In this document: positions 1 through 64,000 of the stretch, piece by piece | Layout of the letters: the number at the start of each line of letters is the position of its first letter | How positions within the stretch are numbered: position 1 is the first letter of the stretch | IMG/VR virus record: IMGVR_UViG_3300027714_002832 | Length of the DNA: 64,000 nucleotides | DNA from: a virus | Strand: one strand, 5' to 3' | The notes under the pieces: model-generated | The model's input: the letters and a program-made list of their open reading frames with translations, nothing else | What the model was told of the DNA's origin: nothing | Database searches by the model: none | Translations under genes and position numbers: made by a program

Positions 1-169
1 TCAAGGTGATATGTTCCCCGATTTAACCAATACGATACTGAGTGCATTAACTGCTCAAGTGGAAGAATTCGGTTATGATGATGATTTATTAACGATACAT
101 GAAAAATTAAAGTACAATAAGTAGGTTATTTTTATAGTATAAATAATACTATAGACAGGGAGAAAGATA

Positions 170-844
170 TTGTTCAAGGGAATATATAATCTTTTTAAGC
201 AGAAAGAAGAGCCTATAGCAGAGATGATTGAAATCCCTGTTAAAAAACCAGAATTACCTCATATTGTGTTTATACATGGTGCTGGATGTAGTCATCGCAG
301 TTGGAATTATATATTAGCAAAACTTAACCCTACTCGTTACACTATGTTAGAGTATTCGATAGATGATAAGTTTTATACTAATCTAAATAAACTGTCGACT
401 ATTGTTGGTCAAATACATGATAGGGATTTATTTATAATATCTCATTCTATGGGTGGCATATATGCATTGCATTTATGTCAGAGTTTTAGTCATAGAGTAA
501 TTGGTTCAATATCTATCGCGACTCCGTTTGCGGGATCTAGAACAGCAGATTTTGTAAAATATGTGTATCCATCGTACATGTTGTTTCGGGATGTTGGAGT
601 AAGAAGTGCGCCTATTATGAGGTGTCATGATATTACAATCAATGTACCTTGGACACAGATAGTTACGACAGATGGGTATGTACCGTGGCATAAGGGTGAG
701 AACGATGGTGTTGTGACGGTAGAAAGTCAGCGTCATCGTAAAGATATAGATTATGTAGAAATACATGTAACCCACCATGAAGCGTTGGTGAGTGATGAAG
801 CATTAGATATTATAAAAGAAAAATTAGATATCAAAAACGCTTGA
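170..844 (+). CDS. alpha/beta-fold hydrolase (esterase/lipase-like)
   Basis: 224-aa ORF with HG oxyanion motif (FIHGAG) and nucleophile elbow SHSMGG typical of alpha/beta hydrolases. Confidence 0.6.
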   Translation: MFKGIYNLFKQKEEPIAEMIEIPVKKPELPHIVFIHGAGCSHRSWNYILAKLNPTRYTMLEYSIDDKFYTNLNKLSTIVGQIHDRDLFIISHSMGGIYALHLCQSFSHRVIGSISIATPFAGSRTADFVKYVYPSYMLFRDVGVRSAPIMRCHDITINVPWTQIVTTDGYVPWHKGENDGVVTVESQRHRKDIDYVEIHVTHHEALVSDEALDIIKEKLDIKNA

Positions 845-869
845 CAGAACGCGTTACATAGTGTATAAT
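841..869 (+). promoter_or_regulatory. sigma70-like promoter upstream of tRNA cluster
   Basis: TTGACA 841-846, 17-nt spacer, TATAAT 864-869. Confidence 0.5.
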
Positions 870-918
870 AATTTATTAGATAAATAAAGTAGTAAGTATG
901 AAGTGGTTACATAACCGT

Positions 919-994
919 GGGGATATAGCTCAGTTGGGAGAGCGACTGCCTTGCACGCAGTAGGTCGTAGGTTCGATCCCTATTATCTCCACCA
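919..994 (+). tRNA. tRNA-Ala (anticodon UGC)
   Basis: 76 nt incl. CCA; acceptor GGGGATA/TATCTCC with G3:U70 Ala identity pair; anticodon loop CTTGCAC; T-loop TTCGATC. Confidence 0.85.
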
Positions 995-1043
995 TTATGT
1001 GACTATTAGTCTAATAAATAAAGTAGTAAGTATGAAGTACAAT

Positions 1044-1119
1044 GGGGATATAGCTCAGTTGGGAGAGCGACTGCCTTGCACGCAGTAGGTCGTAGGTTCG
1101 ATCCCTATTATCTCCACCA
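1044..1119 (+). tRNA. tRNA-Ala (anticodon UGC), second identical copy
   Basis: identical 76-nt sequence to 919-994. Confidence 0.85.
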
Positions 1120-1154
1120 TTTTAAAATTAAAGAGATATCAAATTTCTTTAAAA

Positions 1155-1230
<76 letters not shown>

Positions 1231-1241
1231 CTTATATAATA

Positions 1242-1263
1242 ACTCCCTTCGGGGAGTTTTTTG
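1242..1263 (+). terminator. rho-independent terminator after tRNA cluster
   Basis: ACTCCC-TTCG-GGGAGT hairpin followed by TTTTTTGTTT. Confidence 0.75.
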
Positions 1264-1308
1264 TTTCTGCAATAAATACAATTATGAAAATTTATAAGAA
1301 TAATCCGA

Positions 1309-2334
1309 ATGTATGACATTAAAACAATAGAATTGGAATTAGCAACTGTGTGCAATGCATATTGTCCCGTATGTATTCGCTATGATGCAAGAGACGAAGG
1401 TTTATTTTTAAACCCCAAAGCCAATCTTAATCAATTGATAGATCTAGATACTATCGACAAATGTTTTAAATCAGACAAAATACCCGATGACGTAGAAGTG
1501 AGTCTAGTTGGTACTTCTGGCGATCCACTTGCTCATCCTAAAATTTTAGATATTATCAAATTGATATTACATCATAAGTCGCATGCAACATTTAATATCC
1601 ATACTAATGGTGGACTTAGATCAACAAAATTATTCGCTGAACTTGCACATATATTAGGAGATGGCGATAGGTTTTGTTTTAGTTTAGATGGGTTAGCAGA
1701 TACCAACCATATATATCGAATAGGGGTTGACTTCAAGAAAGTAATATCTAATATGACTGCATTCATTGAAGCGGGCGGCACACCAATTTGGCAATTTGTG
1801 ATATTTGATTGGAACAAACATCAGATAGAAGAATGTAGAAAATATGCATTTGATTTAGGCTGTAGAGCATTTGAGTCTCGCGAAAATGTCAATCCCGGGC
1901 TTATAGATGTCGCCATCGCATCTGCAAATAAGCAGATAGTTAATGCTGTATCTCCATCGTTTTATTCTGATAGTATGGTCGAGTCTGATGACTATGATTA
2001 CATAGACGATGCGTGTATTCAAGAACAAGGAATATTCATGGCACCAGATGGTAAAGTATATCCTTGTTGTATGTTCTATGCGGAACGTGCGGGTCCAGGT
2101 TCTACATTGGTGTACGATACCATGTATAAGAAGTTTGGATATGATTGGAATGATTTAACTATATATTCACTAGATCAGATTCTAGATCATGCTTGGTGGG
2201 ATGAACTACATACCAGCATAGTTAAAAGTCCATGTGTTACATGCATCAATAACTGTGGTGCTGTTCGTGATGAACGTAGTAATTCTGACATAAACGAAAA
2301 GGCATATCAAAATATTTCAAGGACATTAATATGA
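1309..2334 (+). CDS. radical SAM enzyme with C-terminal SPASM/twitch-like Cys motifs
   Basis: CNAYCPVC (Cx3Cx2C) near N-term; C-terminal C..G....PCC and CVTCINNC; shares HTNG and DGLxDTxxIYR blocks with ORF 16049-17083. Confidence 0.8.
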   Translation: MYDIKTIELELATVCNAYCPVCIRYDARDEGLFLNPKANLNQLIDLDTIDKCFKSDKIPDDVEVSLVGTSGDPLAHPKILDIIKLILHHKSHATFNIHTNGGLRSTKLFAELAHILGDGDRFCFSLDGLADTNHIYRIGVDFKKVISNMTAFIEAGGTPIWQFVIFDWNKHQIEECRKYAFDLGCRAFESRENVNPGLIDVAIASANKQIVNAVSPSFYSDSMVESDDYDYIDDACIQEQGIFMAPDGKVYPCCMFYAERAGPGSTLVYDTMYKKFGYDWNDLTIYSLDQILDHAWWDELHTSIVKSPCVTCINNCGAVRDERSNSDINEKAYQNISRTLI

Positions 2335-2681
2335 CAGTACCATTATTCAATAAGACATTCAAATTATTTGTATTTAAGGGTGATAACGAAGTAAGTATAT
2401 CACTTAGAATCACCGATAAATGTTGTAGATCATTCATGATGCCATTAGAAGATTTCACGTATATCATTAACAATTGGCGCACAGGTGTTGATGGTAGAAA
2501 CATAGATGGTAATCGTTGGTGGTGGGAATACAGAGATTGTGGTCCGAGACCAGAAATAGCCCCAGCAGATTTTGTATCTATTAGTGTACATGGATGGAAC
2601 TGGCGCGTTACGGTAGCAGAGATGGAAGAGTTAGAAAGTGCATTTAATTTTCAGTTAATCAATAAAAATCATTGGGATTAA
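2331..2681 (+). CDS. hypothetical protein
   Basis: 116-aa ORF, ATGA overlap with upstream gene. Confidence 0.45.
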   Translation: MTVPLFNKTFKLFVFKGDNEVSISLRITDKCCRSFMMPLEDFTYIINNWRTGVDGRNIDGNRWWWEYRDCGPRPEIAPADFVSISVHGWNWRVTVAEMEELESAFNFQLINKNHWD

Positions 2682-2693
2682 CTAAATAAGTGT

Positions 2694-3185
2694 ATGGGAA
2701 AAATAATAAAATCAATTAGTCTAACACAACTCGTATTTACGTTGATATTTTTATCTATGTTTACGGCTATTGGCTTAAATATATATCTATATGTGAAGTT
2801 ACATCAAGCATGGCCATTAGAACATTTCAATGGTAATATAGAAACTCCTGTTGATATATCGGTTGATAAAACGATTGTTGCATCTGGTACATTTAATCGT
2901 CGTGTGGCATGTGAAATGTATAATTTCAGTTTGCAGTTACGAAATGTAGACACGAGAGATATAATTATATTAAATCCCGAACATTTAGCAACGGCACCTA
3001 CCACTACGATGTCACCAGCGAAAGATATAGATGTTAATTTTTCGCTACATATTCCAAGTAATCTATATGTTGGATTTTGGACACCTACATTCACTGGGCA
3101 CTATATCTGTAAAAGCGGTATGTTCACACAAAATAAGACTCAGCGCCTCGTCGTTGATTCATTCGAAGTAATCAAATCTAAATAA
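2694..3185 (+). CDS. hypothetical membrane-anchored protein
   Basis: 163 aa, N-terminal hydrophobic helix. Confidence 0.45.
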   Translation: MGKIIKSISLTQLVFTLIFLSMFTAIGLNIYLYVKLHQAWPLEHFNGNIETPVDISVDKTIVASGTFNRRVACEMYNFSLQLRNVDTRDIIILNPEHLATAPTTTMSPAKDIDVNFSLHIPSNLYVGFWTPTFTGHYICKSGMFTQNKTQRLVVDSFEVIKSK

Positions 3186-3202
3186 TCAAAAATAGGTAAT
3201 AT

Positions 3203-4066
3203 ATGAACTTATTAAAAAATATTGAATTGAAAGAAATTCAATCTACTGGTAGACCAGTGATTTTTAAGCACCCATCATTAATCGCCAACTTTCCTGACAG
3301 ACTAGACAAAGCAAAAACACTATTTGATCAGATGACAGTACCAATGTGTGAAAAATATAATAAATTTGATTTTGAAGATGAACATTTCAGAACAGATCAT
3401 TGGGAAGACGAAGAAGTACCTGATAAGATCTACGCACATCGCTATGGTGGTCCTGCATTCAGTTATGACATAGATACTATGGTAGGTCCTCAAGATTGGG
3501 AAGGTGATGGCGATGCTACCAAAGTAGGCGATCATGTGCTAAGACGTAAGATTTATCTGTATGATTGGACACGCGAGCGTATGAAAGATGGCAACATACA
3601 ACCAACCGCAGAAATGGAATATTTCTTGGACTTGCTTGATGTAGTTAAACCTATATTAGAACATTATAACAAAGAATGTTTATCAGATCAAACAGATAAA
3701 GTTAAGTTTTATCTTATTAAGATGATGTTGATCGAGTATAGCACACCGTGTGCGACAGATGATAATGTAGTAGAGCATAGGAAATTTAACACTGATCGTT
3801 TCGGTCCGTCTCATTGCGATGAAGCATTGTTGGGATTGCACGTTGGTGAGAGTATTAAAGAAATACAGACACGAAACCATGTTACTGGTGAATGGACTTA
3901 TTTACCAGATAATGAGACATCACTTCTATTGTTTGGCGAAGATGCTGCAAAGAGTGACTGGGACCCGACCTATCATCGTATGATTCACAATCCAAATGGT
4001 GGGTCATCAGATTCACGTTATGTGATTCTAATAGATTATCAAGCACGTTACAAAAATAATGATTAA
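3203..4066 (+). CDS. hypothetical protein
   Basis: 287-aa ORF, acidic, no motif recognised. Confidence 0.45.
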   Translation: MNLLKNIELKEIQSTGRPVIFKHPSLIANFPDRLDKAKTLFDQMTVPMCEKYNKFDFEDEHFRTDHWEDEEVPDKIYAHRYGGPAFSYDIDTMVGPQDWEGDGDATKVGDHVLRRKIYLYDWTRERMKDGNIQPTAEMEYFLDLLDVVKPILEHYNKECLSDQTDKVKFYLIKMMLIEYSTPCATDDNVVEHRKFNTDRFGPSHCDEALLGLHVGESIKEIQTRNHVTGEWTYLPDNETSLLLFGEDAAKSDWDPTYHRMIHNPNGGSSDSRYVILIDYQARYKNND

Positions 4067-4069
4067 GTG

Positions 4070-4098
4070 TTGACAAACAGCCACTTAGTTGATATAAT
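4070..4098 (+). promoter_or_regulatory. sigma70-like promoter upstream of clpP
   Basis: TTGACA 4070-4075, 17 nt, TATAAT 4093-4098. Confidence 0.55.
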
Positions 4099-4130
4099 AG
4101 TTCATAACCTAAATCGGAGTAGTAAATAAT

Positions 4131-4745
4131 ATGTTAGTACCAACAGTAGTAGAATCAACAGGACGTGGAGAACGCGCTTATGATATTTATAGTCGCTTGC
4201 TTCGTGATCGGATTATTATGCTCAATGGAGAAGTAAACGATCACACCGCAAACCTAATCGTAGCACAGATGTTATTTTTGGAATCAGAAAATCCATCAGA
4301 AGACATCAATTTTTACATCAATAGTGGCGGTGGTTCTGTCACCGCTGGACTTAGTATCTATGATACTATGCAGTATATCAATTCACCAGTGTCTACCATC
4401 GTAATGGGACAAGCGTGTTCAATGGGATCATTGTTATCGCAAGCGGGCGCTCCAGGAAAGCGATTTGTTTTACCTAACAGTCGTACTATGATTCATCGTG
4501 TTAGTTCGGGCACTCAGGGTACACGTGGTAGTATTCATGTACAAGAACTTGAGTTTGAAGATGCAAAGCGACATATGGATGAGTCAGTTAATTTGAACAA
4601 TCGTCTTACGCAGTTGTATGTAGATCATAGCAGCAAAGGAAAATCATTTGATGAGTTTTATGCTACTATGAAGCACGACACTTTCATGTCAGCACCAGAA
4701 GCAGTTGAATTTGGTCTTGCTGATAAAGTGATTGCTAAGATCTAG
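4131..4745 (+). CDS. clpP: ATP-dependent Clp protease proteolytic subunit ClpP
   Basis: [16 protein letters not shown]..., [21 protein letters not shown] (Ser), MIHRV (His) blocks of ClpP/S14. Confidence 0.9.
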
Positions 4746-4851
4746 ATTGATCAGAAGTTGGACAGTCAGTTCAACTTCATTTAGTCCCGCTAATGATAAA
4801 TATGTATATCAGTCATATTATTGTGACATTAATATAAAAGGAATTTAATCA

Positions 4852-5703
4852 ATGACGTACAGACACGACCACAAAGATCCAAATATGAGTGGATCACAAA
4901 AAGCATTAAAATATGACGTAGATGGTGAACCAACATTGCGCGTAAGCATTGAGGAGATGGCTTCTAATTTGGTTACGCCTGTTGGCTCAAACAAGCCATA
5001 CTTGCTAGAAGTAGCACAGGGATTAATTCCAGGATACGGTTGCAACCACAAGTTTGGTGCAGTGCCCACTATGAGTAATAACACCACAGGTAGTGTATGG
5101 GATGTTCCTAACACAGTATACCCATTTAACGCATTTGGTGCTGGTAGTGTTATCAACGTTGAACGTACTAATGCAGCAGATGTAGGTAGTGTAATTAGAA
5201 TGCAAGGCTTAGATGTAAACTTTAATTTCATCGAAGAAGACATCCCACTTAATGCGAGAGACCAAGTAGGCACACTGGTATTCATTAGATTAAACAGAGC
5301 GTTCATGGTTACTGATGGTGGATCAAACCTTGGCGACATTAATTTTGAAATTGGTGTACCAGGCGGTGTAACGATTGCTCGTATAACAGAAGGTTATGGA
5401 CAGACGCTTATGGCAGTGTACACAGTGCCTGCAGGCGTAACAGCATATTTACTTAATATTTCTGCTACTGCATCAGATGACGCAGATGCCACAATCTCAC
5501 TATTAAAACGTGAGCCTTCTAGTGACGTTTTTAGAATAATGACAACATTTGAATTACAACAACGTGGCGGCGGATTTACACAAGAGTTCCCTTGTGCACT
5601 AAAGATCGTAGAAATGACAGACATTGATTTGAGAGTTATTTCACGTGCAAGTGGCAAGCGTTTCACGGGAACATTTGATATGCTATTAGTAGATAATGTA
5701 TAA
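4852..5703 (+). CDS. hypothetical protein (possibly structural)
   Basis: 283-aa ORF, Gly/Val-rich, no catalytic motif. Confidence 0.45.
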   Translation: MTYRHDHKDPNMSGSQKALKYDVDGEPTLRVSIEEMASNLVTPVGSNKPYLLEVAQGLIPGYGCNHKFGAVPTMSNNTTGSVWDVPNTVYPFNAFGAGSVINVERTNAADVGSVIRMQGLDVNFNFIEEDIPLNARDQVGTLVFIRLNRAFMVTDGGSNLGDINFEIGVPGGVTIARITEGYGQTLMAVYTVPAGVTAYLLNISATASDDADATISLLKREPSSDVFRIMTTFELQQRGGGFTQEFPCALKIVEMTDIDLRVISRASGKRFTGTFDMLLVDNV

Positions 5704-5711
5704 ATAAGTAT

Positions 5712-6398
5712 ATGAGATTACATAATTTATTTGAAAACAACAAACCAATATTAGATGAGGGTCCAAAAGATCCTCATATCTTTAAATCAGTATTTCTTGC
5801 GGGCGGACCAGGTTCTGGTAAAAGTTTTGTAGCAGGTAAATTACTTAAAGGCGGCGGTCTTAAAGTAGTTAATTCTGATGATATTTACGAATACTTAATG
5901 AAACAGCAGAACTTAGAAATGGACCCAGAGACTATTTTTAGTCCTCAAGGTCAAGCAATTCGTGATAAAGCGAAAGGTCTAACAGGCATCCGTCAAGGCG
6001 GATTTCTAGATGGTCGTTTAGGTCTTGTTATAGACGGAACTGGTAAAGATACTGGTAAAGTAAAAAAGGAAAGTGATAAACTACGTGATTTAGGTTATGA
6101 TACGATGATGGTATTCGTTAATACTAGTTTAGAAGTAGCACAAGCGCGAAATCAAGCACGATCTAGAAAACTTGCACCAGAAGTAGTTGAGGCGATGTGG
6201 AATAAAGTTCAACAGAACATAATGAAATTCCAGCAAATCTTTGGCGCGGCGAACTTCCATGTTATTGATAATTCTGGTGGATTAGAAGACCCAGATAGAG
6301 CAGAGAATTTCGATACCGTATATAAAGAAATACAAAAGTTTATTAATACACCACCATCAAGTCATATTGCTAAAAAATGGCTAGATAATAATAAATAA
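5712..6398 (+). CDS. P-loop NTPase, nucleotide-kinase-like
   Basis: Walker A GGPGSGKSF near N-terminus, small size. Confidence 0.55.
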   Translation: MRLHNLFENNKPILDEGPKDPHIFKSVFLAGGPGSGKSFVAGKLLKGGGLKVVNSDDIYEYLMKQQNLEMDPETIFSPQGQAIRDKAKGLTGIRQGGFLDGRLGLVIDGTGKDTGKVKKESDKLRDLGYDTMMVFVNTSLEVAQARNQARSRKLAPEVVEAMWNKVQQNIMKFQQIFGAANFHVIDNSGGLEDPDRAENFDTVYKEIQKFINTPPSSHIAKKWLDNNK

Positions 6399-6502
6399 TT
6401 CTATAACATATTAAACCATCTTATAACTAAGAACTCATGTATTGCTAAATATAGATATATGGGTTTTTTTATGCCTGTAACATAATAAGAGGAACACATA
6501 TC

Positions 6503-6847
6503 ATGTATACATATCGTGTTAAATTAGTAAGAGTAATAGACGGTGACACCATTGATGCAGAAATCGATCTAGGCTTCAATGTGGTGATGAGACAGCGAAT
6601 TAGATTGTACGGTATAGCGACACCAGCGACTCACACAAAAGATTTAGAAGAAAAAGAGCGTGGTCTAGCATCAAAGCAGCGCCTGACCGAACTATTACCA
6701 AAAGAGTTTATTGTTGAAACAATATTAAACAAGCGTGGAAAGATTGGTAGAATAATGGGCATCGTGTATGTAGAAGAATATGATACGTCTATCAATATCA
6801 ATGATGTAATGGTTGAAGAAGGTCACGCAATTAGGTATAATAAGTAG
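6503..6847 (+). CDS. staphylococcal-nuclease (SNase/thermonuclease)-like protein
   Basis: VIDGDTID...RIRLYGIATPA resembles SNase V(I)DGDT and DTPE blocks. Confidence 0.5.
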   Translation: MYTYRVKLVRVIDGDTIDAEIDLGFNVVMRQRIRLYGIATPATHTKDLEEKERGLASKQRLTELLPKEFIVETILNKRGKIGRIMGIVYVEEYDTSININDVMVEEGHAIRYNK

Positions 6848-6857
6848 AGGATAAATT

Positions 6858-8414
6858 ATGAGATATTTTGGTATTTGGACAGTTTTTGTAGCATTAACTA
6901 TTAGCGTAGTAGCAGCGTATTATTCAATCATTGGACTAGTTGCTATATTCGCCGCATCAATGGTTCCTGTCATAATCATGGGCAGTGTATTAGAAGTAGG
7001 CAAAATAACAACCGCAGTATGGTTACATAAGTACTGGGATAAAGCAACATTCTTGATGAAATCTTATTTAACTATTGCTGTACTGTTACTCATGTTTATT
7101 ACTAGTATGGGTATTTTTGGTTTCCTATCTAAAGCACATATTGAACAGACAGCAATGGCTGGTGAAGGTGTAGCACAATTGGAACGTGTGGAAGCCGATA
7201 TTGCACGAAATCAATCAGTTATCGCTCGTGCAGATGATAAGATGATCAAACTAGAATCATCAGATGAAACAATAGATACCAATATTCAAACAAAGATTGC
7301 GACAGAAGAAAATCGTATCGCAGGGAAGTCACAGAGATTACAAACAGCAATAGCAGAACAAACAGCAGCGATAGAGTTAGCAGTTGCACCGTATATGACA
7401 CAGCAACAAGCAGCAGACAATGCACTCGCATTAATGAATGGGTTTGTTCAGAATAATGAAATTAAGAAGATACAAGGATTAATTGGCGAAGTACAAGATG
7501 GTTCATATGGAACAAAGACTGCCACTGGAGTTAAGGAATATAGAAATAACCTACTTGATGAACGTGCAACAGCCTTATCTATTGTCAATGAATTACGAGC
7601 AGATACCAGAACTGAAATCGCTAGACTACGTGCAAATTTTGAACAACAGGTAGAATCATCGAATGCACTGATTAGTCGAATGACAACTGAACTTAGCGTA
7701 GTTGAACGTGTAGACACAGAAGCAGACATAACTGCATTGCAATTGAAAATTAAGAATTCAGAAGAATCACTTGACAAACTCTATGAAACAAAGTATACTA
7801 TAGAGACTGAAAGCAGAAAGTTAGAAGCCGAAGTAGGACCTGTTAAATACATAGCAGCATTAATATATGGTGATGATCCTACTAAAGACACATTGGAAGA
7901 TGCTGTACGATGGATTATTATGATACTTGTAGTTGTGTTTGATCCGTTAGCCGTTGTATTAGTAATTGCGGGCATTTCTATTCTTGAGCAAAAGAAAGTG
8001 AACGTAGTACGTGATGATCAGGCTGAATACGATAGAGCAAGAGTACAGCGTATGGTTGATAATACACCTCATAAAGAAGTGGTGGTTGAGTCAATTGAAG
8101 TTGCTGAAAAAGAAACTTCAACAGTAGAAACAGAATTAGAGCGTGAGATTCGTGAATTAAATGAACAACGTGAATTAAATGAATCAAGTCGTAGCATACA
8201 AAAAGAAGCAAATCAGCAAGCATTATTGCTTGTTAAAGATATATCAAATCGCATGATTCAAAGCGGAAGTAATATCACATGTATCAGTGATGTAATAGCA
8301 TCAGACGATACAGGAACCCTGAAGCAGTTATTAGAGGGTGCTGATAAAGACACATTGAATGATGTACAAACTATTATAGCAAACACAATTAATCAAATAC
8401 AGGAAAGTAAATGA
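6858..8414 (+). CDS. membrane protein with long coiled-coil regions
   Basis: 518 aa; three N-terminal TM helices, heptad-rich middle, internal TM WIIMILVVVFDPLAVVLVIAGISIL, acidic C-term. Confidence 0.5.
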   Translation: MRYFGIWTVFVALTISVVAAYYSIIGLVAIFAASMVPVIIMGSVLEVGKITTAVWLHKYWDKATFLMKSYLTIAVLLLMFITSMGIFGFLSKAHIEQTAMAGEGVAQLERVEADIARNQSVIARADDKMIKLESSDETIDTNIQTKIATEENRIAGKSQRLQTAIAEQTAAIELAVAPYMTQQQAADNALALMNGFVQNNEIKKIQGLIGEVQDGSYGTKTATGVKEYRNNLLDERATALSIVNELRADTRTEIARLRANFEQQVESSNALISRMTTELSVVERVDTEADITALQLKIKNSEESLDKLYETKYTIETESRKLEAEVGPVKYIAALIYGDDPTKDTLEDAVRWIIMILVVVFDPLAVVLVIAGISILEQKKVNVVRDDQAEYDRARVQRMVDNTPHKEVVVESIEVAEKETSTVETELEREIRELNEQRELNESSRSIQKEANQQALLLVKDISNRMIQSGSNITCISDVIASDDTGTLKQLLEGADKDTLNDVQTIIANTINQIQESK

Positions 8415-8854
8415 AGCAAGACAACAGTAGTTATACAATAACAAATCCTGATCTATTTTTAACAAATGATGGGATTTCTGTATTAATCACGAGTACTAAC
8501 AAAGAATTCATTGACGAAGTAAAATTAATAGTAGAGCATCACATTGAACATAGTATTGTGTTTAATGTGCAGCCTTCTAGCACCACCGAAACAGGTGTTC
8601 CCTGGATGTGGTATGTGAGTCGTGCAGTTGACATTATGTTTGTTGATTTAGACACATGTGCTTGGGTAGACATTTGTACTGCATTGACAAAAGAACAGGA
8701 TGATAATCATGTTGTTGTGTTTTTTAGTGACAGGAACAAAAAACGCGATGCTATTAAATTGATAAATGCAACGAGTAAGTATATTATACTGAAAGATATT
8801 AAAGAGATCAGTGCATACATGGAAACACATGTTCAACTGTCTGCTCCTTTATGA
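8411..8854 (+). CDS. hypothetical protein
   Basis: 147-aa ORF, ATGA overlap. Confidence 0.45.
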   Translation: MKQDNSSYTITNPDLFLTNDGISVLITSTNKEFIDEVKLIVEHHIEHSIVFNVQPSSTTETGVPWMWYVSRAVDIMFVDLDTCAWVDICTALTKEQDDNHVVVFFSDRNKKRDAIKLINATSKYIILKDIKEISAYMETHVQLSAPL

Positions 8855-10080
8855 CAGAAATGTTAAAATGCGCATTTTGTCATAAGACACAAAAGCAAGT
8901 TTCTAAGTTACTTGCTGGTATAGACGAGCATATTTATATTTGTAATAAATGTGTTCATTTGTCACACAGCATTTTAGAGAAAGAAGATAAAACAAAAACA
9001 CTCAAAGATAAGAAACGTAAGTTACGTGATATTTTTGATACTGTCCCACCTAAACAAGTCCATGAATATTTAAACGAACATGTGATTGGTCAAGAAAAAG
9101 TTAAGAAAGGAATTAGTGTAGCAATATACAATCATTGTAAGAGAATCTTTAATGACACCGTTGTGCAAGTACAAAAATCAAATGTATTACTATTGGGTCC
9201 TACAGGTGTTGGTAAAACACTTATTGCACAAACGCTAGCAAGTTCAATGGATGTGCCATTCGTCATTACAGATGCAACTACGATTACTGAAAGTGGTTAT
9301 GCTGGAGATGATGCAGAAGTATTGATACATAAGTTATTCCAAAATTCTGATTATGATATTGCACGAACCGAGATTGGTATCATCTACGTAGATGAGATAG
9401 ACAAGAAAGCCAAGCGTAATGACATGGTAAGTTTAAGTCGTGATGTATCAGGCGAAGGTGTTCAACAAAGTTTACTGAAACTCATGGAAGGCACCACCAT
9501 CGCAGTACCTAATAAACATGATAGATCTCCTGAAAAAATAGATATAAATACAGAGAACATCTTATTCATTGTGGGCGGTGCTTTTATTGGATTAGAGAAA
9601 GTAGTTGAGCAGCGTCTAGGTAAATCAAAAATAGGATTTACTGGAAAAATGGCAAGCAAAGATTATAATTGGGAAGATGAACTTGAAACGAGTGATCTAG
9701 TTCAATATGGTCTAATACCAGAATTCTTAGGAAGATTACCATCAGTTAATGTATTACATGAATTATCTAAAGATGATTTGGTGCGTGTGTTGACTGAACC
9801 GAAAAATAGTATTGTAAAGCAATATCAAGCATTATTTGAATTAGATAATGTTAGTTTAGAATTTAAGCCATCTGCATTAAGAGCAATCGCAGAGACTTCT
9901 ATTAAGCAAGATCTAGGTGCAAGGGGATTACGCAAAATAATCGACAATGCACTCATTGATACACAATATGAATTACCCGACCTTGTAAGACAAGGCGTTC
10001 AGAAGATTATTATTAGTGAAGAAACTATAACTAGAGGAACAACACCACACATGATCAAAGGATCCATAAGTGAAAAATAA
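8851..10080 (+). CDS. clpX: ATP-dependent Clp protease ATP-binding subunit ClpX
   Basis: N-terminal C4 zinc finger CAFCHK...CNKC, Walker A LLGPTGVGKT, ClpX-type IGF/sensor blocks. Confidence 0.9.
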   Translation: MTEMLKCAFCHKTQKQVSKLLAGIDEHIYICNKCVHLSHSILEKEDKTKTLKDKKRKLRDIFDTVPPKQVHEYLNEHVIGQEKVKKGISVAIYNHCKRIFNDTVVQVQKSNVLLLGPTGVGKTLIAQTLASSMDVPFVITDATTITESGYAGDDAEVLIHKLFQNSDYDIARTEIGIIYVDEIDKKAKRNDMVSLSRDVSGEGVQQSLLKLMEGTTIAVPNKHDRSPEKIDINTENILFIVGGAFIGLEKVVEQRLGKSKIGFTGKMASKDYNWEDELETSDLVQYGLIPEFLGRLPSVNVLHELSKDDLVRVLTEPKNSIVKQYQALFELDNVSLEFKPSALRAIAETSIKQDLGARGLRKIIDNALIDTQYELPDLVRQGVQKIIISEETITRGTTPHMIKGSISEK

Positions 10081-10576
10081 AAAACCAATGTTGATGTTTA
10101 ATCAATTCATAACATTTCGCGAAGTACGTGTCAATTTTGAAGACGGCGAAAGTAAAGTACTAAATACAGTAGAGGCATTATCTATCGCAGAAGGTAGAGG
10201 ACTGGATTTGATTGTTATCAATGAAATTGCAGTTCCACCAGTATGTAAGATTGCTGATAAAAATAAGTTTTTGTATGAACAGAAACAAAAACAAAAAGAC
10301 ACTGCAAAAAAGGCAAGAGCCAGTACAGTAGAACATAAAGAAATCCGTATGGGTTTGAATATCGAAGAAAATGATATTACTGTTAAATCTAATAAGATTA
10401 AAACATTATTGGAAAAGAATTGCAGAGTTACTATTACCGTGACCTTGAAGGGTCGTGAACGAAGTAAGCAACATATAGCACGTGAACTAATCCAATCTAT
10501 TGCAGATCGATTAGGTGTTGAGTTGGAATTATTCGGTGCAAGTGGTAATAGAGTTAGTGCGAAAATAAAAGGTTAA
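10070..10576 (+). CDS. infC: translation initiation factor IF-3 homologue
   Basis: EVRVNFEDGE..VLNTVEALSIAEGRGLDLIVINEIAVPPVCKIADKNKFLYEQ and C-domain KEIRMGLNIEENDI...TLKGRE colinear with bacterial IF3. Confidence 0.8.
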   Translation: MKNKKPMLMFNQFITFREVRVNFEDGESKVLNTVEALSIAEGRGLDLIVINEIAVPPVCKIADKNKFLYEQKQKQKDTAKKARASTVEHKEIRMGLNIEENDITVKSNKIKTLLEKNCRVTITVTLKGRERSKQHIARELIQSIADRLGVELELFGASGNRVSAKIKG

Positions 10577-10578
10577 GA

Positions 10579-10821
10579 ATGGCATATAATAGAAATGAGC
10601 GTCAAGGTTTGACGGTTGCAGTATACAATGATAACATCGAACAAGCGTTGCGTAAATTTAAGAAGAAGATGACCACAGATGGTAAACTTCAAGAAGTAAA
10701 GGATCGCGCAGAATTTACACCAAAATTTGAAAAGCGTAAAGCATCACAAGCAGCAGCAAAGGCACGATTGCGCAAGCAATTGTCACAAGAGAATAATGTT
10801 ACTAAAAAGCGTTTATTCTAA
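10579..10821 (+). CDS. rpsU: ribosomal protein S21 homologue
   Basis: 80 aa, basic; ALRKFKKKMTTDGKLQEVKDRAEFTPKFEKRKASQAAAKARLRK matches bS21 pattern. Confidence 0.7.
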   Translation: MAYNRNERQGLTVAVYNDNIEQALRKFKKKMTTDGKLQEVKDRAEFTPKFEKRKASQAAAKARLRKQLSQENNVTKKRLF

Positions 10822-10850
10822 ATAGACAACTGGTAACTTTACACTAACAA

Positions 10851-10875
10851 AGGAGCATTAAATGCTCCTTTTTGC
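10851..10875 (+). terminator. rho-independent terminator
   Basis: AGGAGCAT-TAA-ATGCTCCT hairpin then TTTTG. Confidence 0.75.
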
Positions 10876-10904
10876 TTGCTTTATTATTAATTCCGTAGTA
10901 TAAT
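10876..10904 (+). promoter_or_regulatory. candidate sigma70-like promoter upstream of clpS
   Basis: TTGCTT 10876-10881, 17 nt, TATAAT 10899-10904. Confidence 0.4.
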
Positions 10905-10931
10905 ATATGTTAACCAATAAAGGAAATACCA

Positions 10932-11240
10932 ATGACACAATCATCAGCATCAACATCATCCGAACTAACACACACACGACTACGTGGCCCATCAAAGTAT
11001 AATGTTATCTTTTTAAATGATGACGCAACCTCTATGGAATTTGTTATTTCGGTACTAACTGCTATCTTTCATAAAGATGCAACAGAAGCAGCAGAAGTAG
11101 CAGTACACATTCATGAAAAAGGCAAGGCAATCGCTGGAACCTATCAGTATGAAGTAGCAGAACAGAAAGTAACTGAGACAGTATCTAATGCTCGTTCAGC
11201 AGGCTTTCCACTTTCATTAACGTTGGAAGAAGTTGAATAA
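10932..11240 (+). CDS. clpS: ClpS adaptor protein homologue
   Basis: YNVIFLNDDATSMEFVISVL...EAAEVAVHIHEKGKAIAGTYQYEVAEQKV matches ClpS core. Confidence 0.8.
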   Translation: MTQSSASTSSELTHTRLRGPSKYNVIFLNDDATSMEFVISVLTAIFHKDATEAAEVAVHIHEKGKAIAGTYQYEVAEQKVTETVSNARSAGFPLSLTLEEVE

Positions 11241-11244
11241 ACAC

Positions 11245-11273
11245 TTGACAAGTAAGAAGCCTTGGTATATAAT
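11245..11273 (+). promoter_or_regulatory. conserved phage promoter module
   Basis: ACACTTGACAAGTAAG..17 nt..TATAAT then GTTATATAAGTTAATTAAAG. Confidence 0.6.
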
Positions 11274-11307
11274 AGTTATATAAGTTAATTAAAGCAAGGA
11301 AGTTATT

Positions 11308-11673
11308 ATGGGTATGTTAGTCAGTGTTTATCGTAGTAATAAATTAGGCGATTGTACAAATGGCGGAGTATCTGCTAAGTTAGACCGATTCATCGTAGCG
11401 AATGTTGAAGGACCGTTTATGTCAGAACCGACTGCAACAGATGTGTTGGTTCTTGTACAAGGTCCGTTAGATAGTGCACGTTTAATTCCAGCAGTATATA
11501 ATGACTCAACTGATGCGTGGGAACCTATTAATAAGGCACTAGGTGAATGGGTAATGTTTGGTGGCAATTACGCTGGTACATCTGATTCACGATTCTGTGA
11601 GGCTACTAGTTTTCTCACTGGTGGTACACGACTTGATATTGTTAAAGTATTTGATAGGATTGAGGCTTTTTAA
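11308..11673 (+). CDS. hypothetical protein
   Basis: 121-aa ORF after promoter and RBS. Confidence 0.5.
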   Translation: MGMLVSVYRSNKLGDCTNGGVSAKLDRFIVANVEGPFMSEPTATDVLVLVQGPLDSARLIPAVYNDSTDAWEPINKALGEWVMFGGNYAGTSDSRFCEATSFLTGGTRLDIVKVFDRIEAF

Positions 11674-11894
11674 TGGAACAATCATTTAAGAAAGCAGTAT
11701 GTTATGCATTTCATGGCGAATCTGATGACGCTATTCTTGAAAGCGGATTCGTTGGCGATTTGATAGAAGTACATGAGTACGCACTAATGCTTGCTGAAAA
11801 ACTTTATGAAACAGATTATGATTTGCTTGAAGTATACGACTTTGTATATGCATGGTCTAAAAACGACGACATTAAATTTCCTTGGGAAACGTAA
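11673..11894 (+). CDS. hypothetical protein
   Basis: 73-aa acidic ORF, TAATG overlap. Confidence 0.45.
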   Translation: MEQSFKKAVCYAFHGESDDAILESGFVGDLIEVHEYALMLAEKLYETDYDLLEVYDFVYAWSKNDDIKFPWET

Positions 11895-11911
11895 TCAATT
11901 ACATTAAACCC

Positions 11912-11940
11912 TTGACAAGTAAGGCTTATTGTTATATAAT
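11912..11940 (+). promoter_or_regulatory. conserved phage promoter module
   Basis: CTTGACAAGTAAGG, 17 nt, TATAAT 11935-11940. Confidence 0.6.
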
Positions 11941-11971
11941 ATTTATATAATTTAATCAAAAGGAAGTTATC

Positions 11972-12115
11972 ATGGAATTATCAAACGCAGATCTTTTATC
12001 ATATGTAATGGTTTCAGCAATTCTTACGTATGCACTGTTTTGGATGCCTTATGTTATCATCAAGTCGATGTCGGCAAAGTGGAAACAAATCACTCAAGGA
12101 AAAGTAACAGAATAA
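11972..12115 (+). CDS. small membrane protein (47 aa)
   Basis: RBS AAGGAAG 6 nt before ATG; one predicted TM helix; below ORF-track cutoff. Confidence 0.4.
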   Translation: MELSNADLLSYVMVSAILTYALFWMPYVIIKSMSAKWKQITQGKVTE

Positions 12116-12143
12116 TGTACATTTTAACTCAAGGAATCATTTA

Positions 12144-13394
12144 ATGCAACCGTTTGAACTATTGGATAGGTTTGAACTGATGTACCCTAACAACAGTAAG
12201 TTATCAGATCTGCGTAGGGCATACATTGACAAAGATCTAAGTAGTATCTTTCGATTACTACCAGCAGGACATAACGACTTACGTAAGGCAGTGATAGAAC
12301 AAAACTTACATAGTATCTTTCGATTACTACCAGAAAAACATGAAGACTTACGTAAGGCGGTGATAGAACAAAACTTACATAGTATCTTTCGTTTGCTACC
12401 AGCAGAGCATGAAGAACTAGGCAGAGCAGTGATAGAACAAAACTTGCATAGTATCTTTCGATTACTACCAAATGTTAGTAATGATGATCTTGAAGACTTA
12501 CGTAAGGCAGTGATAGAACAAAACTTGCATAGTATCTTTCGTTTGCTACCAGACGAGCATGAAGAACTAGGTAGAGCAGCAATAGAACAAAACTTACATA
12601 GTATCTTTAGACTAGTAGACGATGAAGACTTGCGTAGAGCAGTGATAGAACAAAACTTGCATAGTATCTTTAGACTAGTAGATGATGAAGAATTACGCAA
12701 ACTACTATTAGAAGATAATATTTGGAAGTTATGGCCTGTGCTATCTAGATACACTGATACACAGTTCGTTGAAGCATTCAAAAACTTCTTTGTCAATGAT
12801 ACTGAGATATGGGATGATTGTTTCGCAAGAGGACAGTTAGAAAGTAAACTATGGTTAGTGCGTGAATTGCAACAATGTAATATACCACTAGGCACTGTGT
12901 TTATTTGTGCGGGCTGGTATGCAACTATCGCTACTATGTTGTTTGAGAGCGACATGGAAATAGATAAGATTCGCAGTTTTGATATTGATACTACTTGTGC
13001 AGAAATCGCAGAAGTGTTTAATAAGCCTTGGGTAGTAGATGGATGGAAGTTTAAAGCGGCTTACAAAGATATACACGATATTGATTTCACAGGAAAAACA
13101 CCCTATAGTGTTTATAAATCAAATGGCGAAGAGCAATTGTTATGTGATAGTCCAGACACTGTTATAAACACAAGTTGTGAGCATATTGATAACTTTGAAG
13201 CATGGTATTCCAAGATACCAGATGGTAAATTGGTGATATTACAAAGTAATAACTTCTATGAAGTGGATGAACACGTAAATTGTGTTGCAGATGTTGATGA
13301 ATTTATTGACACTGCGCCTATGAGTACTGTATTGTACAGTGGAGAATTAGAGTTGCCTAAGTATACTAGGTTTATGATAATTGGATATAAGTAA
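12144..13394 (+). CDS. tandem-repeat protein (N-terminal repeats of the AVIEQNLHSIFRLLP motif, C-terminal globular domain)
   Basis: 416 aa; RBS AAGGAA upstream; about 7 consecutive 21-22-aa repeats LRKAVIEQNLHSIFRLLPxxHE(D/E). Confidence 0.7.
   Translation: MQPFELLDRFELMYPNNSKLSDLRRAYIDKDLSSIFRLLPAGHNDLRKAVIEQNLHSIFRLLPEKHEDLRKAVIEQNLHSIFRLLPAEHEELGRAVIEQNLHSIFRLLPNVSNDDLEDLRKAVIEQNLHSIFRLLPDEHEELGRAAIEQNLHSIFRLVDDEDLRRAVIEQNLHSIFRLVDDEELRKLLLEDNIWKLWPVLSRYTDTQFVEAFKNFFVNDTEIWDDCFARGQLESKLWLVRELQQCNIPLGTVFICAGWYATIATMLFESDMEIDKIRSFDIDTTCAEIAEVFNKPWVVDGWKFKAAYKDIHDIDFTGKTPYSVYKSNGEEQLLCDSPDTVINTSCEHIDNFEAWYSKIPDGKLVILQSNNFYEVDEHVNCVADVDEFIDTAPMSTVLYSGELELPKYTRFMIIGYK
12213..12714 (+). repeat. 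in-frame tandem DNA repeats (about 63-66-bp units, about 7 copies) inside the CDS
   Basis: repeated GCAGTGATAGAACAAAACTT(A/G)CATAGTATCTTTCG(A/T)TT(A/G)CTACCAG units. Confidence 0.8.
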
Positions 13395-13517
13395 ATTAAT
13401 CAATAATATTGGAGAGTAACATGGATGACAAACATTTAATATGGGGTACTATTGTACTGTTTATTGCATTTTGGGGTGAGCCTGACTTGCTTGATAGTGC
13501 GATTTCTTATTTAACCT

Positions 13518-13859
13518 ATGCATCTGGCGGTAGGTAGTATGGACGAGTTAAAGAATGCAGGTGATGTGGTAGAGAGAGCATTATTACATGCATACCAGCA
13601 GTCGAGTCATAACATGGAGTCTACTATGCAAATAGACGCAATGTACCCACAAACTATCCATAATAGTGATGGTGTATCAGTTCAAAGATATACTGTCGTG
13701 GCTTCTACATTATCTGCATCTGGTAATACCACAGTGGTATGCTTTGGTATGGATTTACAGTATGTTATTACAACTCCTAATACCAAATTTTATAAAGACT
13801 TAAAAGATAATATATTGGTGCTGGATCAAGATGTTGCAGGATGGTTATATAATGATTGA
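13518..13859 (+). CDS. hypothetical protein
   Basis: 113-aa ORF. Confidence 0.4.
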   Translation: MHLAVGSMDELKNAGDVVERALLHAYQQSSHNMESTMQIDAMYPQTIHNSDGVSVQRYTVVASTLSASGNTTVVCFGMDLQYVITTPNTKFYKDLKDNILVLDQDVAGWLYND

Positions 13860-14136
13860 TCTAATGCAAGCGAATCCGCGATTAACTATTGTTTTACTTG
13901 CTACAATTGTATATGCATTGGCTTACTGGATGGGACGAAATTCTTGTCAAAGTATGATTGACGATGCGGTGCAAGCATCTGTTGCAGTCTCAATAAAAAT
14001 AACAACAGAAACGGTAGTCAATGAACTTATTGATGCTGGTTATATTTGCTGTCGTGAGGAAGAAGAAGATGGTGAGATTGTATCTTACATGATTACATAT
14101 GAAGAATATATTGCTTCAAATCCTCAAACTAAATAA
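13831..14136 (+). CDS. hypothetical small membrane protein
   Basis: 101 aa, one TM helix. Confidence 0.4.
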   Translation: MLQDGYIMIDLMQANPRLTIVLLATIVYALAYWMGRNSCQSMIDDAVQASVAVSIKITTETVVNELIDAGYICCREEEEDGEIVSYMITYEEYIASNPQTK

Positions 14137-14977
14137 TACTATGACAAGACTAGCAAAAGATAGTGTCGCACAAGATGACATTAAAGTAACCATTTTCAAT
14201 CCAACCGATATTACTGAAATAGCAGATACAGAGGAATTATATAATGCGTTTGAATCTGGTTGGCCCGTGGTCATATCTGGATTAAAGATCCCTGGCATTG
14301 ATTACGATTATTATAACGATTTGCCAGATTGGGTAATCGAAGATAATAAATGGATTGCACCTTGGTATCCAAGTGATATTCGTAAACGAGATAGGTTACG
14401 CAACGAGCGAGATTGGTCAGAAGAACAGATTGATGAATTCGCACAGCAACACAAAGAATCAAATAAAGCATGGAATAATTTCTTTGCTGAGTTGATGCCT
14501 CGTTATGCAAATGCAACGGGCAAAAGTGTTAGTCACCGATACAATATGTTAGTTGAAAACAATTTACACTTCGACGAACTAGACCAAGAGCATACTGGAC
14601 AAGAACAACAGATTCGTGTATTGACTAACATGGATAAACAACGCTGTCGTATTACTGCGGTAGGTCCTAACATAGAACAATTGTATAATAAATACTATGA
14701 TGAATTTAAGTTATGGGAATTAGATAAAGAAGACCCGCACGCATTCATTACAGAAATGCGCAATCGTTGTATTTGGAACGATAAAAATTGGTCACATTTC
14801 CACCACCCATTGCATTATATAACATGTGATCCAGGTGATATTTGGTTACTCAATGCACAGTGGGTATCACATCAAATTGTATTCGGAGCAAAGTTACAAG
14901 TATTCGAAGCAGATATTCAGAAAGAACACATGCTAAACCCAGAGTTGGTTATGGCAGAACGTATTAAAAATTTATAA
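14099..14977 (+). CDS. hypothetical protein
   Basis: 292-aa ORF; true start may be the internal ATG at 14141. Confidence 0.45.
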   Translation: MKNILLQILKLNNTMTRLAKDSVAQDDIKVTIFNPTDITEIADTEELYNAFESGWPVVISGLKIPGIDYDYYNDLPDWVIEDNKWIAPWYPSDIRKRDRLRNERDWSEEQIDEFAQQHKESNKAWNNFFAELMPRYANATGKSVSHRYNMLVENNLHFDELDQEHTGQEQQIRVLTNMDKQRCRITAVGPNIEQLYNKYYDEFKLWELDKEDPHAFITEMRNRCIWNDKNWSHFHHPLHYITCDPGDIWLLNAQWVSHQIVFGAKLQVFEADIQKEHMLNPELVMAERIKNL

Positions 14978-14987
14978 GGAATAACAT

Positions 14988-16052
14988 ATGAACGCAGTTA
15001 ACGCTTGGACAGAGTTTCAACCATTGAAGAAAGTAGTATTGGGTGCACCATTCCCAGAAACTGCATTTGATTGGCACGAAGATGAAGAGACACGAGACAC
15101 TATGCGACAAATCTTCCGTGAAACAGCCGAAGATATTGAAGTACTAGCACAACTATTAGAAGCACGTGGAATTGAAGTGGTACGTCCCAAGAACATCTTT
15201 ACAATCACTGGTGAAGAACAGATTCAATTACCGTGGGCTCATTGTGCGTTTCCGAACCATCCATTAATGCCGCGCGATACGTTGATGCCATATGGTCATT
15301 CAATTTTTGAATGCTTTACAGGCGGTGACAATCGTTACTTTGAAAACCTAGCATACTATGATCACGTAGTAGAATGGTTTAAACAAGGTGCTGATTGGAT
15401 TTCAATGCCTGGCTGCATGGTAGAAACTGGTAAAGGATATGATGAATACGTAGCAGAGCAGCGTGTACTGTATCATGCTGCAAATATGATCAAGTGTGGT
15501 GATACTATCTTATTCAGTCAACCATACGAAGGTGACAACAAGCGTGGACGTGGTACGAATTTGGGCAAGGAATGGATGCAAAGAGAAATCAAACAGCGTT
15601 ATCCTGATACTAAATTTATTGATATTCCAATTGGTGGTCACATAGATGGTAAGATTGCATTATTGAAGCCGGGTGTTCTTATGACGTGGAACAAAGCATG
15701 GGTCCCAGAAGAATTCAAGAATTGGACAATCATTGAAGTAGAAGATGATTTTGACATGCCAGCAGATTTTCAAAATACACGTAAGCGTAGATACTATAAA
15801 GAGTATGTACAGAAGTGGTTAAGTCATTGGGTAGGTTATGCAGACGAGTCTGTATTTGATGTTAATGTATTATCATTGGATGAAAAGACGGTAATCTGTA
15901 CAGGTAAAAACGATGCAGCATTTGCTGAAATGGAAGCAAACGGAATTGAACCAATTGTTTGGCGATTCCGTCATCAGTATTTTTGGGATGGTGGTATCCA
16001 TTGCTTGACTAGTGATATCGTACGTGAAGGTAATTGTGAGAATTATTTATGA
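14988..16052 (+). CDS. amidinotransferase / guanidino-group-modifying enzyme superfamily protein
   Basis: C-terminal GGIHCLTSDIVREG resembles the catalytic-Cys GGxHCxT motif of amidinotransferases/ADI/DDAH. Confidence 0.55.
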   Translation: MNAVNAWTEFQPLKKVVLGAPFPETAFDWHEDEETRDTMRQIFRETAEDIEVLAQLLEARGIEVVRPKNIFTITGEEQIQLPWAHCAFPNHPLMPRDTLMPYGHSIFECFTGGDNRYFENLAYYDHVVEWFKQGADWISMPGCMVETGKGYDEYVAEQRVLYHAANMIKCGDTILFSQPYEGDNKRGRGTNLGKEWMQREIKQRYPDTKFIDIPIGGHIDGKIALLKPGVLMTWNKAWVPEEFKNWTIIEVEDDFDMPADFQNTRKRRYYKEYVQKWLSHWVGYADESVFDVNVLSLDEKTVICTGKNDAAFAEMEANGIEPIVWRFRHQYFWDGGIHCLTSDIVREGNCENYL

Positions 16053-17083
16053 GTATGCTATGGCGTGATAATATACAAAGCCTACAAGTAGATGTTACTA
16101 GTTATTGTAATGCTAAGTGTGGTGGATGCGCTAGAAATGACGACGGTCATGAAACAAGACCGGGTCTTATTCTTGAAAACTTTGATGTTGATGTATGGAA
16201 TCGTATGGCAGAGCATGATACCAAAGATATTTTTATTAATGAACTGGTATTAAACGGGAATTGGGGTGACTCTATGATGCATCCTAAAATTAAAGATATG
16301 GTTACAACATTTGCAAAATTTCATCCAGAAGCGAGTTTATATATCCATACCAATGGCAGTATGCGCACGACCAAATTCTGGGCTTCTTTTGCCAAAGTTT
16401 GTCGTCAATTCTCAAATCATCGTGTAGTTTTTGCAGTAGACGGTCTAGAAGATACACATGCGATATATCGTCGTAATACCGACTTTCTTAAAATTATGGA
16501 GAATATTAAAGCATTCACCGATGCGAATGGACGAGCGAGTGTAACCATGACCCTATTTGAACACAATAAACATCAAGTAGAAGAAGTTAAAAAAATAGCA
16601 CAATCGCTTAATGCAGATTTTACCTTACGTTACAGTCATGGAGATGGACTAGAAGTAATTGCGCCTGGCGAAAATTATATGATATATGCATGTGATGAAT
16701 TGCCCGAAGAGGAGGTAGAAGTAGAGCATGATAATTATAGATTAAGTGATTTACCAAATTATATGGATAATCTAATTATATCAGATGCAATAGAACCTGT
16801 CGCATCAACATGTCCGTGGTTAGCAGATCGTCAAGTGCAAATTGATCCATGGGGTACGGTGTGGCCATGTTGTCATATTAGTAATCATGCAAATTCCTTT
16901 TCATCAGAGTATACTGGGATCGCCGCAACTGATGATAATTTCGATGAAGGTAAACTAGCAAATAACCTGAAGCATACGCCGTTATATGATATCCTTAGTA
17001 ATCGGTGGTATGCGGATGTGTTACCTGATGCGGTAAAACATGAAAAATGGCTAGTTTGTCGTGATTCATGCTTTAGTGATTAA
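16049..17083 (+). CDS. radical SAM enzyme with C-terminal SPASM/twitch-like motif
   Basis: CNAKCGGC (Cx3Cx2C); C-terminal CPW...GTVWPCCH and CRDSC; paralogue of ORF 1309-2334. Confidence 0.8.
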   Translation: MSMLWRDNIQSLQVDVTSYCNAKCGGCARNDDGHETRPGLILENFDVDVWNRMAEHDTKDIFINELVLNGNWGDSMMHPKIKDMVTTFAKFHPEASLYIHTNGSMRTTKFWASFAKVCRQFSNHRVVFAVDGLEDTHAIYRRNTDFLKIMENIKAFTDANGRASVTMTLFEHNKHQVEEVKKIAQSLNADFTLRYSHGDGLEVIAPGENYMIYACDELPEEEVEVEHDNYRLSDLPNYMDNLIISDAIEPVASTCPWLADRQVQIDPWGTVWPCCHISNHANSFSSEYTGIAATDDNFDEGKLANNLKHTPLYDILSNRWYADVLPDAVKHEKWLVCRDSCFSD

Positions 17084-17087
17084 AGTG

Positions 17088-17116
17088 TTGACATACACCA
17101 CCAATTGCTGTATAAT
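17088..17116 (+). promoter_or_regulatory. sigma70-like promoter
   Basis: TTGACA 17088-17093, 17 nt, TATAAT 17111-17116. Confidence 0.55.
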
Positions 17117-17146
17117 ATGTATATACATTAATAACTTGAGAGAAAT

Positions 17147-17500
17147 ATGAAGAAATATATAATAATTAACACTGTATTTGCACTCGCAATCTACTTAGGA
17201 TTATACAGTGGACTTGACAATGTGTTATCAAGTCTTGCGATTGGATACGCATATGCAAACGCATGGATCGTCATTGTGCTTGGTTTGCTTGTTGGTTGGT
17301 TTTTGTATGATGAAATGGTTGAACAAATACAAAATTCCGATGGTTGGAAACCACCTCTTTATTTTGATACATTATTCGACATAGCAGTTATCATAGCCTT
17401 TGCATATGTGGAATCTTATGTTACTGCGGTATTATATACGGCGCATTTACTTATGTGGAACGATATGCACAATACTGCAAGAAAATTAAATCTTAAATAG
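17147..17500 (+). CDS. hypothetical membrane protein
   Basis: 117 aa, 3 predicted TM helices. Confidence 0.5.
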   Translation: MKKYIIINTVFALAIYLGLYSGLDNVLSSLAIGYAYANAWIVIVLGLLVGWFLYDEMVEQIQNSDGWKPPLYFDTLFDIAVIIAFAYVESYVTAVLYTAHLLMWNDMHNTARKLNLK

Positions 17501-17513
17501 TATGTTATTAACT

Positions 17514-17541
17514 TGACATAATATATAAATAATAGTATAAT
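17514..17541 (+). promoter_or_regulatory. sigma70-like promoter
   Basis: TTGACA 17514-17519, 16 nt, TATAAT 17536-17541. Confidence 0.5.
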
Positions 17542-17564
17542 AACTTCTACGATAGGAATTACGA

Positions 17565-18011
17565 ATGGCATATTTTTCAAAAAAACACTATGGTCATAGC
17601 ATTGGGTTATCCTCAGTATTTAGACAGCCGAATGCAGATCATTCACATTGTCACCTACTACATGGGTATAGTTTAGCATTTACATTTACATTCGGTTGTA
17701 CAGAACTAGATGATAAGAACTGGGCTGTTGACTTCGGTGGATTAAAACCATTGAAGAAATGGCTTGAAGACAACTTTGATCATAAGACTGCAATTGACAA
17801 AGATGATCCGTTCTTAGCAAAGTTTATGGAACTTGAAGAATTAGGATTAGCAGAGATTGTAGTAATGAATGGTGTTGGTACAGAGAAGTTTGCTGAACAT
17901 GCATTTAACTTTGCAGATGATCTTGTTCGCAAGATGACTAGTGATCGTTGTTATTGTGTACGGGTAGAATGTGCAGAACATGACTCAAATTCAGCAGTAT
18001 ACGAACGATAG
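17565..18011 (+). CDS. 6-pyruvoyl-tetrahydropterin synthase / QueD-like protein
   Basis: HYGHS, HCHLLHGYS (Cys and His zinc ligands) and NWAVDFGGLKP blocks of PTPS/QueD family. Confidence 0.65.
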   Translation: MAYFSKKHYGHSIGLSSVFRQPNADHSHCHLLHGYSLAFTFTFGCTELDDKNWAVDFGGLKPLKKWLEDNFDHKTAIDKDDPFLAKFMELEELGLAEIVVMNGVGTEKFAEHAFNFADDLVRKMTSDRCYCVRVECAEHDSNSAVYER

Positions 18012-18045
18012 AAGTATTAATTAATAATATATTAGGAGAAGTAAA

Positions 18046-18267
18046 ATGTTACAAGCAATTTTAAAATGGTTAGGATTCCCATCAGCAAATACAATGGATA
18101 AGGTTGAACCTACATTCACATCATTACACACAGAAGATAGTTTATCTGGACTAACAAAGTCAAAATTAAAGACACTGGGTGAGACTAAATTTGATGTTGA
18201 ATTCAAATCAAGTGATCGTAAAGTTGAAATGATTATGCGTATCTTAGCAGCACAATCGGAAAAATAA
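18046..18267 (+). CDS. hypothetical protein
   Basis: 73-aa ORF with RBS GGAGAAG. Confidence 0.4.
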   Translation: MLQAILKWLGFPSANTMDKVEPTFTSLHTEDSLSGLTKSKLKTLGETKFDVEFKSSDRKVEMIMRILAAQSEK

Positions 18268-18633
18268 ATGACATATATCGTAGATGATTCTTGCATTAAA
18301 TGTAAGTACACGGACTGCGTAAGTGTGTGTCCCGTTGATTGCTTTTATGAAGGTGAAAACACTCTTGTAATTAATCCAGACGAATGTATCGACTGTGGTG
18401 TATGTGAACCCGAATGTCCAGCAGGTGCAATTCATCCTGATACTAACTTAGATCCCACGGGACCTGATTGGGTGGAGATTAATCGTAAGTATAGCGAAGA
18501 TCATAACTGGCCTGTTCTAACCGTACAGAAAGATGCATTACCAGATGCTGATTTGTTTAATCCAAAGAAAGGATACACGGGTCCAAGTAAGTTGATTGAT
18601 TTAATTGAAATGGCTGGTCCTGGAGATCAATAA
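18268..18633 (+). CDS. ferredoxin (2x[4Fe-4S] / 7Fe FdxA-like)
   Basis: [14 protein letters not shown] and [12 protein letters not shown] cluster motifs. Confidence 0.85.
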
Positions 18634-18923
18634 TGTCTAACAAAACTGATAATACAGATGTCTACGTAGGCGCATGGTTGCTTGTTACTGCGCTTATTCT
18701 CATACCTGCGTTGCTTCTCGGTGGCGGACCAGGTTGGTTGATAGGTGCACCAATCTTAGCGGCATGGGGCATGCTGATAGGTCACAGTGGCAACAATACT
18801 AATGATGACGATGATGATCATCGTGGACCTAGACGAAAATCATCATCTATAGGAAAAAAAGTTCTTATAGGTGGAGGTGCACTCGCAGCAGGATATGCGG
18901 TAGGTAAGAAATTAGAACTCTAA
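18633..18923 (+). CDS. hypothetical membrane protein
   Basis: 96 aa, Gly-rich TM helices, poly-Asp stretch. Confidence 0.45.
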   Translation: MSNKTDNTDVYVGAWLLVTALILIPALLLGGGPGWLIGAPILAAWGMLIGHSGNNTNDDDDDHRGPRRKSSSIGKKVLIGGGALAAGYAVGKKLEL

Positions 18924-18946
18924 GAGTTTATTAAGGTAGATCAGTA

Positions 18947-19468
18947 ATGAAATATAGTGACTTTATTAGAACAGTACCAAATTATCCAATTGATGGTGTT
19001 AATTTCTATGATGTGAATAGTCTATTCGCTGATAACAAATTGTTCAGTGTGATGATAGATGATATGGCAGATAAGTTATCACTTGTTGATGATAAGTACC
19101 CAACGCATATCGCAGGATTAGAAAGTCGTGGTTTTGTAATAGGTGCTGCATTGGCATACAAAATGGGATTACCATTCGTAATGATTCGAAAGAAAGGTGC
19201 GAAATATCCTGGCGATCTATTAGAACAAAGTTATGGTACAGAATATTCAACAGATACCATTGTATTACAAGAAGGGTTGCTAAGTCACACCGATCGTGTT
19301 ATACTAGCAGATGATCTAATCGCAACAGGCGGTAGTATGATGGCAGCACGCTCACTGGTTGAATCAACTGGCGCTAAAGTAGTAGGCATTGGTGTAATCA
19401 TTGATCTATTTTATGTGCATTGCAAAGAATATGACTTATTAAATGTCATAGCATTAGACACTGTATAA
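18947..19468 (+). CDS. apt: adenine phosphoribosyltransferase
   Basis: IAGLESRGFVIGAALA and PRPP-binding VILADDLIATGGSM motifs. Confidence 0.85.
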   Translation: MKYSDFIRTVPNYPIDGVNFYDVNSLFADNKLFSVMIDDMADKLSLVDDKYPTHIAGLESRGFVIGAALAYKMGLPFVMIRKKGAKYPGDLLEQSYGTEYSTDTIVLQEGLLSHTDRVILADDLIATGGSMMAARSLVESTGAKVVGIGVIIDLFYVHCKEYDLLNVIALDTV

Positions 19469-19503
19469 GGAAGACAGTGAGTAGTATATAAGGGAGAACG
19501 ATC

Positions 19504-19905
19504 ATGATTGAAATAACAAAAAAAGCACAAGAGTATATGACCACTATCGCGACAGGTGACAATGAAATAGTTAAACTTGCGCTTGAAGGTGGTGGTTGTT
19601 CTGGATTCCAATATTCGTGGAACATCATCGATAAAGATGGTATCGATGAAATGAGCGATGAGGTTATGACGTTTGAAGATGGTGGTGGACTAATCATAGA
19701 CGGTATGAGTCTGATGTATTTGTTCGGTAGTGAAATTTCATTAGAATCAAATCTAATGGGTACAAAACTAATCATAAGCAATCCACAAGTAACCAGTTCA
19801 TGTGGTTGTGGCGATAGCGTCAACATAGATACTGGAGCAGCATCTTGTCCCAAAGAAGAACCAGCAGCATATAATGCGGATATGTTTTACGATCCCTCAG
19901 AGTAG
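19504..19905 (+). CDS. IscA/HesB-family Fe-S cluster insertion protein
   Basis: GGGCSGFQY and C-terminal SCGCGDS Cys ligands. Confidence 0.8.
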   Translation: MIEITKKAQEYMTTIATGDNEIVKLALEGGGCSGFQYSWNIIDKDGIDEMSDEVMTFEDGGGLIIDGMSLMYLFGSEISLESNLMGTKLIISNPQVTSSCGCGDSVNIDTGAASCPKEEPAAYNADMFYDPSE

Positions 19906-19911
19906 TAAAAA

Positions 19912-20673
19912 ATGAAGAAAATAGCAATTATCGGTTGCTCACATAGTTATTATCTCGAATGTGATAAGAACTGGACAACTATGTTTCCAGAAGATTACAT
20001 TATTCACAACTATTCAGCGGCTGGTCATGGCGTTCAATATTTTGATTTTGTACTAAAGTATATTGTTGCAAATAAATTAGATTACGATTGCGTAATCATT
20101 CAACTGACAAGTAGTACACGTTGGCAATTTCCTATTACAGGACATACCTCAGATAAGTTACGAACAGATGAGATATCTGATAGATATATAAATTATTCAT
20201 TTAACTATGCACATGTACTCGCACATGAATCAATGGATTTTGAAGATTTATACGAAAATCATGAACTATCATTTCTCGATGACATTTCAATAATTAATGA
20301 CAGCATGATACAACCATGTGATAATATAGAAGATACCAATTTTAAAGAGTTCCCGATTAATAGGTCTACTAGCGACACATGGACCTCTGAATATTATAAT
20401 TTATTCACACAAACATTGCATATGTATGAACATCATTTTCCTAATGTATTTTGGTGGAGATTTGCAAATGAATCTATTAATAATATTGGTCATGATACCA
20501 CCGCATTAGAAACAGTAATAAAACATGAAGAATTATATGGTGATTTGAATGATATCATTGATGATACATTACATTTAACACCACTAGGATATCGTATTCT
20601 ATTTGATGAATACATAATGAAGAGTAAAATTGGCGATTACGTAAGGAGTAATACAAATGACAAATCCATTTAA
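19912..20673 (+). CDS. SGNH/GDSL-like hydrolase (paralogue 1)
   Basis: block I IAIIGCSHS, Gly block AAGHG, C-terminal DTLHLTPLGYRI (DxxH). Confidence 0.5.
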   Translation: MKKIAIIGCSHSYYLECDKNWTTMFPEDYIIHNYSAAGHGVQYFDFVLKYIVANKLDYDCVIIQLTSSTRWQFPITGHTSDKLRTDEISDRYINYSFNYAHVLAHESMDFEDLYENHELSFLDDISIINDSMIQPCDNIEDTNFKEFPINRSTSDTWTSEYYNLFTQTLHMYEHHFPNVFWWRFANESINNIGHDTTALETVIKHEELYGDLNDIIDDTLHLTPLGYRILFDEYIMKSKIGDYVRSNTNDKSI

Positions 20674-21013
20674 CGATGTAGACATGTTCCAAGAAGCATG
20701 TGATCAAGCACCAAGTGAAGCAAACTATAAAATGTATCTTGGTTTGATTGAAGAAGAAGTTGGTGAACTAAATGATGCGGTAGCAGATGATGATACTGTA
20801 GAACAATTAGATGCATTAGTAGACATTTTGGTCGTTACCATGGGCGCTATACGTGCCGCAGGGTGGGATGGCGAAGGTGCGTGGAAAGAAGTAATGAACA
20901 CTAACTTTGCGAAGGTAGATCCTACAACTGGTAAAGTTATTAAACGTGAAGACGGTAAAGTACTAAAACCAGAAGGCTGGTTAGCACCTCAACTTGCAAA
21001 ATTTGTATACTAA
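20657..21013 (+). CDS. MazG-like nucleotide pyrophosphohydrolase
   Basis: EEEVGELNDA...EQLDALVDILVV acidic helix pair typical of MazG/HisE NTP-PPase. Confidence 0.65.
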   Translation: MTNPFNDVDMFQEACDQAPSEANYKMYLGLIEEEVGELNDAVADDDTVEQLDALVDILVVTMGAIRAAGWDGEGAWKEVMNTNFAKVDPTTGKVIKREDGKVLKPEGWLAPQLAKFVY

Positions 21014-21022
21014 TACTAGATT

Positions 21023-21229
21023 ATGAAATTACTATCAGAGTATTATAGAGAAGATGGTGCAAGTGCAGAAGTACTTGCAATTGATGGTTTTTATGCTATA
21101 ATGTACTATAACGATGAAAACATGTTATGTGAACTATTAGAATTTAAAAACAGTTCATTGGTGCAAGTTGAAGAAGTCGCAGAAGATTGGGCTTTGGGAA
21201 TTAATAAGGAACCTATAGTACTATGTTAG
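21023..21229 (+). CDS. hypothetical protein
   Basis: 68-aa ORF. Confidence 0.4.
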   Translation: MKLLSEYYREDGASAEVLAIDGFYAIMYYNDENMLCELLEFKNSSLVQVEEVAEDWALGINKEPIVLC

Positions 21230-21492
21230 AATATGAAGGTAAACCACTTGATACATTATCATTAGAAGACACAATCGAGTTTGAGAAAGTTTTATTGAAA
21301 CGATTGCTTAGTGCTGGTATGATGAGTGAGCAAGTTCAAGATCAACTACAAATGTATGTTGAAGAAATTAGAATTCATAAGTCAGAGATGATTGCTCATT
21401 TACAATTTGATAATGTTACTACTAAAGATAAAGTAGAGACTACACTGAACATTGGCGATATCGATGGTGAATTCGATGATGATGAACAGTAA
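21223..21492 (+). CDS. hypothetical acidic protein
   Basis: 89-aa ORF. Confidence 0.4.
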   Translation: MLEYEGKPLDTLSLEDTIEFEKVLLKRLLSAGMMSEQVQDQLQMYVEEIRIHKSEMIAHLQFDNVTTKDKVETTLNIGDIDGEFDDDEQ

Positions 21493-21982
21493 TCAACAAA
21501 TGGTATTGACAGAGCGCGATGTAATTAGATCTTGGCTCTCAGATATACGCATCAACAAGGCGCAGTTTGAAGATATTGAACCAATTAATATCTATAATGA
21601 ATGGTGCACCGAGTATGAAATAGGAAATCCTATTGATGCTACCATAGCAGATGATTCAGATGGTTACGTTGAGAAATGCATTAACAATTGGCATATGCCC
21701 GATGAGTATCATCAATATAACATTCGCAATCATTTAGAGAATCTATGTAAAACAAAAGAAGAATTAACACGTGTTCGATATGAATTAGAATTGTATGAAG
21801 ATCGTGGATTGATAATTGCTCTTAATTTTCTAAGATATCTTGAACGAGTATGTGATGATAATGATATTGTATTGGGCGTAGGTCGTGGTAGTAGTGTATC
21901 TAGTTATTGTCTATATCTTCTAGGAATTCATAGAGTAAATAGTATTAAGTACGAACTAGACATAAAGGAGTTTTTAAAATGA
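21452..21982 (+). CDS. hypothetical protein
   Basis: 176-aa ORF. Confidence 0.45.
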   Translation: MAISMVNSMMMNSNQQMVLTERDVIRSWLSDIRINKAQFEDIEPINIYNEWCTEYEIGNPIDATIADDSDGYVEKCINNWHMPDEYHQYNIRNHLENLCKTKEELTRVRYELELYEDRGLIIALNFLRYLERVCDDNDIVLGVGRGSSVSSYCLYLLGIHRVNSIKYELDIKEFLK

Positions 21983-22437
21983 AAAGTGCAAAAACAGCGT
22001 TAGGTAGAACGATCAACATGGCAGCGTTAGCATCTAAAAATGAAACAACTCGTGCAGTGAGTAATATCCCTGTAAATGCGAGGGGTGATATTATTGATAA
22101 TCGTGGTAATGTTAAAATATCAAAAGAAACAATTGCTAAAGAATTCAATAAAGATGTTCTTACTGGTGTAGAAGAGAACATTAGCATCAAAGATGAAAAT
22201 TCAACTACCACACCTAAACAGAAAAAAACAGAATCCGCTATTGACACGGATGTGCTTGACGTGTATAATGATGATAGACTAAGTACACCAACTGATATAA
22301 GTAATTTATCACTTGATGAAACAGTTATCGAAGTGAATCGTACGCTACGTACACGTGAAGATGGTGCATCATATCATGAAATCGAATACTCAGATGGTAG
22401 CATGACAGAAGAGTTCTACACAGACGGTCCCATTTAA
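21979..22437 (+). CDS. hypothetical protein
   Basis: 152-aa ORF, ATGA overlap. Confidence 0.45.
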   Translation: MKSAKTALGRTINMAALASKNETTRAVSNIPVNARGDIIDNRGNVKISKETIAKEFNKDVLTGVEENISIKDENSTTTPKQKKTESAIDTDVLDVYNDDRLSTPTDISNLSLDETVIEVNRTLRTREDGASYHEIEYSDGSMTEEFYTDGPI

Positions 22438-23207
22438 TGACAAAGCGAATACTAATCGTTGGCACAAGTCATAGCATGGGTTGTTGTGAGGGGTATCGGT
22501 CTGACACTGAATACCTTAAACATGATGAGAGATGGCATGATTACTTTAAATCAGAGTTCGGATATGAAGTAGTAAATATTAGTATGAGCGGCTGTACTGC
22601 TCAACAACAAGTACTAGCAGTATACGCATATTTTCAAGATAATCCAACTGCTCATTTTGACTTAGCAATAGTTGAAGGTCGTGGAATTGAAGGAACTGTA
22701 TCAGACCCTATGCATTTTTTGGGCGGACCCCCATATGATATATTAAATCATCCGTCTGACGATGTATATGAGTTTGAAACGTATTATGCAAAGTGGTTAG
22801 ATTCATCAGTAGAAAACTTCTACTCTCCAACCACTGCATTGCCACCAGATCATGCTTATGATTATCAAAAGCGATACATGGCTTGGTATATTGAATATGT
22901 TTATAGCATGAATCATGCAGTTGATACATGGAGTGCAAATGTAACATTATGTAACTATATATCAAAATATAGCGATATAGTTAAATGGTTTACTTGGTCA
23001 TACTCAATAGATGAAGTGAGTGATCTAAAATTATCATTAGGTAAAGATTTATTATCCGAATATGCCATTGACTGGCCCATATTAGATAAAATGGAAGATA
23101 TTGGAACATATGATGTATCATGTGACTGTGGTCATTTCAATCCCGAAGGACATAAGATGGTTTGGGAACAAATTAAAGATAAACTAGAGAGAAGTAATAT
23201 ATTATGA
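22437..23207 (+). CDS. SGNH/GDSL-like hydrolase (paralogue 2)
   Basis: ILIVGTSHS block I, C-terminal DCGHFNPEGHKMV (DxxH). Confidence 0.5.
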   Translation: MTKRILIVGTSHSMGCCEGYRSDTEYLKHDERWHDYFKSEFGYEVVNISMSGCTAQQQVLAVYAYFQDNPTAHFDLAIVEGRGIEGTVSDPMHFLGGPPYDILNHPSDDVYEFETYYAKWLDSSVENFYSPTTALPPDHAYDYQKRYMAWYIEYVYSMNHAVDTWSANVTLCNYISKYSDIVKWFTWSYSIDEVSDLKLSLGKDLLSEYAIDWPILDKMEDIGTYDVSCDCGHFNPEGHKMVWEQIKDKLERSNIL

Positions 23208-23536
23208 AAGCAAAAGCAGTAGGTAATTGTGTGTTAGCGTCAATGGTTAAGGTAACTGGCGGACATAGAGTATTAGCAAGCGGTATTTTATTAGCAGATA
23301 AAGACATGACAGAATCGGGTATTCGTCCACGATGGTTTAAAGTAGAATCAGTTGGACCCGATGTGACATTCGTTGAGGAAGGACAGTTTGTATATGTTGA
23401 ACACGGTCGTTGGAGTAACGAGATCAAGATTCAACAGGGCAACGGTAACGAATCTACTAGCGTATGGTTATTAGATAATGAGAAGTGTCTGTTAGTATCA
23501 GATGATGACCCAGTAAACAGCGGATATGAGATGTAA
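23204..23536 (+). CDS. GroES/gp31-like co-chaperonin candidate
   Basis: 110 aa; SGILLADKDMTESGIRPR mobile-loop-like segment and VESVGPDV...EEGQFVYVEHGRWSNEIKI beta-core resemble GroES. Confidence 0.35.
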   Translation: MKAKAVGNCVLASMVKVTGGHRVLASGILLADKDMTESGIRPRWFKVESVGPDVTFVEEGQFVYVEHGRWSNEIKIQQGNGNESTSVWLLDNEKCLLVSDDDPVNSGYEM

Positions 23537-23538
23537 AT

Positions 23539-24219
23539 ATGCTATTTAATAAAGATGAAAAGAAGAAAAAGAAGTCACCAAAAAAAGAGATTCCTTCAGT
23601 AATTCCAGTACCCAAACAAGAACCAATGATGCCACCGCAGCCTGCTATGCCGATGCCTCCTGGACCTCCAAAGCAGCCGGGTGAACATTTACGCGATAAT
23701 GGTGTATTGTTCATGGATAAAGAATTCAATCAAGATAACTGTATGCCATTGGTAAAGATGATCATGGAATACAATCTCATGCCAGCAGATAAAGCACCAC
23801 AAGTTATTCACTTATATATCAATTCGCCTGGCGGGTATGTAGATTCGTGTATGCATCTGATTGATGTTGTAAAGCAATCCCGCATCCCTGTATATACATA
23901 CGGCATGGGTTCTATCGCTAGTTGTGGTGTAATGCTGATGATGTCTGGCGTTAAAGGACATCGTTATCTAACCCATAATACAGCAGTCATGTCACATGAA
24001 TTTAGTGGTGGCACTCGTGGTCAATATCACGATATGGTTGACAGTCAAAAACATATGGATTGGACAAATAAAAAATTGCTAGAACATTACAAGAAATGCA
24101 CTGGTAAGAATGAAAAATATATCCGTGAGTTTACACTAGCACCTAAGACAGATCATTGGTTAACACCAGAGCAAGCAGTAAAGCATGGTATCGCAGATCA
24201 TGTGATCGCAACATACTAA
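23539..24219 (+). CDS. ClpP-family (S14) serine peptidase, second paralogue with Pro-rich N-terminus
   Basis: INSPGGYVDS, GMGSIASCGVMLMMSG (Ser), AVMSHEFSGG (His); N-terminal KKKKK/PMMPPQPAMPMPPGPP. Confidence 0.75.
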   Translation: MLFNKDEKKKKKSPKKEIPSVIPVPKQEPMMPPQPAMPMPPGPPKQPGEHLRDNGVLFMDKEFNQDNCMPLVKMIMEYNLMPADKAPQVIHLYINSPGGYVDSCMHLIDVVKQSRIPVYTYGMGSIASCGVMLMMSGVKGHRYLTHNTAVMSHEFSGGTRGQYHDMVDSQKHMDWTNKKLLEHYKKCTGKNEKYIREFTLAPKTDHWLTPEQAVKHGIADHVIATY

Positions 24220-24229
24220 AGGTAGAATA

Positions 24230-24601
24230 ATGTTAAATAAAATATACAGCGTTATTGGTAACTTTTTTCTGAAACGTACTGATGAATATTGGCAAGAATG
24301 TGATTACGGCGAATGTGACGATGTTCCATTTAGTACTAGTAGGTTTGGGCGTAACGTTGGTGCCACTACTACGAAGTTGAAGAATCAAAGTCACCATCAA
24401 CTCACACCTGACACAGACCCATCATTCAATATCCGTATATATTCTGCAAAAGGTGGTCGCGTAGTTGAATGTCATACAACTACTAATCACGCTAATCAGC
24501 AATTCCAAGGTAGTAGTACAGACTTATATGTAATACCAGATGGTACTGATTTAGTTGATGAACTTGGTAAAATCTTAATGATGCACTCCTTGACAAAGTA
24601 G
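24230..24601 (+). CDS. hypothetical protein
   Basis: 123-aa ORF. Confidence 0.45.
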   Translation: MLNKIYSVIGNFFLKRTDEYWQECDYGECDDVPFSTSRFGRNVGATTTKLKNQSHHQLTPDTDPSFNIRIYSAKGGRVVECHTTTNHANQQFQGSSTDLYVIPDGTDLVDELGKILMMHSLTK

Positions 24602-24618
24602 TAAAACTAGTGTATAAT
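24590..24618 (+). promoter_or_regulatory. sigma70-like promoter
   Basis: TTGACA 24590-24595, 17 nt, TATAAT 24613-24618. Confidence 0.5.
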
Positions 24619-24650
24619 ATCTTATTAACAACTTAAATTAGGAATAGCAT

Positions 24651-25574
24651 ATGGCTAAGGAATTATGGGTAGAAAAGTATCGTCCCAATACAGTAAAAGA
24701 ATACGTATTCAAAGATAATACCCAACGTAAACAGGTACAGAACTGGATCAATGATGGTGGTATTCCACACTTATTGTTCAGTGGTAGTCCGGGAACTGGT
24801 AAGACGACAATTGCAAAAGTGCTTATCAATGAACTTTCTATTCAAGATGCTGATGTACTATATATTAACGCTAGTCGTGATAACGGTGTTGAAATGATTC
24901 GTAAGAAGATCACCGCATTCAGTGAGACTATGCCTTGGGGTGATTTCAAGGTTATCTTATTAGATGAGGCTGATCATATTTCACCAGAAGGTCAAGCAGC
25001 ATTGCGTGGCGTTATGGAACAATATCATGCGAGTGTTCGGTTTATCTTAACATGTAACTATCCTAACATGATTATTCCAGCATTGCATAGTCGTTGTCAA
25101 GGTTTCCATATTGAGAAACTAGATCAAACAGATTTCACAGTGCGTGTTGCAGAGATTTTAGCAGACAATGATGTTGAATTTGATATTGATACATTAGATG
25201 CAATGGTTCGTGCGAACTATCCCGACTTGCGTAAAACGATTAATACGGTACAGATGAGTATCGCAGACAATCTATTACAGAAGCCTGTTGATGATAGTGG
25301 TGCTAGTGCAGTCTGGCGTATGGAAATGATTGATCTATTCAAATCTGGTGACATCAAAAAAGCGCGTCAATTGATTGTGTCTAAAGCGCGTGCAGATGAG
25401 TATAATGAAATTTATACTTGGCTATATCGCAATATTGATTTGTATACATCAAATGATGACCAATATGATGCGTGTGTTCTTGCAATCCGTAATGGTTTAG
25501 TAAAGCATACTCAAGTGGCTGATGTAGAGATTAATTTATCTGCGACAATGATTGAACTAGCACGCGCATTATAA
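24651..25574 (+). CDS. clamp-loader ATPase subunit (T4 gp44 / RFC small-subunit homologue)
   Basis: WVEKYRP, Walker A GSPGTGKTT, DEAD-like LLDEADH, SRC motif; colinear with T4 gp44. Confidence 0.85.
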   Translation: MAKELWVEKYRPNTVKEYVFKDNTQRKQVQNWINDGGIPHLLFSGSPGTGKTTIAKVLINELSIQDADVLYINASRDNGVEMIRKKITAFSETMPWGDFKVILLDEADHISPEGQAALRGVMEQYHASVRFILTCNYPNMIIPALHSRCQGFHIEKLDQTDFTVRVAEILADNDVEFDIDTLDAMVRANYPDLRKTINTVQMSIADNLLQKPVDDSGASAVWRMEMIDLFKSGDIKKARQLIVSKARADEYNEIYTWLYRNIDLYTSNDDQYDACVLAIRNGLVKHTQVADVEINLSATMIELARAL

Positions 25575-25576
25575 TA

Positions 25577-26077
25577 ATGAAGTATGTAGATATCGTTAAA
25601 TCTTTCATTAGCAATCATACATTAAATGTGATCGCAAGCACCATGATGTTTATTTCTTTATGTATGATTGATGATAATAAAACTATTGTGTCATTATGGG
25701 ACGGGTTTGCATTTTTTATGTATATGCTAGGTATTATACTTATGATTAGCCCACTTCATTATAAATCATATAGAATATTATACAATATCTACAGTAGATT
25801 TCCAACTTGGTTACAGATTCATTCACCATCTATACCGATACATTTGCGTAGAACTTATCAGACTGACATACCTGATGCGTGGAGTACAGTTGTACTACCA
25901 GAAAGAAATATACATGATGATTACTTCTCGTACGCTGATTGGTGTGCTGAAAACGTGATAGGTAGATATTATGTGGGACAGTGTTATCTCAATCCAGATA
26001 ATGCAAGATTACATGGATTTAAGGTTTATTTTGAATGTGAAAAAGAAGCATTCATGTTTAGAATGGCAAATACATAA
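25577..26077 (+). CDS. hypothetical protein, member of the C-terminal FKMA-motif family
   Basis: 166 aa; N-terminal TM region; C-term ECEKEAFMFRMANT. Confidence 0.5.
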   Translation: MKYVDIVKSFISNHTLNVIASTMMFISLCMIDDNKTIVSLWDGFAFFMYMLGIILMISPLHYKSYRILYNIYSRFPTWLQIHSPSIPIHLRRTYQTDIPDAWSTVVLPERNIHDDYFSYADWCAENVIGRYYVGQCYLNPDNARLHGFKVYFECEKEAFMFRMANT

Positions 26078-26081
26078 CAAG

Positions 26082-26101
26082 GCTCCTACTGGAGTTTTTT
26101 T
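26082..26101 (+). terminator. weak rho-independent terminator candidate
   Basis: CTCC-TACT-GGAG short hairpin then TTTTTTT. Confidence 0.35.
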
Positions 26102-26141
26102 GCGTCTTAAACATAAATACTATTAACGGGAGAATATTGCA

Positions 26142-26579
26142 GTGACAAAAGATTTTTTATTATGGTGGTTGATTTTTGTAATTCAATTGCTTGCACTTGG
26201 TACGGCATACTATTATGATTTACATATATATGCATTTGAAAATGACCAAACATATATAACTTTTGTATTGTTGGCACTATGGTTTTTAACAAGTTTGAAA
26301 ATTGGTCATAGAATCTATAAAAATTCTACCACATCAGATGAAACATATTGGTTCATCGCAGAAACATGTATGTCTATTGGTATGATGGGCACAGTTCTTG
26401 GATTCATCCTCATGTTAGATGGTAGCGAATTAGGTTCGTTAGATCCATCAAATATTCAAGCAATGAAAGGCGTAATCGGACAATTGGCGAATGGCATGGC
26501 AACAGCATTGTTGACTACATTGGTTGGATTGATCGTGTCTGTTTCATTGCGATCTCAACTTATCTTACAGGATAGATAA
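26142..26579 (+). CDS. MotA/TolQ/ExbB-family proton-channel protein (short form)
   Basis: GMMGTVLGFI and GQLANGMATALLTTLVGLIVSV match the conserved TM2-TM3 core of ExbB/TolQ/MotA. Confidence 0.6.
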   Translation: MTKDFLLWWLIFVIQLLALGTAYYYDLHIYAFENDQTYITFVLLALWFLTSLKIGHRIYKNSTTSDETYWFIAETCMSIGMMGTVLGFILMLDGSELGSLDPSNIQAMKGVIGQLANGMATALLTTLVGLIVSVSLRSQLILQDR

Positions 26580-26581
26580 AA

Positions 26582-27205
26582 ATGAGAGAAAGATATAGTT
26601 CTAATCTCGCATTCAATGATATATTATTCAATGCATTGTTAGGCTTTGTAACTTTATTCATTCTAGTACTAGTTCTAGTAAATCCTATTTCAAAACAAAA
26701 TGATATACCTGCATATGCAGAAATAATGATAATACTTGAATGGGATGGTGAAGTGGTCGATGATCTAGATATATGGGTCATAGGTCCTGGCATGGAATTC
26801 CCATTGAGTTTCCAAAATAAAACTAGTGGCTTCATGCATCTTGATAGAGATGATTTGGGAACCTCATCTGATACAGTACTGATTGACGGTGTTACACAGA
26901 TAATAAAAATTAATAGAGAAGTAGTTAACATGCGTGGTATAATGCCAGGCGACTATTTTGTTAATGTACATGTATATAGTAGACCGACTACAACAGAACC
27001 AACATCATTCACAGTATCGTTAATAGATATTAATCCATATAAAGAAGCAATTCATGTACAGCATCATGTAACCATGCGTAACGAAGTATTCAAAATACCA
27101 GCGTTTACAGTAGACGCTGAAGGTAATATATCAGATATTTTTATTAGTGATAGGTTGATACCACGACTAAATGCTGCAAGTGAATCTTCAAATGGAAGGG
27201 GATAA
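26582..27205 (+). CDS. ExbD/TolR-like membrane protein with extended periplasmic domain
   Basis: N-terminal AFNDILFNALLGFVTLFILVLVLV resembles ExbD/TolR TM segment; adjacent to ExbB-like gene. Confidence 0.4.
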   Translation: MRERYSSNLAFNDILFNALLGFVTLFILVLVLVNPISKQNDIPAYAEIMIILEWDGEVVDDLDIWVIGPGMEFPLSFQNKTSGFMHLDRDDLGTSSDTVLIDGVTQIIKINREVVNMRGIMPGDYFVNVHVYSRPTTTEPTSFTVSLIDINPYKEAIHVQHHVTMRNEVFKIPAFTVDAEGNISDIFISDRLIPRLNAASESSNGRG

Positions 27206-27207
27206 TT

Positions 27208-27726
27208 ATGTATAATATAATAGACACAATGAATATAGATACCATGATCATGTTGTATGTAATTGGCTTGTTTTTATTAGTAGTAATATGTGTATATGCA
27301 TTAATACAGAGCAAAGCAAATAGATTATACACATTTATCATTATACCAGCATCACTGGTAATGTCACTATATAGTTGGCAAGCGATTACCGCGTTACAAG
27401 GACTCCCAATATACGGATTGCCATATGATAAAGAGATACAGATATTATATACATATGACGAAAAGCCTTGGATATACATCCTATTGTCAGAACCAAATAA
27501 AGGACCTATATTATATAAAACAGATTGGAGTAAAGCCAATTTGCAGAAGTTAAATGAATTATCAGGAGACAATGGTCAATCACAGGCTCAAGGTAAATTC
27601 AACAAAGGGTTAAATGGTGAAGCAGTATCATTTGAAATGTCAAACATATTGCCTAATGGTCAGAGCGCACTTAAACGACCACCCAAACCCCGTAGTATAA
27701 CAATAAACGAAGGAGGAGGTCTATAA
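27208..27726 (+). CDS. hypothetical membrane protein
   Basis: 172 aa, 2 TM helices. Confidence 0.45.
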   Translation: MYNIIDTMNIDTMIMLYVIGLFLLVVICVYALIQSKANRLYTFIIIPASLVMSLYSWQAITALQGLPIYGLPYDKEIQILYTYDEKPWIYILLSEPNKGPILYKTDWSKANLQKLNELSGDNGQSQAQGKFNKGLNGEAVSFEMSNILPNGQSALKRPPKPRSITINEGGGL

Positions 27727-27977
27727 TGGATGCACCACAAGCAGTATTATTAGTAGCACATTATGTAGTATCATTATTCGGAATGCAATTAGGCGGACCA
27801 GTAATGAAATCATATCCATATCCAACAATGGAAATTTGCGAAATATATAAAAAAGAGATGGAAGGTGATTTTAAACTTGACATGGAATATAGCCTAATCA
27901 CACGAACAGATTGTGTTACTATAGCAAAATTCAAAGAGATAACCGCGCCTAAGAAACAGGAGACTACTGATGAATAA
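27726..27977 (+). CDS. hypothetical small protein
   Basis: 83-aa ORF. Confidence 0.4.
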   Translation: MDAPQAVLLVAHYVVSLFGMQLGGPVMKSYPYPTMEICEIYKKEMEGDFKLDMEYSLITRTDCVTIAKFKEITAPKKQETTDE

Positions 27978-28854
27978 AATAATGAACGTATTCAAGATTG
28001 TGCTTGGATACATTAAACATATACCATTGGTTACATTGATAATCAGGTTATACAATAAAATATCACATAGTGTACCATTAGTAATAATGGCGATAATCAT
28101 ATTATTATTCTCTGCTAATCAAATACATACATGGTATTCCCATTACATGGTTCTTTATATTGAAGCAAATAAAGATAAAGAATCAGAAGAATCTAAGAAA
28201 GAACCTGGACTTGTATTCACTCAAATAGATGATAACTTATATACATTGACAGGCGCAGTGGGTGAAGGAGATTGCGAACGCATTGTTCCTGACTTACCAC
28301 AATCATTTACTGTTATTTTAGAAAGCCCAGGTGGTAGTCTATCAGAAGGTTCATGTCTTGCTGCACATTTTAAGTTACGTGATGTAGTTACAGTAGTACG
28401 TGGAACAGAAGTATTTAATGAAAATGGCAAAGTAATATACACGCCAGGCACAGTGAATTTAAACAGTGAAAATACAAAAGATAGCAACAAAGATAAGTCA
28501 ATGTGTGCATCTGCATGTGGTCTTTTATTTCTAGCAGGCGATAAACGATACTTAATAGGTGATGTCTTGTTCGGCATACACGGTCCACGCACACCATTAG
28601 AATCTATTACTAAAATGCACCCAGCAGCACTAGAAGCATCTGCATATCGCACAGCGGCAGCATTAATAAAACTATTAGAAAGACTAGGAGTTGATGAAGC
28701 ATTAAGATTGCTATTCATACAAATTCCATCCGCGTCAATGTATTGGTTACATCCAAGAGATTTTAACGCAAAACCAGAATTAGTTACAATTGCAACTAAT
28801 TACAAAAACTTCTGGAGTTATTCAGCATCAAACTCAGAAGCAGCCCTAAAATAG
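27970..28854 (+). CDS. membrane-anchored ClpP/S49-class (NfeD-like) serine protease candidate
   Basis: 2 N-terminal TM helices; ILESPGGSLSEG and SMCASACGLLFLAG blocks resemble ClpP-fold S49/NfeD proteases. Confidence 0.45.
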   Translation: MNKIMNVFKIVLGYIKHIPLVTLIIRLYNKISHSVPLVIMAIIILLFSANQIHTWYSHYMVLYIEANKDKESEESKKEPGLVFTQIDDNLYTLTGAVGEGDCERIVPDLPQSFTVILESPGGSLSEGSCLAAHFKLRDVVTVVRGTEVFNENGKVIYTPGTVNLNSENTKDSNKDKSMCASACGLLFLAGDKRYLIGDVLFGIHGPRTPLESITKMHPAALEASAYRTAAALIKLLERLGVDEALRLLFIQIPSASMYWLHPRDFNAKPELVTIATNYKNFWSYSASNSEAALK

Positions 28855-28865
28855 GAGAAGATTAA

Positions 28866-29930
28866 ATGTTAAAAAGTTTCTTTGGAACTAAAGAAAGCGC
28901 AGTATATGCATGGGTAATGCTTGCATTCTTGTTAGTTATTACTTGGTACAATGTACAAATATTAGTAGCATACAACTTGTGGAACAAAGAGTTCTATGAT
29001 TCAATTCAAACTCTTCAACAAGAAAGATTTTGGCAACTACTATGGGGATTTGATATGATCAGATTTACCGAGTTGCTAACATTAAAAGAAGACACCGTAC
29101 CATCATTCTTGGAAATTATAATCCTATATACACCAATGGCTACATACGTTATATGGCAGACACAGAGATATACATTCAGATGGCGTGAAGCGAATACACA
29201 TCACTATCTTAAACGATGGGAGAAATCTACCGCTAAGATAGAAGGTGGTTCACAGCGTATTCAAGAAGATTTAATGGTATTCGGTAAAACATTACAAGGT
29301 CTATTCACTGGATTCTTTAGTGCAATACTTGTATTATTTGCATTCTTACCTATCTTATGGGAATTATCAGAAGGTCTACCAGTTTGGAATGGTCAAATCA
29401 TTCCAGGATTCTTAGTGTGGGTAGCACTGACTATCTCAATCGGTGGCACATTGATCTCATTCATATTGGGTATGAAATTGCCTGGACTAGAATACAATAA
29501 CCAAGTGGTAGAAGCAAAATTCAGAAAGAAATTAGTTCATTCAGAAGATGATATAACGCAGCGTGTAACTGATGATTTATTTCCAATGTTCGCAGCAGTC
29601 AAGAAAAACTATTATCGCTTATTTAACTGGTATATGGGCTTTGGTGTATGGTCAACTGCATTCGGTTTAGCAGCGGGCAATATCGCAATCGTGGTATTAG
29701 CACCAAGTTACTTTGAGCAGTTAATCACATTAGGTGTTCTATTCCAAGTACTTAACGCATTTGGTAGAGTAGAAGGTTCAATGACATTCTTTATTGATAG
29801 ATGGACAACGATTGTTGACTTCCAATCAGTGATTAAACGATTGCGTGAATTCAACAAAGTATTGGATGAAGCAGAATTAAATCCTACACCACCAGTAAAG
29901 AAGAAACGAGCATATCGTAAGAAAGCATAA
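28866..29930 (+). CDS. SbmA/BacA-family inner-membrane peptide transporter homologue
   Basis: MLKSFF start, NLWNKEFYDSIQ, KIEGGSQRIQEDLMVF, LPGLEYNNQVVEAKFRKKLVHSEDD, VKKNYYRLFNWYMGF, VLNAFGRVEGS blocks colinear with E. coli SbmA. Confidence 0.75.
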   Translation: MLKSFFGTKESAVYAWVMLAFLLVITWYNVQILVAYNLWNKEFYDSIQTLQQERFWQLLWGFDMIRFTELLTLKEDTVPSFLEIIILYTPMATYVIWQTQRYTFRWREANTHHYLKRWEKSTAKIEGGSQRIQEDLMVFGKTLQGLFTGFFSAILVLFAFLPILWELSEGLPVWNGQIIPGFLVWVALTISIGGTLISFILGMKLPGLEYNNQVVEAKFRKKLVHSEDDITQRVTDDLFPMFAAVKKNYYRLFNWYMGFGVWSTAFGLAAGNIAIVVLAPSYFEQLITLGVLFQVLNAFGRVEGSMTFFIDRWTTIVDFQSVIKRLREFNKVLDEAELNPTPPVKKKRAYRKKA

Positions 29931-29946
29931 CACATCTTATGTAAAA

Positions 29947-29971
29947 AAAGACGCTAAATGCGTCTTTTTTA
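29947..29971 (+). terminator. rho-independent terminator
   Basis: AAGACGC-TAAAT-GCGTCTT hairpin then TTTTTT. Confidence 0.8.
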
Positions 29972-29994
29972 TTGCATTTATTTTACTCAAACAC

Positions 29995-30023
29995 TTGACA
30001 AGTAAGACGCATTGCGTTATAAT
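29995..30023 (+). promoter_or_regulatory. conserved phage promoter module
   Basis: ACACTTGACAAGTAAG, 17 nt, TATAAT then GTTACATAAGTTAATTAAAG. Confidence 0.6.
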
Positions 30024-30055
30024 AGTTACATAAGTTAATTAAAGCGAGAAAGATT

Positions 30056-30367
30056 ATGAAAGCAGTAGTTCGTATTGAAGTTTCAAAAGCCCATCCAACT
30101 GCAAAGTTTTTAACTGTTCGTGATTACCCTGTGCTAGTTGCAAATATCAAAGGCAAAGGTAAGGATGACATTCAGCGTAAAGTAGATCGTTTAACAGATA
30201 AAGTTCGTCGTGAAGAAGGTGTTCAGTATATGGGTTCTACTACTCTGTTCAACAAAGAAATGTCTGGGCTTGGCTTTATTAAGTACAGTAACAAAAACGG
30301 ATTTACTGGTAACTGGAGTAAGTGCAAAAAAGATTTGGAAATGTTTTCCACACTAAAGAGAGCATAA
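30056..30367 (+). CDS. hypothetical basic protein
   Basis: 103-aa ORF with RBS. Confidence 0.5.
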   Translation: MKAVVRIEVSKAHPTAKFLTVRDYPVLVANIKGKGKDDIQRKVDRLTDKVRREEGVQYMGSTTLFNKEMSGLGFIKYSNKNGFTGNWSKCKKDLEMFSTLKRA

Positions 30368-31251
30368 TGATAACAAATATTAATTCTAAAGACGATATCG
30401 CTAATCATAAAGATTACATACTTGAACAAGAACATTGGCTTGCTGATTTAAAAGATCCCGTCATACAACAACATATGGCAAAAAACTTTCAAAGTGCCGC
30501 AGTCTTTGACGAAGCATTCACCAAAGAAGAAATAGAGTGGATTTATGGCTTCGCTTTCAGTCGTTGTACCACAGTAAGACATAATGATAACGGTACTATG
30601 TTTATCAGTGGTAACTTACAAGGTGTTTATGAAAAGTTTGCTGATAGAATTAATCAAATGATTCCTGGAGCAGAAAACTCACCATGTGTAGGAGGTAACT
30701 TTTTCATTACTCCTAGTCAGTATGGTTTACACAATGATAGCACACGTGAAAGCGATTGGGTTCAAAGTTTAGAAAGAACACCTCGCGATAGCGATAGACG
30801 TAAATGGATTCCGTGGCGCAACATGATCATTCCACTATTTACTGCACCTAGTGGCATTGATAGTCATGCTACATTCTTTGATCAACGACATGCTGATTTT
30901 GCACACGTATATCATCATGGTAAGAAAGCAAATCAAACAGTTGCTACCACATATCCCATAGCAGATGATCACGGTAAACTAGATTTCCGCTTATTGGATG
31001 GTACAGTGCAATCAACAGAAGATAATCTACGTAAGTATAATGTTGAACACCATGAAGAGTATCTATATTATACCCCTTACAGGAGATTGACAGGACTTAC
31101 ACCAGAGTTAACATGCGAATGGAAACCAGCAAGTCCTATTGTATTTGATGCTGTACAATTACATGCAACCAATAAAGGATTCAAAGATCAAACTCATTGG
31201 ACTACTAAAATGGGATTGTTACTTACATTTATGAAAGAAGTACCACAATAA
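30367..31251 (+). CDS. hypothetical protein, possible cupin/2OG-Fe(II)-type oxygenase
   Basis: start moved to TAATG overlap (MITNINSKDD); GLHNDS (HxD) and later IDSHATFFD His; weak. Confidence 0.4.
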   Translation: MITNINSKDDIANHKDYILEQEHWLADLKDPVIQQHMAKNFQSAAVFDEAFTKEEIEWIYGFAFSRCTTVRHNDNGTMFISGNLQGVYEKFADRINQMIPGAENSPCVGGNFFITPSQYGLHNDSTRESDWVQSLERTPRDSDRRKWIPWRNMIIPLFTAPSGIDSHATFFDQRHADFAHVYHHGKKANQTVATTYPIADDHGKLDFRLLDGTVQSTEDNLRKYNVEHHEEYLYYTPYRRLTGLTPELTCEWKPASPIVFDAVQLHATNKGFKDQTHWTTKMGLLLTFMKEVPQ

Positions 31252-31269
31252 ATTAAAGAGAGCATTATT

Positions 31270-31509
31270 ATGACTGAATTTATATTATTAATTTTTTTGA
31301 CAGTGTCGTCCGAAGGGCATGATACCGCTTTAAACAAACCATATCCTCGTACGTTCGTGTCAAGAGAAGAATGTATCGCAATGACAGTCGATACTACCGC
31401 AAGAACACACCTTTATCGTTATTTGACAGAACAAATTATTGGTACTCAAACTATTGTTGATATGCGATTCAGTTGTCTACCAGTAACGAAGAAATCAGCC
31501 AATGGCTAG
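31270..31509 (+). CDS. hypothetical protein
   Basis: 79-aa ORF. Confidence 0.4.
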   Translation: MTEFILLIFLTVSSEGHDTALNKPYPRTFVSREECIAMTVDTTARTHLYRYLTEQIIGTQTIVDMRFSCLPVTKKSANG

Positions 31510-31865
31510 ATCTCCAAAAACTGATAAAAAGTTTTCAGTGTGTCGCACTATGGAAGAAGCACGTGGATAACATTAGAACACAATATATATGCAGACTATT
31601 CCCAAACGGTGTAATTAGAGAAGAGCAATGGGGATATGATCCGATAAATGCCGAGAATCATCGTGGAGACTATGAATACATAGTTAGGTGGCATCGCCTA
31701 GATGGACCGGCACATATCGTGTATAATAAGTTGGGTTATATCACGCGATATAAATGGTGGGTCAATGGTGAACTAATAACTAGTGACGTATTAGAAAAAT
31801 ACTTTGTGGATGCACTAAACCCAACAGACGAAGAGATATTTATATTTAAAATGGCTAAAGTATGA
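31473..31865 (+). CDS. hypothetical protein, WHxxDGPA/FKMA family
   Basis: WHRLDGPAHIVYNKLGYITRYKWWVNGE and C-term DEEIFIFKMAKV; paralogue of 59263-59514. Confidence 0.45.
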   Translation: MSTSNEEISQWLDLQKLIKSFQCVALWKKHVDNIRTQYICRLFPNGVIREEQWGYDPINAENHRGDYEYIVRWHRLDGPAHIVYNKLGYITRYKWWVNGELITSDVLEKYFVDALNPTDEEIFIFKMAKV

Positions 31866-32059
31866 TTAAAAATAAAATAAATCCTAGATGGTTTCGTGTA
31901 ACACGACCTATTGGTAGTTTGATAAGTCGTTCGGCAGATGTAGATGAGCATTGGTGCGAAAAAAATTGCATCGGTAAATTCACAAACTCTCCTATGGGAT
32001 CGAACTTCTGGTTTGAGAAAGAAGAAGATGCAATGATGTTTAAAATGGCAAACAGTTAA
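31862..32059 (+). CDS. hypothetical small protein, FKMA-motif family
   Basis: C-term FEKEEDAMMFKMANS matches 25577-26077 C-term. Confidence 0.45.
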   Translation: MIKNKINPRWFRVTRPIGSLISRSADVDEHWCEKNCIGKFTNSPMGSNFWFEKEEDAMMFKMANS

Positions 32060-32065
32060 AACTAG

Positions 32066-32094
32066 TTGACAAGTAACACTCGTCATGCTATAAT
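32066..32094 (+). promoter_or_regulatory. sigma70-like promoter upstream of prs
   Basis: TTGACAAGTAAC, 17 nt, TATAAT 32089-32094. Confidence 0.55.
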
Positions 32095-32127
32095 AACTGA
32101 CATCATGAATATAAAGGATTTAATAAA

Positions 32128-33099
32128 ATGAAAATTATTGCAGGTAACAGTAACAAAAAAATGGCACTTGCCATTGCAGAAAGGTGCTTTGCGTCACTCG
32201 TATCCGCAGATATCAAAACATTTGCAGATGGTGAATCAAGTGTACAGTTTAACGAGAACATTCGTGGCGAAGATGTTTTCATCATTCAATCAACGTCTAC
32301 TCCTGTTAATGACAATCTTATGGAATTGTTGGTTATGATTGACGCTGCAAAACGTAGCAGTGCAACTCGCATTACCGCAGTAATGCCATACTTTGGATAT
32401 GCACGCCAAGATCGTAAGAGTGCATCCCGTACTCCCATCACAGCAAAACTAGTAGCAGACTTACTAACAACAGCGGGCGCAGACAGAATCCTTACAATGG
32501 ACTTACACGCAGGACAAATACAGGGATTCTTTGATATTCCAGTCGATGATCTAACATCCCGTATTGCGTTTGCTAAAGATATTAAGAAGCAATTCTTCAA
32601 AGAAGGTGCTGACGTAACCGAGATTGAAACTGTATTTGTAAGCCCAGATGCAGGCGGTACAGTTCGTGCACGTAAGTTTGCTGACATGTTTGGTGGTGAT
32701 ATTGCCATTGTAGACAAGCGCAGACCACGTGCTGGTGAAAGTGAAGTTATGGGATTAATTGGCGATGTCAAAGGACAACACGCTATTCTAGTAGACGACA
32801 TTATTGACTCAGGTGGTACATTATGTAATGCTGCTCAAGCAATCATGGATGCTGGTGCACTTAGTGTTAGGGCATATATTACACATGGTGTACTTAGTGG
32901 TACTGCTTGTCAAAAAGTTGAAAAGAGTGTACTCACTGAACTAGTAATCACTGACAGCATTGAATTTAATTGTCCAGCAGATCATACAAAAACTAGAACA
33001 GTAAGTGTAAGTCAAATGTTTGGTGAAGCAATTCGTCGTGTCACTAACGAAGAAAGTGTCAGTAGTTTATTCACCCAACTAGTAAGACCTATAGTATGA
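32128..33099 (+). CDS. prs: ribose-phosphate pyrophosphokinase (PRPP synthetase)
   Basis: N-terminal [37 protein letters not shown] loop [11 protein letters not shown]. Confidence 0.9.
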
Positions 33100-33839
33100 A
33101 GATTAAGTATATGAGCGATCTTCATTTGGAGTTCGGTCAACTAAATGAAGAACCAACTGATAATGCAGATGTATTAATATTAGCAGGCGATATTAATATT
33201 AAGGGAAGAGTAGGTTGGATTAATGAACAAATTGAAAAATATAAGCACGTTATCTATGTTACTGGCAACCACGAATATTATAACTCTAATATTTCTCATC
33301 TCGATAGTAGATTAGAAGAAAATTTAGATCCACGTATACATTTCCTACAAAATAAATCAGTGAAGATAGAAGACACTATGTTTCATGGTTCTACTCTTTG
33401 GACTGATATGTCATCAGCTGATGAATACTTCATTAATAGAGGTATGTCGGATTTTAACGTCATTAGTATTAATAATGATGATGTAATTAATGATGGTTTT
33501 CGTAAATTCAGAACACATGACTCTAAAGTAGAACATTATGCTGCTATGGAATATCTAAAAGCGAATGTAAAGAAAGGTGATGTAGTGATTACTCACCATG
33601 CTCCATCATTCAAATCGTCGTTGGATTGCTTTATAGGAAGCACATTAAGTCCTGCTTTCGCAACTGATTTATCAGCATTCATTATGGACTACAGGCCTAA
33701 GTTCTGGATTCATGGTCATATGCATAATACATCAGATTATATGATTAGTGGCACTCGTATATTGTGTAATCCTAGAGGGTACATTCATGAAGAAAATCAT
33801 GAATTTGATGTTAACAAAACATTTGAAATAGGAGAATAG
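33096..33839 (+). CDS. calcineurin-like metallophosphoesterase
   Basis: [22 protein letters not shown] motifs. Confidence 0.75.
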
Positions 33840-33840
33840 T

Positions 33841-34056
33841 ATGATAACAATTTTTGAATTTTTAGCATTTGGTGTAGTTAGTGTTATGTGGTTTATGGTG
33901 GTTACATCATTAAGCACCATAATATATGGTAATAGGCCCACAGATAAACAAGTTCTTATTATATCAGTATTTGCAGGTCCATTTGCGTGGGCAATATTCG
34001 CCTCAATATACGCATATGAATATTATGATAAGATAGTATCAAAACTAGGTGAATAA
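33841..34056 (+). CDS. small membrane protein
   Basis: 71 aa, 2 TM helices. Confidence 0.45.
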   Translation: MITIFEFLAFGVVSVMWFMVVTSLSTIIYGNRPTDKQVLIISVFAGPFAWAIFASIYAYEYYDKIVSKLGE

Positions 34057-34294
34057 TCGTAGTAAAGCACGCAGTAAGAAACAAGAAAAACTACGTATTG
34101 AGCGAGAATATCCAATCATCATGGAAATTAATGTTGGTCAACATAGATCGATTGATTGGCGAGCAATTGATAAAGTAGTTGATTGTGTCTTTATATCTTA
34201 TGCATCTACTCGCATGCAGGCATCTTATCTACCATATGGTGTAATACGATTTAAAACAATACAAGATATGTTTCTAGTAAAACTAATATTATGA
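34049..34294 (+). CDS. hypothetical protein
   Basis: 81-aa ORF. Confidence 0.35.
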   Translation: MNNRSKARSKKQEKLRIEREYPIIMEINVGQHRSIDWRAIDKVVDCVFISYASTRMQASYLPYGVIRFKTIQDMFLVKLIL

Positions 34295-34312
34295 AAAAAG
34301 AGATATAATTTA

Positions 34313-34774
34313 ATGCACGATAAGATGTTTGACCACGTAGTTACTAGTACTATACTTGCTGATTTATGTGATGAAAGTTATTATGATGTATGTCCGTGTA
34401 CGATGACTGCTCCATTGATTAATACTAATGAGTGCCCATTATGTAATGGACATGGTGTGTTGATTATGACTGACTACGATGTCATATTAGCAGATACTTA
34501 TTTTACCAAAAAATCACTCACGCCAATTAACAAAGTGAGTCGCGCAGAAGTTGGTAGGTTTGATACGGTCACAATTGATGGTGTAGAACATGAATTTCAT
34601 AAACCTATATCCACTCATGAACAGACAGTGCGATTACGCATAGCGACAAGGGATGATGATATGGAACATATGTATCCAGAATTATTGAAAGAAAGTGAAA
34701 AACTAACAGCAGCAGAAAACGCATATAAGGATTTACTAGAAAAATGTGAATTACTTGAGAAATTAAAAAAATAG
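34313..34774 (+). CDS. hypothetical protein with CxxC/CxxH zinc-ribbon-like pair
   Basis: 153 aa; CPCT...CPLCNGH. Confidence 0.45.
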   Translation: MHDKMFDHVVTSTILADLCDESYYDVCPCTMTAPLINTNECPLCNGHGVLIMTDYDVILADTYFTKKSLTPINKVSRAEVGRFDTVTIDGVEHEFHKPISTHEQTVRLRIATRDDDMEHMYPELLKESEKLTAAENAYKDLLEKCELLEKLKK

Positions 34775-34776
34775 AC

Positions 34777-34805
34777 TTGACTTATCTTAAAGTCTTTGCT
34801 ATACT
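34777..34805 (+). promoter_or_regulatory. weaker sigma70-like promoter
   Basis: TTGACT 34777-34782, 17 nt, TATACT 34800-34805. Confidence 0.4.
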
Positions 34806-34847
34806 ACTACATGAGCAATATCGCTTATTAAAACTAAGGAATTAAAA

Positions 34848-35759
34848 ATGAACGAAACAACTCGAACACGTAGGTCCCCAGGAGCCAAAATCGCCATTGG
34901 TGCATTCACCGCAATCGTTGCAATTGTTGTGCTTATAGTCGCATTCAATGCATGGACAATTGTAGGTGTAGGTAAAGAGAAAGTAGGTGCTACTTTTGGT
35001 AAAGTGCACGAGTCTGCACTAGGATCAGGCTTCTATATTGTTAACCCACTTGCAGACTTTGAACGTTACGACTTGCAAGAAGTTACGTATACATGGGAAG
35101 ACTTGGGTGTACCAGCACAAGATAATCTAAAAACATCAATGGACGTTGCTATTACTGGTCATTTTATATCTGGTATGACAGCAAATGTACGTGAAAATAT
35201 TGGTTCTAGCGATGGATTTATGGCATCACAAGTAAATCGCAGGGTGCCTGCTATGATTGTTGAAGTAGGTAAAGAACTTGCTGTTGTTTCACAAGACTTT
35301 TATGGTGAAACTACTCTTGCACGTATGGAAACTGAAATCAAGTTCCGACTTAATAAAGAACTACAGCAACGTGGATATCAAATTACTACTGTGAAGTTCT
35401 CAGATATCAACTTACCACAAGTAGTAACAGCAGCAATCGTAAAAACTAAGCAACGTCAACAAGAAGTTAACGAGCAGTTGGCTAAGTTGAAAATCGCTGA
35501 CTTGCAAGCACAAGAGAAGACAGCAGAAGCACAGGCTGCATCTAAGTCTGCCGCATTTAATGCAACAGCAGCAGAGTTAACAGCAGATGCAGAATTATAT
35601 CGCATTCAACGGGTCGCAGAAGGTAACTTAGCACTATCAGCGTCAGTTACAGACAAATTGATTGAATTGAAAGAAGCAGAGGCAGGTCTATTGTGGAATG
35701 GTGTTATGCCAACTACCATGCTAGGTGCAACTCCAAATGTATTAATGAATCTTAAATAA
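34848..35759 (+). CDS. SPFH/band-7 (prohibitin/HflK-like) membrane protein
   Basis: N-terminal TM helix followed by SPFH-like core and C-terminal Ala/Gln coiled coil. Confidence 0.55.
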   Translation: MNETTRTRRSPGAKIAIGAFTAIVAIVVLIVAFNAWTIVGVGKEKVGATFGKVHESALGSGFYIVNPLADFERYDLQEVTYTWEDLGVPAQDNLKTSMDVAITGHFISGMTANVRENIGSSDGFMASQVNRRVPAMIVEVGKELAVVSQDFYGETTLARMETEIKFRLNKELQQRGYQITTVKFSDINLPQVVTAAIVKTKQRQQEVNEQLAKLKIADLQAQEKTAEAQAASKSAAFNATAAELTADAELYRIQRVAEGNLALSASVTDKLIELKEAEAGLLWNGVMPTTMLGATPNVLMNLK

Positions 35760-35773
35760 AAAGGAACTGTAAC

Positions 35774-36148
35774 ATGACAGAAGAGAATACCGTAGTTAAG
35801 TCAGTAGGTGAAATGATTAAAGAGGGTTCAATGAATCCTCGCGATATTCACTCAGAATGGGAAAATAACAAAGATGCACTCATTACAAAACTACAAGAAA
35901 GTATTGTAGAAGTTACATTCCTAAAAGTGAATGGTGACGAACGAGTTATGACGTGTACACTGCGCAACGATATTAAGCCTGCTGCAACTAAAAAAGATCC
36001 ATTGTCACAAGAAAAAGTTCGTAAGATTAGCGAAGAAGTTCTTAGTGTATGGGATGTTAAAGCAGAAGGTTGGCGATCATTTCGCTGGGGTTTAATTCGC
36101 GCTGTAAATGAAGCATCTAACGTAATTGTAGAAAAGGAACTAGTATAA
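35774..36148 (+). CDS. hypothetical protein
   Basis: 124-aa ORF. Confidence 0.45.
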   Translation: MTEENTVVKSVGEMIKEGSMNPRDIHSEWENNKDALITKLQESIVEVTFLKVNGDERVMTCTLRNDIKPAATKKDPLSQEKVRKISEEVLSVWDVKAEGWRSFRWGLIRAVNEASNVIVEKELV

Positions 36149-36393
36149 TGGGTAAAGTATTTACTATCATGAGTGAACAGAATCAGAATCCAGTGACTAC
36201 ACAATGTATTGACACTGATGATTCTACTAAATCTTGGACAGAAGCAGGTCAACAACGTACACGTAATGCACGTGACAAAATTCGTCTTGCACTAATTCAA
36301 GCTAGGAAAGACGGCGAAGCAGGTAACAAAGCGAAGGTATTAGAAGCAGCAGAATTGCGATTGCAACTAGTGGCATTTGATGCTGGTAAGTAA
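36148..36393 (+). CDS. hypothetical protein
   Basis: 81-aa ORF, ATGG overlap. Confidence 0.4.
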   Translation: MGKVFTIMSEQNQNPVTTQCIDTDDSTKSWTEAGQQRTRNARDKIRLALIQARKDGEAGNKAKVLEAAELRLQLVAFDAGK

Positions 36394-36908
36394 CCGTAAC
36401 ACATAAATTCGCAAAGAATTGCGATGTAATTAAATTAAAAAAGGTAGAATACAATGAACGAAATTCATCAACAAATCGTAGAAGCATATGAAGCATACTT
36501 AACAGAACATGCATCATGGGAAGATAAAGGCGTTAAGGCAGCAGCAGCGCGTGCACGTAAAGCACTTGGCGATCTTGGTAAACTTACCAAATCTCGACGC
36601 AGCGAAATCCAAGACAAAAAGAACGCAATGTAATTTACAGCAAATGATAAATATGAGGGTCAGTAATATGATCCTTATACAATCAAATTGCAACTCGACA
36701 CATTCGAGTGAAGGATCACTGATAATATAGTGAGGTTGAATTTAAAAAGGTTATGGGTTTGTTAGAAGTGGCATTTATGGTGTCTAGTTGTGGTGGAATT
36801 ATAGCATTACATGAGTATGTTATGTATAGAGAAGATGTCGATGAAAGCGATCGATACGATGAAGCAGATCAATACGAAGATTGATAAATAATTATATAGG
36901 TATACAAT

Positions 36909-37370
36909 ATGAAATTAAGTAAAAATTTCACAGTAAGTGAATACACAAAATCATCAACTGCAACTCGTAGGTGCATTGATAATTCAATGACTCCAGAACA
37001 TCTAGTAAGTGCTAAAGCCTTATTTGAAAATGTAGTTCAACCAGTAAGAGATCACTTTGGTCCTACTGTTATCACATCTGGATACCGATCAGATGCATTA
37101 AATGATGCAATTGGCGGTGCACGTGGTTCTCAACATTCAAAAGCAGAAGCCGCAGATTTTGAAACAAAATATTCTACAGTAGAAACTGCACAATGGATTG
37201 CAGATACTTTAGACTTTGATCAACTAATCTTGGAATTTTATGTTCCCGGTGACCCTAACTCAGGTTGGACTCATTGTAGTTATAAATCAAAGGCGGAAAA
37301 TAGAAACCAAATCTTAACCGCAGTCAAGGAAGATGGTAAAACCGTTTATAAACATGGAATCGTAACATAA
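36909..37370 (+). CDS. peptidase M15 family (L-Ala-D-Glu / D-Ala-D-Ala peptidase, endolysin-like)
   Basis: FTVSEY...ITSGYRS..LN..IGGARGSQHSKAEAADFE zinc-peptidase M15 motifs (H-x6-D ... H). Confidence 0.7.
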   Translation: MKLSKNFTVSEYTKSSTATRRCIDNSMTPEHLVSAKALFENVVQPVRDHFGPTVITSGYRSDALNDAIGGARGSQHSKAEAADFETKYSTVETAQWIADTLDFDQLILEFYVPGDPNSGWTHCSYKSKAENRNQILTAVKEDGKTVYKHGIVT

Positions 37371-37404
37371 TTAGAATTGGTATAATAACCCAAGGAAATA
37401 AAAT

Positions 37405-37611
37405 ATGAGTACATTAGATAGTTTAACACACCATAAAGAAGTACTAGAACAACGTCATCGTTTATTAGATAAGGTCATTGCTGACATGTATAAACAAAAT
37501 TCAGATGATGTATTACTACATACTATGAAAAAAGAAAAGTTACAACTACGTGACGAAATTGAAGTAATGAATATTCAATTGGAACAAAATAAATCAAAAA
37601 CTTTCAATTAA
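37405..37611 (+). CDS. hypothetical coiled-coil protein
   Basis: 68-aa ORF. Confidence 0.4.
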   Translation: MSTLDSLTHHKEVLEQRHRLLDKVIADMYKQNSDDVLLHTMKKEKLQLRDEIEVMNIQLEQNKSKTFN

Positions 37612-37614
37612 CAC

Positions 37615-37643
37615 TTGACAAGTAACTCATATTGTTATATAAT
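37615..37643 (+). promoter_or_regulatory. conserved phage promoter module
   Basis: ACACTTGACAAGTAAC, 17 nt, TATAAT 37638-37643. Confidence 0.6.
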
Positions 37644-37777
37644 ATCTATATTAAATAAGGAAGTAATTATGTTTTGGTTATTACACGCAGCAGCATTAAT
37701 CGTTATGCCTCTTGCATTATTTGTGACTATACCACTACATCTCATTTCTAATCAACTATAGTTAAGGAATTAACAAT

Positions 37778-38431
37778 ATGAAATTTTTACTTGTATGTTC
37801 ATTTTTGACGTTATTAGGTGCAGCGGCTTACGGTGAATTTGGAATGGCATCAGGAAAATTGCTCGTACCTGCAAAGATTGATTTATCAGAAGATGAGTCT
37901 TGGATAAAGATTCAAGGTCGTTCTGATAGAAAATTCTTTCTGACTAATCCAGAGAAGCATCCCCAAATCTTTTGCCTTGCAAAGAATATATATTTTGAAG
38001 CAGGTATTGATAGTCGCGCTGGCATGTACGCTGTGGCAGATGTAACATTAAATCGTGTAACAGACTCACGATGGGGTAATACAGTATGTGATGTTGTTCA
38101 TCATGGAGCAAAAAAAGAGAGTTGGAAAACAAAGCAAGATCCTACTCTTCCTGATTCATTACGAATATATTATCCTGTTAAGAACAAGTGTGCATTTTCA
38201 TGGTATTGTGACGGCAAGCCAGACACCATCCCTTATGGAAGCACCAACTGGATTAAATCACAACACATAGCATGGGATATTTACATGAATGGTAATTATA
38301 GTGGAATCACAGAAGGATCTACCCACTACCATGCATCGTATGCTACATTCGGACAAGGTGATTGGCGCAAAGATCGTGGCATGCAATTCATAAGTCTTAT
38401 AGGACAGCACATCTTTTATCGGTGGAACTAA
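37778..38431 (+). CDS. secreted cell-wall hydrolase (SleB/CwlJ Hydrolase_2 family)
   Basis: signal peptide MKFLLVCSFLTLLGAAAYG; CLAKNIYFEAG...GMYAVADVTLNRV...WGNTVCDVV blocks. Confidence 0.7.
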   Translation: MKFLLVCSFLTLLGAAAYGEFGMASGKLLVPAKIDLSEDESWIKIQGRSDRKFFLTNPEKHPQIFCLAKNIYFEAGIDSRAGMYAVADVTLNRVTDSRWGNTVCDVVHHGAKKESWKTKQDPTLPDSLRIYYPVKNKCAFSWYCDGKPDTIPYGSTNWIKSQHIAWDIYMNGNYSGITEGSTHYHASYATFGQGDWRKDRGMQFISLIGQHIFYRWN

Positions 38432-38589
38432 TTAATAAAGTGATCAAGTTAGTATATGGACAATGGTCACATTGGCGCAATACAACGAGACACCTTAATC
38501 AATTAAAAAATACATTATATGCATTAACATGCAGTGATAATGATAAATATTACTAAATACATCAGTATTACAATTTAAAGGAGAAACTT

Positions 38590-38907
38590 ATGTTTACTAG
38601 AACATCAACATATACTAACACAACAGGATCATGGACTACCATAGAAGAAGCACTCACAGAAATAGATGCACTATTATCCTCAACAAAAACTGATCAGGAT
38701 CAGATTAAGCTTGATGAGTTAAAGTCTACTAATGACTTGAGTTGGGCTGTGGAAACACTAAGTGAAGATAGAACAACCGTTTCTTGTGTTATAACGGCAA
38801 GTCAACATGCCCTAGATGTGTTTGAAGGATTAACAGCAACTGCTGGCAATATAGAGGCATCTTCAATTCACAAGTATCAGTCTGACTGGACACTAGTGGT
38901 CGAATAA
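38590..38907 (+). CDS. hypothetical protein
   Basis: 105-aa ORF with RBS GGAGAAA. Confidence 0.45.
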   Translation: MFTRTSTYTNTTGSWTTIEEALTEIDALLSSTKTDQDQIKLDELKSTNDLSWAVETLSEDRTTVSCVITASQHALDVFEGLTATAGNIEASSIHKYQSDWTLVVE

Positions 38908-39242
38908 TGACTCAATGGCATGGCGGCAAAGGTGATTTAAGACGCGCTTCTACCTACGGTTCTAAATTTGGTGATAATTATGACAAAATTTGGGGCAAAA
39001 AAGAAGCGACATTTGAGAAGACGAAGTCATCAGTGTCAGATGATGACTTACGTCCAATCGATGGAAGACTTGTCGAAGCAGATGAATGTGTGTGTCATAA
39101 ATGTATTACGGACAATAAATTAATTGATTCTAGTGGATTCTTAATAAGCGTCTCTGGTAGGGTAGTATGCCCAGAGTGCAAATCAACACGATGTGCTCAC
39201 GCACAAGATCATAATAACAAATGTGGTGGTTGGTCACTGTAA
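38907..39242 (+). CDS. hypothetical zinc-ribbon protein
   Basis: CVCHKC...CPECKSTRC; C-terminal codons lie in the 31-bp direct repeat. Confidence 0.45.
   Translation: MTQWHGGKGDLRRASTYGSKFGDNYDKIWGKKEATFEKTKSSVSDDDLRPIDGRLVEADECVCHKCITDNKLIDSSGFLISVSGRVVCPECKSTRCAHAQDHNNKCGGWSL
39208..39238 (+). repeat. 31-bp perfect direct repeat, copy 1
   Basis: ATCATAATAACAAATGTGGTGGTTGGTCACT, identical to 39886-39916. Confidence 0.9.
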
Positions 39243-39287
39243 TAGGTACCGTGACAGTACACCATGTATGAATAATGGGAAATTAGT

Positions 39288-39851
39288 ATGCAAGGAAGAA
39301 CAGAATACACGCACGACAAATTACATGAGACAATTCGATGCCAACGAAATTGGGATTGGGATAATCAAGTAACACCAGAGCATTTAGCAATTCTTGATGA
39401 ATATGTAGCAAAGCCTGCGCAACAACAAGGTGAACGAATGTTTAGTGTTGCACGAATTCATAATGATATGGAAAAAATATCTGACATACATGACAATTTA
39501 AACAAAAGTAATACTCAAGTACTGGCCCCTTTGGTGTATATTTGGTTTCCACTTGACGAACACGTCTGGGATCACCACCTTCAAGCAGGGTTTCATGCAG
39601 GAATTATATCTAAATTAGCAAACGAGTTGGGGTATGCTACTGGGTTTTGTGGTTGTGGAGCAAGTGAAAATAGTGAATGGTCTAGTATTACAGAAAAATA
39701 TAACCTAACACCAGTAGAAGATTATAAAAATCCTATTTTTATATTAAGTATAGGACACGGAAAACCTGATACTCCATACAACAAAGACCATCTTGAAAAT
39801 TTTATTCATACGCACCATCGATATGATCACGCACCAGTAAAAACAGTATAA
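39288..39851 (+). CDS. hypothetical protein (bracketed by 31-bp direct repeats)
   Basis: 187-aa ORF with RBS. Confidence 0.5.
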   Translation: MQGRTEYTHDKLHETIRCQRNWDWDNQVTPEHLAILDEYVAKPAQQQGERMFSVARIHNDMEKISDIHDNLNKSNTQVLAPLVYIWFPLDEHVWDHHLQAGFHAGIISKLANELGYATGFCGCGASENSEWSSITEKYNLTPVEDYKNPIFILSIGHGKPDTPYNKDHLENFIHTHHRYDHAPVKTV

Positions 39852-39885
39852 TTTAATATAGGCATATGCTACGTGACACTAGTAT

Positions 39886-39916
39886 ATCATAATAACAAAT
39901 GTGGTGGTTGGTCACT
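39886..39916 (+). repeat. 31-bp perfect direct repeat, copy 2
   Basis: identical to 39208-39238. Confidence 0.9.
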
Positions 39917-39970
39917 TTAAGATAAGTGGTCGACGATTCACAAAATTCGCAGTTACTAATGGAGATTAAA

Positions 39971-41185
39971 ATGTCGAATCCAACATATATGGATTATTCA
40001 TCAACGACCCCAGTAGATCCACAGGTCGCCAAAAAAATGGCAGATTGTTTAACAATGGAAGGCAACTTTGGCAATCCTGCATCACGTTCACATACGTACG
40101 GATGGGAAGCAGAAGCAGCCGTTGATAAAGCACGTAAACAAGTAGCAGATTTGATTGGAGCAGATACACGAGAGATTGTATGGACATCAGGCGCAACTGA
40201 ATCAAACAATCTAGCACTTAAAGGCATTGCTCAGTTTTATGCAAAACGTGGTAAGCATATTATTACGTTACGAACAGAACATAAAGCAATACTAGATACT
40301 TGTCGTCAACTAGAACGAGAAGGGTTTGAAGTAACTTACTTAGACCCAATGCCCAACGGTTTACTAGACATTGAAGTGTTTAAAAATACAATCAGAGAAG
40401 ACACCATTTTAGCATCATTTATGCATGTTAATAATGAGATTGGTGTTATACAAGACTTACACGCCATTGGTGATATCTGTAGAGAACATAAAGTATTCTT
40501 CCATGTTGACGCTGCTCAATCAGTAGGCAAAATGCCAATTGACTTAGCAACGCTCCCAGTAGATTTAATGAGTTTTTCCGCACATAAGATATACGGACCT
40601 AAAGGCATGGGTGCATTGTATGTATCACGTAAACCTAGAGTTCGTCTTGAAGCACAAATGCATGGTGGTGGACACGAACGCGGTATGCGATCTGGTACAT
40701 TAGCAACACATCAAATTGTTGGAATGGGTGAAGCATTTGCTATTGCACAAGAAATGATGGCAGAGGAAGAAGTTAGAACACGCGCACTCAGAGATAGGTT
40801 ATACGCGGGATTCTCAGATATGGAAGAAGTAGTAGTCAATGGTGATTTTGAACAGCGTATTGGCAGCAACTTAAATATCAGTTTCAATTACGTAGAGGGT
40901 GAATCTCTATTAATGGCAATCTCTAATATTGCAGTATCTTCTGGTTCTGCATGTACATCTGCAAGTCTTGAACCATCATACGTTCTTAGAGCGTTAGGAC
41001 TTAGTGACGAATTAGCACACAGTTCAATTCGATTTAGTGTTGGTCGTTATACAACAGAAAAAGATGTAGATGATGCAATTATTCTAGTACGACAGAAAGT
41101 AGAAAAATTAAGAGACTTATCACCATTATGGGACATGTACAAAGATGGTGTTGATTTAAGTACGGTACAATGGGCTGCTCACTAA
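39971..41185 (+). CDS. iscS: cysteine desulfurase IscS/NifS
   Basis: start set at [16 protein letters not shown] (RBS GGAGA); PLP Lys block [16 protein letters not shown]; active-site SSGSACTS. Confidence 0.9.
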
Positions 41186-41228
41186 TAAGCAACCCTAAAT
41201 AATAGTAAATTAACTAAGGAATATAATT

Positions 41229-41612
41229 ATGGCATACTCAGAAAAAGTGCTAGATCATTACGAAAACCCACGCAACGTAGGTAAGATGGATGAATCTGAT
41301 GAAAATGTAGGTACAGGAATGGTAGGTGCACCAGCATGTGGTGACGTAATGCGTCTACAAATCAAGGTTAGCGATGAAGGCATCATTGAAGATGCTAAGT
41401 TCAAAACCTATGGGTGTGGTTCTGCAATTGCATCAAGTTCATTGGTGACAGAAATATTAAAAGGTATGGATTTAGACGAAGCAGTTTCTATTTCTAATAG
41501 TGAAATTGCACAAGAACTTGCATTACCACCTGTTAAAATTCACTGTTCTGTATTAGCAGAAGACGCTATCAAAGCAGCAGTCGCAGATTATAAAGAAAAG
41601 CACGCCATCTAA
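41229..41612 (+). CDS. iscU: Fe-S cluster scaffold IscU/NifU
   Basis: YENPRNVG, GAPACGDVM, KTYGCGSAIASSS, LPPVKIHCS motifs. Confidence 0.9.
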   Translation: MAYSEKVLDHYENPRNVGKMDESDENVGTGMVGAPACGDVMRLQIKVSDEGIIEDAKFKTYGCGSAIASSSLVTEILKGMDLDEAVSISNSEIAQELALPPVKIHCSVLAEDAIKAAVADYKEKHAI

Positions 41613-41908
41613 TGTGGGACATCATACAAAGCATGTCATCAGATAGACTCTGGATATGGACTGCATTGGCTGGTAGTATTTTCGGTGCATTGTTTATAGC
41701 ATGGATTACTGATACTCGTGTCGCTCTATGGACTTATGGTAAATGGTCTACATTACTAAATTATCTAGTAACTAAATGGGGTTGGACATGGTTTCAAGAA
41801 GATCCCAATGCATGGAAAAAACTAAACCCTAACCTATCTAATAAGATAGTTGATCTAGAATCTCGCATTATCGAACTAGAAAACAAAAAAACATTAGAGG
41901 ACAAGTAA
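41612..41908 (+). CDS. hypothetical membrane protein
   Basis: 98 aa, 1 TM helix, ATGTGG overlap. Confidence 0.4.
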   Translation: MWDIIQSMSSDRLWIWTALAGSIFGALFIAWITDTRVALWTYGKWSTLLNYLVTKWGWTWFQEDPNAWKKLNPNLSNKIVDLESRIIELENKKTLEDK

Positions 41909-42691
41909 TTGGCAACCACATATGAAACTGTGTTAGAAGTAATTCATTACACAGACGAATTATTTTATTTCAAAACAACACGTAATCCAGGATTCAGATT
42001 TAAAGATGGTGAATTCGTTATGATGGGTTTAGATCATTTCTCAGAAAAACTTCAAAAGAATAAACCTATATTGAGAGCATACAGTATTGCTTCTCCATCG
42101 TACGCTGAATACTTAGAATTCTATAGTATCAAAGTACAAGATGGTCCGTTAACAAGTAAATTACAGCATGTTAAAGTAGGTGACAAAATCCTAGTAGGTA
42201 CTAAACCAACTGGTACATTAGTCCCAGATAATGTCAAGCCAGGTCGTAATCTATATATGTTAAGTTCGGGCACTGGCGTAGCACCATTTATGGGGTTAGC
42301 ACGTAGTCTTGATATTTACGACAACTATGATAATGTAATATTGGTACACGGTACTAGAAAGATCGAAGATTTAGTTTGGAAAGATATGTGGTTAGGTCTT
42401 AACGAACACGAATTGTATGGTGAGTTAGTGCAGAATAAATTCCATTATTACGCAACGGTTTCTCGTGAAGAATATGAGAATGAAGGCAGAGTAACTACCG
42501 CACTATTCGATCATTCGATAGAAGACAAGTTACAGTTACCACATCTTGATTCTGAATTCGATAGAGTTATGATTTGCGGGTCTATTCCATTCAATGAGGA
42601 TTTACAAAATCATCTACTTGAAAAAGGATTCGTTGAAGGTAACATGAGTGATCCAGGCACATTCGTAGTAGAACGTGCATTCGTAGGATAA
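41909..42691 (+). CDS. ferredoxin/flavodoxin-NADP(+) reductase (Fpr-like)
   Basis: FAD-binding RAYSIASP, NAD-binding LYMLSSGTGVAPF blocks of plant-type FNR family. Confidence 0.75.
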   Translation: MATTYETVLEVIHYTDELFYFKTTRNPGFRFKDGEFVMMGLDHFSEKLQKNKPILRAYSIASPSYAEYLEFYSIKVQDGPLTSKLQHVKVGDKILVGTKPTGTLVPDNVKPGRNLYMLSSGTGVAPFMGLARSLDIYDNYDNVILVHGTRKIEDLVWKDMWLGLNEHELYGELVQNKFHYYATVSREEYENEGRVTTALFDHSIEDKLQLPHLDSEFDRVMICGSIPFNEDLQNHLLEKGFVEGNMSDPGTFVVERAFVG

Positions 42692-42695
42692 CAAT

Positions 42696-42720
42696 AGCCC
42701 AGTTTAACTGGGCTTTTTTA
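42696..42720. terminator. bidirectional rho-independent terminator between convergent genes
   Basis: AGCCCAGTT-TAA-CTGGGCT hairpin flanked by A and T runs. Confidence 0.75.
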
Positions 42721-43524
42721 TTTGCGTTGTTTAATCTTTTCAATATAATTAGTACTTAGGTGATCATAAATCCCATCAAAAAATTGAAACTTACTCCATG
42801 CTTTAAATGTACCTTTTACTTTATCAACAAATCGTTGCCACCAAGTAAGATCAGTTAATATTTTAAAATCATAAGTTATATAATTTAACTGTCCAACATG
42901 ACGATAATATCCTAATATCGGAACTTGTGGTATAATGTCATTATTGTTTACGAAGCGATATGCTTCTATGTTATCAAACTGTACACCCCATTCCTTATTG
43001 CCTGTTCTTGGGCATCCATATGTATACAATACCAAATCTGCGTCTAATTTAGCCACCCTACTTGCAAGGATAGTTGCCATTGCAGCACCTAGACTATGTC
43101 CTGTTATAACAAGTTTTTTAGTGGTTACTCGCTTACCTAACCATTTAATAATTGATGGGTATAACTTATCAATTTCTGTTTTAAATCCATAGTGTACATA
43201 ACCAACTGTTTCACTATCGGATGGCCATGCTTTAATGTCTGCTAACATATCTTTTGCTTGTGTTGGCTCGGTTCCTCGTAATGCTATAACTATATAGTCT
43301 GGCATAACAATACCATATCCTTGTGCACTATCGTTTGTAAAAAACTTGATACTAGAATATTTTATATTATTATCTTTTAAGTATGCAGACATTCTTGCTT
43401 TATCATAATATGCTTCATCGCATAAATGTGCACATAATTCTGCAATTTTCCAATCTACTTCTTTATTTTGTGGCATGTAATATCTCCAATTATGTATATA
43501 TTTAGTCAAATAAAGTGTTGACAA
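42718..43524 (-). CDS. class-3 lipase (alpha/beta hydrolase)
   Basis: nucleophile elbow ITGHSLGAAMATILA, Lipase_3-like context. Confidence 0.7.
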   Translation of the reverse strand: MSTLYLTKYIHNWRYYMPQNKEVDWKIAELCAHLCDEAYYDKARMSAYLKDNNIKYSSIKFFTNDSAQGYGIVMPDYIVIALRGTEPTQAKDMLADIKAWPSDSETVGYVHYGFKTEIDKLYPSIIKWLGKRVTTKKLVITGHSLGAAMATILASRVAKLDADLVLYTYGCPRTGNKEWGVQFDNIEAYRFVNNNDIIPQVPILGYYRHVGQLNYITYDFKILTDLTWWQRFVDKVKGTFKAWSKFQFFDGIYDHLSTNYIEKIKQRK

Positions 43525-43546
43525 GTAAGGCTTCTTATTGTATAAT
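43518..43546 (+). promoter_or_regulatory. conserved phage promoter module
   Basis: GTGTTGACAAGTAAGG, 17 nt, TATAAT then GGTTACATAAGTTAAT. Confidence 0.6.
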
Positions 43547-43577
43547 GGTTACATAAGTTAATAAAGAGAGCAAGACT

Positions 43578-43718
43578 ATGAACAATGAAGAAATCATGCA
43601 GAAGATTGAACAGGCTGAACGTTACGTAAATTCATTACATGGCAATACATCTGATATTAAGATGAAGAAGTATGCTATCAACAAAAAAATTAATAAATTA
43701 AAAGCACAATTAGTATAA
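43578..43718 (+). CDS. small hypothetical protein (46 aa)
   Basis: RBS AAGAGAG upstream; below ORF-track cutoff. Confidence 0.35.
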   Translation: MNNEEIMQKIEQAERYVNSLHGNTSDIKMKKYAINKKINKLKAQLV

Positions 43719-43725
43719 TTAGGGG

Positions 43726-43754
43726 TTGACACGTAAGGCTCCTTATAGTATAAT
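43726..43754 (+). promoter_or_regulatory. conserved phage promoter module
   Basis: GGTTGACACGTAAGG, 17 nt, TATAAT then GGTTACATAAGTTAATTAAT. Confidence 0.6.
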
Positions 43755-43793
43755 GGTTACATAAGTTAATTAATGAAAGAAAGAGAGAACGAT

Positions 43794-44186
43794 ATGAGTA
43801 CTAGAAGCGCAATTGGTTACATGACTCCAAACGGTAGTGTTCGTGCAGTATATTGTCATTTCGATGGCTACGTTACTAACGGTGTTGGCGAAACACTAGT
43901 TACCGAATGGCAGTCGGCTTATCGTGTAGCACAGTTAGTTGAATCAGGTGATATGAGTGAACTAGGATACGATCTTACAGATTGCATCATATATGGTCGT
44001 GATCGTGGTGAAACTGATGCATCTACTAATGAATTTGAGTCAGTACTTGAATACATCAAGTTTTATGATGATTGTGAATACTTCTACTTATATACTCGTG
44101 ACGGTTGGTTAGTTCAGACTGAGGCAGGCGGAAGATTTACTCGCGTTGACACATATCTACAAGCAGAAAAAAACATGGCGGTATAA
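43794..44186 (+). CDS. hypothetical protein
   Basis: start chosen at MSTRSAIGY (RBS AAGAGAG); ORF-track start 43773 is too close to the promoter. Confidence 0.5.
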   Translation: MSTRSAIGYMTPNGSVRAVYCHFDGYVTNGVGETLVTEWQSAYRVAQLVESGDMSELGYDLTDCIIYGRDRGETDASTNEFESVLEYIKFYDDCEYFYLYTRDGWLVQTEAGGRFTRVDTYLQAEKNMAV

Positions 44187-44188
44187 TA

Positions 44189-44743
44189 ATGAGTAAAGAA
44201 ATCTTGGCAGAAACGGTTGCTCACACTGCTCATGCAGCAGTCGGACAATTAAGGAAATACAGTGATGAACCATACATTGTTCATCCTCGTGAAGTAGCAG
44301 AGATTGTTAGGTTTTACGGTGGATCTACTATTCAAATTCAAGCCGCATTCCTTCATGACGTGGTAGAAGATACTTCACTTACAGTTGATTTCATATCTAA
44401 AATGTTTGGTACAGAAGTCGCTACAATGGTAGATTGGCTAACTGATGTATCTGTTCCCGACGATGGTAACAGGAAAATTAGAAAAGCACTTGATCGCGCA
44501 CACTTAGCAGATGCTCCTTTAGAGGCTCAATTTGTAAAAGTTGCTGACTTGATTTCAAACACCAAATCTATATGCGAGGCTAATGAAGGGTTCGCAATAG
44601 TCTATATGCAAGAAAAAGAATTATTGTTACGTGACATGACCAAAATTCACGGGACTGACATATACAATCGTGCAATGCGATTACTAGAACAATATTATGT
44701 GGGAACACCACATGAACCGTTATTAACAGGAGAACTCAAATGA
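44189..44743 (+). CDS. HD-domain (p)ppGpp hydrolase (small alarmone hydrolase / Mesh1-like)
   Basis: YIVHPREVAEIV and AAFLHDVVEDT: canonical RelA/SpoT-type HD hydrolase motif, no synthetase domain. Confidence 0.7.
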   Translation: MSKEILAETVAHTAHAAVGQLRKYSDEPYIVHPREVAEIVRFYGGSTIQIQAAFLHDVVEDTSLTVDFISKMFGTEVATMVDWLTDVSVPDDGNRKIRKALDRAHLADAPLEAQFVKVADLISNTKSICEANEGFAIVYMQEKELLLRDMTKIHGTDIYNRAMRLLEQYYVGTPHEPLLTGELK

Positions 44744-44988
44744 CTAAACTAGAAGAACTTAAAGCTGCTCGTGATGCTTATGTTGCTCGTGATGCTGTTT
44801 ATGATGCTTATTATGCTGTTCGTGATTCTGATGCGCGTGATGCTTTTGCAGATAACCAAGAACTTCCAAAAATAACTCGTGTAGAAGTTATTGGAAATGA
44901 TGGTAGATTGCTTGTTAAGTATGTTAAGAATGCTAGAATCAGTATGCAAGATGATTACAGCACTTTAAAGATATTCTTAGAAGAATGA
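44740..44988 (+). CDS. hypothetical protein with ARDA-type internal repeats
   Basis: ARDAYVARDAVYDAYYAVRDSDARDAF encoded by imperfect 12-nt GCTCGTGATGCT repeats. Confidence 0.4.
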   Translation: MTKLEELKAARDAYVARDAVYDAYYAVRDSDARDAFADNQELPKITRVEVIGNDGRLLVKYVKNARISMQDDYSTLKIFLEE

Positions 44989-45033
44989 GCATGATGCAGA
45001 AAGAGTTTAAACTCAAAGCAAAAAGAAGAAACA

Positions 45034-45477
45034 ATGGGGAAATTTTTAATGACTATGTCACTAGTAGGTCCAGGACTAACAACTACATCTTATAAGAAGC
45101 GTAAGCAAACTAATCGTACTAAAGTGCAGCAATCTATATTTGAAAACCAACATCGAGATCACAATAAGCGTATGAAGCAAAGTGGTGCACATGATCAAAT
45201 GATGTCGTTAGCAGAATATGATTTGTATGTACGTGGTAACTACAAACCTAAAGCAAAGAAGTTCAAGGAACTTGTTCCATCGGCTGCATTTCAGCGTGAT
45301 ACAAAACAATATCCTAGCAAGGGAACTGGCATTGGTGTAGCATCTAAAAAAGAATCGCCTGCGTATACTGGTGAACAAAAACTACTTGGCATCGCTACAA
45401 TGCATAAAAGTAACATGGTTCCTATATTTGAAGATAACAAACAGATGGCAATTGAAATTGCAAGGATGAGACGATGA
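45034..45477 (+). CDS. hypothetical basic protein
   Basis: 147-aa ORF. Confidence 0.45.
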   Translation: MGKFLMTMSLVGPGLTTTSYKKRKQTNRTKVQQSIFENQHRDHNKRMKQSGAHDQMMSLAEYDLYVRGNYKPKAKKFKELVPSAAFQRDTKQYPSKGTGIGVASKKESPAYTGEQKLLGIATMHKSNMVPIFEDNKQMAIEIARMRR

Positions 45478-45698
45478 GCGATATTAAATTTACAACAGCA
45501 GGTGATTATATGAAGGATGTAGACATGATCGAAGAAGAAACAATTAATGAAGTAATGACAGAAAAGGCAGCAGCAGAACGTTTGCGCAAAAGTGAAGCGG
45601 CTCGTGCTAAACGCAAAGCAGTAAAAGAAAAAAAGGAATTAAACCGTGGTGTTTTTGATAAATCAAAACTAACCTATACAGATGGAGATAACACATAA
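45474..45698 (+). CDS. hypothetical protein
   Basis: 74-aa ORF, ATGA overlap. Confidence 0.4.
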   Translation: MSDIKFTTAGDYMKDVDMIEEETINEVMTEKAAAERLRKSEAARAKRKAVKEKKELNRGVFDKSKLTYTDGDNT

Positions 45699-45946
45699 TG
45701 ATACAAACTATTTTTGGGGTAATGTTGCTAGTTGGTGTGGGATTCGTATTTGGCGTTAGCGAATCAACAGTTAGAACTACACTACCAGATTACGAAATGG
45801 CAGTTGGTTTATGCGTTTTCAACGATGGTGTCGATTTCATGACAATTAATAGCGAAGCTAATAACGATGATTATATGGAATTAGTTACTTGCAACAACGG
45901 TGCTGAATTCAAACTGAAGCCACCATCGAAATATTTTGATGAATAA
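45698..45946 (+). CDS. hypothetical protein
   Basis: 82-aa ORF, TAATG overlap. Confidence 0.4.
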   Translation: MIQTIFGVMLLVGVGFVFGVSESTVRTTLPDYEMAVGLCVFNDGVDFMTINSEANNDDYMELVTCNNGAEFKLKPPSKYFDE

Positions 45947-46661
45947 AGATCAAGTAATTAAATCAAATTGGTTTGATAAATTTCATATCGGCAATGACAA
46001 ACCCGGCACTTATCACTTTCGTGAAGAAGGAGAAAAACGTGTCTGGGAATCAAATAAAATAGAAGCAACTAAATTAGGATGGAGTGAACACAATGTTACG
46101 TACAATATTAACGAACATGGTTATAGAGGCGCAATTGAACCAGGAGTGGGTGTTGCTGCCGCTTTCGGTTGTAGTTTTACATTTGGTTCAAGCGTAGACG
46201 AAAATCAACATTGGCCCTATATATTAGACATTGCAAACTGTGGTCAACCCGGCAGTTCTAATGACAAAATTGCACGACTCGCAATTAGTTATATAAATAC
46301 TTTTAAGCCTACTGATATCTATGTCTGCTGGACATTTCCACAACGTAGAGAATGGGTAGATGAAAAAGGCAATGTGATTGCATTTAAGAATGTAACACCC
46401 GTAGAAGCCTCTCAAATGTTATCACAAACTTGGGTAAGTTGGGATAACGCACTATTGTATCTTAGTAATGATTTGTGGGATGAATATAATTATATCAAGA
46501 ACATAATGCTACTAGAAGGTGTTTGTTCTATGAATAATATCAAATTACACCAAACAAGTGTATTAGATATGAACCACACACAATACCCATACGGAAGGGA
46601 TTTAACCCATCCAGGACCTGATTGGCATGTTATCATCGCAGAACAATTTCTCAATAATTAA
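45936..46661 (+). CDS. SGNH/GDSL-like hydrolase candidate (paralogue 3)
   Basis: AAFGCSFTFGSS block I-like, C-terminal DLTHPGPDWH (DxxH) aligning with DTLHLTPLGY of ORF 19912. Confidence 0.4.
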   Translation: MMNKDQVIKSNWFDKFHIGNDKPGTYHFREEGEKRVWESNKIEATKLGWSEHNVTYNINEHGYRGAIEPGVGVAAAFGCSFTFGSSVDENQHWPYILDIANCGQPGSSNDKIARLAISYINTFKPTDIYVCWTFPQRREWVDEKGNVIAFKNVTPVEASQMLSQTWVSWDNALLYLSNDLWDEYNYIKNIMLLEGVCSMNNIKLHQTSVLDMNHTQYPYGRDLTHPGPDWHVIIAEQFLNN

Positions 46662-47310
46662 TAACTGGTTTAATAACCATATCTCATTAGGTGGCAGTGT
46701 TCATATAGTACATGACACTGTTTCACTTATCGGTTCGCCCAAACCATATCTAACTGATATCTATGATAGATTCTCAAAACTAACATTCGAAGATGTAGAG
46801 CATTTCATGGGCTCTCGTATCTTAGACAATTCAATGCCCAATCGTGCATTGATCGAAGATGCAACTAAGTTGTATTATCTAGAAGAACAAATCAAACAAG
46901 ACAAACTAATATTCAAACCGCAACTATTACACGAACCTTGGGCAGATAGATATCGTGTTCATCCTGGTTCGGGTCGTATCGCAGCAATGTGGAAATGTGA
47001 TCCCATAAAACCTATAGAAAGCATCTATATTCACTTCAATGAAGACATATTTACTATCCCTCAGAATAGCACCGAAGTGAGGTCCTCAGAGGCTTTCTTA
47101 GACGCAATCACGTATAAGGCGACTAATAGCATAGATTGTACAGTGGAAACAGCGTTAAAACGTACGGAACGAGACACCGAATGGAATCCAACAATAGTAA
47201 GTACCGTAAATTGGGAATTCATTCGTTATAGTGAAGGGAAATATTTCTTGGAATATAAGCAAGCATGGCGTGACTACGCACTCGACTTATGGTTACTACT
47301 TAATCGCTAG
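46627..47310 (+). CDS. hypothetical protein
   Basis: 227-aa ORF. Confidence 0.45.
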   Translation: MLSSQNNFSIINNWFNNHISLGGSVHIVHDTVSLIGSPKPYLTDIYDRFSKLTFEDVEHFMGSRILDNSMPNRALIEDATKLYYLEEQIKQDKLIFKPQLLHEPWADRYRVHPGSGRIAAMWKCDPIKPIESIYIHFNEDIFTIPQNSTEVRSSEAFLDAITYKATNSIDCTVETALKRTERDTEWNPTIVSTVNWEFIRYSEGKYFLEYKQAWRDYALDLWLLLNR

Positions 47311-48000
47311 ATTAGATCTAACCCAGTCATGCATTTCAGGCGTGTTATGCGCATTGATAACTAACCAATAACTATCTTTAGTACTTGCATTAAATAATGC
47401 ATGCTCTAATGTAGTGTTCACTGCATATAGTTGGCCCATTTCAAAATAAAGCGGCTTATCTTCTAACATAAATCTAAACCACGGATTTGTAGTATTAGAT
47501 AACGCCATTATTAATCTAAACGTATCCACATTTTCACCACGACTATCTCGATGTGGTGGGAAATAACCGCCTGGCGATACTCTCAATATATGCGTTCTAC
47601 CACATAAATGTAATATATCACCAAGTAACTCTTTCATTGAAGTGAGATCATACACAGGGGTAGTTTTATCAAAATCTTTTTCACTGTAATCTGTATTATA
47701 TTTTCTATTCCATTCATACAGACTATTCAATGCGGGACCAGATTGATTTAAACCACTTTCATTTATTACACATAGACCGTCTCGCTTAATATGTGGTTTA
47801 AATTCATTGTATTGTTCCCATTTATCGTCAAACTGTGATAGTTCTTCCATAAATCTGCTAGTATTAATACTCTTATCTAATAAGATTTGATTTCCTAAAT
47901 TAAAAATTACAGACATATAACTATTCCTTAAAAGATTTATCGCCGGGAAACAATGGTAATTGTGTACCTGGCGCACGCTTAGGTATCTTACTATCTGCAC
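47296..48000 (-). CDS. cupin / 2OG-Fe(II)-oxygenase-like protein (candidate)
   Basis: GGYFPPHRDSRGE (HxD) and downstream LEHALFN His; first gene of minus-strand island. Confidence 0.4.
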   Translation of the reverse strand: MQIVRYLSVRQVHNYHCFPAINLLRNSYMSVIFNLGNQILLDKSINTSRFMEELSQFDDKWEQYNEFKPHIKRDGLCVINESGLNQSGPALNSLYEWNRKYNTDYSEKDFDKTTPVYDLTSMKELLGDILHLCGRTHILRVSPGGYFPPHRDSRGENVDTFRLIMALSNTTNPWFRFMLEDKPLYFEMGQLYAVNTTLEHALFNASTKDSYWLVINAHNTPEMHDWVRSNLAIK

Positions 48001-49090
48001 TACTCACGCACGCATTAGTCGTACATACTGTGGGTGCATCAAATAACTTGAAACCTGTTTCTATATTTCCTAACGGCTGATCTACGCAACTATAACTACG
48101 CTTCACACTACCATCTGGTTCTCTGATAATAATACTACGATGACCAGATGAACATTCCCAGCCCTTGAATTTATTAAAACCAAATGCGTTGAATCGTTCA
48201 GCCTGATCCATGAACCAATGCTTGTTATCTTTATCCATGAACTCAACTTGAAAATGCTGAGGCACTGTTACATTCTCTTCCCAATACAACGGATCCCCAT
48301 CTTTCTTAAATGTAGGTGTCGGGCGTGTAACCAACTGAGTCTTTTTCGCTTTATCTTCTGTATAACCACGCTGTGGCATACCGTTGTGTAATCGCTCCAT
48401 CTGCTCTGCGGTGTAACCATCTACTATCTTACTAGCAGTAGGATCAGACATAGGCTTTAATGTACAGTTGATTCCCTGATTATGAAAGAATAACGCATTA
48501 TCCCAATCTCGCTCAAACCATTCTGGAACCATCACTTGATTGATAGTTACTTGTACATCATGTTCTTGACAGAATATTAACTTATCAGCAAAGACTTGCA
48601 TCTTTTCTCTAGTGTCTAAATGCTCTGTGTGCAAACTTGCTGTAATACTTGCTCTATGAAATGGTGCGACATTCTTAACATAAGTCTCAAACCACTTCAT
48701 GGGACGTGACATATTAGTTGTCATGTGAACTGATGTGTAATTAGTGTTATCTACATCATCTGCAAGGTGTTTCATTATATCCAAATATCCCGGATGGAAT
48801 GTTGGTTCACCCCCGCTTAAACTAAAGTGAAAACTATTGAAACCATTGTCTCGTGCTTGACGCTTAATCTCGTCAACTGTACGTAAACATAACTCAGTAG
48901 GTCTAAAGTCTTTCTTATCACTACGAGCGTAAGGCCAGCAGTAACTACAACGATAGTTACAATAGCGTCCCAGTAACCAACTAATACTGAATAAATCGCG
49001 ATGAAGCATTGTGCGTTGCCCTACTCTTACTAAATCATCAAATGGTATTTTAGTAAAATCGTATGTACTGTATTTTAAATCTTCGCTCAT
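47921..49090 (-). CDS. radical SAM enzyme with C-terminal twitch/SPASM-like Cys region
   Basis: CNYRCSYC (Cx3Cx2C); C-terminal WECSSGHRS...SYSCVD...CTTNAC; start set at MSEDLKY (49090) 1 nt after upstream stop; ORF-track start is 49138. Confidence 0.75.
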   Translation of the reverse strand: MSEDLKYSTYDFTKIPFDDLVRVGQRTMLHRDLFSISWLLGRYCNYRCSYCWPYARSDKKDFRPTELCLRTVDEIKRQARDNGFNSFHFSLSGGEPTFHPGYLDIMKHLADDVDNTNYTSVHMTTNMSRPMKWFETYVKNVAPFHRASITASLHTEHLDTREKMQVFADKLIFCQEHDVQVTINQVMVPEWFERDWDNALFFHNQGINCTLKPMSDPTASKIVDGYTAEQMERLHNGMPQRGYTEDKAKKTQLVTRPTPTFKKDGDPLYWEENVTVPQHFQVEFMDKDNKHWFMDQAERFNAFGFNKFKGWECSSGHRSIIIREPDGSVKRSYSCVDQPLGNIETGFKLFDAPTVCTTNACVSSADSKIPKRAPGTQLPLFPGDKSFKE

Positions 49091-49091
49091 T

Positions 49092-49529
49092 TTAGATGCA
49101 CCATGAAATCTTTTTATCGCCATAATATTCTCTAGCAAAGCCTTCTGCTATGAGCATGTGTCTTAAACTCTTGCCATCTATAATGATATCACCAAGTACT
49201 CGACCACCATACTTGTCCCATTTATAAATGGCTACTTGTATAACCGTTGCTGCATTTAACATATCTTTAGTAAACTGTGACGCTTCTTCACCCCATGCTG
49301 CTTCTTTAGGACATTCTGCTCTCCAACTTTTTTCTGGAGTATCTACACCATATACACGAATACTTAATTCCTGCTTCAATGGTGCTGGTAAAAAGGTAGC
49401 TTCAAATGCAACGGTGTCGCCATCAATCACTCTTGTAATATTATAATCGTAGATGGTCATCTCTACTTCTTTTGCCATTGCTGGCATTGTTGATAGTATT
49501 GCAATTAATAAAATTATAATCGTTCTCAT
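49092..49529 (-). CDS. secreted staphylococcal-nuclease (SNase)-like nuclease
   Basis: signal peptide MRTIIILLIAILSTMPAMA; VIDGDTVAF...RVYGVDTPE SNase catalytic blocks. Confidence 0.6.
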   Translation of the reverse strand: MRTIIILLIAILSTMPAMAKEVEMTIYDYNITRVIDGDTVAFEATFLPAPLKQELSIRVYGVDTPEKSWRAECPKEAAWGEEASQFTKDMLNAATVIQVAIYKWDKYGGRVLGDIIIDGKSLRHMLIAEGFAREYYGDKKISWCI

Positions 49530-50464
49530 GCTGTCTCTCCGTTAATGTAGTATTTATTATAAAGTATATCGTATGCGTCTACGACCTGTTTGTAACGCCT
49601 ACCATATATCTGTGCTGCTTCTTTTAATATATCACTGTTACTTACACCTAAGTAATCAAGTATAACATCTGTATTTTTAAACCATTCAACGTCTACTACT
49701 AAATGATCAATTTTATCTTCTTCTATATAGGATAATGACTCATTTTGAACAAACACATCTTCGTAATCGTGTTTTTCTTCAAATAGCCTATGGAACGAAT
49801 ACTCAAATTCAAAAATACCATCACCAGTGTTATCGTCTATGTGACTTAGCGATTTCTTCAAATCCCAATGTGCAAAATTTAATTGCCACATATATTTCAA
49901 CTTACCATCGTGAAAATCCTCTATACATTTGTCGTGATAATCTCTATACCAAACTTCTTTCCATTTGCCAATAATATCTCCGTCCATTAGCATGTGATCT
50001 TCCCACCACAACTGCGTTTGTTCAATTATCTCATCTTCTGTTAATTCAATAAATGCATATTGCGTTATATAGAACATTGCACTTTGTTCGGTTGTGACTT
50101 GGGTGAATATGAGTTTGTCAGCAATTGGTGCGAACCTTGAATCATATGTAGCACCGAAATAATTACTCCACACTTTATATTGAAAATCTTCATTAAATTT
50201 AAAATATTCGGAAAGGCAATCAATCCCACCATCTGTTTCTGTTTTATTTTCCATCATTCTAAGCGTTTCTTGATGACTATAATATAAATCTTGATCAATA
50301 AGATGGGTATATCGGTTCTCTTCAACTATGGTTCCAATTGCTAGTCGTTCAGGTGTTGGCTTTAATCCAGAATAGATTTGAGGACCAAATCTATGATCTT
50401 GTGCAAGCCACCAATGAATCGCAGGTGCATGTGCATTTACTACTTGATATATTCCGATGTTCAT
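49526..50464 (-). CDS. hypothetical protein
   Basis: 312 aa, acidic, Trp/Tyr-rich, no motif recognised. Confidence 0.5.
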   Translation of the reverse strand: MNIGIYQVVNAHAPAIHWWLAQDHRFGPQIYSGLKPTPERLAIGTIVEENRYTHLIDQDLYYSHQETLRMMENKTETDGGIDCLSEYFKFNEDFQYKVWSNYFGATYDSRFAPIADKLIFTQVTTEQSAMFYITQYAFIELTEDEIIEQTQLWWEDHMLMDGDIIGKWKEVWYRDYHDKCIEDFHDGKLKYMWQLNFAHWDLKKSLSHIDDNTGDGIFEFEYSFHRLFEEKHDYEDVFVQNESLSYIEEDKIDHLVVDVEWFKNTDVILDYLGVSNSDILKEAAQIYGRRYKQVVDAYDILYNKYYINGETA

Positions 50465-50580
50465 AGTGCAAGGTAATTAGGCATAGCCATGATAGGCGAT
50501 GATGTTAAAATTATAGCCAATGTGACTGTCGCCACTTTAGCCAATAGCACTACTGCTTGCTTAATATATATTTTCATAAT
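50461..50580 (-). CDS. small hydrophobic peptide (39 aa)
   Basis: MKIYIKQAVVLLAKVATVTLAIILTSSPIMAMPNYLAL; below ORF-track cutoff. Confidence 0.25.
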   Translation of the reverse strand: MMKIYIKQAVVLLAKVATVTLAIILTSSPIMAMPNYLAL

Positions 50581-50586
50581 TATTCC

Positions 50587-51237
50587 TTAATTTTTTGAAC
50601 GGTTAATCCATTCTTCATCTGTCACCTGTATAGGATCAATACTTAATTCATTCAATGACAAATGTTCAGGCAATATCATCGCATATTCAATACAATCAAC
50701 CGCTTCTTCAAATGTCATCAACTTGCGTCCTGGATGCTTGTCTGCGTTATTCGGCAATGTACCAAACGTAACATAACTCACCTTTGGGCCACCTTGCCAG
50801 ATACTTTTCAATCCCATAGCGTTACTCGCACTACGTAATGCTTTCTTCTCTTGTTGATATGTCCAATCCGACCCTTTTGTTGCCCTGTCCGTGGTGGACC
50901 CGACAGACACTATATGTAGGGATTTCCGGGCACTCTGTGCGGTTTTATATACTACATCTAGTAGCAGTGCCTGATGGTACTGCCATAGTGCACTACAGTT
51001 AATAAAAATGTCGTATTCTAGTGCTTTATTTGCAACAGTTTTTTTCACATGATTCAATGTTAGATCATGGTCACTGATGCTTTGACTAATAAAATCTGTC
51101 TGTGGATATCGTTTTAATATCTCACTCGCTAGACCAATCTCTGGATTACCTGTACATAATATTTTCTTATTAGTTAAATCAATCACTTTACTTTCCTTTT
51201 TACTACTGGACGCAACGTCCATATTTCTTTTGTACAT
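50587..51237 (-). CDS. short-chain dehydrogenase/reductase-like NAD(P)-binding protein
   Basis: ILCTGNPEIGLA Rossmann turn, INCSAL (NNAG-like), YQQEK (YxxxK). Confidence 0.45.
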   Translation of the reverse strand: MYKRNMDVASSSKKESKVIDLTNKKILCTGNPEIGLASEILKRYPQTDFISQSISDHDLTLNHVKKTVANKALEYDIFINCSALWQYHQALLLDVVYKTAQSARKSLHIVSVGSTTDRATKGSDWTYQQEKKALRSASNAMGLKSIWQGGPKVSYVTFGTLPNNADKHPGRKLMTFEEAVDCIEYAMILPEHLSLNELSIDPIQVTDEEWINRSKN

Positions 51238-51288
51238 CGGTGTGGCATATCGTCAACGTAGGTACCACAATATGGGCATAGAATCTGA

Positions 51289-52551
51289 TTAGTTATTGTC
51301 ATTGATTTGTCCTTTAAATTCTGGACATGATTCTACTAACGTACCACGTTGCAATTCATCCATCTTCAAATTATAATCAATAAATTCTTGCCAGTGTTCA
51401 GCATGTGTATTCCCAGCATTTAAATACTTAATCACATCGTCTACCTTAGGCCATGCTTTATGACTTTTTAAATTATACAATGCCAACGTCTTTAAATGAT
51501 GTGGCAATACTTGTATATTCATACTACGCGGATGGTTTAATATATTGAAATATAACTGATCATGTTCTAATCCACGTGATTCCGCAAACTCGATAACCTC
51601 GTGTAGTGCACATACATTCAATGCTTGTACCGTACAATGAATCTGAATATATACATTATCCAATTTAGATAATTCATCAAAATTCTTTTCTACTATATGC
51701 CAATGACTAGGGTAACGAATATATCTGTCACGCGCACCAATTGCATCAATTGAGCAATTTAATTGTACACGCTTGAAATGTGACCAATATTCGATCATCT
51801 TCGGTGGCACATTAGTTAGGTTGGTGTTGTACTTTAAACGAATGCCCGATGCAAGATCATTTTCAATACAATAGTCTAACAACTTATATTGACTAACTGC
51901 CAATGTAGGCTCACCACCAGTTAAATAAATTTCTTCAACCGTATGAGCAATTTCAGTGAATGTAATACCTGTCTTTTCCCAATCTGGCCATTCAGTCATG
52001 GTATTCATGAATTCTAATGTGTCTTCATCCAATTTCTTTGGTGGATCTAAATATGCTGCATCAACTACTTTATTCCAATCTTTAACCCACATGCTACTTG
52101 CCCACGGATTACACATGCGACATTTTAGGTTACATAAGTTACCCAAACGTAAGTCAACATATTTCACATCAACTGGAATTTCAACATCTATCTTCACATC
52201 TTCTTTCAGCCACTTTTCATTAAATCCTGCTCGCGCACTACGAATGCCAGCATCTTCTTCTCTGAAACAACGCGCACACATATCTGGTCGCTCACCATCG
52301 ATGAACTGTTTTCTGATAGTTGTATAGGTTGGGCTATTCCATACTTCATCTAAATCATGCTTGTAGATTTTATATGGCTTGCCATTCTCTTGTAATATTG
52401 TGTTCTCACCGGGCGTGCTATTACAGCATACTCGATAAGATCCCGCAGCATTAGTTGCTACGTGCATAAAGGGTAAAACACAGAACGTGTCACTTACTTT
52501 TTTTGTCATTTGTTTAAATCCATTTTGTATAATCTTTGCCATCACTATCAT
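51289..52551 (-). CDS. radical SAM enzyme with N-terminal twitch-like Cys motif
   Basis: N-term CVLPFMHVATNAAGSYRVCCNS ... CARCF then CNLKCRMC (Cx3Cx2C). Confidence 0.8.
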   Translation of the reverse strand: MIVMAKIIQNGFKQMTKKVSDTFCVLPFMHVATNAAGSYRVCCNSTPGENTILQENGKPYKIYKHDLDEVWNSPTYTTIRKQFIDGERPDMCARCFREEDAGIRSARAGFNEKWLKEDVKIDVEIPVDVKYVDLRLGNLCNLKCRMCNPWASSMWVKDWNKVVDAAYLDPPKKLDEDTLEFMNTMTEWPDWEKTGITFTEIAHTVEEIYLTGGEPTLAVSQYKLLDYCIENDLASGIRLKYNTNLTNVPPKMIEYWSHFKRVQLNCSIDAIGARDRYIRYPSHWHIVEKNFDELSKLDNVYIQIHCTVQALNVCALHEVIEFAESRGLEHDQLYFNILNHPRSMNIQVLPHHLKTLALYNLKSHKAWPKVDDVIKYLNAGNTHAEHWQEFIDYNLKMDELQRGTLVESCPEFKGQINDNN

Positions 52552-53446
52552 CTAGTATCATTACATGATCAATCAATTGTTGTTTATTATCTTGATCATC
52601 CAATGCACCCGGAGCCATGTATGCGGGACTAATCAAATCACTCGCTCTATTGAAGTGAATATCGTGACTTGTCGCCCAATCATTCACTTCGTGAATGTTA
52701 TTAATATTTAGTACACTTGGTAAACACGTAATACATATACTCGTATTATCAGGTGAACTCTTGTGTATGTCAATGATATTATTACTTACTTGTTCCCAGT
52801 TTGCTCCTCGTCTAAGGTATTCAAAACGCTCACCTATGGCATCTACACTTGCAACTATTATAACACGTTTAAACGATTCGAACAAGGGATAATATGCATT
52901 AATATCTATTGTTCCATTAGTAATGAATTGTAATTCAATCGTAGATGAAACGTCTGCATCGATCAGATATTTAATTATCTTCTTTACTTGTGGTATCATG
53001 AATGGTTCACCACCTGTAAATTTAAGAATCTTTGCAAAATGCAATTGTGGGTATATCTGCTCAATATCTTTGTGCCAACCTGTATTTGCTTTGCGCTTAC
53101 CAGTTTTTACTGCCCACGAACTTGAACTATAACTATCACATGAGACGCACGTGAGATTACACGTGTTGTTAATCTTTAAGTCCCATTGCTCTGTGCCAAT
53201 GCTATCTGCTAGTACATCATTCATATACATTCGATAACTCTTACCATTTGATTCTTCATCTTGTTGGCACTCTATGCATTCAGGCAACCAACCTCGCAAT
53301 GACTCAACATAGTATTTGTTGTGCAACGATTCCCAATCATCGGTAATTGCAACACCAGATGATGCCGCATTCCAAGCACAGCATGGTCTAACTTCGCCTG
53401 TTACGCCTATCGTTACTGCATGTTTAAACGCCAAGCATTTTGGCAT
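52514..53446 (-). CDS. radical SAM enzyme with N-terminal twitch-like Cys motif
   Basis: N-term CLAFKHAVTIGVTGEVRPCCAW ... CIEC then CNLTCVSC. Confidence 0.8.
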   Translation of the reverse strand: MPKCLAFKHAVTIGVTGEVRPCCAWNAASSGVAITDDWESLHNKYYVESLRGWLPECIECQQDEESNGKSYRMYMNDVLADSIGTEQWDLKINNTCNLTCVSCDSYSSSSWAVKTGKRKANTGWHKDIEQIYPQLHFAKILKFTGGEPFMIPQVKKIIKYLIDADVSSTIELQFITNGTIDINAYYPLFESFKRVIIVASVDAIGERFEYLRRGANWEQVSNNIIDIHKSSPDNTSICITCLPSVLNINNIHEVNDWATSHDIHFNRASDLISPAYMAPGALDDQDNKQQLIDHVMILDDSDGKDYTKWI

Positions 53447-54179
53447 AGCCGCGATTCACCTGTTGTTTAAATTCATCACTAGGACCACCATCAAAGATCA
53501 TATGTATCCTTGGTTCTTCACTTTTATTCCATACAGAATGCTTATATCCTGTATTCAATTTCATCACTGAACCTGCTTCAAATGGAACAATACCCATACC
53601 TTCAAATACGAATTCGCATCCATCTGGATTGTTTAATGCTACATTAGTTGCACCTACTCCAACTGGATTAGGTCTATCGTTGTGAATGCCCAACCAACCA
53701 TCTGGTAACAGTGCCATGAACCTTACACGAGCAAACTGGTTGTACAACATTTCATCTTGCATCCATTGTACTGTTTTAGGGCAAAATTTAGCAATATCAG
53801 TCCAGTCACTATGGGTTTCTTCATAATCATCTGGTAAGTTATAATCTTCTGCACAATTAGTATGTACACTGCTTATTCCATGAATCGACAAACTCAACCA
53901 CCCCGAACTACAAGGACGGTGTGCAGTAAAGCATGACGTATATAACAAATGATTTGCTTCTTCAAACAAATCCTTGTGTGGTACATTAATTTCTGGTATC
54001 GATATATATGGAAAACGGGTATTGTCCATGATGTAATCAACATCGTGCTCACTTTCTTCTAAAAAATTCCCTGCATCTAATATTTTAAAATCAGGTTTAA
54101 TAATTCTATTTTCTTCATGCCATATAATTGATTCATCATCAATTTCTTCCCTATCTAAAGGTGATCCTTCAAACCACAT
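53424..54179 (-). CDS. aspartyl/asparaginyl beta-hydroxylase-like cupin oxygenase (candidate)
   Basis: WLGIHNDRPNP (HxD) and YKHSVWN (distal His) in a beta-rich C-terminal half. Confidence 0.45.
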   Translation of the reverse strand: MWFEGSPLDREEIDDESIIWHEENRIIKPDFKILDAGNFLEESEHDVDYIMDNTRFPYISIPEINVPHKDLFEEANHLLYTSCFTAHRPCSSGWLSLSIHGISSVHTNCAEDYNLPDDYEETHSDWTDIAKFCPKTVQWMQDEMLYNQFARVRFMALLPDGWLGIHNDRPNPVGVGATNVALNNPDGCEFVFEGMGIVPFEAGSVMKLNTGYKHSVWNKSEEPRIHMIFDGGPSDEFKQQVNRGYAKMLGV

Positions 54180-54189
54180 AATTTATCTC

Positions 54190-55749
54190 CTATTGTTCAA
54201 ATGTTAATGTTTCATTATTGGTTGTACTTATAATAGCCCTTGATGGACATGTTAAGTCGTTATCGTTTATATCAGTGCCCGAAAACCAACAATCATCATG
54301 CAATTCATTTAATTTAGTTATTAAACTAATGAAACTCAATTCCATTGCAAACGGTTTACTAAGCATCTTTGGCACAATATAACTATAGATATTAGATGTC
54401 CACATCAATGTTCTTTTATTTTCTACTGCTTCAAATAATTTATCATGTCCATATATTAAATCACATTCAATTACTTCCCAGTTGCTCTGTCTGATTCTAT
54501 CCCATACTGATAACCAATTAGTATCTCCATCAAATTGCTGTATTACGTTAGGCCATCTCTCAACAGTCAAGTCTCTTAAATTTCCATTTGCATCTGGATG
54601 CTGTTCAATCCATGCATCGACAAACTCAGGATAGTTTATACCATTCCATTGTTCTAGCATATCTCGTTTAAATTTACAACTCAATGGATCAAAATCATAT
54701 AACACAAATTTCGTGTCTTTTGTAAAACCATACTTGTATGCATAGTAGAATAATTTAAAGCCCGCAGTGGCACCGACATATTGATCAAATACCGTTCCTT
54801 CAATTTGTTCTGCAATACCAGGCTGACTAGATTCTGTATTTACAAAATATATAGGACTATCTGGTGCGAACATCTCTCTTATCATTCGATTTGCTTGAAA
54901 TGTTAGTTTATCACTGTCAAACGGTAAACCTTGTATAGCCTTCTCAAATTCAATTGAACCAACATGCGGCTTCATCGTGGCTAAACAATTCATAAAATCT
55001 GCACTCAATCCTGGGACAATTAGTTCTTGTCGCAATGACCATGTCAATAACGGATTGCACAATTTATGATGGTATTGTTCATTAAATTCTTCGTGTGTTA
55101 TCCACGGATTCCATGTAGCATGTTTGATATTTAATCGTGCAGCGCCTAGTTTTACAATACCAAATAAACTATCCTCAAAATCTTCAACTATTCCTTGTTT
55201 TCTAGTAACCCAATTGTCACTTGGCTTTTCATGTCGTGTACCTTGACGAGAATACCGATCTGCGGGATCTTGATTGTATAATACATCAGCGGGATCTTGT
55301 GCACCTTGCTCATACCACGTATCTAAATTAATCAGTATGATGTTTCTTTCAAAATGAGAATATCTTTCATCATCGGTTTGTAATATATTTCCTGCAACTA
55401 TCCATTTAGTGATATCAAATTCTTCATTAATACGATTTATTTCATCAAGTAATTTTAAGTTAACATCATCAGATGCTGACCAAGTGCCGTCAAACCACAT
55501 ACATACATAACGATATCCTAATTTGCGCATAGCGATCATCCAACTAATTTCGGATTGTCCTACAATGTTAACTATGCCTCCACGAAGATGATTATTATGT
55601 TCTACCTCTGCTATTTCACGTAACTTTTGCTTTAATATAGGTGTGTCACTTAATTCAATACTATCAGTGTTATTTGAATTGAATGCGTGAACTATTGGCC
55701 ATGAATTTTCTCCATGATAATAATTCCACAGACTCTGTCCTTTCTTCAT
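54190..55749 (-). CDS. large hypothetical protein (possible Rossmann/methyltransferase-like segment)
   Basis: 519 aa; Gly-rich YVGATAGFKLFYYAYKYG followed by acidic LYDFDPL, weak. Confidence 0.5.
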   Translation of the reverse strand: MKKGQSLWNYYHGENSWPIVHAFNSNNTDSIELSDTPILKQKLREIAEVEHNNHLRGGIVNIVGQSEISWMIAMRKLGYRYVCMWFDGTWSASDDVNLKLLDEINRINEEFDITKWIVAGNILQTDDERYSHFERNIILINLDTWYEQGAQDPADVLYNQDPADRYSRQGTRHEKPSDNWVTRKQGIVEDFEDSLFGIVKLGAARLNIKHATWNPWITHEEFNEQYHHKLCNPLLTWSLRQELIVPGLSADFMNCLATMKPHVGSIEFEKAIQGLPFDSDKLTFQANRMIREMFAPDSPIYFVNTESSQPGIAEQIEGTVFDQYVGATAGFKLFYYAYKYGFTKDTKFVLYDFDPLSCKFKRDMLEQWNGINYPEFVDAWIEQHPDANGNLRDLTVERWPNVIQQFDGDTNWLSVWDRIRQSNWEVIECDLIYGHDKLFEAVENKRTLMWTSNIYSYIVPKMLSKPFAMELSFISLITKLNELHDDCWFSGTDINDNDLTCPSRAIISTTNNETLTFEQ

Positions 55750-55758
55750 TTTTCGTCC

Positions 55759-56985
55759 TTATATATCATTATTGATGTCTATTAAAAAATCAGTAAGTGG
55801 CATATCAAGATATTGTTCTATCATCTCACTTAATTTAATCTTAGGATTGTATCTATTTTCTAAATCACGTGTGTACTTACGCATCTTAGTATATTGTATA
55901 TAATCTCGTTGATTATTTTCCATATAAGTAGCAAATGTATCCATCTCTGGATGTTCTTTTTCATGCTTTCGTAATTTATTAATAATAGCCGATCTATAAG
56001 GCTCAGGCCATATCGCTGGGCTTAGTATCTTTGGTGTATGTAATATGTTAGCAGTAATGAATGTCAATTCAATGTCACTCTGCTTCCAGTATTCATAAAA
56101 TTCTGGCATCTGAAATATATTATGTGCTTGTATAGTAATACCCAATGCTAAGTCTATATGCTCTATGTCATTCAATACACTCAGATTAGATTCTACTGTA
56201 CTCCAATCACCACCTTCACGAATGTAATCATAAACATCATTGACACCATCAAGTGATACTTTGATATTAACATGCTTGAATTGACTCCAAATTTCTAGCA
56301 AATTATATTTTTTAAATGTTAGATGACTCAGATTAGTAGCATATCGCAATTTGATCGTAGATCGTAGATGCTCTGGTATCGATTCAAGTAAGTCGTAATG
56401 CTCTTGATTAATGATAGGTTCGCCACCAGTGAATTGTAATACTTTAACTGTATCCCAGAACCCATCCCATTTGCCTATGCTATCAAACAACGTAGTTGGT
56501 CGTAGGAGACGTGTTTCGTGATGCTCTGTACCCATATACTTCTCAATGATGTCTAAGTCCTGTACGCGCTTGTACGAACTATGTGTACTACACATAATAC
56601 ATTTCAAATTACAGAAGTTAGAAACCTTCAACTCTATCCACAATGGTGGATTATCTACAGAGTAATCATCATTGAGTTTGATCAAGTCTTTATAATTATC
56701 CCAATCATCGTCAAACCATTGCTGTCTATTTGATACAACACCACTTGCTTCATTATGCCAACATACATCACACTCTGATGGTATCTCATTGCTAGTGAGT
56801 GCCCTACGAAGTTCTTTGTAGTTGTCATTATTCCATGTGTCTTCAATAGCAGCACCCGGCTCATTGAAAATCTTAGTTTGTGCTTCACAGCAAGGTACTA
56901 TATCGCCGCCCGCTGAACCGTACGTATGCATGAATGGTATCATACAAAATGATGTTGTTTTGGCTAGTTCATTAATATCTTTCAT
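55759..56985 (-). CDS. radical SAM enzyme with N-terminal twitch-like Cys motif
   Basis: N-term CMIPFMHTYGSAGGDIVPCCEA ... CDVC then CNLKCIMC. Confidence 0.8.
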   Translation of the reverse strand: MKDINELAKTTSFCMIPFMHTYGSAGGDIVPCCEAQTKIFNEPGAAIEDTWNNDNYKELRRALTSNEIPSECDVCWHNEASGVVSNRQQWFDDDWDNYKDLIKLNDDYSVDNPPLWIELKVSNFCNLKCIMCSTHSSYKRVQDLDIIEKYMGTEHHETRLLRPTTLFDSIGKWDGFWDTVKVLQFTGGEPIINQEHYDLLESIPEHLRSTIKLRYATNLSHLTFKKYNLLEIWSQFKHVNIKVSLDGVNDVYDYIREGGDWSTVESNLSVLNDIEHIDLALGITIQAHNIFQMPEFYEYWKQSDIELTFITANILHTPKILSPAIWPEPYRSAIINKLRKHEKEHPEMDTFATYMENNQRDYIQYTKMRKYTRDLENRYNPKIKLSEMIEQYLDMPLTDFLIDINNDI

Positions 56986-58105
56986 TTAATAATTTCTTAT
57001 ATCCTTGTATATATTCTTCTGCATCATTATTACGTAAATCAAACAATTCGTACATTTGATCTAAATAAATTTTACTATTATCTTCTGCGTTATTTGTTTT
57101 ACACAATGAAATTAATAATGTATATGCTTTCTTTAATTTCCAGTGACAGTCTTTATATTGCTCTTCTACTATCAATCTCAAATTATTCTTGAATGTATCT
57201 GTCTGATGTGCGATACTCAACCAGTCTGGCTCATGTATAGTTTGCAACATTACCTGCACACCTATCTCAAATCTTGCCCATCTCATTAGATCTATTAACA
57301 CTGGTGCATTTAATACACCAACTGTGCAAGCGACAAATACTTCTACCTTGTCGTATTTAGTTCCCAATTCTGTCCATTGCTTCAGTACAGATTCAATAGC
57401 AGGGAATTTGGATGGGTGACGTAATATATCGTTTAATTCGCCAACTGCATCTATACTATTCGTAATTCGCAAGTTATTGAATTCTAATAGATAATCTAAG
57501 TTCATCTTCGCTGGCCAGTATGTGCAATTCGTAAATATCTCAATATCGATCTGAGGTGCAATACCACTATCTACCAATCGTTTAATGAATCGTAAAAACT
57601 GCTTATGCATGAACGGCTCACCACCTGTCACTTTCATATATTTCAAATGAGATAGTTGATCCATGGATAGTGCATCTAAATCATATTCTCTATTCTTTGC
57701 AAAATGTTCTAATACTTCAACCATCACTAAATCAATCGCTAGTGCGTCTTTATCCCATGTATGACTATACTCAGGTCCGCAACCAACACATGCAAGATTA
57801 CATAGATTGCCCACTGTAATCTCTAGATATTCTAATTGGATTGAATCTGTGAAATCATCAAAGAATTCGTCTGCTTCTGTTCGCATACTAGTAAGACCAG
57901 TATCTTCATCGGCTTTGCATTTCCAGCAACCCTCATGCCATTCGTTCCTTAACATCGTCTCGCGAATATCTTTAAACACATACTTGTTATCATCATCAGA
58001 TAAGTAACGATCATGAAATTTACAACATGGTGTAGCGGGAGTACCGTTTGCAAGCATTGCTGCTTTGAACGGATATGCACAAGCGTTACTCGGCAAATTT
58101 GCCAT
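56972..58105 (-). CDS. radical SAM enzyme with N-terminal twitch-like Cys motif
   Basis: N-term CAYPFKAAMLANGTPATPCCKF ... CWKC then CNLACVGC. Confidence 0.8.
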   Translation of the reverse strand: MANLPSNACAYPFKAAMLANGTPATPCCKFHDRYLSDDDNKYVFKDIRETMLRNEWHEGCWKCKADEDTGLTSMRTEADEFFDDFTDSIQLEYLEITVGNLCNLACVGCGPEYSHTWDKDALAIDLVMVEVLEHFAKNREYDLDALSMDQLSHLKYMKVTGGEPFMHKQFLRFIKRLVDSGIAPQIDIEIFTNCTYWPAKMNLDYLLEFNNLRITNSIDAVGELNDILRHPSKFPAIESVLKQWTELGTKYDKVEVFVACTVGVLNAPVLIDLMRWARFEIGVQVMLQTIHEPDWLSIAHQTDTFKNNLRLIVEEQYKDCHWKLKKAYTLLISLCKTNNAEDNSKIYLDQMYELFDLRNNDAEEYIQGYKKLLNERY

Positions 58106-59003
58106 TATTTTTATACCTCTTTAGTGCTTTCGCTAAGTTGATGCGATTGTATGCGCGATCACGATGGAACATATCCCATTCTGGTGTATCAGGTGCTTGG
58201 GCAATATGTATCGTATTAGTCTCTTGCAATCCATAATGTTCACATACAATTTTATGTGCTTCTCTATATTTGTTAGGCATAGTATCTGGGCTGAACTTTT
58301 TCATTAACGCATTAGACAATGCTACATTCAAATGAATACCGTGATTCCATTCTGTCTGCACTCGCATACCACAACGCTCTTCATCTAAACGACTGAACAC
58401 AATACCAGCACGCCAGTTACCACCACTTAATCCTTTACCAGTGCTGAATGCAACCATCTTAATACAATCATGTGACAAATCAACATCAATATCAAAACAA
58501 GTTCCAAACCATGCACAATCTACCAGAATAGGAATATTCTTTGCTGTACACTCTTCAATCAACCAATCCCATCGCTCGTGCTTGCGTCCGTTACCACTGA
58601 ATGGAATACTAACGATAACCGCATCACCTACGGATAACCCAGTATCGTCAATGCTATCTGACCAATTCATTTCTGGTCCCAACCATACATCACGGTTATA
58701 CGGATATTCACCACGGAACACCTTTAAGTTCTGTCCAGTAGCGATGCACCAATACTGCCACCATTCTAATGCTTGTGTAGTACCTAAACTAACATAACGA
58801 TCAGGATATGTATCTAACCCAGTAAAGTTATTTAATTTGCTGCTTTGTATCCATTTGGGATATAATTCTAAGAATTCTGCTGGGGCTGTACCAACTCCTG
58901 CTAAATTCATATTTGGCAATACTTCATCTTGTATATAGTCAATAAATGGTTGATTCCAAATACTGTTGCCTGTCTTACCAAAATCGGGGTTGTTACTCAT
59001 CAT
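58086..59003 (-). CDS. truncated PLP-dependent aminotransferase-like protein
   Basis: AFSTGKGLSGGNWRAGIVFS resembles fold-type-I aminotransferase SxSKxxGxxGxRxG block; only 305 aa. Confidence 0.4.
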   Translation of the reverse strand: MMSNNPDFGKTGNSIWNQPFIDYIQDEVLPNMNLAGVGTAPAEFLELYPKWIQSSKLNNFTGLDTYPDRYVSLGTTQALEWWQYWCIATGQNLKVFRGEYPYNRDVWLGPEMNWSDSIDDTGLSVGDAVIVSIPFSGNGRKHERWDWLIEECTAKNIPILVDCAWFGTCFDIDVDLSHDCIKMVAFSTGKGLSGGNWRAGIVFSRLDEERCGMRVQTEWNHGIHLNVALSNALMKKFSPDTMPNKYREAHKIVCEHYGLQETNTIHIAQAPDTPEWDMFHRDRAYNRINLAKALKRYKNNGKFAE

Positions 59004-59263
59004 GTATTCCTTGTTAGTCCTAGTGCTATTGCATTATCAAATGTAATAGGATGTGCGCTTACAACGAGCATAAAGAAATCTCTCGCTTCATCGTAATCAT
59101 TAAATATAGATTCAAATACTATTTCACTTGTTGTACCACTAAGTGTAACACTATATTTGTCTGTAATTGTTTCATCCGAATATGTGAGTATAACTAAATC
59201 GTTATTAGCACCCATATTGTCTTTGAAGTCTTCTGTCGTTTTTATATATTGTCGTTTTATCAT
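59000..59263 (-). CDS. hypothetical small protein
   Basis: 87-aa ORF, ATGA overlap. Confidence 0.4.
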   Translation of the reverse strand: MIKRQYIKTTEDFKDNMGANNDLVILTYSDETITDKYSVTLSGTTSEIVFESIFNDYDEARDFFMLVVSAHPITFDNAIALGLTRNT

Positions 59264-59514
59264 TATAAATATGCCATCTTTAATAAAAATATTTCTTCAT
59301 CTGGTAGGTCAACTAGAGTAACCCATTCATTGAATGTATAATTAATTCCATCAATCCACCATGCAGCGTGACCATCAGGCCATATAACCGCAGGTCCAAT
59401 CTCATTATGCCATATACACTCATCGTCGTATATGTAGCCGCAATATTCTCTATGATGTACGATCACGATACCATCGGTTGTTACTACAAATGTGCAAGTT
59501 GCACTATCTGACAT
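59263..59514 (-). CDS. hypothetical small protein, WHxxDGPA/FKMA family
   Basis: WHNEIGPAVIWPDGHAAWWIDGINYTFNEW and C-term DEEIFLLKMAYL; paralogue of 31473-31865. Confidence 0.45.
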   Translation of the reverse strand: MSDSATCTFVVTTDGIVIVHHREYCGYIYDDECIWHNEIGPAVIWPDGHAAWWIDGINYTFNEWVTLVDLPDEEIFLLKMAYL

Positions 59515-60754
59515 AACTCTCGATTTCTGGTATATACTGCAATGTGTCTGTTTTTCGTAATCTATCTAAATCGTCAGTGTACCTTAGAAACCAATTCCAT
59601 TGCTTATCAGATTCTTGATCATCTTCGTTTGAAAACATTAACCCATTACGAATGGATTCAATACCTGTCTGATATCCACCTTCATCTGAGTTTGCACTAG
59701 TAAGTGGCCACATTTCTAAATTAGGGATATGCTTTATTTTATCATACGCCAATGCTTTCAACTCTTCTGGCATATTTCCTATATTCAAATAGCCAGGATG
59801 AACTACCACGTTACTCATCGAAATACTTGCACGATGCGCATGATGGGTAGCAAACCATTCCCAGACTTTATCTAAATTAAATATATTGGTAATCATTACC
59901 GTAACAGCAAACACTACCTCTACATTTGGGATATCGTAGAATTTTTCTATGTTCTCGTTCAATTGATCCCATGTGTAACTAGGACCGCCACGAATAATAC
60001 TATATAATTCATCAGTTGCTTCTACACTAATTAATAATTCTACATGCTTAAAGTGACTGAATAATTCTCTAAATTCTTCTTTGAATACGGTTGCATTTGT
60101 ACTGATGTCTAATGATACGCTACTTGCAATACCATTGTCTACAAACCATTGCAATACTGATAAACAGATTTCATCATACAACGGCTCACCACCACGCAGT
60201 GCCACCCATTGCAGATTGCGAAAATACTCTGGATTCTTAAATAGATTATCCATGAAGTCTATACTTGCACCATGATAACCTATTGGCTGTTTACTCCAAT
60301 ATTCTGGCTTTTCTCTATTAAGAGATTTACCATCTTTAGTCCAGCCTGTACTTACGAACGGATCACAATGAATACATGCTAGATTACATTTATTACTAAG
60401 AGTAAAATCAAGATACCTAATATCAGGAACAGAATCTACTGTAAGATCTTTACTCGCAACCTTTGTTTCATGATCAATTCTATCCCAGAAATATAAACGA
60501 CGACTGCGCCCAACTTTCTCTTTCTTCACGCAACCCTGACATGATTCTGGAATCTCACGCTTACGATGTGATTCTCTCAATTCAGTGTATGCATCTCCCT
60601 CTAGTATTTCACGCAATGATTGCTTACCAATATTACCTAATTTACCTTTATAGATAATGTCTGGGATGACGTTACCACCCCATTTAACAGTTAATGCGTG
60701 CCAAGGTGCTAAACAGGTAGGTAGATCTTTTCTATTTACGAATGTGTTTTTCAT
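59504..60754 (-). CDS. radical SAM enzyme with N-terminal Cys-rich region
   Basis: N-term CLAPWH...CQGC then CNLACIHC (Cx3Cx2C). Confidence 0.8.
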   Translation of the reverse strand: MKNTFVNRKDLPTCLAPWHALTVKWGGNVIPDIIYKGKLGNIGKQSLREILEGDAYTELRESHRKREIPESCQGCVKKEKVGRSRRLYFWDRIDHETKVASKDLTVDSVPDIRYLDFTLSNKCNLACIHCDPFVSTGWTKDGKSLNREKPEYWSKQPIGYHGASIDFMDNLFKNPEYFRNLQWVALRGGEPLYDEICLSVLQWFVDNGIASSVSLDISTNATVFKEEFRELFSHFKHVELLISVEATDELYSIIRGGPSYTWDQLNENIEKFYDIPNVEVVFAVTVMITNIFNLDKVWEWFATHHAHRASISMSNVVVHPGYLNIGNMPEELKALAYDKIKHIPNLEMWPLTSANSDEGGYQTGIESIRNGLMFSNEDDQESDKQWNWFLRYTDDLDRLRKTDTLQYIPEIESYVR

Positions 60755-61519
60755 TTAATTTATAGAACCTATGTTACGCCTGTTTATTTCCTTTAATTTT
60801 TCATAAGATATACGTGCTGCTGTTTCTATGTTAATCTCACAATCATCTAATACAGTATTATACGTTAATTTTTTATAAACGTCATATGTACTATTATAAT
60901 ACTCAAACAGCAAATTATAGTCAGCGCCAATCTTTGCGGCTTCATACAAAGTTTCTACAGCATCTATTACTAGGCATTCACCTATGTATTGTGAATCGTG
61001 AATTTGACCAAGAATGCAATCATCCCAATCAATAATAATCCAATCACCAATATCAAACTGCAATATATTACTACGTCCGCCGTCAACATTACAATAAGGA
61101 AATATCTTCAGATTTGTTTCTATATATTTTGGAAATACGTGTTTATTATACATATCCATATCGTTGTATATTGAGGATAATGGGTTAGAGTCATTCTCCA
61201 ACCAAGATAAATTTTTGTCTAATTCAAACCCGTAAGGAACTCTTGTCATTTTATACTTAATAAAAGAATTTGAGTTTGACTCATTACCATTCCAAGAATA
61301 ATCTAGTCTTTCAATAATTTCCCAATCATCATGTATTAGTTTTTTAGGGTGTAATGAATTTATTAGATCAATTTGTCCTTGAATACATTCTTCACCAATA
61401 GCTGCAGGTATTATTTTTACAATAAAATTACCATCGTCATATGCCCACCTTGGCATATGACATGATCTCTCATTAGGATCACCGGGTTCGAACTTATCTG
61501 GCATTAATTTCTTATACAT
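60755..61519 (-). CDS. hypothetical protein, possible APH/choline-kinase-like fold
   Basis: 254 aa; NVDGGRSNILQFD and IIDWDDCILGQ loosely resemble kinase catalytic and DFG-like loops. Confidence 0.35.
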   Translation of the reverse strand: MYKKLMPDKFEPGDPNERSCHMPRWAYDDGNFIVKIIPAAIGEECIQGQIDLINSLHPKKLIHDDWEIIERLDYSWNGNESNSNSFIKYKMTRVPYGFELDKNLSWLENDSNPLSSIYNDMDMYNKHVFPKYIETNLKIFPYCNVDGGRSNILQFDIGDWIIIDWDDCILGQIHDSQYIGECLVIDAVETLYEAAKIGADYNLLFEYYNSTYDVYKKLTYNTVLDDCEINIETAARISYEKLKEINRRNIGSIN

Positions 61520-61521
61520 TA

Positions 61522-61752
61522 TTAAAACAGTTCTCTTAATAATTTCTCTTCTGCTTTCTTCTTTGTACGACGATTTACGTCTGCTGCTGCAATTTCTCGC
61601 TGCATGTAATCTTCAAACATATTTTTCAGTTCATTCTCTTCTAAATTCACAATCTGTGATTTAATTGAAGATAACACTTTTGTTACACTCATATCTGTAC
61701 TTTTATTAATCTCATCTTGGATGATATTTGTTACTACGTCTGCATTAATCAT
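61522..61752 (-). CDS. hypothetical small protein
   Basis: 76 aa, first gene downstream of candidate minus-strand promoter. Confidence 0.4.
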   Translation of the reverse strand: MINADVVTNIIQDEINKSTDMSVTKVLSSIKSQIVNLEENELKNMFEDYMQREIAAADVNRRTKKKAEEKLLRELF

Positions 61753-61807
61753 GGTAATCCCCTATAAGTTTTATATATGTATATGTATGTATTATAACAT
61801 TGATACT

Positions 61808-61838
61808 ATTATATACTATGTTTATATGTTCTGTCAAG
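61808..61838 (-). promoter_or_regulatory. candidate sigma70-like promoter for minus-strand island
   Basis: minus-strand TTGACA (61838-61833), 16-18 nt, TATATAAT (about 61815-61808). Confidence 0.4.
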
Positions 61839-61842
61839 GTAT

Positions 61843-62844
61843 TTATTTACGAATTATTACTTCAAATGGCGTGATACCATCTCTCCAGGTCCCAGCAAAA
61901 TCTTTTATAATTACATCACAATTATTAGATTCCATAAATTTAGTTACACCATCTAGATCTGCTACTACTTCGGATAGTGTAATTAAATAACAAGGATCTG
62001 CATTCTTATCTGCTGCTAAGAACATCATATGTTCTATACCATTGTATCGCCAGTTATATCCTATACGGGTATCTTCATACTGCACAAATCCATCATGTCG
62101 TATAGAATCCCATAAGTAGAATCTGATATCTGCGACATCTGCTGACATAATATCATTCATTGTAGTACCTACTACATTCATGTTATCATCTACAACTACT
62201 GCACACCCATCAAACACTGTAGTGCCAGACTGTGTCAATATCTTAAACTGATCTGCACATACGTCAACCTTATGGATGAACTCGCCAGATACACTCCTAA
62301 ATTCTACCACTTCGCCACGAACAATAATATTCAATCGTACACCGTCCATCATCTGTTGTACCACGCAAGGAAACGAGATGTTTTTCATATTCTCTTCCGT
62401 GTATTCACTAGCACATTGCACTGGATAACCTTTTATTAAATTATTCCATACAGTGTTGATAGTATCTGCATCAAGTCCCCAATCGCATTCGTTTTTCATG
62501 ATTGCGACAAATATTGGCACTTCTTGATCGTTCATATGTGTCACTGCTAGATTACATGCGAATTTTGCTTCTGATGGTGTGTATTTGTTATTTAAAATTT
62601 CTTCAAATAAATGCATGAATCTTGGGATTCCCATGCCATGCATTTTGCCAGCGTTCAGTGGTGTCCAATCTTTCATATCAAATTGAAGCATTGGATCATA
62701 TGCAAAGGTAACTAACATTTTGATCAATGAGTTTTCTTCATATTTTTCTAATATTAATAATTTTTCTTCTTGAGTTGTCGCTAATGTCAATGCATCTGCG
62801 ACTCTACGTATTGTTGCTATTCTATTCATAACAGTATTTAGCAT
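61843..62844 (-). CDS. ATP-dependent DNA ligase, T4 gp30 homologue (motif-I Lys replaced by Met)
   Basis: N-term MLNTVMNRIATIRRVADA...KLLILEKYEENSLIKML parallels T4 Lig start; FPCVVQQMMDGVRL at the KxDG position; motif III VFDGCAVV; motif V DVIIKDFAGTWRDG. Confidence 0.7.
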   Translation of the reverse strand: MLNTVMNRIATIRRVADALTLATTQEEKLLILEKYEENSLIKMLVTFAYDPMLQFDMKDWTPLNAGKMHGMGIPRFMHLFEEILNNKYTPSEAKFACNLAVTHMNDQEVPIFVAIMKNECDWGLDADTINTVWNNLIKGYPVQCASEYTEENMKNISFPCVVQQMMDGVRLNIIVRGEVVEFRSVSGEFIHKVDVCADQFKILTQSGTTVFDGCAVVVDDNMNVVGTTMNDIMSADVADIRFYLWDSIRHDGFVQYEDTRIGYNWRYNGIEHMMFLAADKNADPCYLITLSEVVADLDGVTKFMESNNCDVIIKDFAGTWRDGITPFEVIIRK

Positions 62845-62881
62845 GAATAAATACCTATATAATTATAGGAGATAAACTATA

Positions 62882-63160
62882 TTGAAATATTATATTTTGA
62901 TTGACCCACACAAACCAGACTACTGTAAATTGGGTATCACGAAAGATCCAGAACAACGCATAAAGGCATACCGAACGGCTGCGCCAGATTGTTACTTCAA
63001 GAAAATATATGACATCCCCGACATTATACATGAGCGTACAATACTAAAACTATTGAAAGAATCATTCAAAGTTAATAGAGAGTATGTACATTGTAACCCT
63101 ATCATCGTACAGAATATAATAGAAGGTTATTTTACCGATGTTGATATAGCATACACTTAA
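62882..63160 (+). CDS. GIY-YIG / T5orf172-like small protein (TTG start)
   Basis: YYILIDPHKPDYCKLGITKDPEQRIKAYRT resembles GIY...YIG...R core; RBS AGGAG 10 nt upstream of TTG. Confidence 0.4.
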   Translation: MKYYILIDPHKPDYCKLGITKDPEQRIKAYRTAAPDCYFKKIYDIPDIIHERTILKLLKESFKVNREYVHCNPIIVQNIIEGYFTDVDIAYT

Positions 63161-63282
63161 TTTAAAGACGAGAGAATGCACTTAGTAGTTAATCTGATTG
63201 ATGACAAAAAATAGACAATAAAAAAGGCGCAATAAGCACCTATTTTTTAAATTCGTTTATATCAGTAATGATTTACACGTTT

Positions 63283-63429
63283 CTGATATGGCGCAGAACC
63301 ACGTTGAATGTTTTGCTGTCTATGTTCAAGATTAGATAAACTAGATGCACTTGACAGATACTGCTCTTCCTGTGTTGGTGTATGTAATTTTTTATTCAAT
63401 CGCTTCAGTACTCGTTTGATTCTACTCAT
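63283..63429 (-). CDS. small hypothetical basic protein (48 aa)
   Basis: minus-strand ORF MSRIKRVLKRLNKKLHTPTQEEQYL..., TAATG overlap with upstream small ORF. Confidence 0.3.
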
Positions 63430-63602
63430 TATGATAATTCCTCTTTTGATGGGGCTTTGCCCTTGTTGTTTAACATATGGTTATATACCATTTGCCAATC
63501 GTTCTTGTATTCAATTCTCGCCCAGCTTTCCAATTCTCTATTAGCCTTGGTAATAGCAGAGCGTTTTGCGAATTTTGTTCGCACTCTTTGTAATATTGAC
63601 AT
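63429..63602 (-). CDS. small hypothetical protein (57 aa)
   Basis: minus-strand ORF MSILQRVRTKFAKRSAITKANRELESWARIEYK...; below ORF-track cutoff. Confidence 0.3.
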   Translation of the reverse strand: MSILQRVRTKFAKRSAITKANRELESWARIEYKNDWQMVYNHMLNNKGKAPSKEELS

Positions 63603-64000
63603 TGTATGTCCCTCCAGTATGATTTAATAATCAGTACACATTACAGCATACTAACACCTTTATTTATACTAAAGTATTACATAAATGGTAGTTATATAGT
63701 ATATACTTGTTATTCATACCATTTATATAGACTGAGAATATCATGTTTTTTATTTTACTAAATACAAGTGATGATTTAAGAACATGTTTCTAAGAAAATC
63801 AGACATCTATGCAAAGCGCAATATAACACCAACTCGGGAGGTGAGAACCGCACGCGCTTTTGTAGTCACATATGTTGATCTCGCATAGATGTTACTTCTC
63901 ACGCAATATAGAAGGAAGTATGTTTTCAAAATGCTCTACCACCAATATATTTTGTTGATGGTATTTCTCTATCGTATTACATATATCTTTTAATTCAACC

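Follow-up and report, generated by a model that had tools for sequence, protein, structure and literature searches.

We describe here a phage gene that has kept most of the body of a T4-type DNA ligase while appearing to have lost the means to ligate. The gene is a minus-strand open reading frame at 61843..62844 of a 64,000-nucleotide stretch of viral DNA (IMG/VR record IMGVR_UViG_3300027714_002832; this whole stretch is referred to as the window), and it is a genuine homologue of the T4 DNA ligase gene. It belongs to a family carried by uncultured, mostly marine large phages, and the reading that we favor, at a probability of about 0.6, is that the family descends from a T4-type ligase, is catalytically dead, and has a non-catalytic role for which purifying selection maintains it in these phages. 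The narrower statement, that the protein cannot ligate and owes its maintenance to some other role, we put forward with high confidence. The features on which the argument draws are as follows.

61843..62844, minus strand: ligase-derived coding sequence, 333 residues plus stop codon (open reading frame list, ATG start, homology to T4 ligase)
62440..62844, minus strand: alpha-helical N-terminal domain, residues 1-135, a homologue of the DNA-binding domain of T4 ligase (phmmer to 5wfy and 6dt1, hhalign, residue table)
61846..62439, minus strand: nucleotidyltransferase-like domain, residues 136-333 (hhalign to T4 residues 133-367; AF2, Foldseek)
62335..62358, minus strand: motif I remnant QQMMDGVR, residues 163-170 (three alignments)
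62194..62217, minus strand: motif III remnant VFDGCAVV, residues 210-217, with Asp212 and Gly213 kept
62107..62112, minus strand: motif IIIa Trp245-Asp246, invariant among 73 family proteins
62026..62067, minus strand: family-specific, near-invariant segment RIGYNWRYNGIEHM, residues 260-273 (family alignment, AF2)
61903..61920, minus strand: motif IV remnant CDVIIK, residues 309-314, with K314 kept and the equivalent of T4 E344 lost
61849..61863, minus strand: motif V remnant EVIIR, residues 328-332, aligned with T4 LYKFK and containing no lysines

The relationship to T4 gp30-type ligases, which a preliminary description had proposed from the letters of this DNA, is recovered by sequence, profile and structure comparisons. 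A phmmer search of all PDB sequences with the 333-residue protein returns T4 ligase only, namely 6dt1, matched over residues 31-195 (E 1.8e-13), and 5wfy, which is the T4 DNA-binding domain by itself (E 4e-4), and the protein matches PHROG 114, ‘ATP-dependent DNA ligase’, with an E value of 3.5e-31. Alignment of the family profile to a canonical-ligase profile by hhalign extends over 322 columns (probability 100%, E 4.3e-55), and within it the N-terminal domain spans T4 residues 1-129. The AF2 model has a mean pLDDT of 89.5; Foldseek places 6dt1 as its top PDB chain (E 1.3e-23), and comparison with predicted full-length phage ligases gives TM scores of up to 0.80. Both the nucleotidyltransferase (adenylation) domain fold and the T4-type N-terminal DNA-binding-domain fold are therefore present, yet the family escapes the ligase models of Pfam and NCBIfam, and its proteins are named ‘hypothetical protein’ by JGI (four clusters).

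Motif I, which in gp30-type ligases is a KxDG sequence with an adenylylated lysine, lacks that lysine. The QQMMDGVR segment (residues 163-170) is paired with T4 QLKADGAR (157-164) by phmmer, MAFFT and hhalign alike, and the agreement of the three alignments identifies Met165 as the equivalent of the adenylated T4 Lys159, as had been described. The two ATG codons responsible are indeed present, but at 62347-62352 rather than at 62346-62351 as first reported, with the Met165 codon occupying 62350-62352 and the second ATG 62347-62349. The lysines nearest to Met165 are K154 and K192, so that realignment supplies no lysine to motif I, and the earlier concern that one might be slid in from a neighboring position can be set aside. 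Alignment with gp30 homologues, which had been recommended as a check, shows that the loss is a property of the family. Among 73 distinct family proteins the Lys159 position is occupied by Ile (25), Met (16), Leu (11), Val (10), Arg (3), or by Cys, Tyr or Phe, and never by Lys (0/73), whereas Lys is present in 18/18 canonical relatives. Lysines flanking this position are sporadic among the 73 sequences, the motif I Asp (T4 D161) is variable, and Q163, G168 and R170 are invariant, save for two divergent members in which the R170 position is occupied by His.

The departures extend well beyond the nucleophile. Our comparison set 19 representatives of the family beside 18 canonical relatives, with the catalytic, adenine/ribose and DNA-contacting roles of residues taken from the description of the T4 ligase-DNA structure (PMC6212786). 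Six residues involved in catalysis or in phosphate or metal binding (T4 K159, D161, E217, E344, K365 and K367) are present in 18/18 canonical relatives, and none of the six is retained in the family. VFDGCAVV is motif III, as had been recognized and as hhalign confirms, but the ribose- and metal-binding Glu within it (T4 E217) is Cys in the window protein and either His or Cys in most members. In motif IV the metal-binding Glu (T4 E344; PMC6212786) is replaced by Cys or Ser or is variable across the family, and the Lys-x-Lys of motif V is missing, with Ile330 at the position of T4 Lys365 (Ile, Val or Leu in the family) and Arg332 at that of T4 Lys367, a variable position. We note that the sequence DVIIKDFAGTWRDG, originally labeled motif V, pairs with T4 EGIILKNIDGLWENA and is motif IV; motif V itself, LYKFK in T4, pairs with EVIIR.

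The adenine and ribose contacts present a different picture, as the equivalents of T4 Q157, R164, D215, W282, I347 and K349 are all retained in the family. These include Trp245, whose T4 equivalent Trp282 stacks on the adenine, and K314, the equivalent of the T4 K349 that contacts adenine N1 (PMC6212786). There are 41 conserved positions in the canonical set, and 17 survive in the family; the adenine/ribose contacts among those 41 are kept at 5/5, for which the hypergeometric chance is p about 0.008. The DNA contacts show the opposite pattern: R79, T82, G116, R182, R254 and N258 are each conserved in at least 17/18 canonical relatives, and 0/6 are retained in the family. Helix alpha11, which contacts the nick and carries Arg254 and Asn258, is deleted altogether. 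In the window protein DNA-contacting positions carry D59 (for T4 K49), N86 (R79), E92 (A85), D125 (S118) and D127 (S120), and in the family such changes recur, with K49 replaced by Asp, Asn or Glu in 19/19 representatives, A85 by Glu in 18/19, S118 by Glu, Asp or Thr, and S120 by Asp or Glu, while the positions of R79 and R182 are variable. At the position of T4 K18 the family has an invariant lysine, K28. The median net charge of the DNA-binding domain is -2.5 in the family versus +3.5 in the canonical relatives, and that of the nucleotidyltransferase domain is -9.5 versus +2; the corresponding values for the window protein are -6 and -14, and its overall net charge is about -20.

Colinearity with T4 ligase had been noted in the preliminary description, and this holds up to T4 residue 367 of 487, where it stops; what had escaped notice is that the whole C-terminal OB-fold domain, with motif VI, is missing. 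The 333-residue protein terminates at the point at which a true ligase would continue into its OB domain, and this is not a peculiarity of one contig, as 76/76 complete family open reading frames are 316-337 residues long and the single shorter sequence is cut by the end of its contig. The domain does not appear to be supplied from nearby. Using three OB domains as tblastn queries we found no match in the window or in the 77 flanking family loci other than an intact ligase, P0037, and 1.19 Mb of family-locus flanks contain no OB-like or LigA-like sequence except the P0037 ligase in its own loci; the number of loci with an OB domain less than 10 kb from the family gene is 0/77. With the lysine, the motif residues, the helix that contacts the nick and the OB domain (motif VI included) all gone, neither formation of ligase-AMP, nor transfer of AMP to DNA, nor nick sealing would be possible by the known mechanism. 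For the same reason a Met-to-Lys revertant would probably not regain activity, since the residues for all of the ligation steps are missing and not just the nucleophile.

The family is nonetheless well maintained. A 99%-identical protein, P0001, is recorded on 18 contigs, with 24 carrying contigs read in 43 collection blocks; a search of 5.8 billion proteins yielded 28 cluster representatives with 37-99% identity, all of 323-339 residues, and a further 69 loci (contigs) in IMG/VR carry the gene. Across this 37-99% range of identity, and on more than 70 contigs, the frame is intact and the length steady at 316-337 residues, with some deep members (P0030, P0032 and P0034) having additional internal deletions. 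Nei-Gojobori estimates of dN/dS for 452 pairs have a median of 0.25, and fall to 0.06-0.2 in the least diverged pairs, indicating that the gene is under purifying selection. A disrupted catalytic site on a ligase fold maintained by selection is what defines the ligase-derived viral pseudoenzymes, and it is the pseudo-ligase option of the preliminary description that these data bear out, given the concurrent loss of D161, E217, E344, K365, K367, R182, alpha11 and the OB domain. No family member was found in 185,579 bacterial and archaeal species representative genomes, and the family therefore appears to be restricted to phage contigs. Megablast and tblastn searches of 50,697 phage records were likewise without a family member, their only matches being canonical ligases of about 24% identity. 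The full genome of Pelagibacter phage HTVC008M, which is only distantly related to the window, is without a family protein, a T4-type ligase or a LigA-type ligase.

The origin of the family is indicated by P0037. In a profile search of 1.84 billion representatives the family members score at E <=1e-57, and after a clear gap P0037 is the first sequence to follow. It is a 446-residue ligase of an uncultured phage, with canonical KLDG, DGELL, EGIILK and IKIK motifs and an OB domain (Pfam DNA_ligase_A_M and DNA_ligase_OB_2), and it clusters with the lysine-less proteins in 200/200 bootstrap neighbor-joining trees, while the lysine-less family is itself monophyletic in 187/200. P0037 and most of the family genes are embedded in the same block, in which an IMPDH-like gene and small open reading frames, including a YjiS-like one, are accompanied by the ligase slot, and this is followed by convergent SPASM/radical-SAM and Lipase_3 genes. 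The shared block makes the dead form a positional orthologue of an active ligase, and as a related phage has an intact ligase in the same slot, the pseudo-ligase is the product of degeneration in place. Close relatives of P0037 are absent from IMG/VR, and a visual comparison of the best 80 of 380 canonical-ligase loci with the 69 family loci revealed no contigs in common. A 326-residue open reading frame beside the intact ligase in locus L082 was considered as a tandem paralogue and rejected, its sequence being unrelated.

A second lysine-less and OB-less protein, P0039, has 307 residues, is at the same locus on another contig, and bears on the number of losses. It adjoins P0037 in a neighbor-joining tree built from BLOSUM distances, while bootstraps with Kimura distances support a single loss in 141/200 and placement beside P0037 in 59/200. 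P0039 may thus represent the same loss or an independent one.

The invariant residues of the family number 47, and it has also gained features. The segment at residues 260-273, RIGYNWRYNG[IL]EHM, shares just Y263 and R266 with canonical ligases, and its center is the sole poorly predicted internal loop of the AF2 model. A second invariant motif, GKxxGMGIxKFMH, has been gained in the helical domain.

We propose a scheme in which an ancestral intact phage ligase degenerated in place to yield a truncated, lysine-less and acidified pseudo-ligase. With the adenine- and ribose-contacting residues kept and the phosphate-binding lysines replaced by hydrophobic residues, its pocket, as judged from the alignment, could hold an adenine ligand non-covalently; with the DNA contacts lost or acidic and a charge of about -20, the protein probably no longer encircles DNA and would contact protein or ligand instead, for which the RIGYNWRYNG loop is a candidate interface. 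Nick sealing would then be left to the host ligase or to another phage ligase not seen here. The combination of a kept adenosine pocket, lost DNA contacts, acidification and a new loop favors a binder of a ligand or partner over a DNA clamp. That an adenine nucleoside or nucleotide is still bound in the pocket, without a covalent link, is a tentative suggestion, to which we give somewhat less than even odds, as the retained residues (Q, R, D, W and K) also lie in the fold core and may be conserved for stability, and as the substitution of His for R170 in two divergent members counts against a kept pocket. A more specific version makes the protein a non-covalent sink or sensor of an adenine compound, for instance an adenosine whose 5' substituent is uncharged (5'-deoxyadenosine, methylthioadenosine and SAM/SAH are examples). 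This version is rather improbable, but the hydrophobic or variable nature of the three phosphate-contacting lysine positions and the replacement of the 2'-OH-binding Glu by His or Cys would suit such a ligand. A sink or sensor of this type might instead take a nucleotide-derived immune signal as its ligand.

Other explanations of the data must be weighed against this scheme. One of them, raised in the preliminary description, is that a single T-to-A miscall in sequencing or assembly has obscured an AAG codon, and the one-base difference between ATG and AAG makes this simple to envisage. However, six independently assembled contigs from different samples, which differ from the window at seven other nucleotides, have the same CAA CAG ATG ATG GAC GGT codons, and with Lys absent at this position from all 73 family proteins an error is refuted. 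Truncation and loss of catalytic residues, together with the extra deletions in P0030, P0032 and P0034, are also what would be expected of a pseudogene in decay, left over from a ligase gene that is being lost. We regard this as highly improbable, since the frame and length are preserved throughout the family, the dN/dS values of 0.06-0.25 are nowhere near 1, the relatives do not show frequent frameshifts or stop codons, and a new invariant motif has been gained. Nor is it at all likely that the protein is an active ligase that employs a different nucleophile, as had been suggested, for example the invariant K314 or H272, or that is completed by an OB domain and motif VI acting in trans. That the nucleotide-pocket residues are strongly conserved, as are several His and Lys residues, is compatible with that idea, but the absence of D161, E217, E344, K365, K367, R182, alpha11 and motif VI affects all three steps of the reaction, and no locus of the 77 offers an OB domain within 10 kb. 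We know of no member of the covalent nucleotidyltransferase superfamily with a nucleophile other than lysine.

A non-catalytic role of a different kind, in which the protein is a DNA-associated adaptor of the replisome that binds DNA, nicked or duplex, or a replisome protein and either recruits the host NAD+-dependent ligase or tethers some other factor, is unlikely but deserves more serious consideration. The gene is a positional orthologue of a replicative-type ligase, the gene for a family B DNA polymerase is ~6 kb away and that for an exonuclease is close by, the fold of the DNA-binding domain is retained with K28 invariant, and no other ligase is seen in the ~84 kb that was read, the genome being at least 157 kb long. 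There are also precedents in the poxvirus A20 protein (10.1101/2022.11.22.517515) and in stand-alone ligase DNA-binding domains (PMC7824862). Against this, the conserved DNA contacts are lost or reversed in charge, alpha11 is deleted, the net charge is about -20, and the protein contains no clamp-binding motif like the FSDLFEF at the C-terminus of the polymerase. We therefore prefer the reading of a catalytically dead ligase descendant that has been retained for binding a ligand or partner.

The closest known structures are those of T4 Dnl (6dt1), the Prochlorococcus marinus ligase (6rar) and the Rhizobium phage P10VF ligase (9fzx), and P0037, in the same syntenic position, is the nearest sequence among intact ligases. 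The family is homologous to the T4 gp30-type ligases in both the DNA-binding and nucleotidyltransferase domains, being colinear with T4 residues 1-367, but it differs from them in having no Lys nucleophile, D161, E217, E344, motif V lysines, R182 or alpha11, no OB domain or motif VI, an acidic rather than basic character, and the new RIGYNWRYNG and GKxxGMGIxKFMH motifs. Among proteins with a similar history, the poxvirus A20 protein (OPG148) is an inactivated ligase derivative that is a replication processivity factor, bridging the polymerase and the processivity subunit, and its ligase origin was recognized only through structure prediction (10.1101/2022.11.22.517515). Both are viral ligase-derived proteins with a disrupted catalytic site that have been kept for non-enzymatic roles. 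However, A20 descends from a ligase of the NAD+-dependent kind and can no longer be recognized as one by sequence, whereas the phage family comes from an ATP-dependent T4-type ligase, is still recognizable as such, and is thus an analogue of A20 rather than a homologue; A20, a binder of the viral DNA polymerase and UDG, also differs in having known partners, E9 and D4. In the ligase-less jumbo phages of subgroup 2.1, a stand-alone ligase DNA-binding domain has been proposed to recruit the host ligase (PMC7824862). As in those proteins (Iyer et al. 2021), a non-catalytic piece of an ATP-dependent ligase has been kept, but the family is not composed of a DNA-binding domain only, as it has an extra 198-residue nucleotidyltransferase-like domain, apparently dead. 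A tblastn search with DNA-binding-domain residues 1-143 returned Enterobacter phage ligases only and no link to the stand-alone domains of cyanophages or jumbo phages.

Ligase-derived pseudoenzymes are almost undescribed in phages, with poxvirus A20 being the one well-known viral case; we found no earlier phage pseudoenzyme derived from an ATP-dependent T4-type ligase in the literature, and this is apparently the first. The evolutionary path can be traced, with an intact ligase in one phage and a truncated, conserved derivative at the same locus of its relatives, so that the family offers a tractable model for the repurposing of a core replication enzyme and should be of interest to specialists in ligases and in phage replication. 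There is also a consequence for annotation, in that similarity-based labels such as the ‘DNA ligase’ of PHROG 114 would wrongly credit abundant marine phages with a ligase. If these phages encode no other ligase, the joining of their Okazaki fragments depends on that of the host, and if the adenosine pocket does bind a ligand, the nucleotidyltransferase fold would have a non-catalytic use that is new to it.

The source phage is an uncultured large phage with a genome of at least 157 kb, about 84 kb of which was read. Its family B DNA polymerase, encoded ~6 kb past the end of the window, is 44-49% identical to the polymerases of Atu_ph07-, Phosso- and 121Q-type jumbo phages, and it also encodes ClpP, ClpX, ClpS, IF3, ribosomal protein S21, a clamp loader and an IscS-like desulfurase. 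When queried with T4 ligase, E. coli LigA and the three OB domains, the window and the 10 kb past either end yielded no other ligase, and the same queries revealed no second ligase in the 77 family loci (1.19 Mb) besides P0037. We also note that there are at least seven radical-SAM genes in the 64-kb window, an observation of some interest beside the idea of a SAM-related ligand. Directly downstream of the pseudo-ligase gene there is a perfect sigma-70 consensus, TTGACA-18-TATAAT (61837..61808, minus strand), and its position between the gene and the radical-SAM cluster suggests that the cluster is a separate transcription unit. An operon linking the two was considered, and co-transcription is not supported. 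The radical-SAM/SPASM neighbor also flanks the intact P0037 ligase, and the linkage is thus not specific to the dead form.

Within the family of lysine-less, OB-less ligase-derived proteins, conservation is highest in RIGYNWRYNGIEHM, at residues 260-273 of the ligase-like protein (window 62026-62067); this segment encloses residues 262-264, the sole internal stretch of the AlphaFold2 (AF2) model with a pLDDT below 50. The overlap of strong conservation with low model confidence suggests that this segment is a flexible loop that would become ordered upon binding of a partner or ligand.

A second ligase derivative without the lysine and without the OB domain is the 307-residue P0039 (3259-4182 of locus L084), in which motif I reads QMRPRGPR and motif III reads DGC. 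It is 40% identical to P0037, the intact ligase at 5568-6908 of locus L082, and a DUF3307 gene comes next after each of them. Either P0039 split off early within the dead clade, or its loss was independent.

Upstream of the ligase-like gene, and divergent from it across a 37-nt gap, lies:

62882-63160, plus strand, 92-residue T5orf172 (GIY-YIG-like) ORF

This ORF was seen only at loci nearly identical to the window's own and may be a mobile insertion; at most other family loci the family gene is preceded by small same-strand ORFs, one of them YjiS-like. At the other end, a 12/12 match to the sigma-70 consensus (TTGACA, 18-nt spacer, TATAAT; 61808-61837, minus strand) directly follows the stop codon of the ligase-like gene and lies 5' of a 76-residue ORF (61522-61752), the first gene of the radical-SAM cluster. 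Five radical-SAM/SPASM genes make up this minus-strand cluster (51289-60754) and two further ones are on the plus strand:

59504-60754, minus, radical-SAM/SPASM, cluster
56972-58105, minus, radical-SAM/SPASM, cluster
55759-56985, minus, radical-SAM/SPASM, cluster
54190-55749, minus, 519-residue protein without known function, within the cluster
53424-54179, minus, Asp/Asn beta-hydroxylase-like, within the cluster
52514-53446, minus, radical-SAM/SPASM, cluster
51289-52551, minus, radical-SAM/SPASM, cluster
1309-2334, plus, radical-SAM/SPASM, outside the cluster
16049-17083, plus, radical-SAM/SPASM, outside the cluster

The density of such genes in the window is unusually high, and their pathway could be one of peptide or nucleotide modification. 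The window also encodes:

39926-41185, plus, IscS-like cysteine desulfurase (67% identity to 'iscS' of Acinetobacter phage MD-2021a contigs)
32128-33099, plus, PRPP-synthetase-like (PHROG 619, E 7e-50)

We note an Fe-S biosynthesis gene at 5586-5909 of locus L085, just outside the window start; together with the desulfurase it is consistent with the phage supporting its many Fe-S radical-SAM enzymes. The PRPP-synthetase-like gene, which also weakly matches nicotinamide phosphoribosyltransferase, could belong to a pathway that salvages or reconstitutes nucleotides or NAD+.

Proteostasis and translation genes form a further block:

4131-4745, plus, ClpP
8851-10080, plus, ClpX
10070-10576, plus, IF3
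10579-10821, plus, ribosomal protein S21
10932-11240, plus, ClpS

An HSP20 gene is added to this block in related contigs, and the block is likewise found with the ligase-like gene in the distant relatives L004 and L084.
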